DNA of 64,000 bases from Macrostomum lignano (Eukaryota), in the NCBI GenBank assembly GCA_002269645.1, contig NIVC01001481.1, positions 1 to 64,000 of the forward strand. Direction: 5' to 3'. The notes below the pieces were generated by a model. The model did not search any database. It saw only the letters and a list, made by a program, of their open reading frames with translations, and was not told where the DNA came from. Position numbers and translations under genes: made by a program. Below, piece by piece: positions 1 through 64,000 of the stretch. Each line of letters starts with the position of its first letter. The first letter of the stretch is position 1.

Positions 1-849
1 TAGATTTGGATTATAAGTTTCAGAGATAAGGTTAGTTGAGTATGAGTAGACTGTCATAGGCTTGCACAACCTAAAAAACAAATTGCTTGCACCTAAATTG
101 GTTTTGTATCGCACGCATTCGCTGTCTATGGTCAAAAGTGGTGCAGTAAACGAGAATCTTAAGAAAAACGCAGCTAACACCAACCTTGGCCTAAATATTT
201 TCACTGTTATTGCTCTAGTATTTTGAAGAAGACACTTGCCGCTTTCTAGCGGCTGCACCAAGCATTAGCAGAGTTAAATACGTAAATGAATGGCTTTAAG
301 AGTAACTCTTACATACGGTAGGTAGCGCTGTACAAACTGTGTGAGCACATGCGTCATGCGATTAACATACTAATTAAACATGACAGCTGGTGCGTGTGTA
401 TGTAAAACCGAAAAGCGGACACCGCCAATCGTATTCAACCAATGCTTCTACTTTCGTCTATGGTGAAAACACCGCCTAAGGTCTGTGGCACAGGCAGAGC
501 ATTGAATTCAAGACACAGAACAGTTCAATTCAGACAAGTCATGCCCGCCAGAGCTGGAGAGGCCACCAGACAAAATCAATCTACAGGATTGGCGTTCCAT
601 GACAATGCAGAGAATCGCTGAGTCAGGCATGGCATCACGGTTGACAAGAGTGCAGCAGCTGATTTGCTCACACACTGCGCTTCCTGGCCCGCGGCGCTTG
701 GCCCGTGAAAACATCTGATTGAGCTCACATGCGGTCTGACAGTTTAGTCACAGTTGCAGTTGCAGACTTGTTGGCAGTGTGCATCACAAAATACACTGTT
801 TTTGTCTAATGGTTCTGAGTTTAAAGTCTAAACTCAACTGCTCGACGCC

Positions 850-1310
850 CCTTGCACGGTTTTGGCCATAGACAATCGTCGAAACACGGGTTGAATATGG
901 TTGGCCGTGTCTGAAATTCAGTGCTCTCGCCTTGCACGGTTTTGGCCATAGACAATCGTCGAAGCATGGGTTGAATATGATTGGCCGTGTCTGAAATTCA
1001 GTGCTCTCCGCTTGCACGGTTTTGGCCATAGACAATCGTCGAAGCACGGGCTGAATATGGTTGGCCGTGTCTTGAATTCTATGCTCTCTCCATACACGGT
1101 TTTGGCCATAGACAATCGTCGAAGCATGGGTTGAATATGGTTGGCCGTGTCTGAAATTCAGTGCTCTCCCCTTGCACGGTTTGGCCATAGACAATCGTCG
1201 AAGCATGGGTTGAATATGGTTGGCCGTGTCTGAAATTCAGTGCTCTTCCCTTGCACGGTTTTGGCCATAGACAATCGTCGAAGCACGGGTTGAATATGGT
1301 TGGCCTTGTC
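850..1310. repeat. Tandem repeat, ~80-bp unit, ~5.7 copies
   Basis: ttgcacggttttggccatagac recurs at 852, 932, 1012 and onward. Confidence 0.95.
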
Positions 1311-1384
1311 ATATTAAGTGTTCGACTTCTTAAATCAAATGAATAATGATATAGTGTTGTAGCATAAAATTAATTTGAGGCTAA

Positions 1385-1530
1385 ATTAGAATCTCGGCTT
1401 GGCTCTGTTCGTGCGATTAAAGCCCTTGAGCGCCCCCTCCCCAAGGCACAGTGAAGACGTGAAGTATACACGCCTGACGATAAATTAAGTCAGGGCCGCT
1501 GTACACCCTGTGTGAGCGTGTGCTGCTCAT
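1385..1530 (+). mobile_element. SINE family B fragment in an MTAP intron
   Basis: Reverse-complement similarity to ~5740-5885 (atctcggcttggctctg ... gtacaccctgtgtgagcgtgtg). Confidence 0.7.
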
Positions 1531-1580
1531 GCCCTATAATAAAAACTCTCAGTTTTAACCACAATGATTATCGACCTCAG

Positions 1581-3005
1581 GAGCACACGCACCCTGGCGA
1601 CATTGTGCTAGTTGACCAGTTCATCGACCAAACAAGGCACCGGATTGAGACTTTCTACGATGGACAGCCGGGCCATCCGGACGGCGTGTTTCACATCCCC
1701 ATGGCTGAGCCGTTCTGCGAGCACACCCGAGCCATTGTCAACAGTGTCTGCAAGGGTCTTGGCATGCACATTCACCCAAAAGGCACTGTGCTCACCATCG
1801 AGGGTCCGAGGTTCTCGTCTAGGGCTGAGAGCCGATTGTGGCACGCCTGGGGCTGTGACGTCATCAATATGAGCACTGTGCCTGAGGTAGTGCTAGCTAA
1901 GGAGGCCGGTCTGTGCTACGCGCTTATCGCCATGGTGACCGACTATGACAGCTGGAGAGAGGATCAGGAGCATGTGAGTGTCTGCGCGTCATCTTCTATT
2001 GGCGCTTTCTGCTGGCGCGTCATCTTCTATTAGCGCTTTCTGCTGGCGCATCATCTTCTCTCGGCGCTTTCTAATGGCGTGTCATCTTCTCTCGGCGCTT
2101 TCTGAATGAGCGTCATGTAGTCACAGCGTTTTATAGTAATAATTAAGCTCTTAATGATGGGCTGCTTTTCTACAGGTGTCGGTGGAGAAGGTGCTGAAGA
2201 CATTCAAAGAAAACGCGCACAAAGCCGAGCTGATCATACGGGAGGTCATTCCGAAACTTGCCCAGAAAGATTGGACAGAAATTCTGCGCCAGAAAGAGGT
2301 GAGAATGGAAAAGTTTGCTGTCAGATTTTATGTATTGTTTCTTTTTTTAAAATACTTGAGTGGAGTTTTATGCAAAATGGCAGAGATTTGCCTCTAGGTT
2401 TTTGGATTGATATAATCATGAATTTATACTGGTGTCTTCTCGATCGGGATTCTCAATCAGGATTCTCAATCGGGATTCTCCATCGGGATTCTCCATCGGG
2501 ATTCTCCATTGAGATTCTCAATCGGGATTCTCCATCGGGATTCTCCATCGGGATTCTCCATCGGGATTCTCAATCAGGATTCTCAATCGGGATTCTCCAT
2601 CGGGATTCTCAATCCGGATTCTCAATCGGGATTCTCAATCAGGATTCTATATCGGGATTCTCCATCAGGATTCTCTATCGGGATTTTCAATCGGGATTCT
2701 CAATCAGGATTCTATATCGGGATTCTCAATCGGGATTCTCCATCGGGATTCTCAATCGGGATTCTCAATCGGGATTCTCAGTCGGGATTCTCCATCGGGA
2801 TTCTCAGTCGGGATTTCAATTGGGGACTTTAATCTGGATTTTCAATCGTAAATTATGAAGTGGAGACATTGTGAATTTTAATCATTATTTGATAATTCTG
2901 AAATCGTATTTTTAAAATAAGATGTCATCAATAAATCCCGCTTCCCAATGCAAGGCGCTGGTGCAAGCCGGCAGGCAGGATGTGAAGCCGCTTGGCATGG
3001 ACTGA
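1581..3005 (+). CDS. MTAP: S-methyl-5'-thioadenosine phosphorylase, 3' exons: 1581-1973, 2176-2298, probable last exon 2955-3005. The 5' exons were not found and are probably upstream of the window.
   Basis: Translation contains [58 protein letters not shown] and VTDYDSW, all typical of MTAP. GT-AG boundaries are in phase 0. The last exon ([19 protein letters not shown] acceptor) is less certain. Confidence 0.92.
1980..2105. repeat. Tandem repeat, ~29-bp unit (gcgtcatcttctattggcgctttctgctg), ~4 copies, starting just after an MTAP splice donor
   Basis: Direct inspection. Confidence 0.85.
2440..2830. repeat. Minisatellite, 13-bp unit (atcgggattctcc/a)
   Basis: Direct inspection. Confidence 0.95.
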
Positions 3006-3231
3006 GACAGAGAGGCGGACAGAGCCGCTGTCAGTCTCTGTGCACTCATGTGTGTGCTTTGCGCACTCTTAGCACTTTTCTAGCATGCTGGAATGTTGTT
3101 TACTTCCTTAGCCATTTACTAACTTGCACTTTACAGCTCTTTGCATAACGTCTGTTGTGTCTTACTTCTCACCAGCACTTATACGCCTGTGTTAACAGTA
3201 GGCCAATTGTTGCCTGTCATGTGTATTTGCC

Positions 3232-3232
<1 letters not shown>

Positions 3233-3290
<58 letters not shown>

Positions 3291-3357
3291 GTCTGTGTGT
3301 GTCTGTCTGTTTGTCTGTCTGTCTTTCTTTCTTTCTGTCTGTCTGTCTGTGTGTCTC

Positions 3358-3392
<35 letters not shown>

Positions 3393-3429
3393 TTCTGTCT
3401 GTCTGTCTGTCTGTGTGTCTGTCTGTCTC

Positions 3430-3470
<41 letters not shown>

Positions 3471-3471
3471 G

Positions 3472-3502
<31 letters not shown>

Positions 3503-3567
3503 GTGTCTGTCTGTCTCTTTGTCTGTCTGTCCGTCTGTCTGTGTGTCTCTCTGTCTGTCTGTCTGTG

Positions 3568-3664
<97 letters not shown>

Positions 3665-3701
3665 TTCTGTCTGTCTGTCTGTCTGTGTGTCTGTCTGTCT
3701 C

Positions 3702-3760
<59 letters not shown>

Positions 3761-3830
3761 TTCTGTCTGTCTCTCTGTCTGTCCGTCTGTCTGTCTGTCT
3801 GTTTATATTTCTGTATCTGTCTGTCCTGTC
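3233..3830. repeat. (TGTC)n microsatellite
   Basis: Direct inspection. Confidence 0.98.
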
Positions 3831-5597
3831 CGCCTTGTCATAAATCCGTATAATACAGTGGCTTGGTATCTCTACATTATTCTATCCTATCCAGCATAAT
3901 AATAAATTAATGGTCTTTAGTTTAGGCCGACAAAATGCGCACTTTATTTGGTGACTTAACTCAACTTCTGTCTCAGTTTTACTTGTGTCAATGCTGCAGA
4001 TGCTGTGTCGCTGCCCTGATAAAGCTAGCTTAGCTAGCATTTAATAACACCACTCCGCCCCCGGTACCCACTTGCAGGTGGAGACAAACGAAAGCCACTA
4101 CGGAGACAGCGACTCTCGACAGCCTCTGCTAAATTTTCAATCGCGTGATAGCAGAACAAACTAGATGATATGTTTATTCACTATCTAGTTCGCTGCTGCA
4201 CTACTTACTTGCTTACAAAAAGTAGTGCTTAGTGCGCGTTACTCTTATTTTCCGCTTTATTTCCAATAGTCAGAAACGTAATATTTTTAATTCTACGAGC
4301 CTTATATTACTATTATATTATTATTGCCCAGCGAATAGTGTCTGCTGTGTTTTTTATAGTTTAATTATGCATTATAGTTTTTTGAGTAATTAAAATGATT
4401 TATTTATCCAATCTAAACTTGCCTTAATCGTCGGCGCCTAAAAGTACATTTTTGTCCAACTTCACTCATTCATTTTTTTCATTTTTTTATCTTTAGATCA
4501 TTAGAAGTAATGTATAATTTATTCTTTCTTCGACGTATTGATATTAGATATTGCTTGAACAATTATATAAAAATGTTGTATCGTGTTTCCCTAAGTACTT
4601 TGTTACTGTTATCGATAATATTATCCTATTGTCCGGATTTGAACACAGGACTTTTTAATGATTAAAATACATAAAAAATAAATGTTTAAAAGTAGTAAAA
4701 TCAGCTACAATTGAAGGTGTTAAACAATAATTTTATTTATTTGCCTGTTGCAAGCGATTGATCAAAGTAGAATTTTGTTTAAATTTGAAACAAAATGGCT
4801 TAGTTTTAACAAATATTAATTTGGATAATTTCAAAGCTAAGAGATTCGGGATAAAAAAGATCTGAGTACATGTGGGTTAGATTAAGGCTTAAATATACGT
4901 AACTGAAGCAAAAATTACAGTATTTTAGATTACAGTATATTTAATAAAGAAGTGTTGTCGAATTTTTAGCTTTTGAGGTATTTTCAGATTTTATTTATTA
5001 TAAAATATTTTAGCCATAATAGGTTTTTGACGTCAATGCGTTCATCAATATTTTGTTTGAATTGTTCAAATTTTGCTCATTGTAGCTAAAAATTCATTCA
5101 CAAGTTTCAGTAGCCGTTCTGGATAAATATTTGGCCAATACAATAAGGATAAGTTGTGTTTAAACGGAAGCAAAAATCTATTCATTTCTACTGCAAGTAC
5201 TGAGCATGGCATTTGTTTTCAAAAAAAGCTTTGAGGTTCTACCGGATCGAAATGTAAAAGCTGATGTCAGTTGTGGAGTAAAATAGTCCGAGTTTTGGCT
5301 AAAAGTTCACAGTCAGGTCTGTTCCATGCTTTCTCCGATTGAGATGAACACTTCAGAATTGCGACTGCAGATAGTCCTGAAATTTAGGTGGATTATTGCA
5401 CTAATGATGAAAAGCGTTAAATGGCCTAACTTGTACATTACTTGGCTTGTTTCGTTACGCGCTTATGATAGTCGCTTTGAGAGTTTAATCGGGTGACTCA
5501 AGGAGTCTACGAATAATCTACCTGCTGTACCAGCCACGACCACTTCTGCTTAATTATCAGCGCTGATCCGTCGTCTGTCTCATCCATAGTTACATTT

Positions 5598-5965
5598 TTT
5601 TATTTTTTTTATTAGAGGCAGGGGGTTGTGTGCACCCTGGCGCACTTTAAGCGACATTGGCACACAACCGGCGAGAGGCATTACTGCCCATTCCGCCGAC
5701 TCCCCTGAGCAGGCATACAAGCGCGCGGATACGTACGCAGGCACACACTCACACAGGAGTGTACAACGGCCCTAACTTTATATTATCGTTAGGCATGTAC
5801 ACTTCACTGCGCCTTGGGGGGTTGGCTCTCAAGGCCGTTAATTGCACGAGCAGAGCCAAGCCGAGATTCCAATTCAGCCCCAAATTAATGTGACTGCACT
5901 TGGAATCGAGCCTGGGTCGCTGGCACACCAGAGCAGCTGCGCTACCGCTGGGCTACGGCCCCCCT
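5598..5965 (-). mobile_element. tRNA-derived SINE, family B, full-length with 12-bp TSD
   Basis: Minus-strand head has an A-box-like tagcccagcggtagcgc and a B-box-like ggctcgattcc, and the element ends in an A/TAA-rich tail. ATAGTTACATTT is duplicated at 5586-5597 and 5966-5977. Related copies occur elsewhere in the window. Confidence 0.85.
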
Positions 5966-5978
5966 ATAGTTACATTTA

Positions 5979-6862
5979 CATGTAGCTAATGTGTGATCAT
6001 TGCATGTAGCTAATGTGTGATCATTACATGTAGCTAATGTGTGATCATTGCATGTAGCTAATGTGTGATCATTACATGTAGCTAATGTGTGATCATTACA
6101 TGTAGCTAATGTGTGATCATTGCATGTAGCTAATGTGTGATCATTGCATGTAGCTAATGTGTGATCATTACATGTAGCTAATGTGTGATCATTACATGTA
6201 GCTAATGTGTGATCATTGCATGTAGCTAATGTGTGATCATTGCATGTAGCTAATGTGTGATCATTATGTAGCTAATGTGTGATCATTGCATGTAGCTAAT
6301 GTGTGATCATTGCATGTAGCTAATGTGTGATCATTGCATGTAGCTAATGTGTGATCATTGCATGTAGCTAATGTGTGATCATTGCATGTAGCTAATGTGT
6401 GATCATTGCATGTAGCTAATGTGTGATCATTGCATGTAGCTAATGTGTGATCATTGCATGTAGCTAATGTGTGATCATTACATGTAGCTAATGTGTGATC
6501 ATTGCATGTAGCTAATGTGTGATCATTATATGTAGCTAATGTGTGATCATTGCATGTAGCTAATGTGTGATCATTGCATGTAGCTAATGTGTGATCATTG
6601 CATGTAGCTAATGTGTGATCATTGCATGTAGCTAATGTGTGATCATTGCATGTAGCTAATGTGTGATCATTGCATGTAGCTAATGTGTGATCATTGCATG
6701 TAGCTAATGTGTGATCATTGCATGTAGCTAATGTGTGATCATTGCATGTAGCTAATGTGTGATCATTGCATGTAGCTAATGTGTGATCATTGCATGTAGC
6801 TAATGTGTGATCATTGCATGTAGCAATGTGTGATCATATGTAGCTAATGTGTGATCATTGCA
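5979..6862. repeat. Minisatellite, 24-bp unit (catgtagctaatgtgtgatcattg), ~37 copies, directly behind the Uif-like stop codon
   Basis: Period 24 (catg at 6003, 6027 and onward). Confidence 0.97.
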
Positions 6863-6885
6863 CTGTACATGCGGAAAACTAGCAA

Positions 6886-9800
6886 TTAATCAAGTGCTGC
6901 TTCACTCACTGAGTGCATGTAGCTGCGCTTAGCAGACGAGCCCATGCTGTGGCGCAGCTCCGGCTGGTCGGTGACGTCACCCTGGTAGCCGCTGTTGGTC
7001 TTGCTGATGGTGGACATCACCTCCGCCGCGTACGGGTTGTTGTACACCGTGTAGGTGGCGCTCGGATTGGCGCCTTGGTTCTTCTTCACGCAGTAAACGG
7101 CGACGGCGATGATGGCGGCGATGGCCACGACTGAGCAGGAGACGGCAATCGCCACGATGGCGCCGGTCGATAGGCCACTGCCGCCGGTGTACACCTCGCA
7201 GTTTGAGCCGCTGTAGTTCGGCGCGCATTTGCAGTTGAAATATTCGCCTTCGAAGTTCGGCTTACGACAAGGACACTCAAAGAAGTCAGCCGTGTCCTTG
7301 CAGACTGTGTTCGGGCTGCAGAACCAGGTCCAGACGACCGAGGCGCACTCATCAACTGTGCCCCGTACGCACTGGGAGATCGCCACTGCGCCAGTGGACA
7401 CTGTGGTGTTGCCGCGGCCGCAGTGCAGGCATCGGGTCTGGCCGGCGGTCGGCTGGAAGGTGCCTAGCGGGCACTGCGAGCAGGTGTTGGAGCCGGTTCG
7501 GTAGCTGCCCGGCGAGCAGAGCACCACGCTGCACTTGGCAACAGAGTCGCTGCCCTCCGTAGGCGTTGTGTATCCGGACGGGCAGGCCTGGCAGCTGGTG
7601 ATGTTGGGATTGTTCTCTCTGTAGTAACCGACAGGGCAAGGCCTGCAGGTGCCATCGGCGCCCAGCTGTTGACCGGCGGGGCATTCACGGCAGCCAGAGC
7701 TGCTGGAGGTCCCGGAGGAGGCGGCGGTGCCCAGCGGGCAGGCCCAGCACTGAGCCATGCCGGCAGTGTTGGAGTAGGTTCCGTTTGGGCAGCTCTGGCA
7801 GCTGCCCAGAGTTTCGTTCATGAACTGGCCGGCCGGGCAGATTAAATAACACATGGTGCCATCCGAAGCACCAACTCCGGGCGTTGTTCTTCCGGATGGA
7901 CAACTGGCGCAGGCTGAGGAGCCGGACACTGACGTGTACTGGCCCACAGGGCATGGTACGCACTCGTTCGACACAGTGGTAGCGTATGTGCCGGCTGGAC
8001 ACAGTACACACGAGGTGCCCGAGAGGATCTGGCCTGCTGGGCACGAGCTGGTGATCGTGGGACAGGAGCCAGTCATAGTTGTGCCGCCGTAGGAGACCGA
8101 GCCTCTCTTGAGGTTGGAGCAGAGGGTGGTGATTCCGCCGGAGCTGGGGATTGAATAGGACACGCTGGCTGAGCTTCCAGTCTGTCGGCGGCGGCGGCGG
8201 CCAACGCTGACCACGCAGGAGACGCTGAAGTCATTCTCCGTGCACGTCTGGCAGAGATTCAACGAATTGAAGTAGTTGATCATCCGCTGTATGAGAGCAC
8301 TGCGACTGGCAGCATCGCAGGTGTCGATGGCGGCCGAGAGGTTGCCGGAAGCTCGGCTGGTCGGCGCGTCGCCGAGGAACTCGCAGCCAGGCAAGGTGTA
8401 GGGCTGCTGCACGACCGGCGGGAACCAGCTGCCTGTGCGGTCGCAGTAGTAGAATGGCGGCAGCGGCTGCCCACCAACTGGGGCCAAACGTGTGCGGCCC
8501 TCGTCTGTGTTGGGGTGAGTTAAGCACTTTTAATAGAGGAGGTTACACTTTTATTTTTATCGTATATTACTTAAAATAGACAGTTCATAGATGACTACAT
8601 ACCACGGCAAAGCAGCTTGCAGTAGCTTCCGTACGGCGTGGAAGCGCAGATGGAGAATGTCCTGTCGTTCGGCATCACCAGAGCCTCGCAGCGGTAGCCT
8701 GTTGGAGTGATTTTTTGAGTAGAAATTATTCAATCATCATATTCAATTACCCAAACGTCTTTTCGGTGCACACTCACGCGAAACGTAGATACTAAATTCG
8801 CAAATTCGGTTGTTTCCACTCGGGTCAGTCGCTGTGTAGACGGCTTTGTACTCGCCCCAGGCTAGGACAGTACCGCTGACGATACTCTTAGTCACTACGA
8901 AGGAGCCGCTGTTGTCAGCAAACTCGGGCTCTCTAAAGATTACAGTTGTCATGCGGTTTCCAGTGCTGATTACGCTGATGTAGTTCGGGCAGTACAGAAT
9001 CCTTGGCGGCTCAGTGTCTCTCAGCTCCGAGCAAGACGGGCCCGTGAAGCTGTCGGAGCAGGTGTTTGTCTGGCACACCGACGGATTGCGGCGCTCGTAG
9101 CCGTCAGCCAAGGCACCTGTTCCCAGATGTCGGTAGCTAATCAGATCACCGGAGAGGACCCTGGCAGCTGTGCAGTTCCTGGCGATCTGGTCCAATATCA
9201 CCGCCTCTGCGGCCGTGAAGGTATTGGAGAACAAATTTACCTGCGAGTAGTCGCCTGTGAAGCCACCGTCTTGGCCACCTAGTTGAAGAACAGCGCCTGA
9301 AAGATTGATTGAGGCGGCAGCAGCGGGCAGGTTAACGACTGGCAGCGCCGATCCGTTGATGTAAATGACCAGCCGTGAGTTGTTCAACGTCAGCACCAGA
9401 CTGGTCCAATAGCCAGTGTTCACGCTGGCAGACTGGCTGGCGCTGGCTGAGCCGACGTCCGTATTGTTGAATAATACTCCAGTTGTGTTCCACTGGAAGA
9501 TTGTCGCCGAACCCCTATCAGGTTGGTTGGAAGATACATGTAGTTTCACTACTTTAATCTTATTGAGGTTCATGTAATATATAAAAAACAAGAACTAGCC
9601 ACAGCTTACCTGGCAAGACGTAGCATCTCTCCAGCGTAGAGCTGAGAAGTTGGTCTTACGTAGGCTGTAAGAGTAAGCCTTTCGTACGCTGTTGAAGATC
9701 CGTTGTTTGCAACGCTGACACTCAGTGCTTGGCGAGAGACGCCAGTGGGCACAGCGCTGATATCAAAGCTCTCAGTTGCCGATCCACCACCTGTTTCAAA

Positions 9801-12800
9801 TTTTTTATTTAAAAACGGGTTAAATACCGGAAAAGTCCGGATAGATCATATTGAATCAGCATGCTGCATAAAATTTCGTGCGTACCTTTCTCGCAACGGT
9901 CCCCATAGAATGCAGGTGTGCAAGAACAAGTAAAGCTATTGATGCCATCAACGCACGTGCCACCGTTCTGACAGGCGTTGCTGGAACTGTTGGCTGGACA
10001 GTCGTTGATGTTACTTTCGCACCTGACGCCATTAAAACCTGTGCCTGTGCAATTGCAAGAGGCATTGCGATACTCAGCACTGCTGATGCATGTTCCGCCG
10101 TTCAAGCATTTCAGGCTGAGACAGTAGTTAGGAGCAATTTCGCATGTATCGCCGGTGAAATCGTCGACGCAGGAGCAGTTGAAACCATTCAGTTCGTTTG
10201 TGCAGACACCTCCGTTTAGGCAAGGCTTGCTAGCGCAGTTGTCCACCAGCTCGGAGCAGTTCTGACCAGTCCAGCCGGCGCTGCAATTCACGCACATGTA
10301 GCTGCCATCGGATGTTGTCACGCATGTGCCGTTGTTCTCGCAGGCATTTGAGCTCATTGCTGCGCAAGCGTCACCCAACTGGTCGCAGTTAGTCCCATTC
10401 CATCCCTCGCTACAAGTGCAGGTGTAAGAATTAACACCGTCCGCGCAGAAGCCGTTGACGCAAGGATTGCTCATGCAGTCATCGATATTCTCTTCGCAAC
10501 GCGGTCCGCTGAAGCCGGTAGCGCAGTCGCAGAAGGCGGTGCCAGAACCTCCCTCGTCGTATTTGTATCGGCAAGTTCCACCGTTCTTGCATTCGAAGTC
10601 AACACACGGATTGCTGGCAACGCTGCAATTGGTACCCGACCAACCCGGCAGACACTTGCACTCGTACTCGGTGCCGTTGGTCCACTCGCAGGGTCCGTTC
10701 GTGTTGCTTGCCACGCACGGGTTTGCATCGCACGGATTCATGCGAACTTCACAGGTGAAACCGCTGTAGCCTGGCACGCACCGACAGGTGAAATTGTCGA
10801 CGCCTTCTAGGTTGACGCAGGTCGCGCCGTTCAGGCACGGGTTGCTGTCACAGTTGTTGGTCTGGTTTGTGCAGTTCATTCCTGTGAATGGCGCTCTACA
10901 CTGGCATTCGTATCCGTTGAAGATATTGACCACTGTGCCGCCGTTTTGGCACGGGTTAGGTCCCTTAGATTCGTCAATGTCGAGTTCGCAGCTGTCGCCA
11001 GTGAGACCAGGTGGGCAGGTGCAGCTACGGGTGGTGCCGGAAGCTGAGCATGTGCCACCATTTTCACAAGGCCGAAGGTCGCAAGGGCTCATTCTGATGG
11101 CGCAATCAGGCAACAGAAAGTCTCCACTGCAGGCGCACGTGTAACCGCGTGGAGCTGCTTTGTCCTGCGTGCAGTTGCCCTGGTTTAGGTTATTGCTGCA
11201 TAGGGAAGTGTTCGTGCATGGGTCATCCGACTCGGTGCAGTTGACACCACTGTATCCATGAGCGCAGTGACAGCGATAAGAATTAAAGCCGGAGATGCAC
11301 TTTCCGTTGACGCAAGGACTCTCCTCATCACAAATGTCGCGTTCCCGTTCGCAATTGGCGCCAGTGTAGCCCTCCTTGCAACTGCAGGAGTAGCCTCCCA
11401 CCAGGTCGTTGCATTCGCCGTCATTCTGGCACGGATCGGTGCTGCAGTCGTCGAAGTTATTCTCGCATTGCATTCCGTAATAGCCCGTGTCAGCGCAATT
11501 GCAAGTGTAGAATGTGAAGTTATTGATGCAGCGACCGCCGTTCAAGCAAGGGGAGCCATCGCATTGGTTGATTGTTTGGCAGGCGCCCTCGTTGTCGGCT
11601 CCAATGGCCGCGGTGGCAAGTTTTTCTGGGCACGTGTTGCAGGACACCTGACCTGTGAGGTTCTGCCAGGTGTTACGGGGACACGGTTGGCACAGATTGT
11701 CCGTCACGTTGACACCGTTGGCCTTTCCGAACTGGCCAGCTGGGCAGAGGGCTCCGCACATGCTCACGTTCGAGGTTCCGACGCTGGGCGTGGTGTCACC
11801 GTCAGTCGGACAGGCCATGCAAGCAGTCGAACCGTTGCTGCTGCTGTAAGAGCCTTGCATGCACGGCTGGCAGGGCTCAAGTCCCGAATCTGAGTAGAAG
11901 CCAGGCTTGCAGAGAGGCCTGCACATCGCGGCAGAGATGGATCCGTTTCTATAAGTTCCAGTGCCATTCGGACACTTCTCACACATCGAAGCCTTTCCGG
12001 ACTTGTCCTGATAGTAGTTTTGGGGGCAGATAACGCAGCTATTGTTTTTCTGAACGCTTCCAGGCGGGCACATCACTGCGGGCGCGTAGAGAATTATGCG
12101 TAAGAATTCATTCATATTTTTTAATTCATATTCCGAATATCGTAGGTTTTAAAACCACACTTACAGCAAATTTCGACTGTGCTGCTGACGTTGACCTTGA
12201 CACTTCCAGATGGACACCTGTACATCGGCATTGCAGTGCGCTGCAAAGCAGGCCCGCTGGTAGTGTTGCATGAAGCAACTGTGCTGTTAATTTTCAGGTT
12301 CAGGGCGCCAATTCTTCTGGCGGCAGATGACAAGCAGTTGCTCATTGAGCCAAAATCGACGGAACTAGAGTTGAATTTCAGGAACAGAGAGAAGTCGATC
12401 GATTCCTAAAAAGCGTCGATTGCATGCAATTTTCTACACGTGTTTCTCTGCATTTGCAAGAATAACAAAAACGGTTTACAATAAAATAAATAATCGCATA
12501 TCAGCCATTTCGCATTATCGTATGCCGACTTACTTTCTTAAGGTTGACGATCTTTAGTCCAAATGTCATCACGTTCGTAAAACCGCAGGATATGTCCTTC
12601 AGAACCGATAGGTCGAAACTGAAGCTTTCTTTTTCTGCGTCGCCACACTTGCTTGAGGCAGGTCGGTAGGTGGCGTTGAAGTCCAGAGCCAAGTAGCCGA
12701 AGACAGCTGAACGTTAGCAGAAAAGCATTGTTATCATGTGTTAGAACTATAGGATTTGTAATAACTCATGAGTCATGGCGAGAACTTACGTGAGCACTCA

Positions 12801-15800
12801 GGCACATAGTAGACTTTGTTATTCATGTACTCCCAAGACGAGTTGCCTGTGCAGGTAACACCGATCTTGTCTGTGCCAGTCAGGGCAGAAAGTTGGCCAG
12901 CCGGACAGCTGACATTACAATCCGTCCGATTCGTAGTCGAGGAGCACACTGACTTGTAGGTCGTTGAGTTTCGCACTGGTATCGTCTGGCTGTTACAGAA
13001 GCGAGCTGAAAGCATTTTAGTTTTGCGGTCAGAATTTCTTTAAGTTTATACAGACAATAGCGAGAAAATTCATATTTTTAGTAGACACTTACAGCGAACC
13101 AAGAAGATAAAGTGACAGCTGGCATTATTCTTGGCGTTGTCCATGACTACGAACTGCACCAAATAGTTCGCACCGAACCTGACTGTATCTTTCGGCTTCA
13201 CACCACGATACTCGGCCAGCGCGATGCCGCTAAAGTCGCTGTAAGTAATGTTAGGTAGTTCTGCCGTTACGTTTTCTGTCACTGTGCTCACGTACTGGTA
13301 CACCTCGCTTGGTGGGCAGGTGACTTTCGGCGGCGTTCTGTCTACGAGTTGAACCTGAATGCTGCAATTTCCTTTGTTTCCGGCGGCGTCAGTGGCGGTG
13401 TAGTTAACCATAACGCTGCTAGTAAGCGGATTGAAGCGACTTAAACTGCTGGGCTGCACCTCGACAGTTGGCATTTGGCCAGAATTATCCATAACGTTTG
13501 GCTTAGTGAGGGACTCGGGCGGAATCACGGCGGGTCCCAGCTCGAGCTGCAGCAGCGCCGGGCAGTAGCCAAACTTGGGCGGAGCAATATCGTCGCAAGT
13601 TGGCGGTGCCGTTGTCCACTGGCCCTCCGTTGACAACAACAGAGCAGATGACGTGTTGATGGCAGACACTGTGACCCAAGTAGATGTTGAGAACGCTTTC
13701 TGCAGCCTAGCGAGCCTAGCTGACTCTTCGTTCGAGCTGATTTCAATGTTAAACTGTGCCAGGGTGCTCGAGAGACTTGATGGCCTCGGTGACGGCGTGT
13801 CCCTTCGCCTGCGACTCTTTGCTGTGAAAGCGGTTTAAATGGAGTTTAAACTAGCGATACGAATAAAAAGCAAGGGAATTGTAATGCGATTGCTGATGGA
13901 GAAAAATAGTATATATACTACTAATAAGACCAACTGTCGGGACTGTAATATGCTAAATTCTTAAACAAAACATTTCTCTCAAAGCAGGAGCACTTACTCG
14001 GTGAGCAGCAGTAGGAGTCCTCCGAGCTGGCTGTACCACTTGGACAGCTCTTCGTTATCTCAGGCAGCTGAACGTTCTTGACTTCAAAATTATTCGAAAC
14101 TGCGCAAGCGATCGAGGTTTTGACCTGATCAAATGCACGCTGGACCACGTCTGCCGCCTCACTGGTGTTGAAAGCCGCATCAAATCTCGCAGTGGCATTG
14201 CAAGACACAGCAATTGGCATGAAGTCGAATCTGAAGCTACTTCCAGAGATTTGTGTTCTAGAGCTGACACGCGCTACCAGCGAAGGCAGAAGAGCAGCCA
14301 GTTGAAGGCTTGCATTGCGGCCAAACGTGTGAATTGTCGCATTCGAACAGCTTAAACTAGCCGTCGTCGAGCTGAACTCTCCAACGTACGAGAAGGTGAC
14401 AGAACCAGGCGAAGGTTGCGGCTCGAGTGGCTCGTATACAACTGGCTGAGGGCACAGAAACTGGGAGCAGCAAAAGCTGGCCAAGGCTCCTGTAAGCGAT
14501 GCACTGCCACAGCTGCTGGCCAGAGATGTTGTTGCAACACTATCAAAGCAACTGGCCGATGGCAGATTCTTAAAGAGTGCCGACGTATTGGTCACAATTC
14601 GGACCATTTGAGCGATGCAACTCGCCGCAGACGAAGCCGACAGATAATAGGCTATTCTCAACTCACCTCGTTTCTGCAAAGTTTTTATTATGTTTTTAAG
14701 TTATTTTCAGACTTTGATACATATGCATTCTGGTTAAAATCTGATCGTCCAAGAACTTACCGTCGTGGGGTTAAAAGACAGATAAATCCGCACTTTTGAC
14801 GCTGAGCAGCCCAATGAAGGAAGCCATGAGGCGTTGAGCTGTGAAACCAAGTTATTTATGTCACAAGACGCGTCGCTCTTCCAGGCAAACCTGTGCGTTG
14901 AGACAAGCAACACCTGACCACTGAAGACCGTGGACACTCCAGAGTAGAAAGCGGCATCCACTGATTGAAGGGCAATGCGAACAGACCCCGCAGCCGTGAC
15001 TTTGAATGTGATTTTCAGAGCGAGTCCTTGCGCTGCTGCCAAAGTAGCCATGGAAACTTTGGTAACACCTTTGCCATCTGCCGTTGCAGTCAAGTTAAGA
15101 TCCGAAAATGTGCTACCGTCGTTACTCTTGGACACAGATACTACTGACTGAACCACCGATGAGTAAAGTGTCAGCTCAAGAAATCTCTGGATTTTGATGA
15201 ATCGCAGTGTGACTACATAGTCGCCAGTCTTCGACAGTGTCAACCCGGTGCTTAGTACCGCACCGCTCAGTCCAGTCAAAGGAGCGCCGGATGGATCAGT
15301 GCCTTCGGCTGCTTGTAGATCGACTGCGCCCGCCAGCGTATCGTTGATGGCGGGAGGAGGAGCTTCCGTGCCTGGCATTGGGGCTGTCGTTGGCGCTTCT
15401 GTGGTGTTAACCTTGATCGTTGTAGTCGGCGTGGGTACTACTGGTGGTGCTAAAAGTTAGAAAAATTATTGATTTGTTTCTCGGACAAGAACGAGATTAA
15501 CTAAAATAAATCACAGTTACTAGATACAAACTACACTTAATGCGTACCTGACATGCAGCAGACTTTTCCGGTCTCTGTTTTACCATCAATGCATCTCACC
15601 GACACTACGGGCATAGCAATACTCGACACTTGGTAATTATCGGTTCGTGCACATTCTTTGCTGGTTTTTACTTCGTTAAGAACAGTTTGAAGCAGCGAAA
15701 TAGTTGTTGGTGTGTTAACGGCAGCAAAGATTTTCGCTCTATCGCTGCACGACTCAGTAGCAGGCATGATATCAACCTTGAAGACGTTGCTAGAGACGTT

Positions 15801-18800
15801 CGTGCGAATACTGATTCGAGTTCTCGCAACCACTCCAGATATCAGCGTAGCAAATCTGTTGACAGCACTGACGCTAAACGCGTGAACTGTTTCATTTAAG
15901 CACGTCGCATTGATAGACGATGCGTTGAAGTAGCCTTGGAAGGTGATCGAAAGTTGGCCATTCATACTGGGCAATGGAATCGTCTCTGTAATGGAATTTT
16001 AAAGATAAAAAGGTTGCGGAAATTTGCAAATCTTTCAGAAATAATTGCACCGAAAAATCATTAATTTAGGCTAACTTACCATCTGAAGGTCTGCCAATCA
16101 ATGTCATCTGAAAAGCTCCAGACTTGTCCTTGGGCAACCGTACTTCTAGTACACCCATCAGGCCGGCGCACAGCTTTCCTGTGAGGTTGTAGCTCAGCTG
16201 AAATTAACAAAACATTAAAAGTCAGTTGTGATTTTCGCTCCTTTCAGCCAGAAATTTAGAACAGAAGTAGCACAGCGATGAACATACAGCATCATTTCTT
16301 TTCCTTTCGACGAGCGACGTGTTAAACTGCTGAAATCCTGAAGCGGTCAGGCAGCTGAGGTTTCGCATTCGAATGGTTGCGAAGTCACTGGAGTACAGGA
16401 GGTTAAAGTTGAGCAGCCTGATGGCGCGGTTGAACACGAATCTTCCAGTGTAGTTGCCAGATTCACCGACCAGCATTCCACGGGTCAGATCCATTGTGCT
16501 CATCAGCGGGATGAGGTAATCATCACCTTGGCGCACCTGAGTGCCATTGATGCTAAGCTGTGAGGAATTGGCGAAGACGTTGCCGGGCGTGTCGAGCATC
16601 GGATCCTTGCACGCTATGGAGTTGTTAATTGATGTGTACCATTATTTTATAGTATATATAATGAGCACAAAATCTGCTTTTTCAGCCAGCACATGTGGGA
16701 TTCACACAGTATCTTTCGCGATTTCATTTTCCATGCTCCAATTAATCCGCAAACAGTTTTCAACTTACGTGGGCCATCCTTAGACGGTCGGTACCAGGCG
16801 GGACAGTGAAGCGCGGGCGCGCCCATTTCCACGCTGCTTGCAGAAGACCCGCAGACTGGCGTAATCAGGGTTTTAACAACCGTGCTAAGGACGAATGTAG
16901 CGTTACGCGCAAAGTCGGGAGAAGAAAGTTGGTTTAGAACTTTGCGATAACAGCCACCGGGCAGTTTTACTTGGAAGAGGACCACAAGGTCAACGTTTGC
17001 AGACATCTCCAATCCCGATCTCTTGAGGGACACTCGAGATCGGAATGTCAGACTGTCGTTGCAAGCACTGGTGCCCGTTCCCCCGAATATGTCGCGTAGG
17101 TGTCTGGAAATGTTAAGAGTCGACTCAAACCGTGATACTAAATCGGATGCTGACAGCAAAGTGGTGCAGGCAGTGGACAGGGCACTGGAAAATTTCAGAT
17201 TGTTCGTCAGTCGTAGCAGATGAGCGCCGCGGTCTCGGATGCAGTTTGGCGCCCAGTCAGGGCAGGGCGTGATGTAGTTGCAGTAGCTCTGTAAGCAGCC
17301 GTACGTGCAAGTAGCATTCGCTCTATCATTGTCGCACGAATTCTGACCAATCATCTGCTTGGTGACCAGTTCCGTAGCGCAGCCCTTAGTTACTAACTGG
17401 CGAGTTGAGCTGCCGTATTGCCACCTTGAGTAGCAGGCCTGGCCAACGCTGCACGTCTGAACGTCAGTGCAATCGGCTGGGTTGGCAGCATCCACGCAAG
17501 TGTAGCACTTGATTGGCGCTGAAAGTTTGTCGGGAGATTAAGCTTAAGTGACAGCTTTACTCATTTCTAATGGCCCCTTAAAAATCTGAAAGTAGTATTT
17601 TTTACCAGTAAAGTTTCCGAAGAATTTCACTGTAACTGGCTGCTTTTTGGAGTTGCCTCTGTAGTCGATGGTTACTCGGAAGTTGATGACGTACTGCGTG
17701 ACTTTACCAGTAGCCATGGTGTTAACAGCCATCTGAAATAGCCATAATGTTTAATACTGTTATCGTTTTCGCACTTCCGAATTATTTGCATTCTCAGCTT
17801 CCATTGATAGTAGAAATTCCTTTTAATCCCTCTAAAAGATACTATACTATAAACTATATACTATATATAGTATCTTTTATCCCTCAACGCTGAGTTTTAG
17901 TGATTGTGGCTTGCGAGATTGCAAAATAGGGGGAGGAAGAAGTACAAGTTATTTCCCGGATGTTTCATTTATTTTAGCCGCGAGCCGCTGAGGACTCGAT
18001 AATGGGCCGCGAATAAACACGTTTCTCTTGTCTATGGCCGGGCCCAAGTGTGAAATAAATATGTTTCAGTAGTCTATGGCCGGGACTAGTGGGGAATAAG
18101 TACGTTCCTGTATGGCCGGGTCCAAGTGAGGAATAAATATGTTTCAGTAGTCTATGGCCGGGCCTAAGTGTGGAATAAATATGTTTCAGTAGTCTATGGC
18201 CGGGCCTAAGTGTGGAATAAATATGTTTCAGTAGTCTATGGCCGGGTCCAAGTGTGAAATAAATATGTTTCAGTAGTCTATGGCCGGGCCTAAGTGTGGA
18301 ATAAATATGTTTCAGTAGTCTATGGCCGGGCCTAAGTGTGGAATAAATATGTTTCAGTAGTCTATGGCCGGGTCCAAGTGTGGAATAAATATGTTTCAGT
18401 AGTCTATGGCCGGGCCTAAGTGTGGAATAAATATGTTTCAGTAGTCTATGGCCGGGTCCAAGTGTGAAATAAATATGTTTCAGTAGTCTATGGCCGGGCC
18501 TAAGTGTGGAATAAAAATGATTTTTTCGCTAGATTTGGGCCGCCTTATGTTCAGTTTTGATAGGCACGCTTGTGAAAAGCCACAAGCACTTGGTCATAGT
18601 CATAGGTTTCGAAATTTTATAAGACTATTTTTATTTGTTGAACACGAGTCTTCTGAATATAAAATCGGCGGAATAGAATGCTAAAAGGTATTAAATGACC
18701 AAATATCTTTGAAAAATTCACCACTAGGTTCTATAACTGCTCTATAAGATCTCTATACGAGTGATCATAATCGAGTCCGATTCCTACCATTGTTGGCGGC

Positions 18801-21800
18801 TTCTTCTCCTGCTCCAGAATGGTCACCCAATTGCCATCGGCAAGCTGCGCGGACACCCACAAACTCTTCACGTGATTGATGTTAGGGCCGTCCAGCATGA
18901 TGTAGAACACTCCAAGCACCATCTGGCTCATGTTTGCCTTGAGCTGCAGCACGTGGTACCCATGCGAAGTCATTGTGTAGCCAGTCGTAAGAAGCTCGAA
19001 CATACTCATTTGCTTGATCGGCCTCTGGCCATGCTTGTTCCCATAGCTGATGCTCAGCACGGCTGGCTCAGGCGAATTCGCGTAACGACCGCGAACTGTG
19101 TCGAGCGCCTCCAGGAAATTTCCGACTAAATTGGTATTAGAATTGGCATTAGAAAGCGGAACACCTTAACATTACTGCGAGGTTTTTTACCAGCAAAATC
19201 GAGGCGATTGTTTCACTTACCGTAGATGCAGATGCGTTGCGGCGCTAGCGGGAAGAATCCGAACGGACAGTCGTCCTTCTCATTGACAAACGTCGCGCTG
19301 GTCACAGGGAGCCTCACCGAGAGAGACTTCATCCTCTGCACAAATATCAATATACCATTGGCAGCTGCCAAGCGACCATCGGCGAATCCAAGGTGACTCA
19401 TAGCCCGCTGCGCGCAAAGGCCCTTATATTTAATCTCGAAGGTCAAGGAAACCTCGATCTGCAACGAATAGTTGGTCGAACTTCAAATTATTAAATACTA
19501 CTATCAACGCGAACATTAAGTTTTAACTGGCTACCTCCCTTGCTTATTAAAGTATAACAACCAACTGATAGTGGGCTGCTTACCGTATCTTTCTTATTTT
19601 TGGCTGACACTTTCAAGTCATCTGTTTTCAGGACGCTTCCGTCTCCTGAGCAACCAGTCAGACGCATGATGGTGGTGATATTGTTTAGATATTCTTTTAG
19701 GTCCTCGAATCCCTTCTCATAATCTTTTGCATCAGAAGATGACAAGCCGTCCGTGGAGACAATGAACTCGAAGCTGAACTTCGACTCCACCTGTCTCGAA
19801 TCGCCGCAAGATTTTTCTGCGAACTCTGGACAAGGAACGGTCAGGGCGTTGCAAGCCTGGCCTTTGCAGCACACCGTGCAGTCCGCTCCACTGCCCGACG
19901 ACGTTCCATTGCACTTGTTTAGCCTCTTCGAATTTTCGCAGAAGTCTTCCGTAGTGCAGCCTTTGCCGGTAATTGAGGCCTTGTTTTTGCGATCGTCTTT
20001 CCAGGATGTGTAGCAAACATGCTGTTCAACAATTCGGGGAGGGCGTTCTTGCTTAGATTTTCGGCTTTATTCTACGAGGCATATTGGAATAACAATTAAA
20101 AATACATTTTATATTGGGTAATTCAGAGGTTAACCTAAGCTACAAGCAGGTATGACTGAATCTGCTTCAAAGTTTATTTTGTAAGTTTCAGCTCACCGAA
20201 GGCGATGGGCACTGAACCAGTGTGTCGCATTTGTCTTCGTCCCATCTATTGCCCCTGGAGGAGCAGGTGTAGCACATGGTGTTGAGCATCGGCACTGGTG
20301 GCTCATCTTTGGCTGAAGGGGGATTAAAGGATTGCTATTGTGAGAAGATATTTACGGTAGTTTTTAGGACAAAACCTTAGAAGAGTTGTTTCTTATATGA
20401 GCGTAAAGCTTCAAAATCTGTCACTCTTACCAGGTCGAGCGGCAATTAGTAGCACCAGGCTGAGGCTGTCTCCAGCATTCAACCCCACCACGTTGAAAGA
20501 AAGGCGCAATCCGAATGAGTTGGTATCCAAACTGAACATGGTCTGCAAGATTACGATACAATGTTTTGTGTCAGTTTTTAAAGCAAGCCCATGACAAAAC
20601 ACTAAAACAAATCTAAAAGATTACAATATAAATGATAATATAATGGTGATTTTAACTTACAGAAAGTGTCTCAGTGCTTTTCGGTTTGAGCTTGATGTTT
20701 GTCAGACTGTCTCCCTGCCTCTCTGCATACACAGATGCGGACAAAAGACTGACTCGCCCGCGTCCATTGACTGACCAGAACTGGAACATCAGCATTCCGA
20801 ACTGCATGTACTGACCATTGGTTCTGAGCACCAGCTCATATTGACCATTGCTGCTCAACACGAACTGTGGCGCTGACCCTTTTGGCAGAGGTGAGCCAGT
20901 GGGGTCGTTAAACTTGAAGCTATCTGAGTTTATGATGGTCCGGTTGCTGAACAAATCGCTGAAGTCATCGTCCAGTTTGATCATGCAGACGCCTTTGTTC
21001 GAGTCGCTGGTCTCAAAGCCGGCGGGGCACAAGGGCTCTTTGTAAACCAGCTTGGGAGGGTCGAATTGAAGGATCTGACCGACGCAACCAGTCACAGATA
21101 CCGTCTTCAACATATTAGCCAGCTTCTCCAGCAGTTCCAGGCCTTTCAGAAGCGTGCTCAGACAGGCGGGAGGCGAATAGGCGTTGTATGTGACCAACAA
21201 GCGCAAGCGGATGGCGCCAACAGCGCTGCCGGAGTCGAAGGAAGCGATGACGCGAGTATCGATGGTGGCACCTCGGCACACAAGAGCGCCCTGCACACGA
21301 ATCAGGGCTTTGAGGCTTAAATCGAATGCAGTGCTCAGTGCGCTGGTGCAGACGGCGTTCGGTGCCGAAGAAGCTCGAGTGCCGACAGCGAACTCGACAG
21401 CAAAGCGGCCGGTTGGCTCGGAGCAGCGGGGATAGAAGGCCGACGGACAAACAGACGTCCTGTAGGTGTTGCAGTACGAGCTTCTGCAGTAGCTGATACA
21501 CGAGTCGCCGACCTGGCCCCGTTGGCACTGGTTGGCAGAGGTGTTTGGCGGCGAAGCCGAGCAACCAGCGGTAAAGTTCAAAGCGTTGCTAGATTTGATT
21601 GCGAATTGGGTCGTGCAGACGCCCTAAAATGTATTATGCATTTGGGTTTTAATATACAGACACGTGGACATTTTTAATCATAAGAACCTTATTTTTTCAC
21701 ACAAAGCTCACATTGCATTCAACCGTGTTGATACATTCGTCGATATTTGAGACTCCAGAGCAGCTAAAGCATCTGATACTTGGTGGTCCGGCTGCAATAT

Positions 21801-24800
21801 CGATCAATATTGTTTTAGCAAACTTAATCCAGTCTACATGTATTTATTTTAAGTCAAAATCAACATTTCAACTGCATCAAAGCTCTATAAACTTACCTCT
21901 AAAGTTTACGCCAAAGACCACAGATAGAGGCTTGGCAACCGTCATCATTCCGTCAGCTTCGATTACAATCCGCAGGCCGTATGCTGAGGCGCCGTTCAAG
22001 AAGGTGGCAAGCTGGAGTTGGATATGGACGCGGCTTAAAGTTAAAACTCAAGCAGTGTGTTGTTAAGTTATTGCTGAAAAAAGTTCTCTACGATACTAAG
22101 CCTTACCAATGATGAATATTTGTATTCAGCAGATGTTACTGTCTGCCGCTGCACAAGAGCCCAAGAACTGGCATTTTTCGGGTCCACAAGGCTGTAGACC
22201 TCGAAAGATTTGATCCATCCGTATCCGCTGCCATAAAGGATGAGGCTCTTGAGATAGTTTAAGCCACCAAACAGTTTTGACGTGGTAATCACATAGCGAC
22301 CTGGTGCTGTGATTTGGAGCCCCCTCGATGCCAAATCGAGGCCCAGCACGGTGACCTTTGTTGATCCGAATTCAACAACCAGCGAGAGATCGATTGAAGC
22401 CAGAAGGTTAACCGACGCATTCGTCTTGATGAAATTATCGTAGAATTCTCCTGAAAAAATGTAGGGAGCATTATAAACACTGCCGTATTAGGACTTGAGA
22501 GCTACTATAAAATAAGAAAATCTACTCACTGTAGACGCACACTCCAAGCGACCTAACAGGAATAGTCATGCCCGGGCATTCGTACCGGGGCTGCAGTTTG
22601 CTGTAACCGGCGAAGCTCAGACCAGAGCAAGTCTCAAGCAATTCTTCACGCACAGAATTCAAAATATTCGTCAGATTGGTCTTCAATTGGCCCAGTGTGT
22701 CTAGGGCGCAACTGGCGTTCAATACTTTGTACTCGAAAGAGATGGTCACGCGGCTTCTGATTTCCGATGAGCTGGGATCGACTTGGACAACTGGTTCAAA
22801 CTTGATGGACTTGACTCGGACAGCGGGGCATGAGGTCTTCAGCCATCGTGTGAATGGCATACTGGTCAAAATATCCCTGAACTTGTCGTGGCGCAGGCGG
22901 AGGCTGGAAACACAATCGATGATGTCTAGCGCACTGATGCGGAGGTTCATATCAATAATCCAATCCAGTGAGGCCTCCGGTTCCCGGCAGCGGTCGGCTT
23001 CGGCTACCCAGGTGGGGCAAGGTGTTGAGTAATAATTGCCCATGTAACGATCGGAGCATTGGGTGCAGAAGCCGTTCTTCGGGTTGCCGTCGCACTCATT
23101 CTTCCACAGCTGGTTTCTGCAGGAATTCTTATTTCGACAGCTCTTGCTCACCCGAGGTCCATGTCTGTTCTGATTCTGCCAGCGCGTCATGCAGACTTCA
23201 TCTTCGTCGCACTCCTCTTCACCCCGGCAGTCGTTTTCATCTAGGGTCCAAGAGCAGCTGGAACACCTTTGCTTCTCCTTCAACTTCGGCAGTTCAGGAG
23301 CTGTAAATCAAGTACGTAAACAGTTTTAAAGTTTGGATAGGTAAATGCATTATTTGAATTAACTCTAGAGTGTGTAATTTCTGATTCGCCTACCACTCGC
23401 TTCATTATCCTCGCTTGAGTACCGCACTCGAATTCGCAGCATGCCCTTCTGTGCCGAGGACAGTCCGGGTGAAGACAGGCGAATCCTGAAGCCAAAGGCT
23501 CGCACAGGCTTCTCGATTTTAATTTCAATCTGGTCGGAGCGCTCCTTGTCGACATCAGTCTCAACATTGAAAAGGCTTGAAATTGAGTCGCTCAGCATGA
23601 TCTGCACCTCGCCGAGGCTGACAGGCACGGGACTCTCGAAGCTCAGGAGGAAGGATCGGATTGTGACGGCTTTCACTGTACGAACCGTTATTACGGAAGT
23701 TGTGTTGAACAGTTCGAACGATCCATTCACTAAGCTGATGACATTCATGCCATTGATAACAGTGGTATCCATCGAGCTAGTGTTGTATGACTCGTATTTC
23801 CTGTAGCTGATGCCAGCGAATTCTAGCGGGGCCAGCTCGTAATTAGCAACCAGGTTCAACGAGGCGTCCAAGAACTCAGTTTCGTTGGTTTTACAGGCTT
23901 CGTTCATCGTGGTTTCCCAGAGAGCGCCGTCCTCTCTGTTCAGCATGGCGGCGCAGTTCCGCTCGAACTGATTTCGTAGAAGACTGAAATAAAAAAATGG
24001 AATCATTCTGATAAACAGTCCTTGAACTTTTGCATATGGACTGGATCCAGAAGTATTCGATGGCATTTTGATTGATTTAAGCCTTATTTTGAGGCTTAAG
24101 ACAAGTAGCGATTGAATAACTTACCAGAAGTCAGAGAAGCCCTTCTGCTGTAGCATAGTGGCTTGAATCCATAGAGGAACGCACTTGGCCACCGTACTCG
24201 CCAAGCTTGCCGTGCAGATGGAGCGAGAGAAGGCGCGGAGCGCAATGCCCACCAAGCGGTCGCTGGACGATTCCATCCGAAGTGAGCGAACCGATAAACA
24301 ACCATCCCTTAGCGCCGCTCTGTAGGGAACATTTTACGATTCTACTCTGTTTCAGGCGGCTGGATATATTGAAAATAAGAAGTGCACCTAAGACATAAAT
24401 ATTTTATACATACTTTTCCGACGTGCAGCCCGTTGAGGCGAGGCTCACCAGCGAGCTCACAAGAGTCGACACTGAAACCTCTGGCTTGAACGCATCGAGC
24501 AGCATAGATGGCAAGTTAGATGCAAATCGGTCGCAACTTCTGTACAGTTCAATCGCGGTCTTCGAGGGCATCTTGCCCTTCTGACATACGTAGTTCACTT
24601 CGAGATATCTGGACCGGCCCTGGCAGAAGTCGGCTGAAGCCGACTGGAAGGCGAGAGCGTACACCGGAATCCAGCAGCTAGTCTGGTTGTTGCACAGCTT
24701 CCTCACGAGATTAGTTGCGTAGACAGGATTGCCGCACGGAGCAGTCTGGAAAGCAAATTTTATTCAGGTGATAATACAGTGGCCTCTAAAATTTTTCAAT

Positions 24801-27800
24801 CCGTTTCAATGAATCATTAGTTGGTTTGATTGCTTACGGGATAGTTTCCAGTCGGGCAGTTGTCAGGACGGATATACTCGTATCCGTAGTTGGCGCGGTA
24901 GATCCACAACCGGGAGCCAGCTGGGCAGCCGAGCATTTGCTCGATGCCGTCACAAGCGAATGCCGTGAGCAGACGGTTTGTCGGCAACGACGCAAACTGC
25001 ATCGCGTTTGCGCTGCACACAGCCGATGCGTTGCCATTCAGCTTGTAGCCCCGGAGGCGACACTGGTACGAGATAAGGTCGTTAAAGCGCCACGGAGGGG
25101 ACGTTGAATTGTCGATGCTGACCACACTGTCAGTGATGTTCGGCGCTGCGCACTGCAGAACTGTACGTAAAAATAGTTATTTATTGTAATTTGGCATTGA
25201 TTTTCGTTAAATTGAAGACAAAGGCCAACAAGCTACCAATATAGTAGCTACTCACTTTCGCAGGTAGGATCAGCGCCAGTCCAGCTTCCATTCGTCAGAC
25301 AGAGGCGAACCGACTTGCCGTTTAGATAGTAACCAGGCTCGCACCGGTAGACAGCCAGCGACCCAATGAAGTAGAGAGCCGAATAGCTCACGCGACCATT
25401 GGCCGGAGCGCTCAGTCCCGGGCAATACCGAACCTGTGAGCACTTTCCACTCACCTTCCAGTCATAGACTACACTTCGACGGTTGAGAAAGTTGCGCCCG
25501 AAAACAGTTGTGCACGTTACTTGGCCGGGTCCATCAACTGTGAATCCAGCGTTGCAGGAAAAGTTGTGAGTTGTCCGAAAGCTCCGAGAGAGACCTGCGA
25601 GGTTGAGGTTTCCGTTCAACACTGTCACGCTGTTGGGGCACTGAGCCACAGTGGCGTTGGCAAGGGATCCGTAGAGTGACACCCATGACACCATATTGGT
25701 GGATGCAACTCGTCGACACTGGACCACAGCCATGTTTAGAGTGTTGTTCTCAAACTGATAGCCCAGCCGAGGAAGCACAAACAGGATTGTGCCGTACGGG
25801 AACTCATTCCGAGACCTTAACCAGTACCAGCGACTAGAAATCCAGTAGACTGTTGACCCATTCAGGTTTGGTGCAGGGCACGTTTGCTCTGAAATTGGTT
25901 TGCCGGGTCAGTAATAAACTTTATGCTAATATCATAGAAAGCTGCTGACCATTAGGAATCGAGAACACTTACCCACACACGAACGATTTAGCTTCAGACC
26001 CCTTTGCGAGATGCCTTTGCTAGTCATGGTGTCGCTCAGTTCGCTGGTGTAGAGGCTGTATCCTGTGCGGCAGCGGCACTCATAGCTACCCTCGGTGTTA
26101 TCGCAGTAGTGATCGCAATCGTTAGTCCAGCGTGATCGGCACTCGTTCACGTCTTAAGATGTACAATAAAAATCGTCAATGAGTCATTAAAATCGAGCTA
26201 TAGCTAGGTACGAGCGTAGTTACTAACAATAAATAATAGATGAAGCTCAGGAACTTACCGACGCACACATTCGTACCACCAAGCTTTGCGTAGCCGTCTC
26301 GGCAGCGGCAGGTGTACGAGCCGATTAAATTCACACACGTGGCGGAGCCGCAGATGTCCTTGTTGACGGTGCACTCGTTCACGTCCAAGCATCTGAGCGA
26401 ATCGCGGAATGAGCCGCTGCTTTCGCATGTAGTGTACGGCAGGGAAGGCGAGTAGCCTCGGTCGCAGAGCAGGGTCAGGTTTTGGCCGACAGTCAAATAG
26501 CCGCTATAGGGCATGAAGCGGCCGGTCGATGAACTCATTGGCACCCGACACCTGGGAGCTAAATAAGCGCATTTTTTGCTTGTTTAACGGCGTTTTATTT
26601 CCTACTTCTGAATAATAACAATCGGTAAAAATGAATATCAAACAAGCGTTTAGTAAATCAATTTTGGCTAAGAATCTGACGGTCAGGATGAGAGGGGGTG
26701 GTACTCACGCAGACAAGTCGGCCAGGGAGAGGACCAGTTGCCGCTAGCATCGCATAGCAAAGTCCTGGATCCGCTTATTGTGTAGGGGCTCTTGCAGCGA
26801 ACAATGGCCAGGCCGCCAAATTTGAAAATGGTGCCGCCAAGCAGAATCTCCAGGTTCGGATCGCGATCCGACGGAATGCTGCACTGGATGGCTGAAATAC
26901 GAGACATGCACGCGGATGAAATATTGGTGCCGGAATTTTGAAATACTATGATGGACGTAAAGGGATTTTCAGGCCTTACTTCGAAACTTTGCACTTAACT
27001 CGTAGTTAGCATACTATAATAAAAAACTGAAAGAGTATCCTATGGCTATTAGAACAGTCAAACAATACTTACATCTGCATGTCGGCGTCGCAGTCCAACC
27101 GTCCAAGGTGCACTCGCTATAGCTGGGGCCTACCAGCTCATAGCCAGGCATGCATTCGTACTCGGTGCGGTTACCAAGGAACAGGCCGCCAACCCTGGCG
27201 ATGCTGTTGGCCGGCAATGATGGCCTGCCGCAGGTCTTCGCTGTAGAGTGATTGAGACGTGTTCTTTAGTATGCTAGTCAGACTGACAAAGGACTCTATC
27301 AAACCCCACCCTCAAGCTACTCACGAACGCAGAGCACGGCGCTGGGTGAAAAGACGCCATCCATCGTGCAGGTGACCTCAACAAACTCCGTTCTCAGACT
27401 GGCGTTGCCCAACACTGAGCCAAAGGGGCAGGTGTAGTTCATCATCATGCCGTAGGCGAGATTGCCCAGCGAACCGACGCACGGCGTCGAAAATGAGAAT
27501 CGGAAGCCTCTTCTCTGGACGCTGAAGTCGGATTGGAACGTGATGGTAAGCTGGGTGCTGGAATTGAAGCTGCCCAGAGCTTTCAGGCTCTGCTGCACCG
27601 CCTCGGGCGTGCTCAGCAGGCTGTAGGCAGTTGAAGGCTGGTTAGTGCTGATGTTAACGGAGTCGTAGCCAACCTCCAGTTCGAAGAATTCCATGTTGAG
27701 CTTCCACTGAGGCACCGAGGCCATGACAATATACTGACAGTTGGCATAGTTGGGGTAAGCAACATCGTAGCCGGGTGACTCGATGACGCCGCTGCTGGCG

Positions 27801-30800
27801 TAAATCTCAATGCTGCATCCGGGACGAACTCGGCCAGAGAGGATGCTGCCGCTGAGGCCAGTGAGCACCGCGGAGAAGCTGCAGTAGGACTCAACTAGCA
27901 CTGCCGAAGTGCTGGACACGATGGAGCTGGCGTAGGCACGAGTGCCGGACAGCTCGGCCAGCAGGGAGGCATCGCTGCTGGCTGTGCCGGAATAGAATTT
28001 GATGCTACAGCCGGCCGGAATGCTGAAGGCGTCCAGACTGAAGCTCAGGTTGGCGGCCGCAGACACCGAGCTGGACAGCTGCCAGGAGCAAGTCTTGCCG
28101 GCAATCAGGTTGGCCGGGGTGATCGACAGAGAGTAGCCTGTGCTGTTGATGCTCTGGCTGAACGAGCACGAGGCACTGGCTGTGTTGTGGTTGGTTTGTG
28201 GTCCCAGTCAAATTTTGTTACAAGGGTTGCATGGTTAAGGCAAATATGAGTCATCATTGATAGTTTCAATAAAATTTTCCTCTTCTCCTTGCAGATAGAA
28301 GCTAAACTTGAGCCGGTCAAACAATGTTTGTTGTGTTGGTTTCCATAGTGCCACCCACTCTACCCTGCAGCCATCTTGTTGACGCATCAGCAGCAAAATA
28401 GTTTTTGTGCAGAGACATTTTTTTCATTGTTTCTCCACCCACCTACTTAGAGTAGACAAAAGCCGAGGCCCTTTACAGCCACTTAATGAAGTGGCCTAGA
28501 GCCAAGACCCACCCAGTTTTCGTTTTGTTCCTAAATTTAGAAACAAGGCAAGGTGATTGCACAATAGATAAAAGAGCTGAGTGAAACACGAGGTCCTCTT
28601 GAAGCGCTTTTGGCATTTTTGCAGGCTGAAAATAAAATAAGTAAAGGGAGCCGTCTCGGCCGCACCCAGTTTTAATGCAAACAATCATGCCTGTCCCGCT
28701 CAAGATGCGCTTGGCCTGCCCACCCGACGTCAAACCATCTCTCCGTCTTGATGCACCTTTCAAATAGACGGAATGCCTCTGTGCTCTTAATTAATGATGC
28801 CCAAGCCAGCTGGGGGCAGCAAAACTAGCTGTTCTCATACAGACAAATAGCCTGCGTGAGTCTGTTTGCATGACGTGACTATTCTATTTTTTCTTAGCAC
28901 TGTAGAGACACTTTTTTCATTGACGCAGATTCGTTTTAGTGAAGAGACTGGCTTCCAGAGAAACTACTAACAATAAATCATGTGTGCATAGCCATCCGCA
29001 TGAGATAGAATAGAATCTCAGAGAAAGAATTTTGAATAATAATAACTTACAGACTTCGTAGGTGATGTTGAAGCCTTTGTAGACCATGCTGAAGTCAGAG
29101 GTGAAGACCAGAGAGATCATGTCGGCGCCCTGCGGCATCTGCCACGAGTAGCCGCTGACCAGTGAGCCGCTGAACGGCAACCGGACTTGAAGCAGAGCGG
29201 ACGGGTCGCCAAGGAACACATGCAGCCTGTCGAACAATCGCTCCGTTTCGAAGAAGTTGAACTGCAATGAAGCGATAAATTTTGTGATTGTTCATTCAAT
29301 CATTTTAGTGTTTTTATTTAGCCAGTTAATGAAGCAGAAAACTTACGTTCAGCTTAAGAGAGTCAGTAGCATCCATCTTGATTGTCCAGACGCACTTGAC
29401 ATCGTTCTGGTACTTGTTCGGATAGCCTGGCGACAGCAGCTCACCCGTGGTATTTACCTTCGCATCGAAATTGCCACCGCAGGACACTCGGCGAGCTAGT
29501 AAAGAAAAAGTTATTAAAATAATAATGACAAATGGCAAGAATATTGTCACCTACTGGTTGTAGCCTAGTGATTAGAGCGTCGGACCCATGGCTTGAAGGT
29601 CGGGGGTTCGATTCACGATCCCGGTGAAACTATTTTTGTCTTCAACTCTGCATTGCTTCCCAGCTGTAAAATGGGTACCACCATTAGCTGGGCTAATTGA
29701 GGGTGTGTGGCGACTCCCCAGTCCATGCACTGAACAGCCGTACGCAGCCTTCAGACGCGCCACGCAATAGCTGCGGCTGAGCTGTCGGCTACATATCTGC
29801 CCATTTGGGCCGGTGGAATTATTTTTTTTGTTAATAGGAAGGTTGTGAGCACCCTGGCTCGCAACCCGGCGACATCGTCCCACAACCAGCAGCGCTGAGG
29901 CAATGCTGTCCATTCCGCTGGCTCCTGAGCACAACACAAGCGAGCCAACGTTGTATGCAGGCGCGCACTCATACACACGCTCACACAGGTGTACAGGGCA
30001 GCCCTTTGACTTTCTAATCATCCAGGCATGTACACTCTGTGCCTTTGGGGGGCTGGCCCTAATTGCTGCAAATTGGGCGACTTCCCCTCGGCAAATATTT
30101 CGTGCACAGGCCTCAAATTAATGCAATGTAGCGGCCACTAAAGTCAGACGCGTTTTAAAATTTAAAGTCAAAAAGGTTTCTAATGTTCAATATTAAACGA
30201 CTTCTTACGGCACTGCGGTTGATCCTCGTCGTCACCGGCTGGGCAGTCGTTCCGGCCGTCGCACAGCTGGCAGCGGGTGATGCGCCGGCCGCTGCCGTTG
30301 CAGCGGTACCAGCCGCGGGTGCACGGCTCCGCCTCGCAAACGAACCGTCGCTTCCGGTCGCAGAAGCTCAAACTCCAGGCGTCGTCGTTGTCCTGATCGG
30401 CGTCGAGCTCGGCGCATTGCTCGCCTGCACAAAGTTCCATTTCGAATGAATTCAAAGTGCTAAAAATGACAGATGCTTACTTCCACACAAAAGTACATTA
30501 TAAAGTCATACCAGTGCCCGAGTCCATGATGCCGTAGTTCCAGTAGCCGCGGTACTGCGCCCTCCGGCGGCCCCTGGACGATCGGCAGTCGCGATCGAAG
30601 CTTCTGTGGCAGCGCAAGCCAAACCAGAACCGGAAGCGGCGCGAGAAGGCGGCACCGCGGAACTGGCGCACCAACCATCGGGTCAGGCAGCGACCCTCCA
30701 CTTCGGCTAGGCGGCCGCCAACGCTGGAAAGTCGGGGGGGGGGTAGGTATGAATTGGCAGCAATTTATCTTGAGTTTTGCTACTGACGAAAACTAATTAG

Positions 30801-31289
30801 CTGGCGAGGCCTATTTTCAAAGTCTTTCGCCTTTTACCTATGATTTGAACAATTAGATACGTTTAACAAGTCTTCGCTAGACTAAGCGAAATCTCCTATC
30901 AGGGAATTAATCGAACGGCAAATTAAACAAGTGGATAGCAATTAAAAGATTACCTGGCGCAGGTGCTGTTGGCCTGATCCCAGCGCATTCGCTGTGAGTA
31001 GAATCGGTAGCACATGGGACCTCTGGCGAACAGCTGGTAGCCTAGTAAACATGAGAGACAGTTTAACGTTGTCAATTGGACTTTCTTAGCTGATTAATTT
31101 TCAAACAGAGTCGAATAAAAAACCCTAAATCTTACCCGACGGGCAGGTGTAAAACTGCGCGTCGCCCAGCACCAGATTCGAACAGCTGTAGCGGAAATTC
31201 CACCTCTGTTGGAACGAACGGCGAGCGTCAGTGAGGCTCACCGACGCCACGCACAGGCAGGCAACAATGAGGGCGACTGTTGGCCTCAT
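6886..31289 (-). CDS. uif: Giant type I membrane protein, Uninflatable/SVEP1-like, 42 exons, 17,610 nt, ~5,869 aa. Exons: 31289-31136, 31041-30954, 30723-30512, 30424-30209, 29495-29347, 29261-29051, 28179-27325, 27240-27073, 26891-26709, 26558-26259, 26152-25973, 25888-25256, 25160-24838, 24745-24414, 24319-24125, 23983-23394, 23300-22530, 22450-22107, 22011-21897, 21791-21712, 21623-20661, 20542-20431, 20312-20197, 20021-19584, 19458-19221, 19125-18788, 17732-17606, 17518-16769, 16613-16288, 16197-16080, 15985-15548, 15449-14761, 14673-13998, 13821-13093, 13005-12790, 12706-12534, 12405-12165, 12075-9886, 9790-9610, 9514-8778, 8698-8603, 8504-6886
   Basis: All junctions are GT-AG with consistent phases, and the summed length is divisible by 3 with no internal stop found. 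Domain order: signal peptide (MRPTVALIVACLCVASVSLTDA), C-type lectin, LDLa, CUB x3, sushi and Ca-EGF, SUEL lectin, repeated cassettes, HYR x2, GCC2/GCC3 (ephrin-receptor-like), a long EGF array, LamG/pentraxin, HYR, GCC repeats, EGF, TM (AIVAIAVSCSVVAIAAIIAVAVYCV), short tail. This order resembles Drosophila Uninflatable; orthology is inferred from architecture only. Confidence 0.85.
9886..12075 (-). CDS. Uif-like exon 38: GCC2/GCC3 repeats followed by a tandem array of Notch-like EGF repeats
   Basis: Repeated CxxxPCxNGGxCxxxxxxYxCxCxxGxxGxxCE pattern and CPPG/CPQNYYQD/CKPGFYS motifs in ORF 9809..12115. Confidence 0.95.
18030..18520. repeat. Intronic minisatellite, 42-bp unit (tctatggccgggcctaagtgtggaataaatatgtttcagtag), ~11 copies
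   Basis: Period 42 (18151, 18193 and onward); lies in Uif-like intron 26. Confidence 0.95.
29553..29820 (+). mobile_element. tRNA-derived SINE, family A, in Uif-like intron 4
   Basis: A-box-like tagcctagtg and B-box ggttcgattc. Core ctgcattgcttc...cccagctgtaaaatgggtac. Closely similar to the reverse complement of 38645-38930. Confidence 0.85.
29830..30120 (-). mobile_element. SINE family B copy (head missing or degenerate), tail-to-tail with family A
   Basis: Aligns with ~5620-5830 (ggttgtgagcaccctgg, cacaacc, cacacgctcacacaggtgtacag, aggcatgtacact). Confidence 0.75.
30209..31289 (-). CDS. Uif-like exons 1-4: signal peptide, C-type lectin domain, LDL-receptor class A repeat
   Basis: CYRFYSQRMRWDQANSTCASVGGRLA ... 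QCAEL ... RRFVCE fits the CTLD pattern. CTRGWYRCNGSGRRITRCQLCDGRNDCPAGDDED fits LDLa. Confidence 0.85.
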
Positions 31290-32038
31290 TGCTCTATGGG
31301 CTCAGGTGGATAGTTGCTAAGGGGGAGTATGCTAATCTCAGCAGTGTATTTTTCAACAGAAGTTTGCTAAATTAACAGATACGCTTCGCTCTACAGCGAT
31401 GCTTGCAAAGAAGGGCCAAGGCCCATTCAGTCTGCGACTTAAATAGGCGCTGGTCTGACTGACCCACCCTGCAGAATTTGTTTACTCGGTGTCTACCCCA
31501 GCTCTCCATCAGGCGCTGGGTGGGTCTCCTGGGGCGGCCCGTCAGGCCCTCACCTATTTTTCTTTTGTTCCATAAACTGTCTCTCAGCTATTGAGCTGCT
31601 CAACCGCTTCTTTCGAGTATAACAGCAGCAACTTGAATGTTAAGCTGCCTGCTTGGACTTTAGGACTGCAGACTCACCCAGTAAAGCCATCATAACAGAG
31701 GGAGGGGGCTCAGACCCCTGGTTGCTAGCTGTCACATCATAATTCAAAAAATAAGATAGTGTTGGCTCTGGTTAACCCCTCAATAATTAAGTGATGACTT
31801 AAGAGGCGAGTAGAAGGCCATGGCCCACATATACTGCCACTGCTTCAGGCCTCTGCAACTTCGTATGGATTTATAGTAGGAAAATGACCTTTACAAAGTT
31901 TCGATGCTAAATAAGCTCGAAGTAAAGGAGCTGAAACTTTAAAGTCCATCCCATCGTTCAGTGGAGATACAATTTGTAGCTTGACTGTGCATATTTTTTT
32001 TTCAGCTAAACGAGTTTTGACCTTGTTGTTCGTAATTT

Positions 32039-32348
32039 AACAACAACAACAACAACAAAATACGCAGCCCCGCAAGCAAAGTCACAGAGCAGGGCGCGTC
32101 AGATGGCGCGCCGCAGAGCCTGAGAGCGGATGAAGTCCGCCCCGTTCGCAGTGTCGGGCGCCCCGGCGTCGCGTGGGAGTCCACATATCGACGGGTCTGG
32201 GCCTGACCCCGTCTGAACGGACCCTGCAAGGTGAGCAGCAGGACGTCCTGAAAAGGCTGGGGGCAGGTAGCCCTCGGCCCGGATCACGTGGCCCGCCAGT
32301 TGAAGTCGCCGCCGGCGCAGGATGATGGACGGGCGCTGCAGCTTGGCA
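32039..32348 (-). mobile_element. 5'-truncated non-LTR retrotransposon (RTE-like) 3' fragment with (GTT)n tail and 7-bp TSD
   Basis: Minus strand translates to ILRRRRLQLAGHVIRAE, resembling the RLRWAGHVxR C-terminal motif of RTE/CR1-type ORFs. After a frameshift it reads VLLLTLQGPFRRGQAQTRRYVDS. The tail is ttgttgttgttg. GTAATTT is duplicated at 32032-32038 and 32349-32355. Confidence 0.75.
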
Positions 32349-32556
32349 GTAATTTGTTATTTTTTAATAATTATATAAAATTACTACACACAGGCACCTT
32401 TTCGCACAATGCATTTGCTGCATTGACGTTTATTCGAAAGTAGTATACACGTCTCATATATGTATATAATTAGAAGTCAATAAGCCAAGCTAATGAGCAG
32501 TCTACAGTGATTCATAAGGCTAGTTGCGGTTAATGCAAATTTATGCTTAGTCAAGT

Positions 32557-33648
32557 TTAGTCAATCATCAGCTCGAACGCCAATCGATCAGATCGCAAAT
32601 CGTTTGTTGTTCGCACGTTGCGAACATTGTACACCCGGCACTCCACCATGATGACCACGTTTCGCTTCGGACTAACGAATCGAGCCGCCACGAGTGGACT
32701 TCTGTAACCAACCTGCGTCAGGTAGGGATAAAACAGAGGGCTCATGATGCCGTACTCCACACCTTTGATCGTCTCCGAAGGGTAGTACTTAATTTGGCCC
32801 ATGTTCTCCCTGTCCGTGTCCGTTCTCCCGTCACAGCGCACAAGCATATTGTACGAGGTGCTGTTGCTGATGATGTCGGGCACCCAGCCGAACACTCGGT
32901 TCAGCTTCAGCAGGACGCAGGGCGAGCCGCGCGGATAGCCGAAGAAGCCCTGCTTGCTGCACGGGTCCAGCCAGCTGAGCTCGAAACGGCACGGATCGTT
33001 CGGGTCGGGGCTGCCGCGCTCCTGCGTCTCAATATTGCAATCCACGATGTTCACATCGCGCTCGGTGTTGTAAAACAGCTCGTACTGATCCAGATAGGCC
33101 TGCAGGTGGGTGGTGTAGATCAGGTAACTCTCCGGCCGGGTCTGCCTGAAGCGAATCAGCGTGCCCATGAAGTCAGGCACCGGTCGCATGGCCAGAGCTG
33201 GCGAGAGGCGCAGGACGTTCTGCTCTCCAGTGAGGTGCGGCGTGTCCTCATTGATAACTAAGAATGAGAAGATCACGTAGCTGATGATCAGCAGAATAAT
33301 GATGAGGGAGTAAAATATGAAGTAGGATAGCATCAAAGCGAAGAATTGCGGCAGTGTGCGGTCGAGAATGGTTCCCGACTCAGGGTTGTACAGGTACATC
33401 AGGAACGCTTCGGCCTCGCGCACCAGAGCCGGCCGACGGTCGGGCAACTCGCTAGCGGTATTCGTGAATGTCTGCTGAGTGTAGCGGCTGGCCTTGGTGA
33501 TGTGCGAGCGGGCGGCGACGCTGCCACCGGCCGCTGAGCTGGCGCCGGTCACGCTTGGCGCCGTCCTGCGCGGCTGCGCGTCCAGACTCCCGGCTCCGTC
33601 ATCTAGTTCGAAGCCTTTGGACTCGCTGGGCGCCCGGAAGAAGGACAT
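32557..33648 (-). CDS. ATP1B: Na+/K+-ATPase beta subunit (nervana/ATP1B family), intronless, 363 aa
   Basis: FLYNPESGTILDRT-like motif before a single TM segment; SPALAMRP; GYPRGSPCVLLKLNRVFGWVP; YPYLTQVGYRSPLVA; C-terminal AFELMID. One uninterrupted ORF starting at ATG. Confidence 0.93.
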   Translation of the reverse strand: MSFFRAPSESKGFELDDGAGSLDAQPRRTAPSVTGASSAAGGSVAARSHITKASRYTQQTFTNTASELPDRRPALVREAEAFLMYLYNPESGTILDRTLPQFFALMLSYFIFYSLIIILLIISYVIFSFLVINEDTPHLTGEQNVLRLSPALAMRPVPDFMGTLIRFRQTRPESYLIYTTHLQAYLDQYELFYNTERDVNIVDCNIETQERGSPDPNDPCRFELSWLDPCSKQGFFGYPRGSPCVLLKLNRVFGWVPDIISNSTSYNMLVRCDGRTDTDRENMGQIKYYPSETIKGVEYGIMSPLFYPYLTQVGYRSPLVAARFVSPKRNVVIMVECRVYNVRNVRTTNDLRSDRLAFELMID

Positions 33649-34554
33649 AACTGCAGCAGTCTGGCTTAGAGCGGTTGACTCGAATTTTTGCCTCTTGACG
33701 CTTCGCTCTGCTGGCTTTTCTTTGATTTCCTAACTCGATTTGTTGTTGAGGTTGGGCCTTAGTGAGATAAGAACCCCCCCCCCTGAGTAGTGCCCAGCCC
33801 CAAGCTGCTCCATGCTAGCTGTTCCAATCGCCCCTTTTCTTATCAGTCGCTCGTTCGGGCATCGATAAGCGCTGGAAGAGACGCGAATGCGACTTTCAGG
33901 CACATAGGCAGGCAGGTGTGTGTGTGTGTGTGTGTGTGTCTTCAGCTGACCTACAATATCTACAGTATACCCGCAACTATAGCTCTGCTGCTAGGTATGA
34001 CTCATACAACTGCACTGTACTCGACTGAGTACTCAATTTAATACTCTTTCAGGCTCGGATTTTTCAGCAATGTCCAAAGCTAATTGAGCAAAGATTTTGG
34101 ACGAAATAAACGACAGACAATACTATTCAGTAGAAACCGAGTAGAATGAGACCTGCGTGCTTGTGCGCGAACAGCTTTGAATACGTTGCCAAATAATTAG
34201 ACTTAGAACTCCTTGTTTGCGGCTATTCAATCAGTTTGAGCAGCAGAATACGAGTGTAAAGGCCAAAGTTGACAATAGAAAAACTGCCAAAATTCCACTG
34301 GGAATTTCTGCCCTGACTCGCTTTGTCACGCGCCGCAGATCGGGTTTTTACTAAGCAAATTCAAGCCGTCTGTGCGCCGCCTTACTCACCCAGCAGCCGC
34401 GTGTTCCTACGGCTTTTTGAAACGGCGAGCATGGGCCGATCCAGGGGGAGGGGTCAAGGGGGTCGGCTGACCCCCCCGGGAAAACTCCTGGATCTGCCAC
34501 TGACGGCTGTTCTGGGATGATATAATAGCTAATTAATTTAATCCATTATGAGCC

Positions 34555-34930
34555 GCTTCCTGACATTCTCGACGCTTCCTGACATTCTCGACGCTTCCTG
34601 ACATTCTCGACGCTTCCTGACATTCTCGACGCTTCCTGACATTCTCGACGCTTCCTGACATTCTCGACGCTTCCTGACATTCTCGACGCTTCCTGACATT
34701 CCAAACGCTTCCTGACATTCCAAACGCTTCCTGACATTCCAAACGCTTCCTGACATTCCCAACGCTTCCTGACATTCCAAACGCTTCCTGACATTCCCAA
34801 CGCTTTCTGACATTTTTGACGCTTCCTGACATTTTTTAAGCTTCCTGACATTTAATGCTTTCTGACATGTTTCTTTGTCCTGACATTGCTAATGCTTCCT
34901 GACATTTTTATGCTTCCTGACATTCTCGAC
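34555..34930. repeat. Minisatellite, 19-bp unit (ttcctgacattctcgacgc / ttcctgacattccaaacgc)
   Basis: Period 19, with two variant blocks and a degenerate edge. Confidence 0.95.
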
Positions 34931-35647
34931 TGCGCCGGACGATGCCCCCTGCAGCTAAGTCAATATATCCTCGACGCTTCCTGCCCCCCCATTAGTTTCG
35001 AAATTTTCTGCATAGTTGTTACGAGCGTAAACAGTATGATATATGATATATAGTATATAAAGGATGGCGCAATAAAAATGCAAATAACTTTTTTCCTTTT
35101 ACTGTCCAGCAGAAATTTCTACAACTTGAAGAAATTCACGAAGAAGGCGCGAAACCAGCTTTTCATTGCTAAGCAGAAAGCATTGGCGGTAAAACTTTAT
35201 CATGAATATAATTTCTTTTATTATAGAAAGCAAGAGAAGTTTCTTGTCTTTGTAGCAACAATATTTGCAAATATTCTAACGAGACTACTCACAGTAAGCT
35301 ACTGCGACAGGGCCAAAACAGCAAAGATCAAAAAACCGAATTGTGAAAAAGCGAAGCAATAATCAGTCTGGCAAGCTGTCAAAGTGGTGCAAGAAAACTT
35401 TGTGGCAAGCAAAGCGGGGAATTCAGGTTAAACAGATAGAGAATTAGGCTGTAATTTTTAGCAGGGAGACTGCGGATTAATAAGGCGATAGAGTTGAAAT
35501 TGAAGCACGAATGACGCGAGACCGTCAAGCAGATTAATTTAAAGCTCTCCCCGCATGGATGGTCCCTGGGGAATCTCCAAAGTCATCGCTCTAGGATTAA
35601 TAATTAGATAATCAGAATCAAAGTTCAGGGATGTGAGAAACTGCTGT

Positions 35648-36863
35648 TTAAGCTGCTTCAGGTTCAGCAGCCTCGGCCTCGGTCGCTTCAGGCTCAGCAG
35701 CTTCAGGTTTAGCAGCTTCAGGCTCAGCAGCTTCAGGTTTAGCAGCTTCAGGCTCAGTCGCTTCAGGCTCAGTCGCTTCAGGCTCAGTCGCTTCAGGCTC
35801 AGTCGCTTCAGGCTCAGTCGCTTCAGGCTCAGTCGCTTCAGGCTCAGTCGCTTCAGGCTCAGTCGCTTCAGGCTCAGTCGCTTCAGGCTCAGTCGCTTCA
35901 GGCTCAGTCCTTTCAGGCTCAGTCCCTTCAGGCTCAGTCGCTTCAGGCTCAATCGCTTCAGGCTCAGTCGCTTCAGGCTCAGTCGCTTCAGGCTCAGTCG
36001 CTTCAGGCTCAGTCGCTTCAGGCTTAGTCGCTTCAGGCTCAGTCGCTTCAGGCTCAGTCGCTTCAGGCTCAGTCGCTTCAGGCTCAGTCGCTTCAGGCTC
36101 AGTCGCTTCAGGCTCAGTCGCTTCAGGCTCAGTCGCTTCAGGCTCAGTCGCTTCAGGTTTAGCAGCTTCAGGCTCAGTCGCTTCAGTTTTAGCAGCTTCA
36201 GGCTCAGTCGCTTCAGGCTCAGTCGCTTCAGGCTCAGTCGCTTCAGGCTCAGTCGCTTCAGGCTCAGTCGCTTCAGGCTCAGTCGCTTCAGGCTCAGTCG
36301 CTTCAGGCTCAGTCGCTTCAGGCTCAGTCGCTTCAGGCTCAGTCGCTTCAGGCTCAGTCGCTTCAGGCTCAGTCGCTTCAGGCTCAGTCGCTTCAGGCTC
36401 AGTCGCTTCAGGCTCAGTCGCTTCAGGCTCAGTCGCTTCAGGCTCAGTCGCTTCAGGCTCAGTCGCTTCAGGCTCAGTCGCTTCAGGCTCAGTCGCTTCA
36501 GGCTCAGTCGCTTCAGGCTCAGTCGCTTCAGGCTCAGCAGCTTCAGCTTAAAAAATTAATAACCAGAGCAATGCAAGCATGTAAATTTAAAGCAGCAATT
36601 ACGTCTCTTTATACGGTAATAATAAAGACATTCAAGGAACCCTGAGAAAGCAATGTCCCAATAATTCAATATGTAACACTGAATTAGTTAGTAATTTTGT
36701 AATTTTTAATTAGAGTTTCAGATCGCAGCATCACATTCATTCATCCAGTGAAAAAGTCACAAATAAGTTATGTTTGATTGGTTGTTGTTTGGCAATGTTT
36801 AAAATAAATCAATGATTTCATCCACGCACAGGTTCTAAATACCTTACCTTGTTCATCCGCCAT
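35648..36863 (-). CDS. Unannotated spliced gene encoding an acidic pentapeptide-repeat protein, MADEQAEAAEP(EATEP)n...EAAEPEAA*, 304 aa. Exons 36863-36848 and 36546-35648.
   Basis: ATG GCG GAT GAA CAA G|gtaagg is a phase-1 donor. The acceptor ttttttaag|CT GAA GCT is followed by 897 nt in frame ending in TAA at 35650-35648. TATAAA lies at 37102-37097 upstream. The ORF track misses it because the repeat exon has no start codon in this frame. Confidence 0.65.
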
Positions 36864-37096
36864 TCTTCAGATGTTCGAATGAGTTGAAGTTCTACTTTGT
36901 GACTTAACGGTTCTCACTGCTGGTCCCGTCCGGAGACACTTCTCCAGTGAGGAAACTGAGACTTTTAACTGCTCACTTGGAACCATGGAGTTCTAGTTCC
37001 GGTATCTGGAGATCCAGTCTCAATCCTTTTCCAACAGAATCTGGAACAGAAGCTGTTCCTGTATCTCTCAGCCATCTTCTCTAGTCGCATTTTTTC

Positions 37097-37102
37097 TTTA
37101 TA
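37097..37102 (-). promoter_or_regulatory. Candidate TATA box (TATAAAG) of the EATEP-repeat gene
   Basis: TATAAA about 235 nt upstream of the MADEQ ATG; motif match only. Confidence 0.35.
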
Positions 37103-37177
37103 TGAGTCTCGTCTCTGGTAAAAACCCCGTTAAACCGTAAGCCAAACAGAAATCTTTGGTTTTAAATACAAGCACAT

Positions 37178-37285
37178 AACAAGCGCGCCAAGACTGTACG
37201 CAGGCACAGACTTGCATACACACGCTCACACAGGTGTACAGCGGCGCATGACTTTATAATCATCCAGGCATGTACACTCTCAGCG
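37178..37285 (-). mobile_element. SINE family B internal fragment
   Basis: aagcgcgc...cacacgctcacacaggtgtacag...catccaggcatgtacactct is shared with the other family B copies. Confidence 0.7.
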
Positions 37286-37647
37286 TCCTTCTTCTCGTTG
37301 TTGTCCGCGCCGAAGGTTTTTTTCGCATAAAAACCGGATGAAAAGTCAGCAAGTTTCCACTCCAGATTGCCAGTTTTAGTACTCCATATCCGAGCCTATG
37401 GCGGCCAGCCAAAGTGATTCATTTCCCAGCTTATAATGCAGCTTAGGAATATCTTGCCAGCTAGTAATTCCATCCCAACTCTTCCCTTTATCGATCAGAC
37501 TCGGCCGGACATTTTCTTTCTCAGTGGGGGGCCATAAAACTGCTCGGCCACCGGCCATTTCGTCTCCTATTTCTCTTTAGGAGACTCCGGGTCTGCCCGC
37601 GCTTACTAAAAAACCCTGATGTACTTTTTAACTATTACTTTCGTCTG

Positions 37648-38420
<773 letters not shown>

Positions 38421-38489
38421 TCGCTTGAGTATATGGTCGAGTAGCAGCCTTGAACATGTCTGACTCTCGCGACACCACGATTACATAGT

Positions 38490-38630
38490 CGGGATCGCTG
38501 TACAGTGCATGAGTGCGTGTCTGCATACAGCATTGGCGCGCTTGCATGTGCTCAGGAGCCAGCAGAATGAGCAGAATCGTCTCAGTGCTGGTTGTGGGAC
38601 GCACCAGAGTGACCAAAACTCTGCTGCAAT
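38490..38630 (+). mobile_element. SINE family B 3' part, tail-to-tail with family A
   Basis: Reverse complement matches ~29850-29990 (gctcaggagccagc, gctggttgtgggacg). Confidence 0.65.
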
Positions 38631-38644
38631 TATTATTACTTCAT

Positions 38645-38930
38645 TACAACTGTCCTAATGGCCAGATGTGCAACCGACAGCTCAGCCGCAGCTATTGCGC
38701 GGCGCATCTGAAGGCTGCGTACGGCTGTTCAGTCCAGGGACTGGGGGGTCGCCACCCATACTATCAATTACCCCAGCTAATGCTGGCACCCATTTTACAG
38801 CTGGGGTGAACTGAAGCAATGCAGAGTTAAGCGTCTTGCTCAAGGACACAAATTGTTCCAGTGGGATCGGGAATCGAACCCCTGACCTTTCAGTCGTGAG
38901 TCCGACGCTATAATCACTAGGCTACAACCC
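38645..38930 (-). mobile_element. tRNA-derived SINE, family A, full-length with (TAA)n tail
   Basis: Minus strand reads gttgtagcctagtgattatagcgtcggactcacgactgaaaggtcaggggttcgattcc...gtgtccttgagcaagacgcttaactctgcattgcttcag...cagctgtaaaatgggt...taataataa. Confidence 0.85.
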
Positions 38931-39316
38931 CTTATTATTATTATACATTCGCATTATTATCATATATTCGAGTAGTATTGTACTTTGCTAGTGCGTTTCA
39001 TGGCTTGAGGATTGATGAGTAGCCGGCCCGCACCCGGCAAAAATTGAATTTCTTCAATTTCTTCATACAGCCAGCGCCCCAACAATAATGTCCCTATAGT
39101 TCCTAAGGCTCGGCCTGGAAGGGAGAACGATCCCATTGGGATGCCTAACCGTAGGGAGGTGGATTTGGATGACGAACGGCCGGATAAGTTGGATCTTTAT
39201 AATATTTTTATGCCTGCTCTGAAGCATCCTCCCTGGAGACGGAAATGGACGAAGTGAAAAGCGGCCAGGGAGCACTGGAGACAGAGAGTCTGGAGCGCTC
39301 TTAATTGGAGGCTTGA

Positions 39317-39462
39317 AGTTGTAGCTTTGCGGTTAAAGTGTCGGACTCATGACTTGAAGGTTAGGGGTTCGATTCCAGATCCCACTGGAACAATTTGTGT
39401 CCTTGAGCAAGACACTCAACTCTGCATTGCTTCAGTTCAACCCAGCTGTAAAATGGAATATT
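39317..39462 (+). mobile_element. SINE family A, 3'-truncated copy
   Basis: The tRNA head and core match 38645-38930. The copy ends just before a 30-bp tandem array. Confidence 0.8.
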
Positions 39463-39487
39463 TGGAATATAATGCTGGCACTCAAAG

Positions 39488-39735
39488 GACATAAGTCTCA
39501 CAGAGTTCGAGTTGGGGATCATAAGTCTCACTGAGTTCGATTTGGGGATCATAAGTCTCACTGAGTTCGAGTTGGGGATCATAAGTCTCACTGAGTTCGA
39601 GTTGGGGATCATAAGTCTCACTGAGTTCGATTTGGGATCATAGGTCTCACTGAGTTCGATTTGGGGATCATAAGTCTCACTGAGTTCGAGTTGGGGATCA
39701 TAAGTCTCACTGAGTTCGATTTGGGGATCATAGAT
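39488..39735. repeat. Minisatellite, 30-bp unit (ggatcataagtctcactgagttcgagttgg), ~8 copies
   Basis: Direct inspection. Confidence 0.93.
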
Positions 39736-41649
39736 CCCATTTAGCTAGTTCGATTTGAGAATAATACATCCGGACCATCACTCTTTCCTTGCTGCAGAGC
39801 TCAACTTCCTGCCCGGATGTCTAGCTCGCGGTGTCCCTGAACCAAGCCATCAACACAAAAAATTCTAGGCAGCAGCTGCATCCGGTGCTACCCCCGCCAT
39901 CAGCTCCCAGCGCTCCGTTCCACCTGGGATCCCGGAGCTACTCAATTAGTGCTCAAAATGGCGAAGATGAAGTTGCACGCGAGTCTCCAAGGCCGTCAAT
40001 TTTTATATCCGCTAAAAGATTATTAATATTTTATTGCGACCTCCCCCTCCTGAGACGTCTGTCCACCTCGATTCTGCTGTTTCTGAGCTGCAATTCTCAA
40101 ACTACTTAATGACTGGATTCTATAAAACTGAAACTTATATTTTCATGGAAATGGGATAAACATTTCAGTCTCGAAAGTCATGACACAGGAAAGAAGCACT
40201 TTTCCTCTCACCTTTTTTTGATTGAATGATGACCTAAATGGGTTTTCAAAATGGTGAAATTTTGTATCGATTCGTTTTTTTTCGCCATCAACATCCTTTC
40301 CATTCTACTGACAGTGGCGTGAACAGAATATTAGGTAAATATCCATGAAAAGAAAAATTTTTTTTTCTGATTTTTAGCTAAAACAGAGTCCAAGCATCGG
40401 GGCAATAAATTATAGACTTGAGAAATGACTGCCGCGAAAGGTGTTTTTTGGCTTTTAAAGTAACAAAGAAAAACACTTTTCTCTTTTGTTGGCGGCACTT
40501 CTCTTTAAATATTTTACAGCACAGCGGCAGATTGTGACGCACAAGAATAACGGCTTCTTTTCTTCTGAAAGCAAGAGTGGAAATTCTTTAAGTTGAAATC
40601 TCGCGCCTCTGCCCAAGCAATCTCCTTCCTGGTTTTCTGGCTGTCTGTCTTGGTCTCCCTCTGGACATTGCGCTTCGATTCTGTTGAACAAGCTGGCCTG
40701 AAAAATCGATTGGAATCCTGGAGTCCCCTCGCCTCGGCTCCTGACCCCCCCCCCTGAGGCGGAGGTCCCCAGCCGGTGTCGGTGTCAGCCGCTTCCGGGA
40801 GCAACGAGGCTCTTTTCGCAATATATGGAACTTTTTTCAGGCGCCAATTCCAGGGAGAAAAATTTCCATTAATTTTTTCGAACCGGGGAAGTCGCGAGCT
40901 TGAATAATACAGAGGAGACTGCCGGGTAGCTTTGACGCGAAATTGACATGGGAGGCTCGTTCTCTCCGCAGATCCATCTGTGCAGCATCTATTTTTGCCG
41001 AAACGCAATCACCAGCCCCAGATGGAGATGGAATCTGCAACAGAGGATTAGTGCAAAGGCCATGCACTGTAAGGACATTATTTTGTCTGCGAGTAATGCA
41101 CTGTCGGATCTGCAGTGCTTTGCAGCTCAGACTTGGCCATATCTAGCCCATGAAAGAGCGCTCACTTTTAACCTAATTTTTGGCGATTTCGCGACACTTT
41201 AATAAGTGCATTCGAGTGGGGAAGAAAAGGGGAGAGGAGAAAGGGGATTGAAGTTAGCTTAGCTAGTGAGTAAACTCAAGCACAGGCTGGGATTTTCTTC
41301 GTAGTGGGATCAAACTTGCAAACTTTTCGAGCTTTTCTTCTCGACTCGAAGTTTCTATTCGAGCTCAATAATATTCGGTGCGGAGCTGGTGCAAGGAAGA
41401 GCTTGGCTGGATCAAGGCTTTGAGTAGGACTATAAAATACTCACCCCAAGTGCTTATCTATCCCTACACCTCAGTTCAGTCTCGATCCGCTCCTCTTTTG
41501 ATAGCGAGATAGCAAGATCGTTAATAACTCGGCAATTCATTTTTGTCTAGCCAACTTCACACTTTTTCTGCTGATCTCATAAATGGGTGCTTGAAGAAAG
41601 CTTGCTCATAAAGTCTTTAATCTCTGTATCGTGATCTGCTTCGGAGTCC

Positions 41650-41960
41650 GCGGTTCCTGACCCACGTCCGAGTCCCCGGTTCCTGACCCACATCCGAAAC
41701 CTTCAGTTCCTGACCCACCTCAGAATATCCGGTTCCTGACCCACCTCAGAATATCCGGTTCCTGACCCACCTCAGAATATCCGGTTCCTGACCCACCTCA
41801 GAATATCCGGTTCCTGACCCACCTCAGAATATCCGGTTCCTGACCCACCTTAAAATCCCCGGTTCGTGACCCACCTTAGAATCCCCGGTTCCTGACCCAC
41901 CTTAGAATCCCCGGTTCCTGACCCACCACCTCCGAATCTTCAGTTCCTGACCCACCCCCG
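41650..41960. repeat. Minisatellite, 26-bp unit (ggttcctgacccacctcagaatatcc)
   Basis: Period 26 (41706, 41732, 41758). Confidence 0.93.
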
Positions 41961-42494
41961 AATTCAGAGGGTAATTTCGCTTAAAACTTTCAGTGTGTCA
42001 CTGTTTTGCCGCTAACTAATACCCAGTGGAGTAACAACAAGCACTTTTGGGTCAATCTGCACTAAAAGTGCCACCAAGCCGCCCCATCCATCAGCTGCGG
42101 ACTTCTCTGATCCCAGGAGAAAAACGGCAAGGAATCAACTGACTGAAATGGACACCTGAAGCAGCTTAGATTCGCATTTGAGATCAGGTTAATTAAATAA
42201 AAAGCTTCTCGGCCGAATGAGATTTGTTGAAAATCCATCCATCAGTCGGGATCGCTATTCCGACTCACTATTCTGAGAACTCCCCGTTCAGGCCTTGAGG
42301 TCTAATTGAAGTTGAGTCCATCCGTCAACTGCTACTTTCCAATGGTTCATTTTCGAAACCTCATTGCTTGTATGTCTGTTCTTATCAGTATGGACGCAAA
42401 TTTAATCCCCTGGTTTCTAAATATATACTGAGGAGGTATTTGATGAATTTTTGTATTACAGACGCTTGTTTTGTAAGTATTATTGAATCGCATT

Positions 42495-42840
42495 CTGTCT
42501 CTCTATTCCTCACACCCTCAGCTGCTATCTCTGTCTCTCTATTCCTTACCCCCGATGGCCCACCTCCCCACCTTACTCCCTCAGCTGCTATCTCTGTCTC
42601 TCCATTCCTTACCCCCGATGGCCCACCTCCCCACCTCACACCCTCAGCTGCTATCTTTGTCTCTACATTCCTTACCCCCGATGGCCCACCTCCCCACCTC
42701 ACACCCTCAGCTGCTATCTTTGTCTCTCCATTCCTTACCCCCGATGGCCCACCTCCCCACCTCACACCCTCAGCTGCTATCTTTGTCTCTACATTCCTTA
42801 CCCCCGATGGCCCACCTCCCCACCTCACACCCTTAGCCCC
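42495..42840. repeat. Minisatellite, 63-bp unit, ~5.5 copies
   Basis: cagctgct at 42519, 42582 and onward. Confidence 0.93.
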
Positions 42841-43549
42841 ATGGCCCCACCTCATCGATTTTTGACGGAGTAGAAATCAGCATATTGGCAATGCTATACT
42901 ACGCTCAAGAAAAATTGAAACGCCCCCAGTGAACCTCATCAAGTTTGACAGGCAAAGTCGATCCGACGGTTTTGAACTGTCTGGGCCCCTAGGCTGGAGT
43001 GCCACTTTTTAGTTTCAAGCGGACTCGCCAACGAGCAAATTTCCATTTCATTTTATTGGGCAGCATCCTCCCAGCTTGCCAGTTGGGAGAGCGTCTAGTC
43101 GCTATGCTCTCAGGCTGATGCATTCTCTGGATGAGGCAGCGGGTCTGTTATCTAAGCGGCGCTTTCATACCGGCCCAGCTGCAATCTGTCAGCAAATAAA
43201 ATCAACGACCAAATATTATTTTACTGCGCGCAGTCAGCTTTGACAGCTTCGATGCGAACAGTAAATGTTGAATCTTCCCTATCTGTATCGATTGAAGTAT
43301 TTTAGCCTCATAGCGCGCTCTGCTATCTGGTTCTGGATAGAATAAGGCTCGTCTAAAACCAGATTTAGTCAAGACGAAGGCCTGACAGATTCGAGACGTG
43401 ACGGGACTCGGGGGTGTATCGATTGACAGCTCAATTAAATCATGACCGGCTGGCACAGATGACGAGCCGAGTTTATTAAAAAAGCACTAGTACGTAAACT
43501 CCTGTGACTGGTGCTTTGAAGGGGCTGCCGATTTTGCATAGTTTCAAAT

Positions 43550-43820
43550 ATTCAGGGACTCAGGGATTTAGGGGCTCATGGATTCAGGGACTCAGGGATT
43601 CGGGGACTCAGGGATTCAGGATTCAAGGGTTCGTGGACTCGGGGACTCAGGTAATCAGGGACTCATGGATTCAGAGACTCATGGATTCAGGGACTCAGAG
43701 ACTCAGGAATTCAGGGACTCAGGGATTCAGGAATTCAGGGACTCAGGGATTCAGGAACTCAGGGATTCAGGGACACAGGTATTCAGGGACTCAGGGATTC
43801 AGAGACTCAGGGATTCCAGA
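43550..43820. repeat. Degenerate 9/18-bp minisatellite (cagggactcagggatt)
   Basis: Direct inspection. Confidence 0.85.
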
Positions 43821-44267
43821 GCTTCAAAGCCTTTTTGAATCCAATTTTTCTGGCAGCACTAAATAGATTATATAACTGTGATCCCGCTTCAGAAGCCTAG
43901 TATGGGACCAGCATATAAAATATCAATACTGGAAAACACACAATGCTAAAATAGGTATTTCATTCGCATTGTGATTTCCTGCAACCAGCAGGCATAGTTA
44001 ATCGGGTAATTCAAACGAATCGCTAGGCGGACAATGCCATCTGCAGCAATCTGTCTCCCCGAACTCTGCACAGGGGACTCGGCCAGCAGACAGTCATGGA
44101 TTGTCTATACGCCTGGCACTGCGCACTTTCCACTTCCAAGACTGAAAAAACTCACAACAAGATGTATCGAGTCAGAGACAGAGCGGGCGGTCTGTGATAA
44201 GTTGCTCACTGCATGCAGGCCATGGCCTTTATCGTTCATTTGCTTGGCAACTAACTACAGTAGCTTA

Positions 44268-45045
44268 GCTCACTCACTCACTCATGAACTCACTCATGAC
44301 CTCACTCATGAACTCACTTATGAACTCACTCATGAACTCACTCATGAACTCACTCATGAACTCACTCATGAACTCACTCATGAACTCACTCATGAACTCA
44401 CTCATGAACCCACTCATGAACTCACTCATGAACTCACTCATGACCTCACTCATGACCTCACTCATGAACTCACTCATGAACTCACTCATGAACTCACTCA
44501 TGAACTCACTCATGAACTCACTCATGAACTCACTCATAAACTCACAAACTCACTCATAAACTCACTCATGAACTCACTCATGAACTCACTCATGAACTCA
44601 CTCATGAACTCACTCATGACCTCACTCATGAACTCACTCATAAACTCACTCATGAACTCACTCATGAACTCACTCATGAACTCACTCATGAACTCACTCA
44701 TGAACTCACTCATGAACTCACTCATGAACTCACTCATAAACTCGTGAACTCATGAACTCACTAATGAACTCACTCATCAACTCACTCATGAACTCACTCA
44801 TAAACTCACTCATGAACTCACTCATGGGCTCACTCACTCATGAACTCACTCACTCATGAACTCACTCACTCATGAACTCACTCACTCATGAACTCACTCA
44901 CTCATGAACTCACTCACTCATGAACTCACTCATGAGCTCACTCACTCATGAACTCACTCACTCATGAACTCACTCACTCATGAACTCACTCATGAGCTCA
45001 CTCACTCATGAACTCACTCACTCATGAACTCACTCACTCACTCTC
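44268..45045. repeat. 12-bp minisatellite (actcactcatga)n; a second block lies at ~45820-45965
   Basis: Direct inspection. Confidence 0.96.
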
Positions 45046-46572
45046 TCAATTACTAATGAACTCACAGACACACTCGCACAATAAATGTACTTATTCTCAC
45101 ATATACGCATAAAAGCGAGGCACACTCTCCAAACGCAATATGTTGCTTTTCGCCAGCTGAAAATATGAAAAGCCCACGCCACCATCAAATGTACACCCAG
45201 CACCAATACATTCGACATGCATGCATGTACGTTCACTCACCCACCAGTCTGACTTCTGATTTAATGCATGGCCGGCCGCTGGCAGTCTGAAATCTCAAGA
45301 AGCTGTCTGAAAAGGATCCGAGAGGCAGGGAGGGAGAGATGAGGCAGACGGGGGGTGGTGAGAAAATGCTATCCCCCCTGTCAGCTCTTCCGAAGCGTCA
45401 GTCTCCATGCAGGCTATTTTTACTGGGCTACCAAAAACACTCCTCAGAGCCGGCTGCCAACTAAATTATAAGTTCGCGTGTACTTTTATGAATTCTACGC
45501 GGGTTTTTATTGCCTCACTCCCGCCCCTGTGCTCAAAGTCTGTGCTCAACGAGTTTTACCATAGACTACCATTACCATTCTCTAGGATATCCGATTGGTC
45601 ACCCAGTCTCCTTGCTACTACTGCATTTTCAAGAGCTCATGAGTAGCAGCAAGCAATAAATTTCTTACTGGGAGAGTCCAGCTGATTGAAGACTGGCTTC
45701 TCATTGTCTATGGCCCAAATGGAGGACTGTGGAGCAACCAGTTTGAGTATTCGAACGCACAATTTATCCTTTTTGCAGCACAGATCTTTCATACAATCAT
45801 GAGCTCAATAGCTCATAAATTCACTCATGAACTCATGAACTCATGAACTCACTCATGAACTCATGAACTCACTCATGAACTCACTCATGAACTCATGAAC
45901 TCACTCATGAACTCATGAACTCACTCATGAACTCACTCATGAACTCATGAACTCACTCATTCACTCACTTGTGCTGGGATGAGCTTGGAAAATATGATAC
46001 CTGCTTCATTTTCTATTTGTAACTTCAGAAGATAAACTATGGCTAATTTAGTGCCCCAAAGAAACTGAAAAGTTTCCCACTGTGCAGCCGTGGACACCAT
46101 GTTAACACCATAGCATTCAGACCGGTTGGCAACCAAAAATATAAAAAAATTGCCACTCCAACTTGTTGGCTATAGAAGAGCCATAACAATCTGCATACAA
46201 ACCGCAGTATTTTCTAAAAGTTATTTTCCAAGACAAAAGACGGGCTTAGTTGAACAGAGAAGAGAAGAGGGTTGTGGATTGCTAATTTTCAGTTGGCAAA
46301 TACATACGACAGCAAATATTGAAGCACAGGGAATCAAGCCTGAACACGTCTTCGAAAATCTTTAAATAGTAACTTTAACCATAGTCAGACTGGATGCAAA
46401 TCTCTTTGGCACGTTTTTACAGACATTTCAAAATTATAGAATAGCAGCTGAAACTGATGCAGGCCTGCGTTCGTTCTAACAAGGGCAGGTTGTTCAAGTA
46501 AAGGCTCTTACAGTTATTTTTCATTTGTCGGCTTTTTGACAGAGAATTATTTGTCTGGAAAATATATATTTT

Positions 46573-47280
46573 AGGGCCACACTAGCCATTTGAGCGCCAC
46601 ACTAGCCATTTGAGCGCCACACTTGCCATTTGAGCGCCACACTTGCCATTTGAGGGCCACACTTGCCATTTGAGCGCCACACTTGCCATTTGAGCGCCAC
46701 ACTTGCCATTTGAGCGCCACACTTGCCATTTGAGGGCCACACTTGCCATTTGAGCGCCACACTTGCCATTTGAGCGCCACACTTGCCATTTGAGCGCCAC
46801 ACTTGCCATTTGAGGGCCACACTTGCCATTTGAGCGCCACACTTGCCATTTGAGGGCCACACTTGCCATTTGAGCGCCACACTTGCCATTTGAGCGCCAC
46901 ACTTGCCATTTGAGCGCCACACTTGCCATTTGAGGGCCACACTTGCCATTTGAGCGCCACACTTGCCATTTGAGGGCCACACTTGCCATTTGAGCGCCAC
47001 ACAATCCATTTTAGCGCCACACTAGCCATTTGAGCGCCACACTAGCCATTTTAGCGCCACACTAGCCATTTTAGCGCCACACTTGCCATTTTAGCGCCAC
47101 ACTATCCATTTGAGGGCCACACTTGCCATTTGAGCGCCACACTATCCATCTTATCGCCACACTATCCATCTTATCGCCACACTATCCATCTTATTGCCAC
47201 ACTATCCATCTTATCTCCACAATAGCCATTTGAGCGCAACATTAGCCATTTTAGTGCCACAATAGCCATTTTAGCGCTAA
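46573..47280. repeat. 20-bp minisatellite (gccacacttgccatttgagc), decaying toward the right
   Basis: Direct inspection. Confidence 0.96.
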
Positions 47281-47629
47281 AATAGACTATTTAGGTGCTA
47301 ACATAATATTTTAGCACCACAACAATTAATTTCTCTGTTTCCAAATCTACCGAAAACTTTTCAGAGCCAGATATAGTTCGAGTCTTTCGAGTTCAAATTT
47401 TCTCTCACGGAAACTTCTTCCGGTTTTCAAGGTCCTAATTAATTAAGGTAGAAATTTGATATAGAGTTGGCACTGGGAAAATTTCAGTTTCAAATATCGC
47501 TAATTTTGGAGGGTTTCACGCGCCAAGAAGCTCAATTAGATTTGTGGAGATTTTTACAAAAATACAATTTTTCACTGCAGACAGGGCTCGGGAACAGAAG
47601 CTGGACTCTGTTGCTCTATTTTACCGGCC

Positions 47630-48836
47630 AATACTGTAGCCGGTATTTTGGCACTCCCATAGCCGATATTTTGGCACTCCCATAGCCGGTATTTTGGCAC
47701 TCCCATAGCCGGTATTTTGGCACTCCCATAGCCGATATTTTGGCACTCCCATAGCCGGTATTTTGGCACTCCCATAGCCGATATTTTGGCACTCCCATAG
47801 CCGATACCAGTATTTTAGCACTCCCATAGCCGATATTTTGGCACTCCCATAGCCGATATTTTGGCACTCCCATAGCCGATATTTTGGCACTCCCATAGCC
47901 GATATTTTGGCACTCCCATAGCCAGTATTTTGGCACTCCCATAGCCGGTATTTTGGCACTCCCATAGCCGATATTTTGGCACTCCCATAGCCGATATTTT
48001 GGCACTCCCATAGCCGATATTTTGGCACTCCCATAGCCGGTATTTTGGCACTCCCATAGCCGGTATTTTGGCACTCCCATAGCCGGTATTTTGGCACTCC
48101 CATAGCCGGTATTTTGGCACTCCCATAGCCGGTATTTTGGCACTCCCATAGCCGGTATTTTGGCACTCCCATAGCCGGTATTTTGGCACTCCCATAGCCG
48201 GTATTTTGGCACTCCCATAGCCGATATTTTGGCACTCCCATAGCCGGTATTTTGGCACTCCCATAGCCGATATTTTGGCACTCCCATAGCCGATACCAGT
48301 ATTTTAGCACTCCCATAGCCGATATTTTGGCACTCCCATAGCCGATATTTTGGCACTCCCATAGCCGATATTTTGGCACTCCCATAGCCGATATTTTGGC
48401 ACTCCCATAGCCAGTATTTTGGCACTCCCATAGCCGGTATTTTGGCACTCCCATAGCCGATATTTTGGCACTCCCATAGCCGATATTTTGGCACTCCCAT
48501 AGCCGATATTTTGGCACTCCCATAGCCGGTATTTTGGCACTCCCATAGCCAGTATTTTGGCACTCCCATAGCCGGTATTTTGGCACTCCCATAGCCGATA
48601 TTTTGGCACTCCCATAGCCGGTATTTTGGCACTCCCATAGCCGATATTTTGGCACTCCCATAGCCGATATTTTGGCACTCCCATAGCCGGTATTTTGGCA
48701 CTCCCATAGCCGGTATTTTGGCACTCCCATAGCCGGTATTTTGGCACTCCCATAGCCGGTATTTTGGCACTCCCATAGCCGGTATTTTGGCACTCCCATA
48801 GCCGGTATTTTGGCACTCCCATAGCCGGTATTTTGG
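47630..48836. repeat. 23-bp minisatellite (cactcccatagccggtattttgg), ~52 copies, with a 489-bp higher-order duplication
   Basis: Period 23; a 6-bp insertion variant occurs at both ~47801 and ~48290. Confidence 0.96.
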
Positions 48837-49487
48837 CCCTGAATTTTGATGTTGATTTTGATTTCGCAATTCCTGAAAATTGTAAAATCAGTCGCAATCT
48901 GCATAGGAAATTGGAGACGGACAGGCACTAACGCCATGCTTCACATCGTAAATGAGTTTCGATTGGCAGGTGACAACTAGTAATCTCTGTCTCTACATTC
49001 CTTACCCCCGATGCCCCACCTCCCCACCTCACACCCTTAGCCCCATGGCCCCACCTCATCGATTTTTGACGGAGTAGAAATCAGCATATTGGCAATGCTA
49101 TACTACGCTCAAGAAAAATTGAAACGCCCCCAGTGAACCTCATCAAGTTTGACAGGCAAAGTCGATCCGACGGTTTTGAACTGTCTGGGCCCCTAGGCTG
49201 GAGTGCCACTTTTTAGTTTCAAGCGGACTCGCCAACGAGCAAATTTCCATTTCATTTTATTGGGCAGCATCCTCCCAGCTTGCCAGTTGGGAGAGCGTCT
49301 AGTCGCTATGCTCTCAGGCTCCCATAGCCGATATTTTGGCCCTGAATTTTGATGTTGATTTTGATTTCGCAATTCCTGAAAATTGTAAAATCAGTCGCAA
49401 TCTGCATAGGAAATTGGAGACGGACAGGCACTAACGCCATGCTTCACATCGTAAATGAGTTTCGATTGGCAGGTGACAACTAGTAAT
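48818..49487. repeat. 167-bp direct duplication (48818-48984 and 49321-49487) enclosing a 336-bp near-copy of 42781-43116
   Basis: Base-by-base comparison of the segments. Confidence 0.92.
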
Positions 49488-49692
49488 AAAACATAATAAT
49501 GCTTTGAGATTGGAAACCCGAGCTGAAAATCTACCAGCCAGAGTGTAGGAGCGACTGACGGAGTCCAGCGCAGCTCAGGGCGCCATTTGCATAATTCAAA
49601 ACGGACACGAATAAAAGTCCGAAAATGACTGGCCTGCACTTTACCGCCTGACAGGAGCTGGGTGGGCAATGTGGGAGCAGGAAGTTAATGTG

Positions 49693-50716
<1,024 letters not shown>

Positions 50717-51480
50717 GCTACAGGCTCCCAGTGGCCCACCGCATGCAAAGCAGGCAGCCGCACTCCCCAAGCTCTCAAGTTTCCAAGCTCCCCCGCAGCC
50801 CGGACACGAAGCGAGTGGAAGTGGGCAGTGAAGAAGAGCGGCACAATGGGCTGCTGGAGTCAGTCAGCTGGAAGTAACAATTTTTCTTTGGGCTGCCCCG
50901 CTCTGCATCCTGCACAATCCGCAGCTCATTATGACAAGCTCGGCAATTCTAAAGCAGTTTGCCTATTCGAGTATTCACAGCGAGAACAAGCTTCGGCATT
51001 CATGTATGCAATCAGCTATACTAAAGTGCAAGCCGAACTAGACAAAATGCCCGTCTGTGAACTAACAGAAGTGGTGCACTTCTGAATATCAGGCATCATG
51101 TTTGTAAAATCACGGACACAGTGGGCCAACATTCAACTGACTCCGGGACACAGCTCGAACAATCGGAAAAATTAAAATGCAGAAAACACGCAGGAGAGCT
51201 ATGAGAAGAAATCTTTAATCTTTCAAGATTCGTTGCGGACTTTGCCTGTTGTCAAGCCAGCGATTCCGATTGGCTGAGGCTGCGGAATCCATGCATCGTT
51301 TGGTTGGCTGGGTGACAATAAAACTCTGCAGCAAAGCGGGTTTTTAAAAAAAATCTGGATCAGAGCAGGAGCGTCACTCCGACAGTCTGGCTGAAAAGTT
51401 TCAGATTATTCAAAATCAAGGTCAAGGTCAAGTTCGAGGTCAAGGTCAAGGTCAAGGTCACGGTCAAGGTCACAAAGACA

Positions 51481-54400
51481 ATGGAGCTCAGTCAGCCGCC
51501 GCGGCCGAGGCCGCAGATGTCCCGCCCGACAGTGCGGCCCACCGTGCGGGCCCCGATGCAGAGCCAGCGCTCCGCCCCCATCAACATGACCGCTATGACC
51601 TCGACAGCCGACAACACCAAGTCGCAGCGGAGGCGGCACGCCCGTCGGCAGCGTCGAAAGAAGCGAATCAAAGAGACGGTGACCTGCTGCAAGCATTTCC
51701 TGGCATTCATGTTCTCCAATCTGGGCCTGTCCAGCCTCATTATTCTGTACGTCATCATTGGCGGCGAGCTGTTCCGTCGGCTTGAGCAGGGCGACGAGTT
51801 GCGAGTGAAGGCCGCCGCCAGAGACCACCTGGACAGCACCGTGAAAAATGTCAGCGGCCAGCTGCTCGACGAGGCTCAACGGTGGCTGCGTCGGTGGAAC
51901 TCCAGTCAGACCAACGTCGCTCTGGCAGCGGCGGCGGCAGACGGGGCAGCCGGCAACATGTCCTCGCAGGCGGCGGCAGCCGTGCAGGACTTTGAACGGC
52001 GATTCGCCGCCCAGATGCGCGAGTTCAGCCGGCAGCTGATCAAGCGGCTGACTGATGACGGCTGGAACGGCCGCTACGATGACGCCGATCTCAACTGGAG
52101 CTTCTCCGGCGCGCTGCTGTACGTGGTGACCGTGATCACCACGATTGGTGAGCGGCCGCACCTCATTGCTGAGCAATAGTGTGGGAGTGGCTAGGGTAAG
52201 GGTTAGGGTTAGGGTTGGGGCTAGGGTTAGGGTTAGGGTTAGGGTTAGGGTTAGGGTTAGGGTTAGGTTTAGGGTACCTCTGCTCACCCTGTATGACAGA
52301 CAGTGCCAATATAGACAGTGCCGTGAGCTGAGTACGAATCCCAGTTCTTTATGCATGCTCAGGGATCTACAGAATGGGCATGACTGCGGTGCAGTGGCTA
52401 TAGCCCCCGTCGCTAGCGAATTGAGTGGCGGTTTTTGATTATCTATAAATTAAGAGGGCAAAGTTTCATTGGATATAAAAAAGAAAGAAAGAGAAAGGAC
52501 AAGGAAAGAGAGAAAAAAGAGAGTAGGGAGAGGAGAAGAGAAAGGATGAGGGTAGAGGGGTGAGAAGGGAGTTAAAATGGAGTGAATCCCTTCCTTTGGC
52601 TCCCTTCCATTGAATGGAGGGAGAAGGGAGTGAGACAAGGGTGAAAAGGGAATGGTAAGGGAGTGAAAAGGGATTGACAAGGGAGTGAGAAGAGAGTGAC
52701 AAGGGAGGGAGAAGGGAGTGAGAAGGGAGTGACAGGGAAGGAGAATGTAGTGACAAGGGAGGGAGAAGGGAGTGACAGGGAAGTGAGAAGGGAGCGAAAA
52801 GGGAGTGAGAAGGGAGTGAGAAGGGAGTGAGAAGGGAGTGAGAAGGGAGTGAGAAGGGAGTGAGAAGGGAGTGTGAAGGGAGTGTGAAGGGAGTGTGAAG
52901 GGAGTGAGAAGGGAATGAGAAGGGAGTGAGAAGGGAGTGTGAAGGGAGTGTGAAGGGAGTGAGAAGGGAATGAGAAGGGAGTGACAAGGGAGTGTGAAGG
53001 GAGTGAAAAGGGAGTGAGAAGGGAGTGACAGGGAAGGAGAAGGTAGTGACAAGGGAGGGAGAAGGGAGTGACAGGGAAGTGAGAAGGGAGCGAGAAGGGA
53101 GTGAGAAGGGAGTGAGAAGGGAGTGAGAAGGGAATGAGAAGGGAGTGAGAAGGGAGTGAGAAGGGAGTGAGAAGGGAGTGACAAGGGAGTGAGAAGGGAG
53201 CGAAAAGGGAGTGAGAAGCGCTCAGTGAGAATAGCAATGCACTGTTGAACGGCAATGAAAGCACTTAAAAATAATTACAATTGGATTTGTCAACCCATCA
53301 ATAAATAATAGATGCAATGGCGGTCCGTCTCCAGGGCTCGGGGACCAAACCGCAGTCCAAATGCCGAGTGAAGCCTCATTTTTGAAGAGCCAGCTGGCAT
53401 CCAGACTAAAAAATTAATCCCAAAAATGAGGAATAATCATGGACTCGCAAAAAATTTCGCTGCAAGTGGGAATTTTCAGTTTTGTTTACCATTAAACTGA
53501 CAAACCACATTCAAATTCCGCGCGACGGACCAACGGACCTGTCTGTCTTCCATCTGTTTTCCGCTTTTAAATGTAACTATCCAAGAATTCCCCTGCCTAA
53601 TCCCAGAGTATTCGGTGAGCAAATAAGCGCCAATATGAGTAGTCGGTTGCTCGAAATCGTGCATTTTTTTCTAATTTGCAAAACCAAGTTGAATTGAAAG
53701 CACAGAGGACTAATCAGGCAGTCAATTACGGCTGGCGGGGAGGTAATCGTCGGGATAATTTCCCAAAGCGCGGTTCATTCCCGTGGCTCTACTATAGGAC
53801 TCCACTTGTTCCAGCGTCCTCTCCCTTCCCCCCCCCCTTGGGTCGCTCGCGAGTGAACTGTGGAAGTCAGGGTCAACAATCTCCAGGCAAATATTTGATA
53901 GCGGCATTTGGATCTCGAGGCTAAGGAGAGAATCAGCCTGGATAAAAAGGCATCGGGCGGCGGCGATTTCTCACGTCTTGCACGAGAACCTCGCAACCCT
54001 CCTTGGCGTGAATTGCTCGGCATTGGCGAGTCGGCTGTCATCTCTCTATGTATGCGACTCTCCCCAGTGCAATGATCCATCCTCCCAGTTTCTCCATCGC
54101 ATCAATCATGCCGTTCTCTCTCTCATTCTCTCCCTGTTCTTCATCTTGGAAGAGCTTGGGGAGCAACAGCTTAGAGAATGCTTAGAGAGGCCAATGCACC
54201 CGCTTCATTGGCCGCCGCTTATTCATTCCGCAATGGCGTCTGAATATTCAGGCACACGAGCCGTAACTGAATTCAATTTTTGTAAGTTTTGGAAGTTGTA
54301 ATATCTAAAAGTAGTGTCAGGAGAGAGACTTACAGTGTCAGGAGAGAGATTTATTGTTAGAAGAGATATATTCACAGTGTCAACAGAGAGATTCACAGTG

Positions 54401-57400
54401 TCAGCAGAGAGATTCACAGTGTCAGCAGAGAGATTCACAGTGTCAGCAGAGAGATTCACAGTGTCAGCAGAGAGATTCACAGTGTCAGCAGAGAGATTCA
54501 CAGTGTCAGCAGAGAGATTCACAGTGTCAGCAGAGAGATTCACAGTGTCAGCAGAGAGATTCACAGTGTCAGCAGAGAGATTCACAGTGTCAGCAGAGAG
54601 ATTCACAGTGTCAGCAGAGAGATTCACAGTGTCAGCAGAGAGATTCACAGTGTCAGCAGAGAGATTCACAGTGTCAGCAGAGAGATTCACAGTGTCAGCA
54701 GAGAGATTCACAGTGTCAGCAGAGAGATTCACAGTGTCAGCAGAGAGATTCACAGTGTCAGCAGAGAGATTCACAGTGTCAGCAGAGAGATTCACAGTGT
54801 CAGCAGAGAGATTCACAGTGTCAGCAGAGAGATTCACAGTGTCAGTAGAGACACAGCAGCCAAGAGTGCAGCACAGAATTGCAAAGAGAACACAGAAGAG
54901 TTGTTCTCAAGCACAGGCACGGGCAGAAGTCACTTGTCGGACTTCAATCTGCGTTTTCGTTCGTTCAATTCTGTGGCAGCAAAATGTCCTGCAGGGGGCT
55001 GGGGGCGGGAGGGCGGCCTCGTGTCGAACAACTCGCGGAGCAACGCGCCAGTCAATTTCCCAGCCTCCCATGGCGGCTTCCCTACCGCCCCCTCCCCCAT
55101 CAACCGGCTTAGCAGCGGGGATTCCTGCAATTTCTGGCCGTGAACTTCCTTTCCTCTTTATTTGAATGCAAAGGGAGAAACGGTAGATGGGAAAAATGAA
55201 AGAGAGAGAGAGAGAAGGAAAAAACTCATTTCCCGCATTTTCAGGCATCCCCAGCGCCGGTGTGTCGATCAGTCTTGAGGGTCGCTTCTCCGCCTGCTCA
55301 GGCCGCTCCATCTCCCAGCCTAGCATATGTTTTTCGGCGATGCTGCCAAGCCGAGAGGGCGGGGCAAGCTGCCAGCTGGGGGGGGGGGGGGGAATCCGCT
55401 GCCCGAGTGCCCCGACGCGGTCTCTCAGGCTCAATCAAAACTGGCAGTCCCCCCGATGCTCTCCTCGAGAGAGAGAGAGAGGGACCCCAGCTTCCTCAGC
55501 CCTCTCTCCATTCTCCCCGCTGCCCAGTTCAAGCCACCGTTTCGCTCCCAAAAGGGTTAATGCTCTTCCCGTGGGCAGGTCGCTTGCTGCTTTTGTCGTT
55601 TCTCCTGGAGGGGGGAGCTCTCTGCCTCTCGACGACCAGCACCGGATTAGACAAAACTGAGATAAAGAGGCTCGGCGAAATAGAACACCAGTGCAAACTG
55701 ATTGAGATGGAGAGAGGGAGGGAGTGAGCAGCTGGTTAAAAATAAACCGATTGCCTCTGTTGATGCCGATTTCCACTTGAGCTGATCGACTGGACTGCCA
55801 TCAAAAACAGTCTGCGGAAATTTTGTTGATGCTGTGAAAAATATTGCAACGAACCGCACAATTTGCTTCCAGGCTACGGGCAAGTGGTCCCCAAGACAGA
55901 GGGCGGCTACATGCTGACCATGCTCTACGCTTTCTTCGGCATCCCGCTCACCTTTCTGTACCTCAACAACGTCGGCGACTACTTGGCCGACGCGTTTCGC
56001 CTCTTCTATCGGGACGCCTTTCGCCCGTTCTGGCGCCGAGTGTTCCGCAAGCGGACGCGCCAGCGCGCGCGCACCCTGGCGCTCGAGTGGCAGCGCGCGG
56101 TGGCTGCTAAGATTCCAATCTCTCTGTCGCACGTGCGCCTGCACCGGCTCACCGAACGGCTGCAGGCTTGGACGGCCGAGAACCTCGGCGACAGCGACGA
56201 CCGGCAGGACGATGAGACGACGACGGGAGCGACGCCGATGGTGCCGACTGTCGGGATGCTCGAACAGCGGCCGCTGCTGCCGCTGACGCCGCAGCACACG
56301 GCAGCAACGCCCGTTCGGACGCGACCGCTGATCGAGTCGAACCCGCTGCACCTGGCCAGCGCCGCTGCCACCATCCGGGTGGCCTACGTGATGGCCCGCG
56401 TGCTGCCCGCGCACGAAACCTCCTTGGCCTCGCCGCCATCGCCACCGTCCGGCGGCGTCGCCCCGCTAGTAACGGAGAACGGAGACTGCTTCGCCGCTGT
56501 TAATCCGCTGATGGACGAGGTGCAGACGCCCATCTCGCAGAAGGCCATCATGGATTGGACCAGCGACGAGCTGCAGCAGGTGCCACTAATCGACTGGGAA
56601 GAGTTCTCAGAAGCGCCCGAAACGGTAGCCGAGCCTCCCGTGGCGTCAGCGGCTGCGCTGGAGCACTCCGAGGCGGTTAACGTCAGGCGGACTCGATCCG
56701 CACCCCTGGCGATCTCCGCTGGGCTCGCCGCGGCCGCCTCGCCGGCCGAGTTCGCCGAAAACCCGGATGCGGCGTCGGCGAAGGTGACGGCCGGGGCTGG
56801 GTCGCCGATGACAACTATCACGACGCCGTCTTCGACTCCACCGCCGCCGCCGCCACTACCAGCGCAACCGTCGCGAGCTCCGTGTCGCCCATTCAGCCTG
56901 TCGATGTCGGCGGTGGGGGCCGAGCCGCTGGCCAACGCGCCGTGGCTGCAGGAGGCGGCCGGCAGCAACCCGATGCTGCGCCGGTGCAGCTACGTGTCCG
57001 TGCACGAGCCACCAACGCCGACAACACCGACTGTGGTGGAGGAGGAGGACGAAAAGGACTCGATGAAGGGCCTGTCGCTGCACCAGGTCACGGTGCCCCT
57101 GTCCCTGTCCGTCTCTGTGATGATTCTGTACATCATATTCGGCGCACTGATATTCACAATTTGGGAGGAGGACAAAAACTACATCAGATGGTCATACTTT
57201 TGCTTCATCACGTTGAGCACAATAGGCTTCGGTGATATTGTGCCAGGTGAGACAATCTTGTGTCGAAGGGCTCTAATGAAGGGAATAAATAGGGGAATCA
57301 TCTTGAACCTCGAAGGGGAACTGTACTACAGGGCTATGAACTGGGACTAGTTGTTTGATAATGCAAATTTGGAGCTCGTAAAACAATGAGATAAGCCAGC

Positions 57401-58537
57401 TAGGCTGAGAAGTCTAAGGTAAGCTAATCCGAGGGCTGCATCAAAGGGCCAAATATAATTATCAGTTGCCGTCAGTTTTGGAAACAGCAATTAATATATT
57501 CAGCCAGTCAGCCGAAAGCCGGCACTAAAAAAGTGAAATTGAGAGCTGCAGAAGAAGGACCGCGGAAACGGTTCAAGTGAAAAATCGTAAACTATACCGT
57601 CTATCTGTCTCGCTATGGGCGCGGGCCCCGAAGTGTCCCAAAACCCTGCCGCCTGCACCCAAAAAAGCGCCGGAGTGAAGGTGCGTTAAAAAATCGAGGC
57701 GAAAATTCATCCCACCAGCACAAACAACGGGAGAGAAAGCTGGCCTTCGTATGCAGAGCCACGAGGACAAGTGAGCGATATGGGCTTGTGGGCGCGCGAA
57801 AGTCTTAGAGACGGCCGCAGATGATTTACCGCCCCAAACCCGGGCCACTAAATTGCGGTGACACGCTCCGGCGCACGCATTAGGCCTGATTATCCTAGCA
57901 GAGCCAGTAAATTTGCTGGCTAGGCCCTCTTAACACTGCCGGGCCTTAGCTGCTCATGGCGTCGGTTTTTATTTGAACTTATTATGGTTTGACTGACAGT
58001 GCAGCCCCTTGTCGCCGACATGATAAGGGCGCTTGAAGTGCTTTGCAAGTAACTATGTTCATTGCTGACTGAAAATTCAAAAAGCTCAGACTTTCCTGAG
58101 CTGTTCAAAGCTGGCAAAGACCGAGAGTCAGAATAAGTTGGGGTGTCAGATTGTCAGAAATCTGCGTGCTGTCTATGGCCCGACCTGTCTTCATTATGTA
58201 GGCTTTCAACTTTGGATGCCCGCCACGCCCCGCAGGTACAACGGTGGACAGCGAGAATCCCAAGGAGAAGCTGATCGCCACGGTGTTCTACGTGGCCATC
58301 GGTCTGTCCGTATTCGCCATGTGCTTCAAGCTGATGCAGGAGGAGGTCATTCAAAAGGTGCGCCGGCTTGGCCGTCGGATAGCCGCCATCAGGGATCGGT
58401 TGAGCGCCGGCGGCGGCGGCCGGCGGCGGGGCGGCGACGGTGACGGCGACGGCGGCGGAGGAGAGAGTTCCGGCAGCAGACCGATGCAGCGGGTCAATGG
58501 GTTTATTGAGCGGCTGAGAACTAGGCCCACCGTGTGA
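51481..58537 (+). CDS. Two-pore-domain potassium channel (K2P/TWiK/KCNK family). Exons 51481-52147, 55873-57246, 58236-58537 (780 aa). A possible upstream coding exon 50743-50873 spliced to 51405 would add 69 aa.
   Basis: M1 (LSSLIILYVIIGGELFRRLE), P1 (WSFSGALLYVVTVITTIG|YG), M2 (MLYAFFGIPL), M3, P2 (SYFCFITLSTIGFGDIVPG), M4 (YVAIGLSVFAMCFKLMQEEV). Both introns are phase-1 GT-AG. Confidence 0.93.
52191..52275 (+). repeat. Interstitial telomere-like (TTAGGG)n array in K2P intron
   Basis: ggttagggttagggtt... about 13 units with a few variants. Confidence 0.93.
52480..53220. repeat. Polypurine minisatellite, 11-bp core (gagaagggagt)
   Basis: Direct inspection; an internal block is duplicated (~52720-52810 and ~53015-53105). 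Confidence 0.92.
54325..54850. repeat. 21-bp minisatellite (ttcacagtgtcagcagagaga), ~23 near-perfect copies
   Basis: Direct inspection. Confidence 0.96.
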
Positions 58538-58721
58538 CTGCAGCATCTTGCATGTGTACATGTACATGAGCTCGCGAGGGCATTTTGTGTCATCTAGGAC
58601 ATTAATTGGCGATCAAAAACATACCCCCATCTCGGATACCAAATACTTAACTGATTGGTACAATTGTTTCTGCTGGTTCCAGGTAAAACAAACGATAGAC
58701 AGATTAGATAAGAGCCCGAAA

Positions 58722-59032
58722 CCTAGCCCCACCCTAGCCCCGGCCTTAACCCTACCCTAACCCCAGCCCTAATCCTACCCTAGCCCCAGCCCTAACCCTA
58801 CCCTAACCCCAGCCCTAACCCTACCAGCCCCAGCCCTACCCTACCCTAACCCCAGCCCTACCCTAGCCCCAGCCCTAACCCTTAGCCCTACCCTAGTCCC
58901 AGTCCTAACCCTTAGCCCTACCCTAGCCCCAGCCCTAACCCTTAGCCCTACCCTAGCCCCAGCCCTGACCCTTAGCCCTACCCTAGTCCCAGCCCTAGCC
59001 CCAGCCCTAACCCTTAGCCCTACCCTAGCCCT
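58722..59032 (-). repeat. Degenerate telomere-like array (CCCTAA/CCCTAG/CCCCAG/CCCTAC on the + strand)
   Basis: Direct inspection; lies ~185 bp after the K2P stop codon. Confidence 0.88.
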
Positions 59033-59544
59033 TACGCCGCTTCTTGACTTGACAAAAGTATACGTACCTGTATATGCGCCACCCCTTGAAGTAGCTTTGG
59101 CGATCCCTCAAATGAAATCTACAAAATTTTTGGCTCAAGATTACAAGTTTAAAGGTTATAGATCACCATGCTTTTGAGGATTTGAGCGATATATTTTTAG
59201 CAAATATCGAAATTTTAAACGTGCAATTGCGTAACAAAATTGCCTCTCATAAGTCCATGCCCACGTACAGCATTGCTGGATTGCATGCGCACGATATCAT
59301 ATCTTTCAGTATGACTATTGTAGATCCGTGTTCATGTATAGCCGTGGAACTCCGATAATTCATGAATAGCTAGCGCCTCCTCCTCCGCCCTCGAGCCAAT
59401 GAGAAACAGATTATATTGCTCTCATTGCAATTGTGTGCCTGTCCTGTTTCTATTGAGTACATCGTTACTACAAAAGTACTACAAGTACTCTCAGCAACAC
59501 ATTAAGGTTTCCGCCCCATCAAAACCAGTGGCCAAAAAATTGCA

Positions 59545-60590
59545 TCTCCGATACTTCATATCGCTGACACTTCACATACCCGACACTTCATATTCCGGAC
59601 ACTTCATCTCTCCGACACTTCATATCGCCGACACTTCATCTCTCCGACACTTCATATCGCCGACACTTCATATTCCGGACACTTTATATTCCAGACACTT
59701 CATATCTCCGACACTTCATATTCCGGACACTTCACATACCCGACACTTCATATTCCGGACACTTCATCTCTCCGACACTTCATATCGCCGACACTTCATC
59801 TCTCCGACACTTCATATCGCCGACACTTCATATTCCGGACACTTTATATTCCAGACACTTCATATCCCGACACTTCATATCCCCTACACTTTATATCCCG
59901 GACTCTTCATATCCCCGAGACTTCACACCCGACACTTCATATCCCGGACACTTCATCTCTCCGACACTTCATATCCCGGACACTTCATCTCTCCGACACA
60001 ACATATCCCAGACACTTCATCTCTCCGACACAACATATCCCAGACACTTCATCTCTCCGACACAACATATCCCGGACACTTTATCTCTCCGACACTTCAT
60101 ATCGCCGACACTTCATATCTCCGACACTTCATATCGCCGACACTTCATATCTCCGACACTTCATATCGCCGACACTTCATATCTCCGACACTTCATATCG
60201 CCGACACTTCATATTCCGGACACTTTATATTCCGGACACTTCATATCCCCGACACTTTATGTCCCGGACACTTCATATCCCCGAGACTTCACACCCGACA
60301 CTTCATCTCTCCGACACAACATATCCCAGACACTTCATCTCTCCGACACAACATATCCCAGACACTTCATCTCTCCGACACAACATATCCCAGACACTTC
60401 ATATCTCCGACACTTCATATCGCCGACACTTCATATCTCCGACACATATCCCGGACACTTCATATCTCCGACACTTTATATCTCCGACATTTCATATCTC
60501 CGACACTTCATATCTCCGACACTTCATATCTCCGACACAACATATCCCGGACACTTCATATCTCCGACAAACCCTAAACCTAACCCTAAG
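59545..60590. repeat. Degenerate ~18-bp minisatellite (ccgacacttcatat...) ending in a short ccctaa-like stretch
   Basis: Direct inspection; aaaccctaaacctaaccctaa at ~60568-60590. Confidence 0.92.
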
Positions 60591-61663
60591 CATAACTTTT
60601 AACCCTTACAGAGACATGAAGCTTCGGAGATATGAAAGCTCCGATCTGACAAAGGTTTATCAGTGGTTGGAATTCGAACATGTTGCTGAGAGTTATAACT
60701 TTATGATCTCATTTATCTAGTGCTTTGACAATATAACAAGAACCTGACAAGAGGATATTTGTTATTTTATTAACCAATCTACAAGCACGTGCAATTGAAT
60801 TAGCAAGATGTTGAACTGGATTTGCTAAGAAAAAAACTGGAGGCCGGTAAATAACGGCATTTTAATAGGATTTTTCTCCACCGAAGTTGTCTATGGCAAA
60901 ACCTCCTTTAGCGCCACGCGCCTCCAGCTGGTTTTTAAGAAAAATCGGATGCAGCGTCATTCTACTGCAGTAATTTATGTTTGCAAGTTCAAAAAACTTG
61001 TCCTAAACTCGCATATATGAATCTATTTAACTAGTTTATTTATCATTTTCAACGCTTAAATTATTTTAGGCAGCAACGTTTGCGGATTATCATACAAAAC
61101 AATTTGTTAAATAATTGTATTGCTGCTTTTAATTGAAATCCCCCCTACTTTATCGATGCCCCAGCTATTGCGAGGTCTCTCTTTGTGTTATTTTTATCAG
61201 ATCAAAGCTTTTTTTAAATAATAAAGCAACCAAATTGAAGATAAAGGCATTATGAATTAGATACTGTAATAAAGTATATTTACCGCATTTTTCTGTGGCC
61301 TACTTCAACATTACTTCAGCAGAATAACGCAATTTTTATTTAGCTACTATAAGTAGCGCAAGCAAAATTCTGGCTTATAATTCTGGCCGATCAAACAAGA
61401 AACAAAAGATTATTATATATCAGACGCATTAGCTTAGGTATAACAAAGCGCACAATTTAAGCTCCTTTAGCAAGCATACAGTGTAGTTAAAACAGCCCGT
61501 ACATACGCAGCACTGTATAGAAACGCAGTAACAGAACACTACGTTAAAGATCGCCGGTCTATAAGCAAACCGAATAAAATAAACCCCTGATGCTTATCAG
61601 TACAAATTAACAGAGCGGCAGGTAATGTTGGCTGTTTATTATTACATAACAAAATTCCGTCAT

Positions 61664-61891
61664 TCACTCCACATCCTTGAGGTCGGCTGGCAGCTCCATC
61701 TTGGGGTGCTTGGCCTCGAAGTGCATCTTGTAGGTCTTGATGTCCCCGATCTGAGCCTTGCACACGGTGCAGATGTACACCAGAGCTTTCTGAGCTGCCT
61801 TCTTCTGGTCAGAGCCTTGCGACTTTTTCATTGCGGCTTTCTTCTCAGCGTTTTTCTGCTGCGACTGGATCTTCTGGTGACCGCGGGCCAT
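61664..61891 (-). CDS. ZNF706: Zinc finger protein 706 homolog, copy 1 (75 aa, CDS uninterrupted)
   Basis: MARGHQKIQSQQKNAEK...KKAAQKALVYICTVCK...YKMHFEAKHPK...LPADL matches the conserved small ZNF706 C2H2 protein. Confidence 0.93.
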   Translation of the reverse strand: MARGHQKIQSQQKNAEKKAAMKKSQGSDQKKAAQKALVYICTVCKAQIGDIKTYKMHFEAKHPKMELPADLKDVE

Positions 61892-61933
61892 CTCTGTCCG
61901 GGCTCAGCGATTGGCTGCGGGAGGGCAACGTGT

Positions 61934-62590
61934 GATAGCCAATCAGAGCTCTCCGCCGCTCTCATATCTTGGGGAGGGAGTGGATAGCCAATCAGAGCTC
62001 TCCGCCGCTCTCATATCTTGGAGAGGGAGTGGATAGCCAATCAGAGCTCTTCGCCGCTCTCATATTTTGGGGAGGGGGTGGATAGCCAATCAGAGCTCTC
62101 CGCCGCTCTCATATCTTGGAGAGGGAGTGGATAGCCAATCAGAGCTCTCCGCCGCTCTCATATCTTGGGGAGGGAGTGGATAGCTAATCAGAGCTCTCTG
62201 CCGCTCTCATATCTTGGAGAGGGAGTGGATAGCCAATCAGAGCTCTTCGCCGCTCTCATATTTTGGGGAGGGAGTGGATAGCCAATCAGAGCTCTCCGCC
62301 GCTCTCATATCTTGGGGAGGGAGTGGATAGCCAATCAGAGCTCTCCGCCGCTCTCATATCTTGGAGAGGGAGTGGATAGCCAATCAGAGCTCTCCGCCGC
62401 TCTCATATCTTGGGGAGGGAGTGGATAGCCAATCAGAGCTCTCCGCCGCTCTCATATCTTGGGGAGGGAGTGGATAGCCAATCAGAGCTCTCCGCCGCTC
62501 TCATATCTTGGGTTGGGAGTGGATAGCCAATCAGAGCTCTCCGCCGCTCTTATATCTTGGGAAGGTAGTGGATAGCCAACCAGAGCTCTG
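61934..62590. repeat. 49-bp tandem array, 14 copies, each carrying agccaatc (CCAAT box); directly upstream of ZNF706 copy 1
   Basis: gatagccaa at 61934, 61983, 62032 ... 62571 (13 x 49). Confidence 0.96.
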
Positions 62591-63072
62591 AAATGACACA
62601 ACATCCATCTGAATTGGTATTAGAGCTAGTTGAATAAAATTTATTAAAGAAATAGCATCAATCAGCCAGGCAAAAAAAAACTGTTAGGAAAGCACCAGAA
62701 TGATGCTATTAAGTTCGTCGTATATTTAGATAAAAAAAGATTTTATCCGGACAATTTAAAGCAGAAATTTTGAGGCAGTGGCTTATTTTTGCTTCTCCTG
62801 CCTTAGTTGACAAGCGTTAACTACTTACTCGCAATGAAAAAAACAAGTAAACTCCAACGAATGTGTTTAAAAGTATAGGATAAATGGCCCACAAAGCGGT
62901 AATTCTGGCTGCTTTAATTTTTCAATACCTAGGGCTCAAAGTTTTTATAGGAAAATATAATCGGCCTCTAGTAATGGATCACAGAAGTACACTATATAGA
63001 CGGCAATGTCTGGATAACCGGACTCAGTCACTGATCGGACCTCCCGATAGCCCGACAAAATTTCCAAGCCTC

Positions 63073-63300
63073 TCACTCCACATCTTTGAGGTCGGCTGGC
63101 AGCTCCATCTTGGGGTGCTTGGCCTCGAAGTGCATCTTGTAGGTCTTGATGTCCCCGATCTGAGCCTTGCACACGGTGCAGGTGTACACCAGAGCCTTCT
63201 GAGCTGCCTTCTTCTGGTCAGAGCCTTGCGACTTTTTCATTGCGGCTTTCTTCTCAGCGTTTTTCTGCTGCGACTGGATCTTCTGGTGACCGCGGGCCAT
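63073..63300 (-). CDS. ZNF706: Zinc finger protein 706 homolog, copy 2 (75 aa, CDS uninterrupted)
   Basis: Differs from copy 1 at 3 of 228 nt (2 synonymous, 1 I/T change; YTCTVC here). Confidence 0.93.
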   Translation of the reverse strand: MARGHQKIQSQQKNAEKKAAMKKSQGSDQKKAAQKALVYTCTVCKAQIGDIKTYKMHFEAKHPKMELPADLKDVE

Positions 63301-63353
63301 CTCTGTCCGGGCTCAGCGATTGGCTGCGGTGGTGGGCACAAGCGGCTTACTTA

Positions 63354-63354
<1 letters not shown>

Positions 63355-63396
<42 letters not shown>

Positions 63397-63469
63397 GCCT
63401 GCCTGTCTGTCTGCCTGTCTGTCTGTCTGTCTGCCTGCCTGCCTGCCTGCCTGTCTGTCTGTCTGTATG

Positions 63470-63555
<86 letters not shown>

Positions 63556-63560
63556 GGTCT

Positions 63561-63618
<58 letters not shown>

Positions 63619-63639
63619 TAATCAATCAATTAATCAATT

Positions 63640-63687
<48 letters not shown>

Positions 63688-63704
63688 TATCTATCTATCT
63701 TTTT

Positions 63705-63743
<39 letters not shown>

Positions 63744-63745
63744 GT
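63355..63745. repeat. Compound microsatellite (TGTC)n-(TGCC)n-(TCAA)n-(TCTA)n upstream of ZNF706 copy 2
   Basis: Direct inspection. Confidence 0.96.
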
Positions 63746-64000
63746 CTACCAATCTACCAATCTATTTATTACATCATATTATAACCAATTTAAAAAAAGC
63801 GAGTAGTCTGCATGCCCGTAAAGAAGGAGCAAATCTAAGCGCACAGAAGCTTCAACAAAGTGTATTGAGAAGTCTGAAAATTCAAACTTTCTGGGCATTT
63901 TTAAGACAGGGATGACAAAATAAACAGAATTCGGTCGCGGCAATAACTGTTTAATATGGCCGCGCGTGTGATAGCAAAGTTAAAGCATTTCAAAAATAAT

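Follow-up and report, generated by a model that had tools for sequence, protein, structure and literature searches.

Four tandem Ly6-headed extracellular cassettes probably lie within a giant Uninflatable-like protein of Macrostomum lignano

The LU (Ly6/uPAR three-finger) family includes uPAR, with three tandem LU domains, C4.4A, GPIHBP1, Lynx/LYPD, PSCA and the fly proteins Boudin, Coiled, Crooked and Crimpled. LU domains bind proteins in uPAR, GPIHBP1, Lynx proteins, TGF-beta receptors and the fly septate-junction Ly6 proteins. SEA domains occur in mucins, agrin, enterokinase and dystroglycan-type proteins. Classical LU members are small, GPI-anchored or secreted, and contain one to three LU domains (PMC8006247). 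Drosophila Uninflatable (Uif), 3557 aa long, is an apical type I transmembrane protein with two FA58C domains between its CCP and HYR regions, and its published domain list contains no LU domain (PMC3340373), in agreement with the preliminary description of the locus studied here.

The window analyzed is the first 64,000 nucleotides of contig NIVC01001481.1 (assembly GCA_002269645.1) from the flatworm M. lignano. It contains the gene for PAA67471.1, annotated in GenBank as a "hypothetical protein" of 5869 aa (locus BOX15_Mlig033701g1) and automatically named 'Cubilin' in UniRef.

5356..31289, minus strand: whole host gene, 43 coding exons; PAA67471.1 (P0021) maps 100% onto the window.

A Uif-like host of ~5,900 aa had been proposed, and both the length and the domain order bear this out, with 43 annotated coding exons rather than the 42 first counted. 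Pfam matches comprise Lectin_C, CUB, Sushi, EGF_CA, SUEL_Lectin, HYR, Ephrin_rec_like, EGF and Laminin_G_3; the domain order is CTLD-LDLa-CUB-sushi ... HYR-GCC2/GCC3-EGF-LamG-HYR-GCC-TM. Judged by domain composition and order, the host resembles Uif: both begin with a signal peptide, cross the membrane with one TM helix close to the C-terminus and finish in a short tail (type I transmembrane), and in both the extracellular order runs from C-type lectin through CUB and sushi/CCP to HYR, followed by a long array of EGF modules and LamG. The flatworm protein differs in being ~2,300 aa longer, in having no detectable FA58C, in its additional SUEL lectin and numerous GCC2/GCC3 repeats, and in carrying four LU cassettes and further, unassigned modules between the CCP/SUEL and HYR regions.

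The cassette exon models were rebuilt from the raw sequence and compared with the GenBank annotation. Four modules had been placed at 16080-23300 on the minus strand, and the rebuilt outer boundaries equal those coordinates.

21897..23300, minus strand: cassette 1 (C1), aa 1597-2006; exons 23300-22530, 22450-22107 and 22011-21897; annotation identical; local HMMs LU, AB and BS.
20431..21791, minus strand: cassette 2 (C2), aa 2007-2391; exons 21791-21712, 21623-20661 and 20542-20431; exon model and local HMMs, annotation identical.
17606..20312, minus strand: cassette 3 (C3), aa 2392-2810; exons 20312-20197, 20021-19584, 19458-19221, 19125-18788 and 17732-17606.
16080..17518, minus strand: cassette 4 (C4), aa 2811-3208; exons 17518-16769, 16613-16288 and 16197-16080; same splicing in PAA61614.1.

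Together they form residues 1597-3208 of PAA67471.1. We consider it likely that these are four tandem ~400-aa extracellular cassettes (range 385-419 aa) mid-way along a giant type I transmembrane Uif-like protein, each composed of an LU domain, a conserved CPxW..C linker, an alpha/beta domain and an all-beta domain, and produced by an old duplication of a phase-1 block. All previously quoted motifs (the CxxC...CN-type domain, the linkers and the Cys hairpins) were located, the linker peptides being TPCPTWVAEADRC, SVCPSAFYPRC, VPCPEFAEKSC and TPCPDWAPNC; an intron interrupts the fourth Cys hairpin, HCPAWYRPSKDGPPC. The Ly6-headed array is a real variant of domain architecture, unusual but not revolutionary.

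The LU domains are located as follows.

23023..23300, minus strand: LU domain of C1; 10 Cys; PF00087 E=0.046, sub-threshold.
21453..21791, minus strand: LU domain of C2; PF00087 E=0.02, profile positions 2-72 of 72.
19836..20312, minus strand: LU domain of C3; 12 Cys; PF16975 (UPAR_LY6_2) E=1.1e-5, PF00087 E=0.01.
17268..17518, minus strand: LU domain of C4; 10 Cys; PF00087 E=7.8e-4, PF00021 E=5.6e-3.

When spliced, they give full-length profile matches to PF00087, PF00021 or PF16975 (E 1e-5 to 0.05), and share with the LU family a size of ~80-100 aa, an N-terminal CxxC, 10-12 Cys, a C-terminal CN and a predicted three-finger beta fold. The C3 domain, which is split by a phase-0 intron, has the canonical CCxxxxCN end; in the C2 domain the corresponding position also carries a phase-0 intron (21711-21624), and in C1 Met stands where the last Cys ahead of the final Asn is expected. 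In contrast to classical LU proteins, these domains are internal to a 5869-aa receptor, each is followed by two other domains, and three of the four cassettes have the adjacent CC pair separated (C-x3-C in C2 and C4, C-x2-C in C1).

The split CC pairs and the missing last Cys of C1 would fit a different small disulfide-rich fold, matched by three-finger profiles through its cysteine content only, as would the single-sequence Pfam scores, none of which reaches a curated cut-off within the window (best 20.6 bits for C4 with PF00087, against 21.2). We regard this as very improbable, given that a search of PDB sequences with the cassette profile returned 20 weak matches over profile positions 10-106, all 20 to three-finger proteins and none to another Cys-rich fold, including GPIHBP1 (E=1e-3), LYPD6, SLURP1, muscarinic three-finger toxins, ActRIIB, BMPR1A and PSCA. 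The AF2 model of the C4 LU domain (pLDDT 74-90) matched Lynx2, PSCA and GPIHBP1 in Foldseek at TM 0.66-0.73, as well as LYPD6 and TGF-beta-family receptor ectodomains (overall TM 0.5-0.73, probability 1.00), and superposes on Lynx2 with 2.8 Å across 86 columns. The closest relative, P0004, has 31% identity to C4 across the LU domain and linker, contains the same linker, and clears the PF00087 cut-off with 30.3 bits. Because sequence profile, predicted fold and this relative agree, we assign the N-terminal domain of every cassette as a Ly6/uPAR three-finger domain, as originally labelled.

The LU domain is followed by a linker and an alpha/beta domain.

16609..17267, minus strand: C4 linker (PCPDWAPNC), alpha/beta domain and Cys hairpin, from AF2 secondary structure and Foldseek.
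23022-22534 (C1), 21452-20985 (C2) and 19835-19225 (C3), minus strand: alpha/beta regions equivalent to C4 16609..17267.

AF2 predicts a beta-alpha-beta-beta-alpha-beta order forming a ferredoxin-like sandwich, and Foldseek returned ferredoxin-like folds; Pfam and PDB sequence searches gave no match for this part. Models of both this and the all-beta part are of low confidence (pLDDT 50-69 and mean 51, respectively; pTM 0.34-0.40), being built on alignments of 4-5 sequences, and the best Foldseek E-values still exceed 1e-3. The alpha/beta part is predicted to be a disulfide-braced domain of ferredoxin/SEA-type topology, with a short Cys hairpin at its end. Like SEA domains, it is a ~120-160-aa extracellular alpha/beta sandwich with the same strand/helix order, set among the modules of a large surface protein, but it lacks the conserved G/SVVV-type cleavage motif and has extra conserved cysteines and the terminal Cys hairpin. 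The SEA label it had received agrees with the predicted topology but is not established: Pfam gave no SEA match at E<=10, and the 50 best Foldseek matches include no SEA structure.

The remainder of each cassette is predicted to be all-beta.

16080..16608, minus strand: C4 all-beta domain; low-confidence AF2 model with weak Foldseek matches.
22533-21897 (C1), 20984-20431 (C2) and 19224-17606 (C3), minus strand: all-beta domains equivalent to C4 16080..16608.

Weak Foldseek matches to CBM32, the BIRC6 CBD, APC10, IFT25 and MAM suggest that this part is probably a jelly-roll sandwich. The best compact match of the ~145-aa domain was CBM32 (TM to target 0.4-0.48, probability 0.99), for a model with pLDDT 51, with all E-values >1e-3 and without sequence similarity. 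Sequence searches found no relatives, and F5_F8_type_C was absent even at E<=10; the earlier discoidin label is not established, its structural counterparts being these weak matches to CBM32 and other galactose-binding jelly rolls. A fifth sandwich without an LU domain lies downstream at aa ~3400-3540; its similarity at profile level is weak (hhalign E=2.5e-4, probability 43%).

This fifth sandwich and the resemblance of the low-confidence beta model to CBM32 (F5/8C family) and other galactose-binding jelly rolls, together with the position of the Uif FA58C pair, which sits where the cassettes sit, between CCP and HYR (PMC3340373), would favor an alternative in which the cassettes represent the central part that Uif-type proteins had ancestrally, and not a flatworm novelty, the sandwich being a highly diverged FA58C/discoidin domain and the equivalent modules of other spiralians or insects having changed past recognition by sequence. 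The lack of any F5_F8_type_C match and the missing LU domain in the published Uif list speak against this reading, as does an exhaustive cassette-profile search of 1.84 billion representative proteins, in which the full cassette was found nowhere outside this M. lignano gene cluster; we consider it unlikely. Restriction of the cassette to this lineage is consistent with that one search. Its 18 further matches (down to E=3.6e-13) were all limited to the LU part. Among nine non-M. lignano matches scanned with Pfam (seven others lay outside the scan), seven matched LU families at E<=1e-3, and most of these exceeded a curated cut-off for an LU family; no Pfam family matched P0002 or P0003, the strongest two. 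Among the invertebrate mosaic LU proteins recovered with the profile, Dreissena polymorpha XP_052237421.1 ('mucin-2-like') likewise repeats the domain, with 4 LU, mucin and C-type lectin domains, Glandiceps talaboti XP_077986505.1 has 7 profile-matched LU-like repeats without a Pfam match at E<=1e-3, and LU+Ig and LU+EGF+PKD invertebrate proteins combine LU with other extracellular modules, as the cassettes do. These mosaic proteins differ in lacking the CPxW..C linker, alpha/beta domain and beta sandwich, and none is Uif-like.

By analogy with known LU proteins, the four LU heads would serve as protein-binding modules, presented on a stiff stalk that the alpha/beta and beta-sandwich spacers would form, and glycans may be ligands of the sandwiches. 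The protein, as a surface receptor or in adhesion, would thereby present multivalent sites for binding that are absent from its insect counterpart. The preliminary description also placed the protein at the apical surface and pointed to ion channels and septate junctions as possible targets; both ideas are conjectural.

The four cassettes are alignable well beyond chance, at 21-27% pairwise identity, with blastp E-values of 1.4e-14 (C1-C4), 4e-13 (C3-C4), 2e-11 (C1-C3) and 1e-4 to 1e-8 (C2 with the others). Depending on the alignment, 12-27 columns are invariant, mostly cysteines in alignments with added relatives, and local sub-profiles detect each of the three domain types, LU, alpha/beta and beta, exactly four times. 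Each cassette opens and closes in intron phase 1 and ends in a short exon (115, 112, 127 and 118 nt in C1-C4) preceded by a phase-0 intron, as the preliminary description had it. In the alignment, the phase-0 introns inside the LU domains of C2 and C3 coincide, and a phase-1 intron three codons past the hairpin Cys is common to C1 and C3; introns are not all strictly shared, since the C4 post-hairpin intron is displaced by 4 codons. The shared positions and phases support duplication of one whole exon block bounded by phase-1 introns, as first suggested. With phase 1 at both of its ends, such a block could be multiplied and the frame would stay intact; old tandem duplication probably built the array, followed by divergence and some intron loss and gain.

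According to the GenBank models and frame logic, all four cassettes would lie in one transcript. Phase 1-1 symmetry means that skipping a whole cassette would preserve the frame, and in C3 a second in-frame donor lies 69 nt downstream of that in the annotation; both would suit a gene-model artefact, with some or all of the cassette exons coming from other transcripts, separate or alternatively spliced, such as those of nested genes for small secreted Ly6 proteins. This is improbable, given that no cassette opens with Met or a signal peptide or closes with a stop, and that all 14 cassette exons (13 of 14 in our own models) join in frame through GT-AG introns. PAA67471.1 carries C1, C2 and C4 exactly as rebuilt, and PAA61614.1, a second genomic copy, is spliced identically from C4 to the C-terminus, so that two independent GenBank models connect C4 to downstream Uif-like exons. 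Comparison of the two C4 copies revealed 7 synonymous and 1 non-synonymous differences over 372 codons, on which basis we take the array to be maintained coding sequence. For C3, the annotated donor at 19584 (GTAAGC) is stronger and matches the other cassettes better than the downstream one. The last intron of C3 contains a tandem repeat of 12 copies of 42 bp.

The exons of the four tandem cassettes, C1–C4, were rebuilt on the minus strand from three-frame translations and splice signals, with the second exon of C3 ending at the annotated donor.

Exons of the four cassettes, each running from a Ly6/uPAR three-finger (LU) domain through a linker and an alpha/beta domain with Cys hairpin to a beta sandwich
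23300-22530, 22450-22107, 22011-21897; minus strand; C1, rebuilt from translations and splice signals
21791-21712, 21623-20661, 20542-20431; minus strand; C2, rebuilt from translations and splice signals
20312-20197, 20021-19584, 19458-19221, 19125-18788, 17732-17606; minus strand; C3, exon-2 donor as annotated
17518-16769, 16613-16288, 16197-16080; minus strand; C4, rebuilt from translations and splice signals

Every intron of C1–C4 has GT-AG ends, and each cassette starts and ends in phase 1, the split codon encoding Ala throughout. The last exons measure 115, 112, 127 and 118 nt, each preceded by a phase-0 intron, and the translated lengths are 410, 385, 419 and 398 aa, respectively. The rebuilt blocks coincide exactly with the four block boundaries of the preliminary description, and the phase-1 bounds and 112-127-nt last exon after a phase-0 intron reported there recur in all four cassettes. 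The linker and hairpin peptides that it listed were all found, the fourth hairpin, HCPAWYRPSKDGPPC, being interrupted by an intron. For the second exon of C3, our own first choice of donor at 19515 was dropped and the annotated donor at 19584 (GTAAGC) adopted, because this removed a 23-aa insertion absent from the other cassettes. The 19515 site, 69 nt downstream of 19584, is a second in-frame GT donor on the minus strand (GTTCGC, with 19515 as the final base of the exon); its use would add 23 aa (VSSPLSVGCYTLISKGGSQLKLN), which makes it a candidate alternative 5' splice site. The last intron of C3 (1.05 kb) contains a 42-bp tandem repeat (18011-18519, 12.3 copies, 89% matches), which produces a long spurious minus-strand ORF.

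The cassette profile was then searched exhaustively against 1.84 billion representative proteins. Whole-cassette coverage was obtained for one protein only (E=3e-140), whose cluster consists of Macrostomum lignano proteins and includes the full-length PAA67471.1 (BOX15_Mlig033701g1, 5869 aa). This host protein aligns to the window with 100% identity, its 43 coding exons running from 31289 to 5356 of NIVC01001481.1 (GCA_002269645.1). Its C1, C2 and C4 are identical to our rebuilt splicing, the sole difference being the exon-2 donor of C3. The gene is already deposited in GenBank as a 'hypothetical protein', with the UniRef name 'Cubilin', and the finding overturns nothing. In a second genomic copy, PAA61614.1, which lies at the end of a contig, the exons from C4 through the C-terminus are spliced identically. 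Over 372 codons of C4, the two genomic copies differ by 7 synonymous and 1 non-synonymous substitutions and one in-frame 3-nt indel; judged from these small counts, this is the pattern of constrained coding sequence.

C1–C4 can be aligned along their full length at 21-27% identity, with most cysteines among the invariant columns. The blastp E values are 1.4e-14 between C1 and C4, 4e-13 between C3 and C4, 2e-11 between C1 and C3, and 1e-4 to 1e-8 for C2. Run over the whole host protein, sub-profiles derived from this alignment detected each of the LU, alpha/beta and beta domains exactly four times. The phase-0 intron ahead of the short last exon is present in 4/4 cassettes, while the LU domains of C2 and C3, unlike those of C1 and C4, are interrupted by a phase-0 intron at aligned positions (ECN|GVC and PSPS|HVC). 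C1 and C3 have in common a phase-1 intron three codons past the second hairpin Cys, which is absent in C2 and has its C4 counterpart four codons upstream; C3 carries one additional intron within the alpha/beta domain. The phase-1/phase-1 symmetry allows whole blocks to be duplicated in frame, and the low identity together with the intron pattern indicates that a genomic block was duplicated in tandem long ago, with later intron loss and gain. The earlier suggestion that a whole genomic cassette had been duplicated is thus borne out by the common intron positions and phases and the low identity.

Membership of the LU superfamily was judged against Pfam families PF00021, PF00087, PF16975 and PF01064, and against a Cys framework consisting of an N-terminal C-x2-C, 8-10 or more cysteines in conserved order and a C-terminal C-N. 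CxxC is present in all four domains and the CN end in C2–C4; there are 10 cysteines in C1, C2 and C4, and 12 in C3, which has the canonical CCxxxxCN. The last canonical Cys is lost in C1, with Met instead, and the adjacent CC of canonical LU domains is split into C-x3-C in C2 and C4, and C-x2-C in C1. Unspliced exon translations gave weak Pfam matches only. After splicing, all four LU domains matched PF00087 (E 8e-4 to 0.046) over profile positions 2-72 of 72 (2-52 for C1), and further matches were obtained for C3 to PF16975 (E=1e-5) and for C4 to PF00021 (E=6e-3); residues encoded across phase-1 junctions were left out of some of the spliced query sequences. No LU domain of the window reached the Pfam gathering cut-off, which is an operational rather than a structural criterion: C4 scored 20.6 vs 21.2 bits for PF00087 and C3 26.0 vs 31.5 bits for PF16975, and the best scores of C2 and C1 were 16.0 and 14.9 bits.

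A search of the four-cassette profile against all PDB sequences returned 20 matches, 20/20 of them three-finger proteins, at profile positions 10-106. These included GPIHBP1 (the best, E=1e-3), LYPD6, SLURP1, muscarinic three-finger toxins, ActRIIB, BMPR1A and PSCA. The other 18 matches in the 1.84-billion library, with E values down to 3.6e-13, cover the LU part only. Among nine matches from outside M. lignano scanned with Pfam, seven fit LU families at E<=1e-3, most of the seven above a curated LU cut-off; scanning of P0002 and P0003, the two strongest matches of this kind, yielded no Pfam family. P0004, the nearest relative, shares 31% identity with C4 across the LU domain and linker, has the same linker (CPPWAPNC), and scores 30.3 bits for PF00087, above the cut-off. 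An AlphaFold2 model of C4 has pLDDT of 74-90 in its LU part, for which Foldseek returned Lynx2 (TM 0.66, 2.8 A), PSCA (0.73), GPIHBP1 (0.67) and LYPD6 (0.60), as well as LYPD6B and the TGFbRII, BMPR1A and ActRIIB ectodomains, all with probability 1.00. The first domain of the cassette is, by predicted fold, a Ly6/uPAR three-finger domain; the Cys framework, the profile matches and the AlphaFold2/Foldseek model support the Ly6/uPAR-type head originally assigned to each cassette.

The rest of the cassette was modeled in two AlphaFold2 runs from alignments of 4-5 sequences, with mean pLDDT of 51 and 63 and pTM of 0.34 and 0.40. Both runs predicted a beta-alpha-beta-beta-alpha-beta arrangement followed by a short hairpin in the middle region (pLDDT 50-69), for which the label 'SEA-like' had been proposed. 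None of five alpha/beta sequences matched SEA (PF01390) at E<=10, and the domain matched no PDB sequence at E<=10. Foldseek searches with the low-confidence model returned generic ferredoxin-like sandwiches (MoaC, TM 0.5-0.6, and a designed ferredoxin fold), and the best 50 matches listed included no SEA entry, so that the label is right at most as a description of topology. The last region was predicted to be all-beta in the pLDDT-51 model. Its proposed 'discoidin-like' label found no counterpart in sequence, as the four beta domains gave no match to F5_F8_type_C (PF00754) at E<=10, and the beta-domain profile gave chance-level matches only among PDB sequences. Foldseek matches to this model were weak (E 1e-3 to 4e-2, none at E<=1e-3) and enriched for galactose-binding jelly rolls, namely CBM32 (the F5/8C family), a mannanase CBM, BIRC6 CBD, APC10, IFT25, FBG and MAM. 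This jelly-roll enrichment makes the label a reasonable but unproven guess. The observation itself is confirmed, and its interpretation is supported in part.

Outside the M. lignano cluster, neither the full cassette nor any sequence relative of the alpha/beta and beta-sandwich domains was found among the 1.84 billion representatives. A homologue search with C4 alone gave no match, and one with a six-sequence cassette alignment recovered P0004 only. An LU domain with a CPxW.P.C linker occurs on two short foreign contigs, L001 (Logan run DRR639055) and L003 (GCA_046766455.1). On both, significant similarity was limited to the LU domain and linker, and none was detected beyond the linker. Elsewhere, LU domains accompany other modules, as in LU+CTLD in Dreissena, LU+Ig and LU+EGF+PKD, and a hemichordate protein has seven profile-matched LU-like repeats; mosaic proteins with LU domains therefore have precedents. 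For this particular cassette, and for its position inside a Uif-like receptor, there appears to be none, as far as the searched sequences indicate, and the searched literature yielded no paper linking Uif (Drosophila Uninflatable) with Ly6 domains or describing the M. lignano gene.

A Pfam scan of the host protein, run on concatenated ORFs, gave Lectin_C (1e-9), CUB, Sushi, EGF_CA and SUEL lectin upstream of the cassettes, and HYR, Ephrin_rec_like (GCC2/GCC3), a long EGF array, Laminin_G_3, HYR and more GCC2/GCC3 downstream, with three HYR domains in all. A signal peptide, an LDLa-like stretch, a single TM helix (7173-7087) and a short tail were read from the sequence. Published descriptions of Drosophila Uif give a transmembrane protein of 3557 aa whose modules are CLECT, three CUB, eight CCP, two FA58C, three HYR and 18 EGF-like repeats; no LU domain is among them (PMC3340373; PMC12867482). 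The statement in the preliminary description that Drosophila Uif has no Ly6 domains agrees with this published list (PMC3340373). Like Uif, the host is a type I transmembrane protein with CLECT, CUB, CCP, HYR, a long EGF array and LamG in order; unlike Uif, which has two FA58C domains between CCP and HYR, it gave no F5_F8_type_C match in the scanned protein pieces. By this domain comparison, the host protein is Uif-like in composition and order. A search for orthologues with the LamG-HYR region matched only a sea-urchin hyalin-like protein.

Work on LU domains has nearly always dealt with small modulators that are GPI-anchored or secreted, or with the ectodomains of TGF-beta receptors. The present data demonstrate that a type I membrane protein carries in its ectodomain a maintained coding array, formed by exon-block duplication, of four cassettes with three domains each and LU at the head. 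Each of the four LU domains in this giant Uif-like receptor is accompanied by two domains without sequence relatives, and the array offers a clean example of exon-block duplication leading to a new receptor architecture. By analogy with ligand and partner binding by LU finger loops elsewhere, and from the repeat geometry, the array would present several protein-binding heads, spaced by the compact alpha/beta and beta-sandwich domains, with the sandwiches possibly binding glycans. Ly6 proteins and Uif-type receptors are both needed in the fly tracheal and epithelial-barrier system, and we know of no link between them there. If the LU-Uif fusion acts as a 'Rosetta stone', it would point to free Ly6 proteins acting together with Uif-type receptors as binding partners in other animals, with the fly tracheal and epithelial-barrier system as an example. 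A second, independent reading is that the alpha/beta and beta-sandwich domains are new extracellular families; we consider these readings improbable. The array also raises the testable hypothesis of cooperation between Ly6-type and Uif-type proteins at epithelial surfaces, and the two orphan extracellular domains are worth structural solution.

Several further features of the host protein were observed around the cassettes. The SUEL-type (D-galactoside/L-rhamnose-binding) lectin at 24954-24575 is sub-threshold in Pfam (E=1.8e-6, 28.7 vs 31.4 bits), is absent from the published Drosophila Uif domain list, and lies just upstream of the unassigned region. A stretch of ~260 aa (24318-23395, aa 1336-1596), directly upstream of C1, has no Pfam match and ends in a beta-rich exon with an FGFRIRLSS motif, resembling the last exons of the cassettes (YGLRIVIE / FGLRLSFN); comparison of the beta profile with the sandwich upstream of C1 (aa 1400-1596) by hhalign gave no similarity. 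Right after C4, the segment 15986-13999 (aa 3209-3809) contains Cys-containing modules without an LU domain that appear beta-alpha-beta-beta-alpha-beta by eye, two of which (15986-15549 and 14673-13999) are 33% identical to each other. It also contains a Pro/Thr-rich linker, as well as a beta sandwich similar in its N-terminal part to the beta domain of the cassettes (hhalign E=2.5e-4, probability 43%), and may represent a degenerate fifth cassette. Five downstream Cys-containing, alpha/beta-looking modules without an LU domain were also compared with the cassette alpha/beta domain and are not claimed as such, because hhalign detected no similarity (probability 0.6%). Two polybasic runs resemble furin-type sites: SRRRRD at ~13.8 kb (aa ~3811), just ahead of the first HYR region, and VGRRRRRQ at 8214-8170 (aa ~5428), ~350 aa ahead of the TM helix. 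The latter is flanked on both sides by predicted strands within a small Cys-containing module, and its position recalls the juxtamembrane cleavage loops of large receptors.

Elsewhere in the window, whose DNA is eukaryotic, the upstream neighbor gene (~33400-32560, minus strand) is Na+/K+-ATPase beta-subunit-like (precomputed Pfam PF00287). Long microsatellite or minisatellite arrays, of GACA/GACAGACG and other types, occur at ~2.9-4 kb, ~36-38 kb, ~44-52 kb and ~63 kb; these translate to TDRQ..., LKRLS... and ATEPE... repeats, and produce strong local skew anomalies (e.g., AT -0.40 at 2-4 kb, GC -0.33 at 44-46 kb and GC +0.37 at 52-54 kb). Two near-identical small minus-strand ORFs at 63300-63151 and 61891-61742 resemble ZNF706-type single C2H2 zinc-finger proteins (MARGHQKIQSQQKNAEKK...), and the copies, ~1.4 kb apart, constitute a local tandem duplication.
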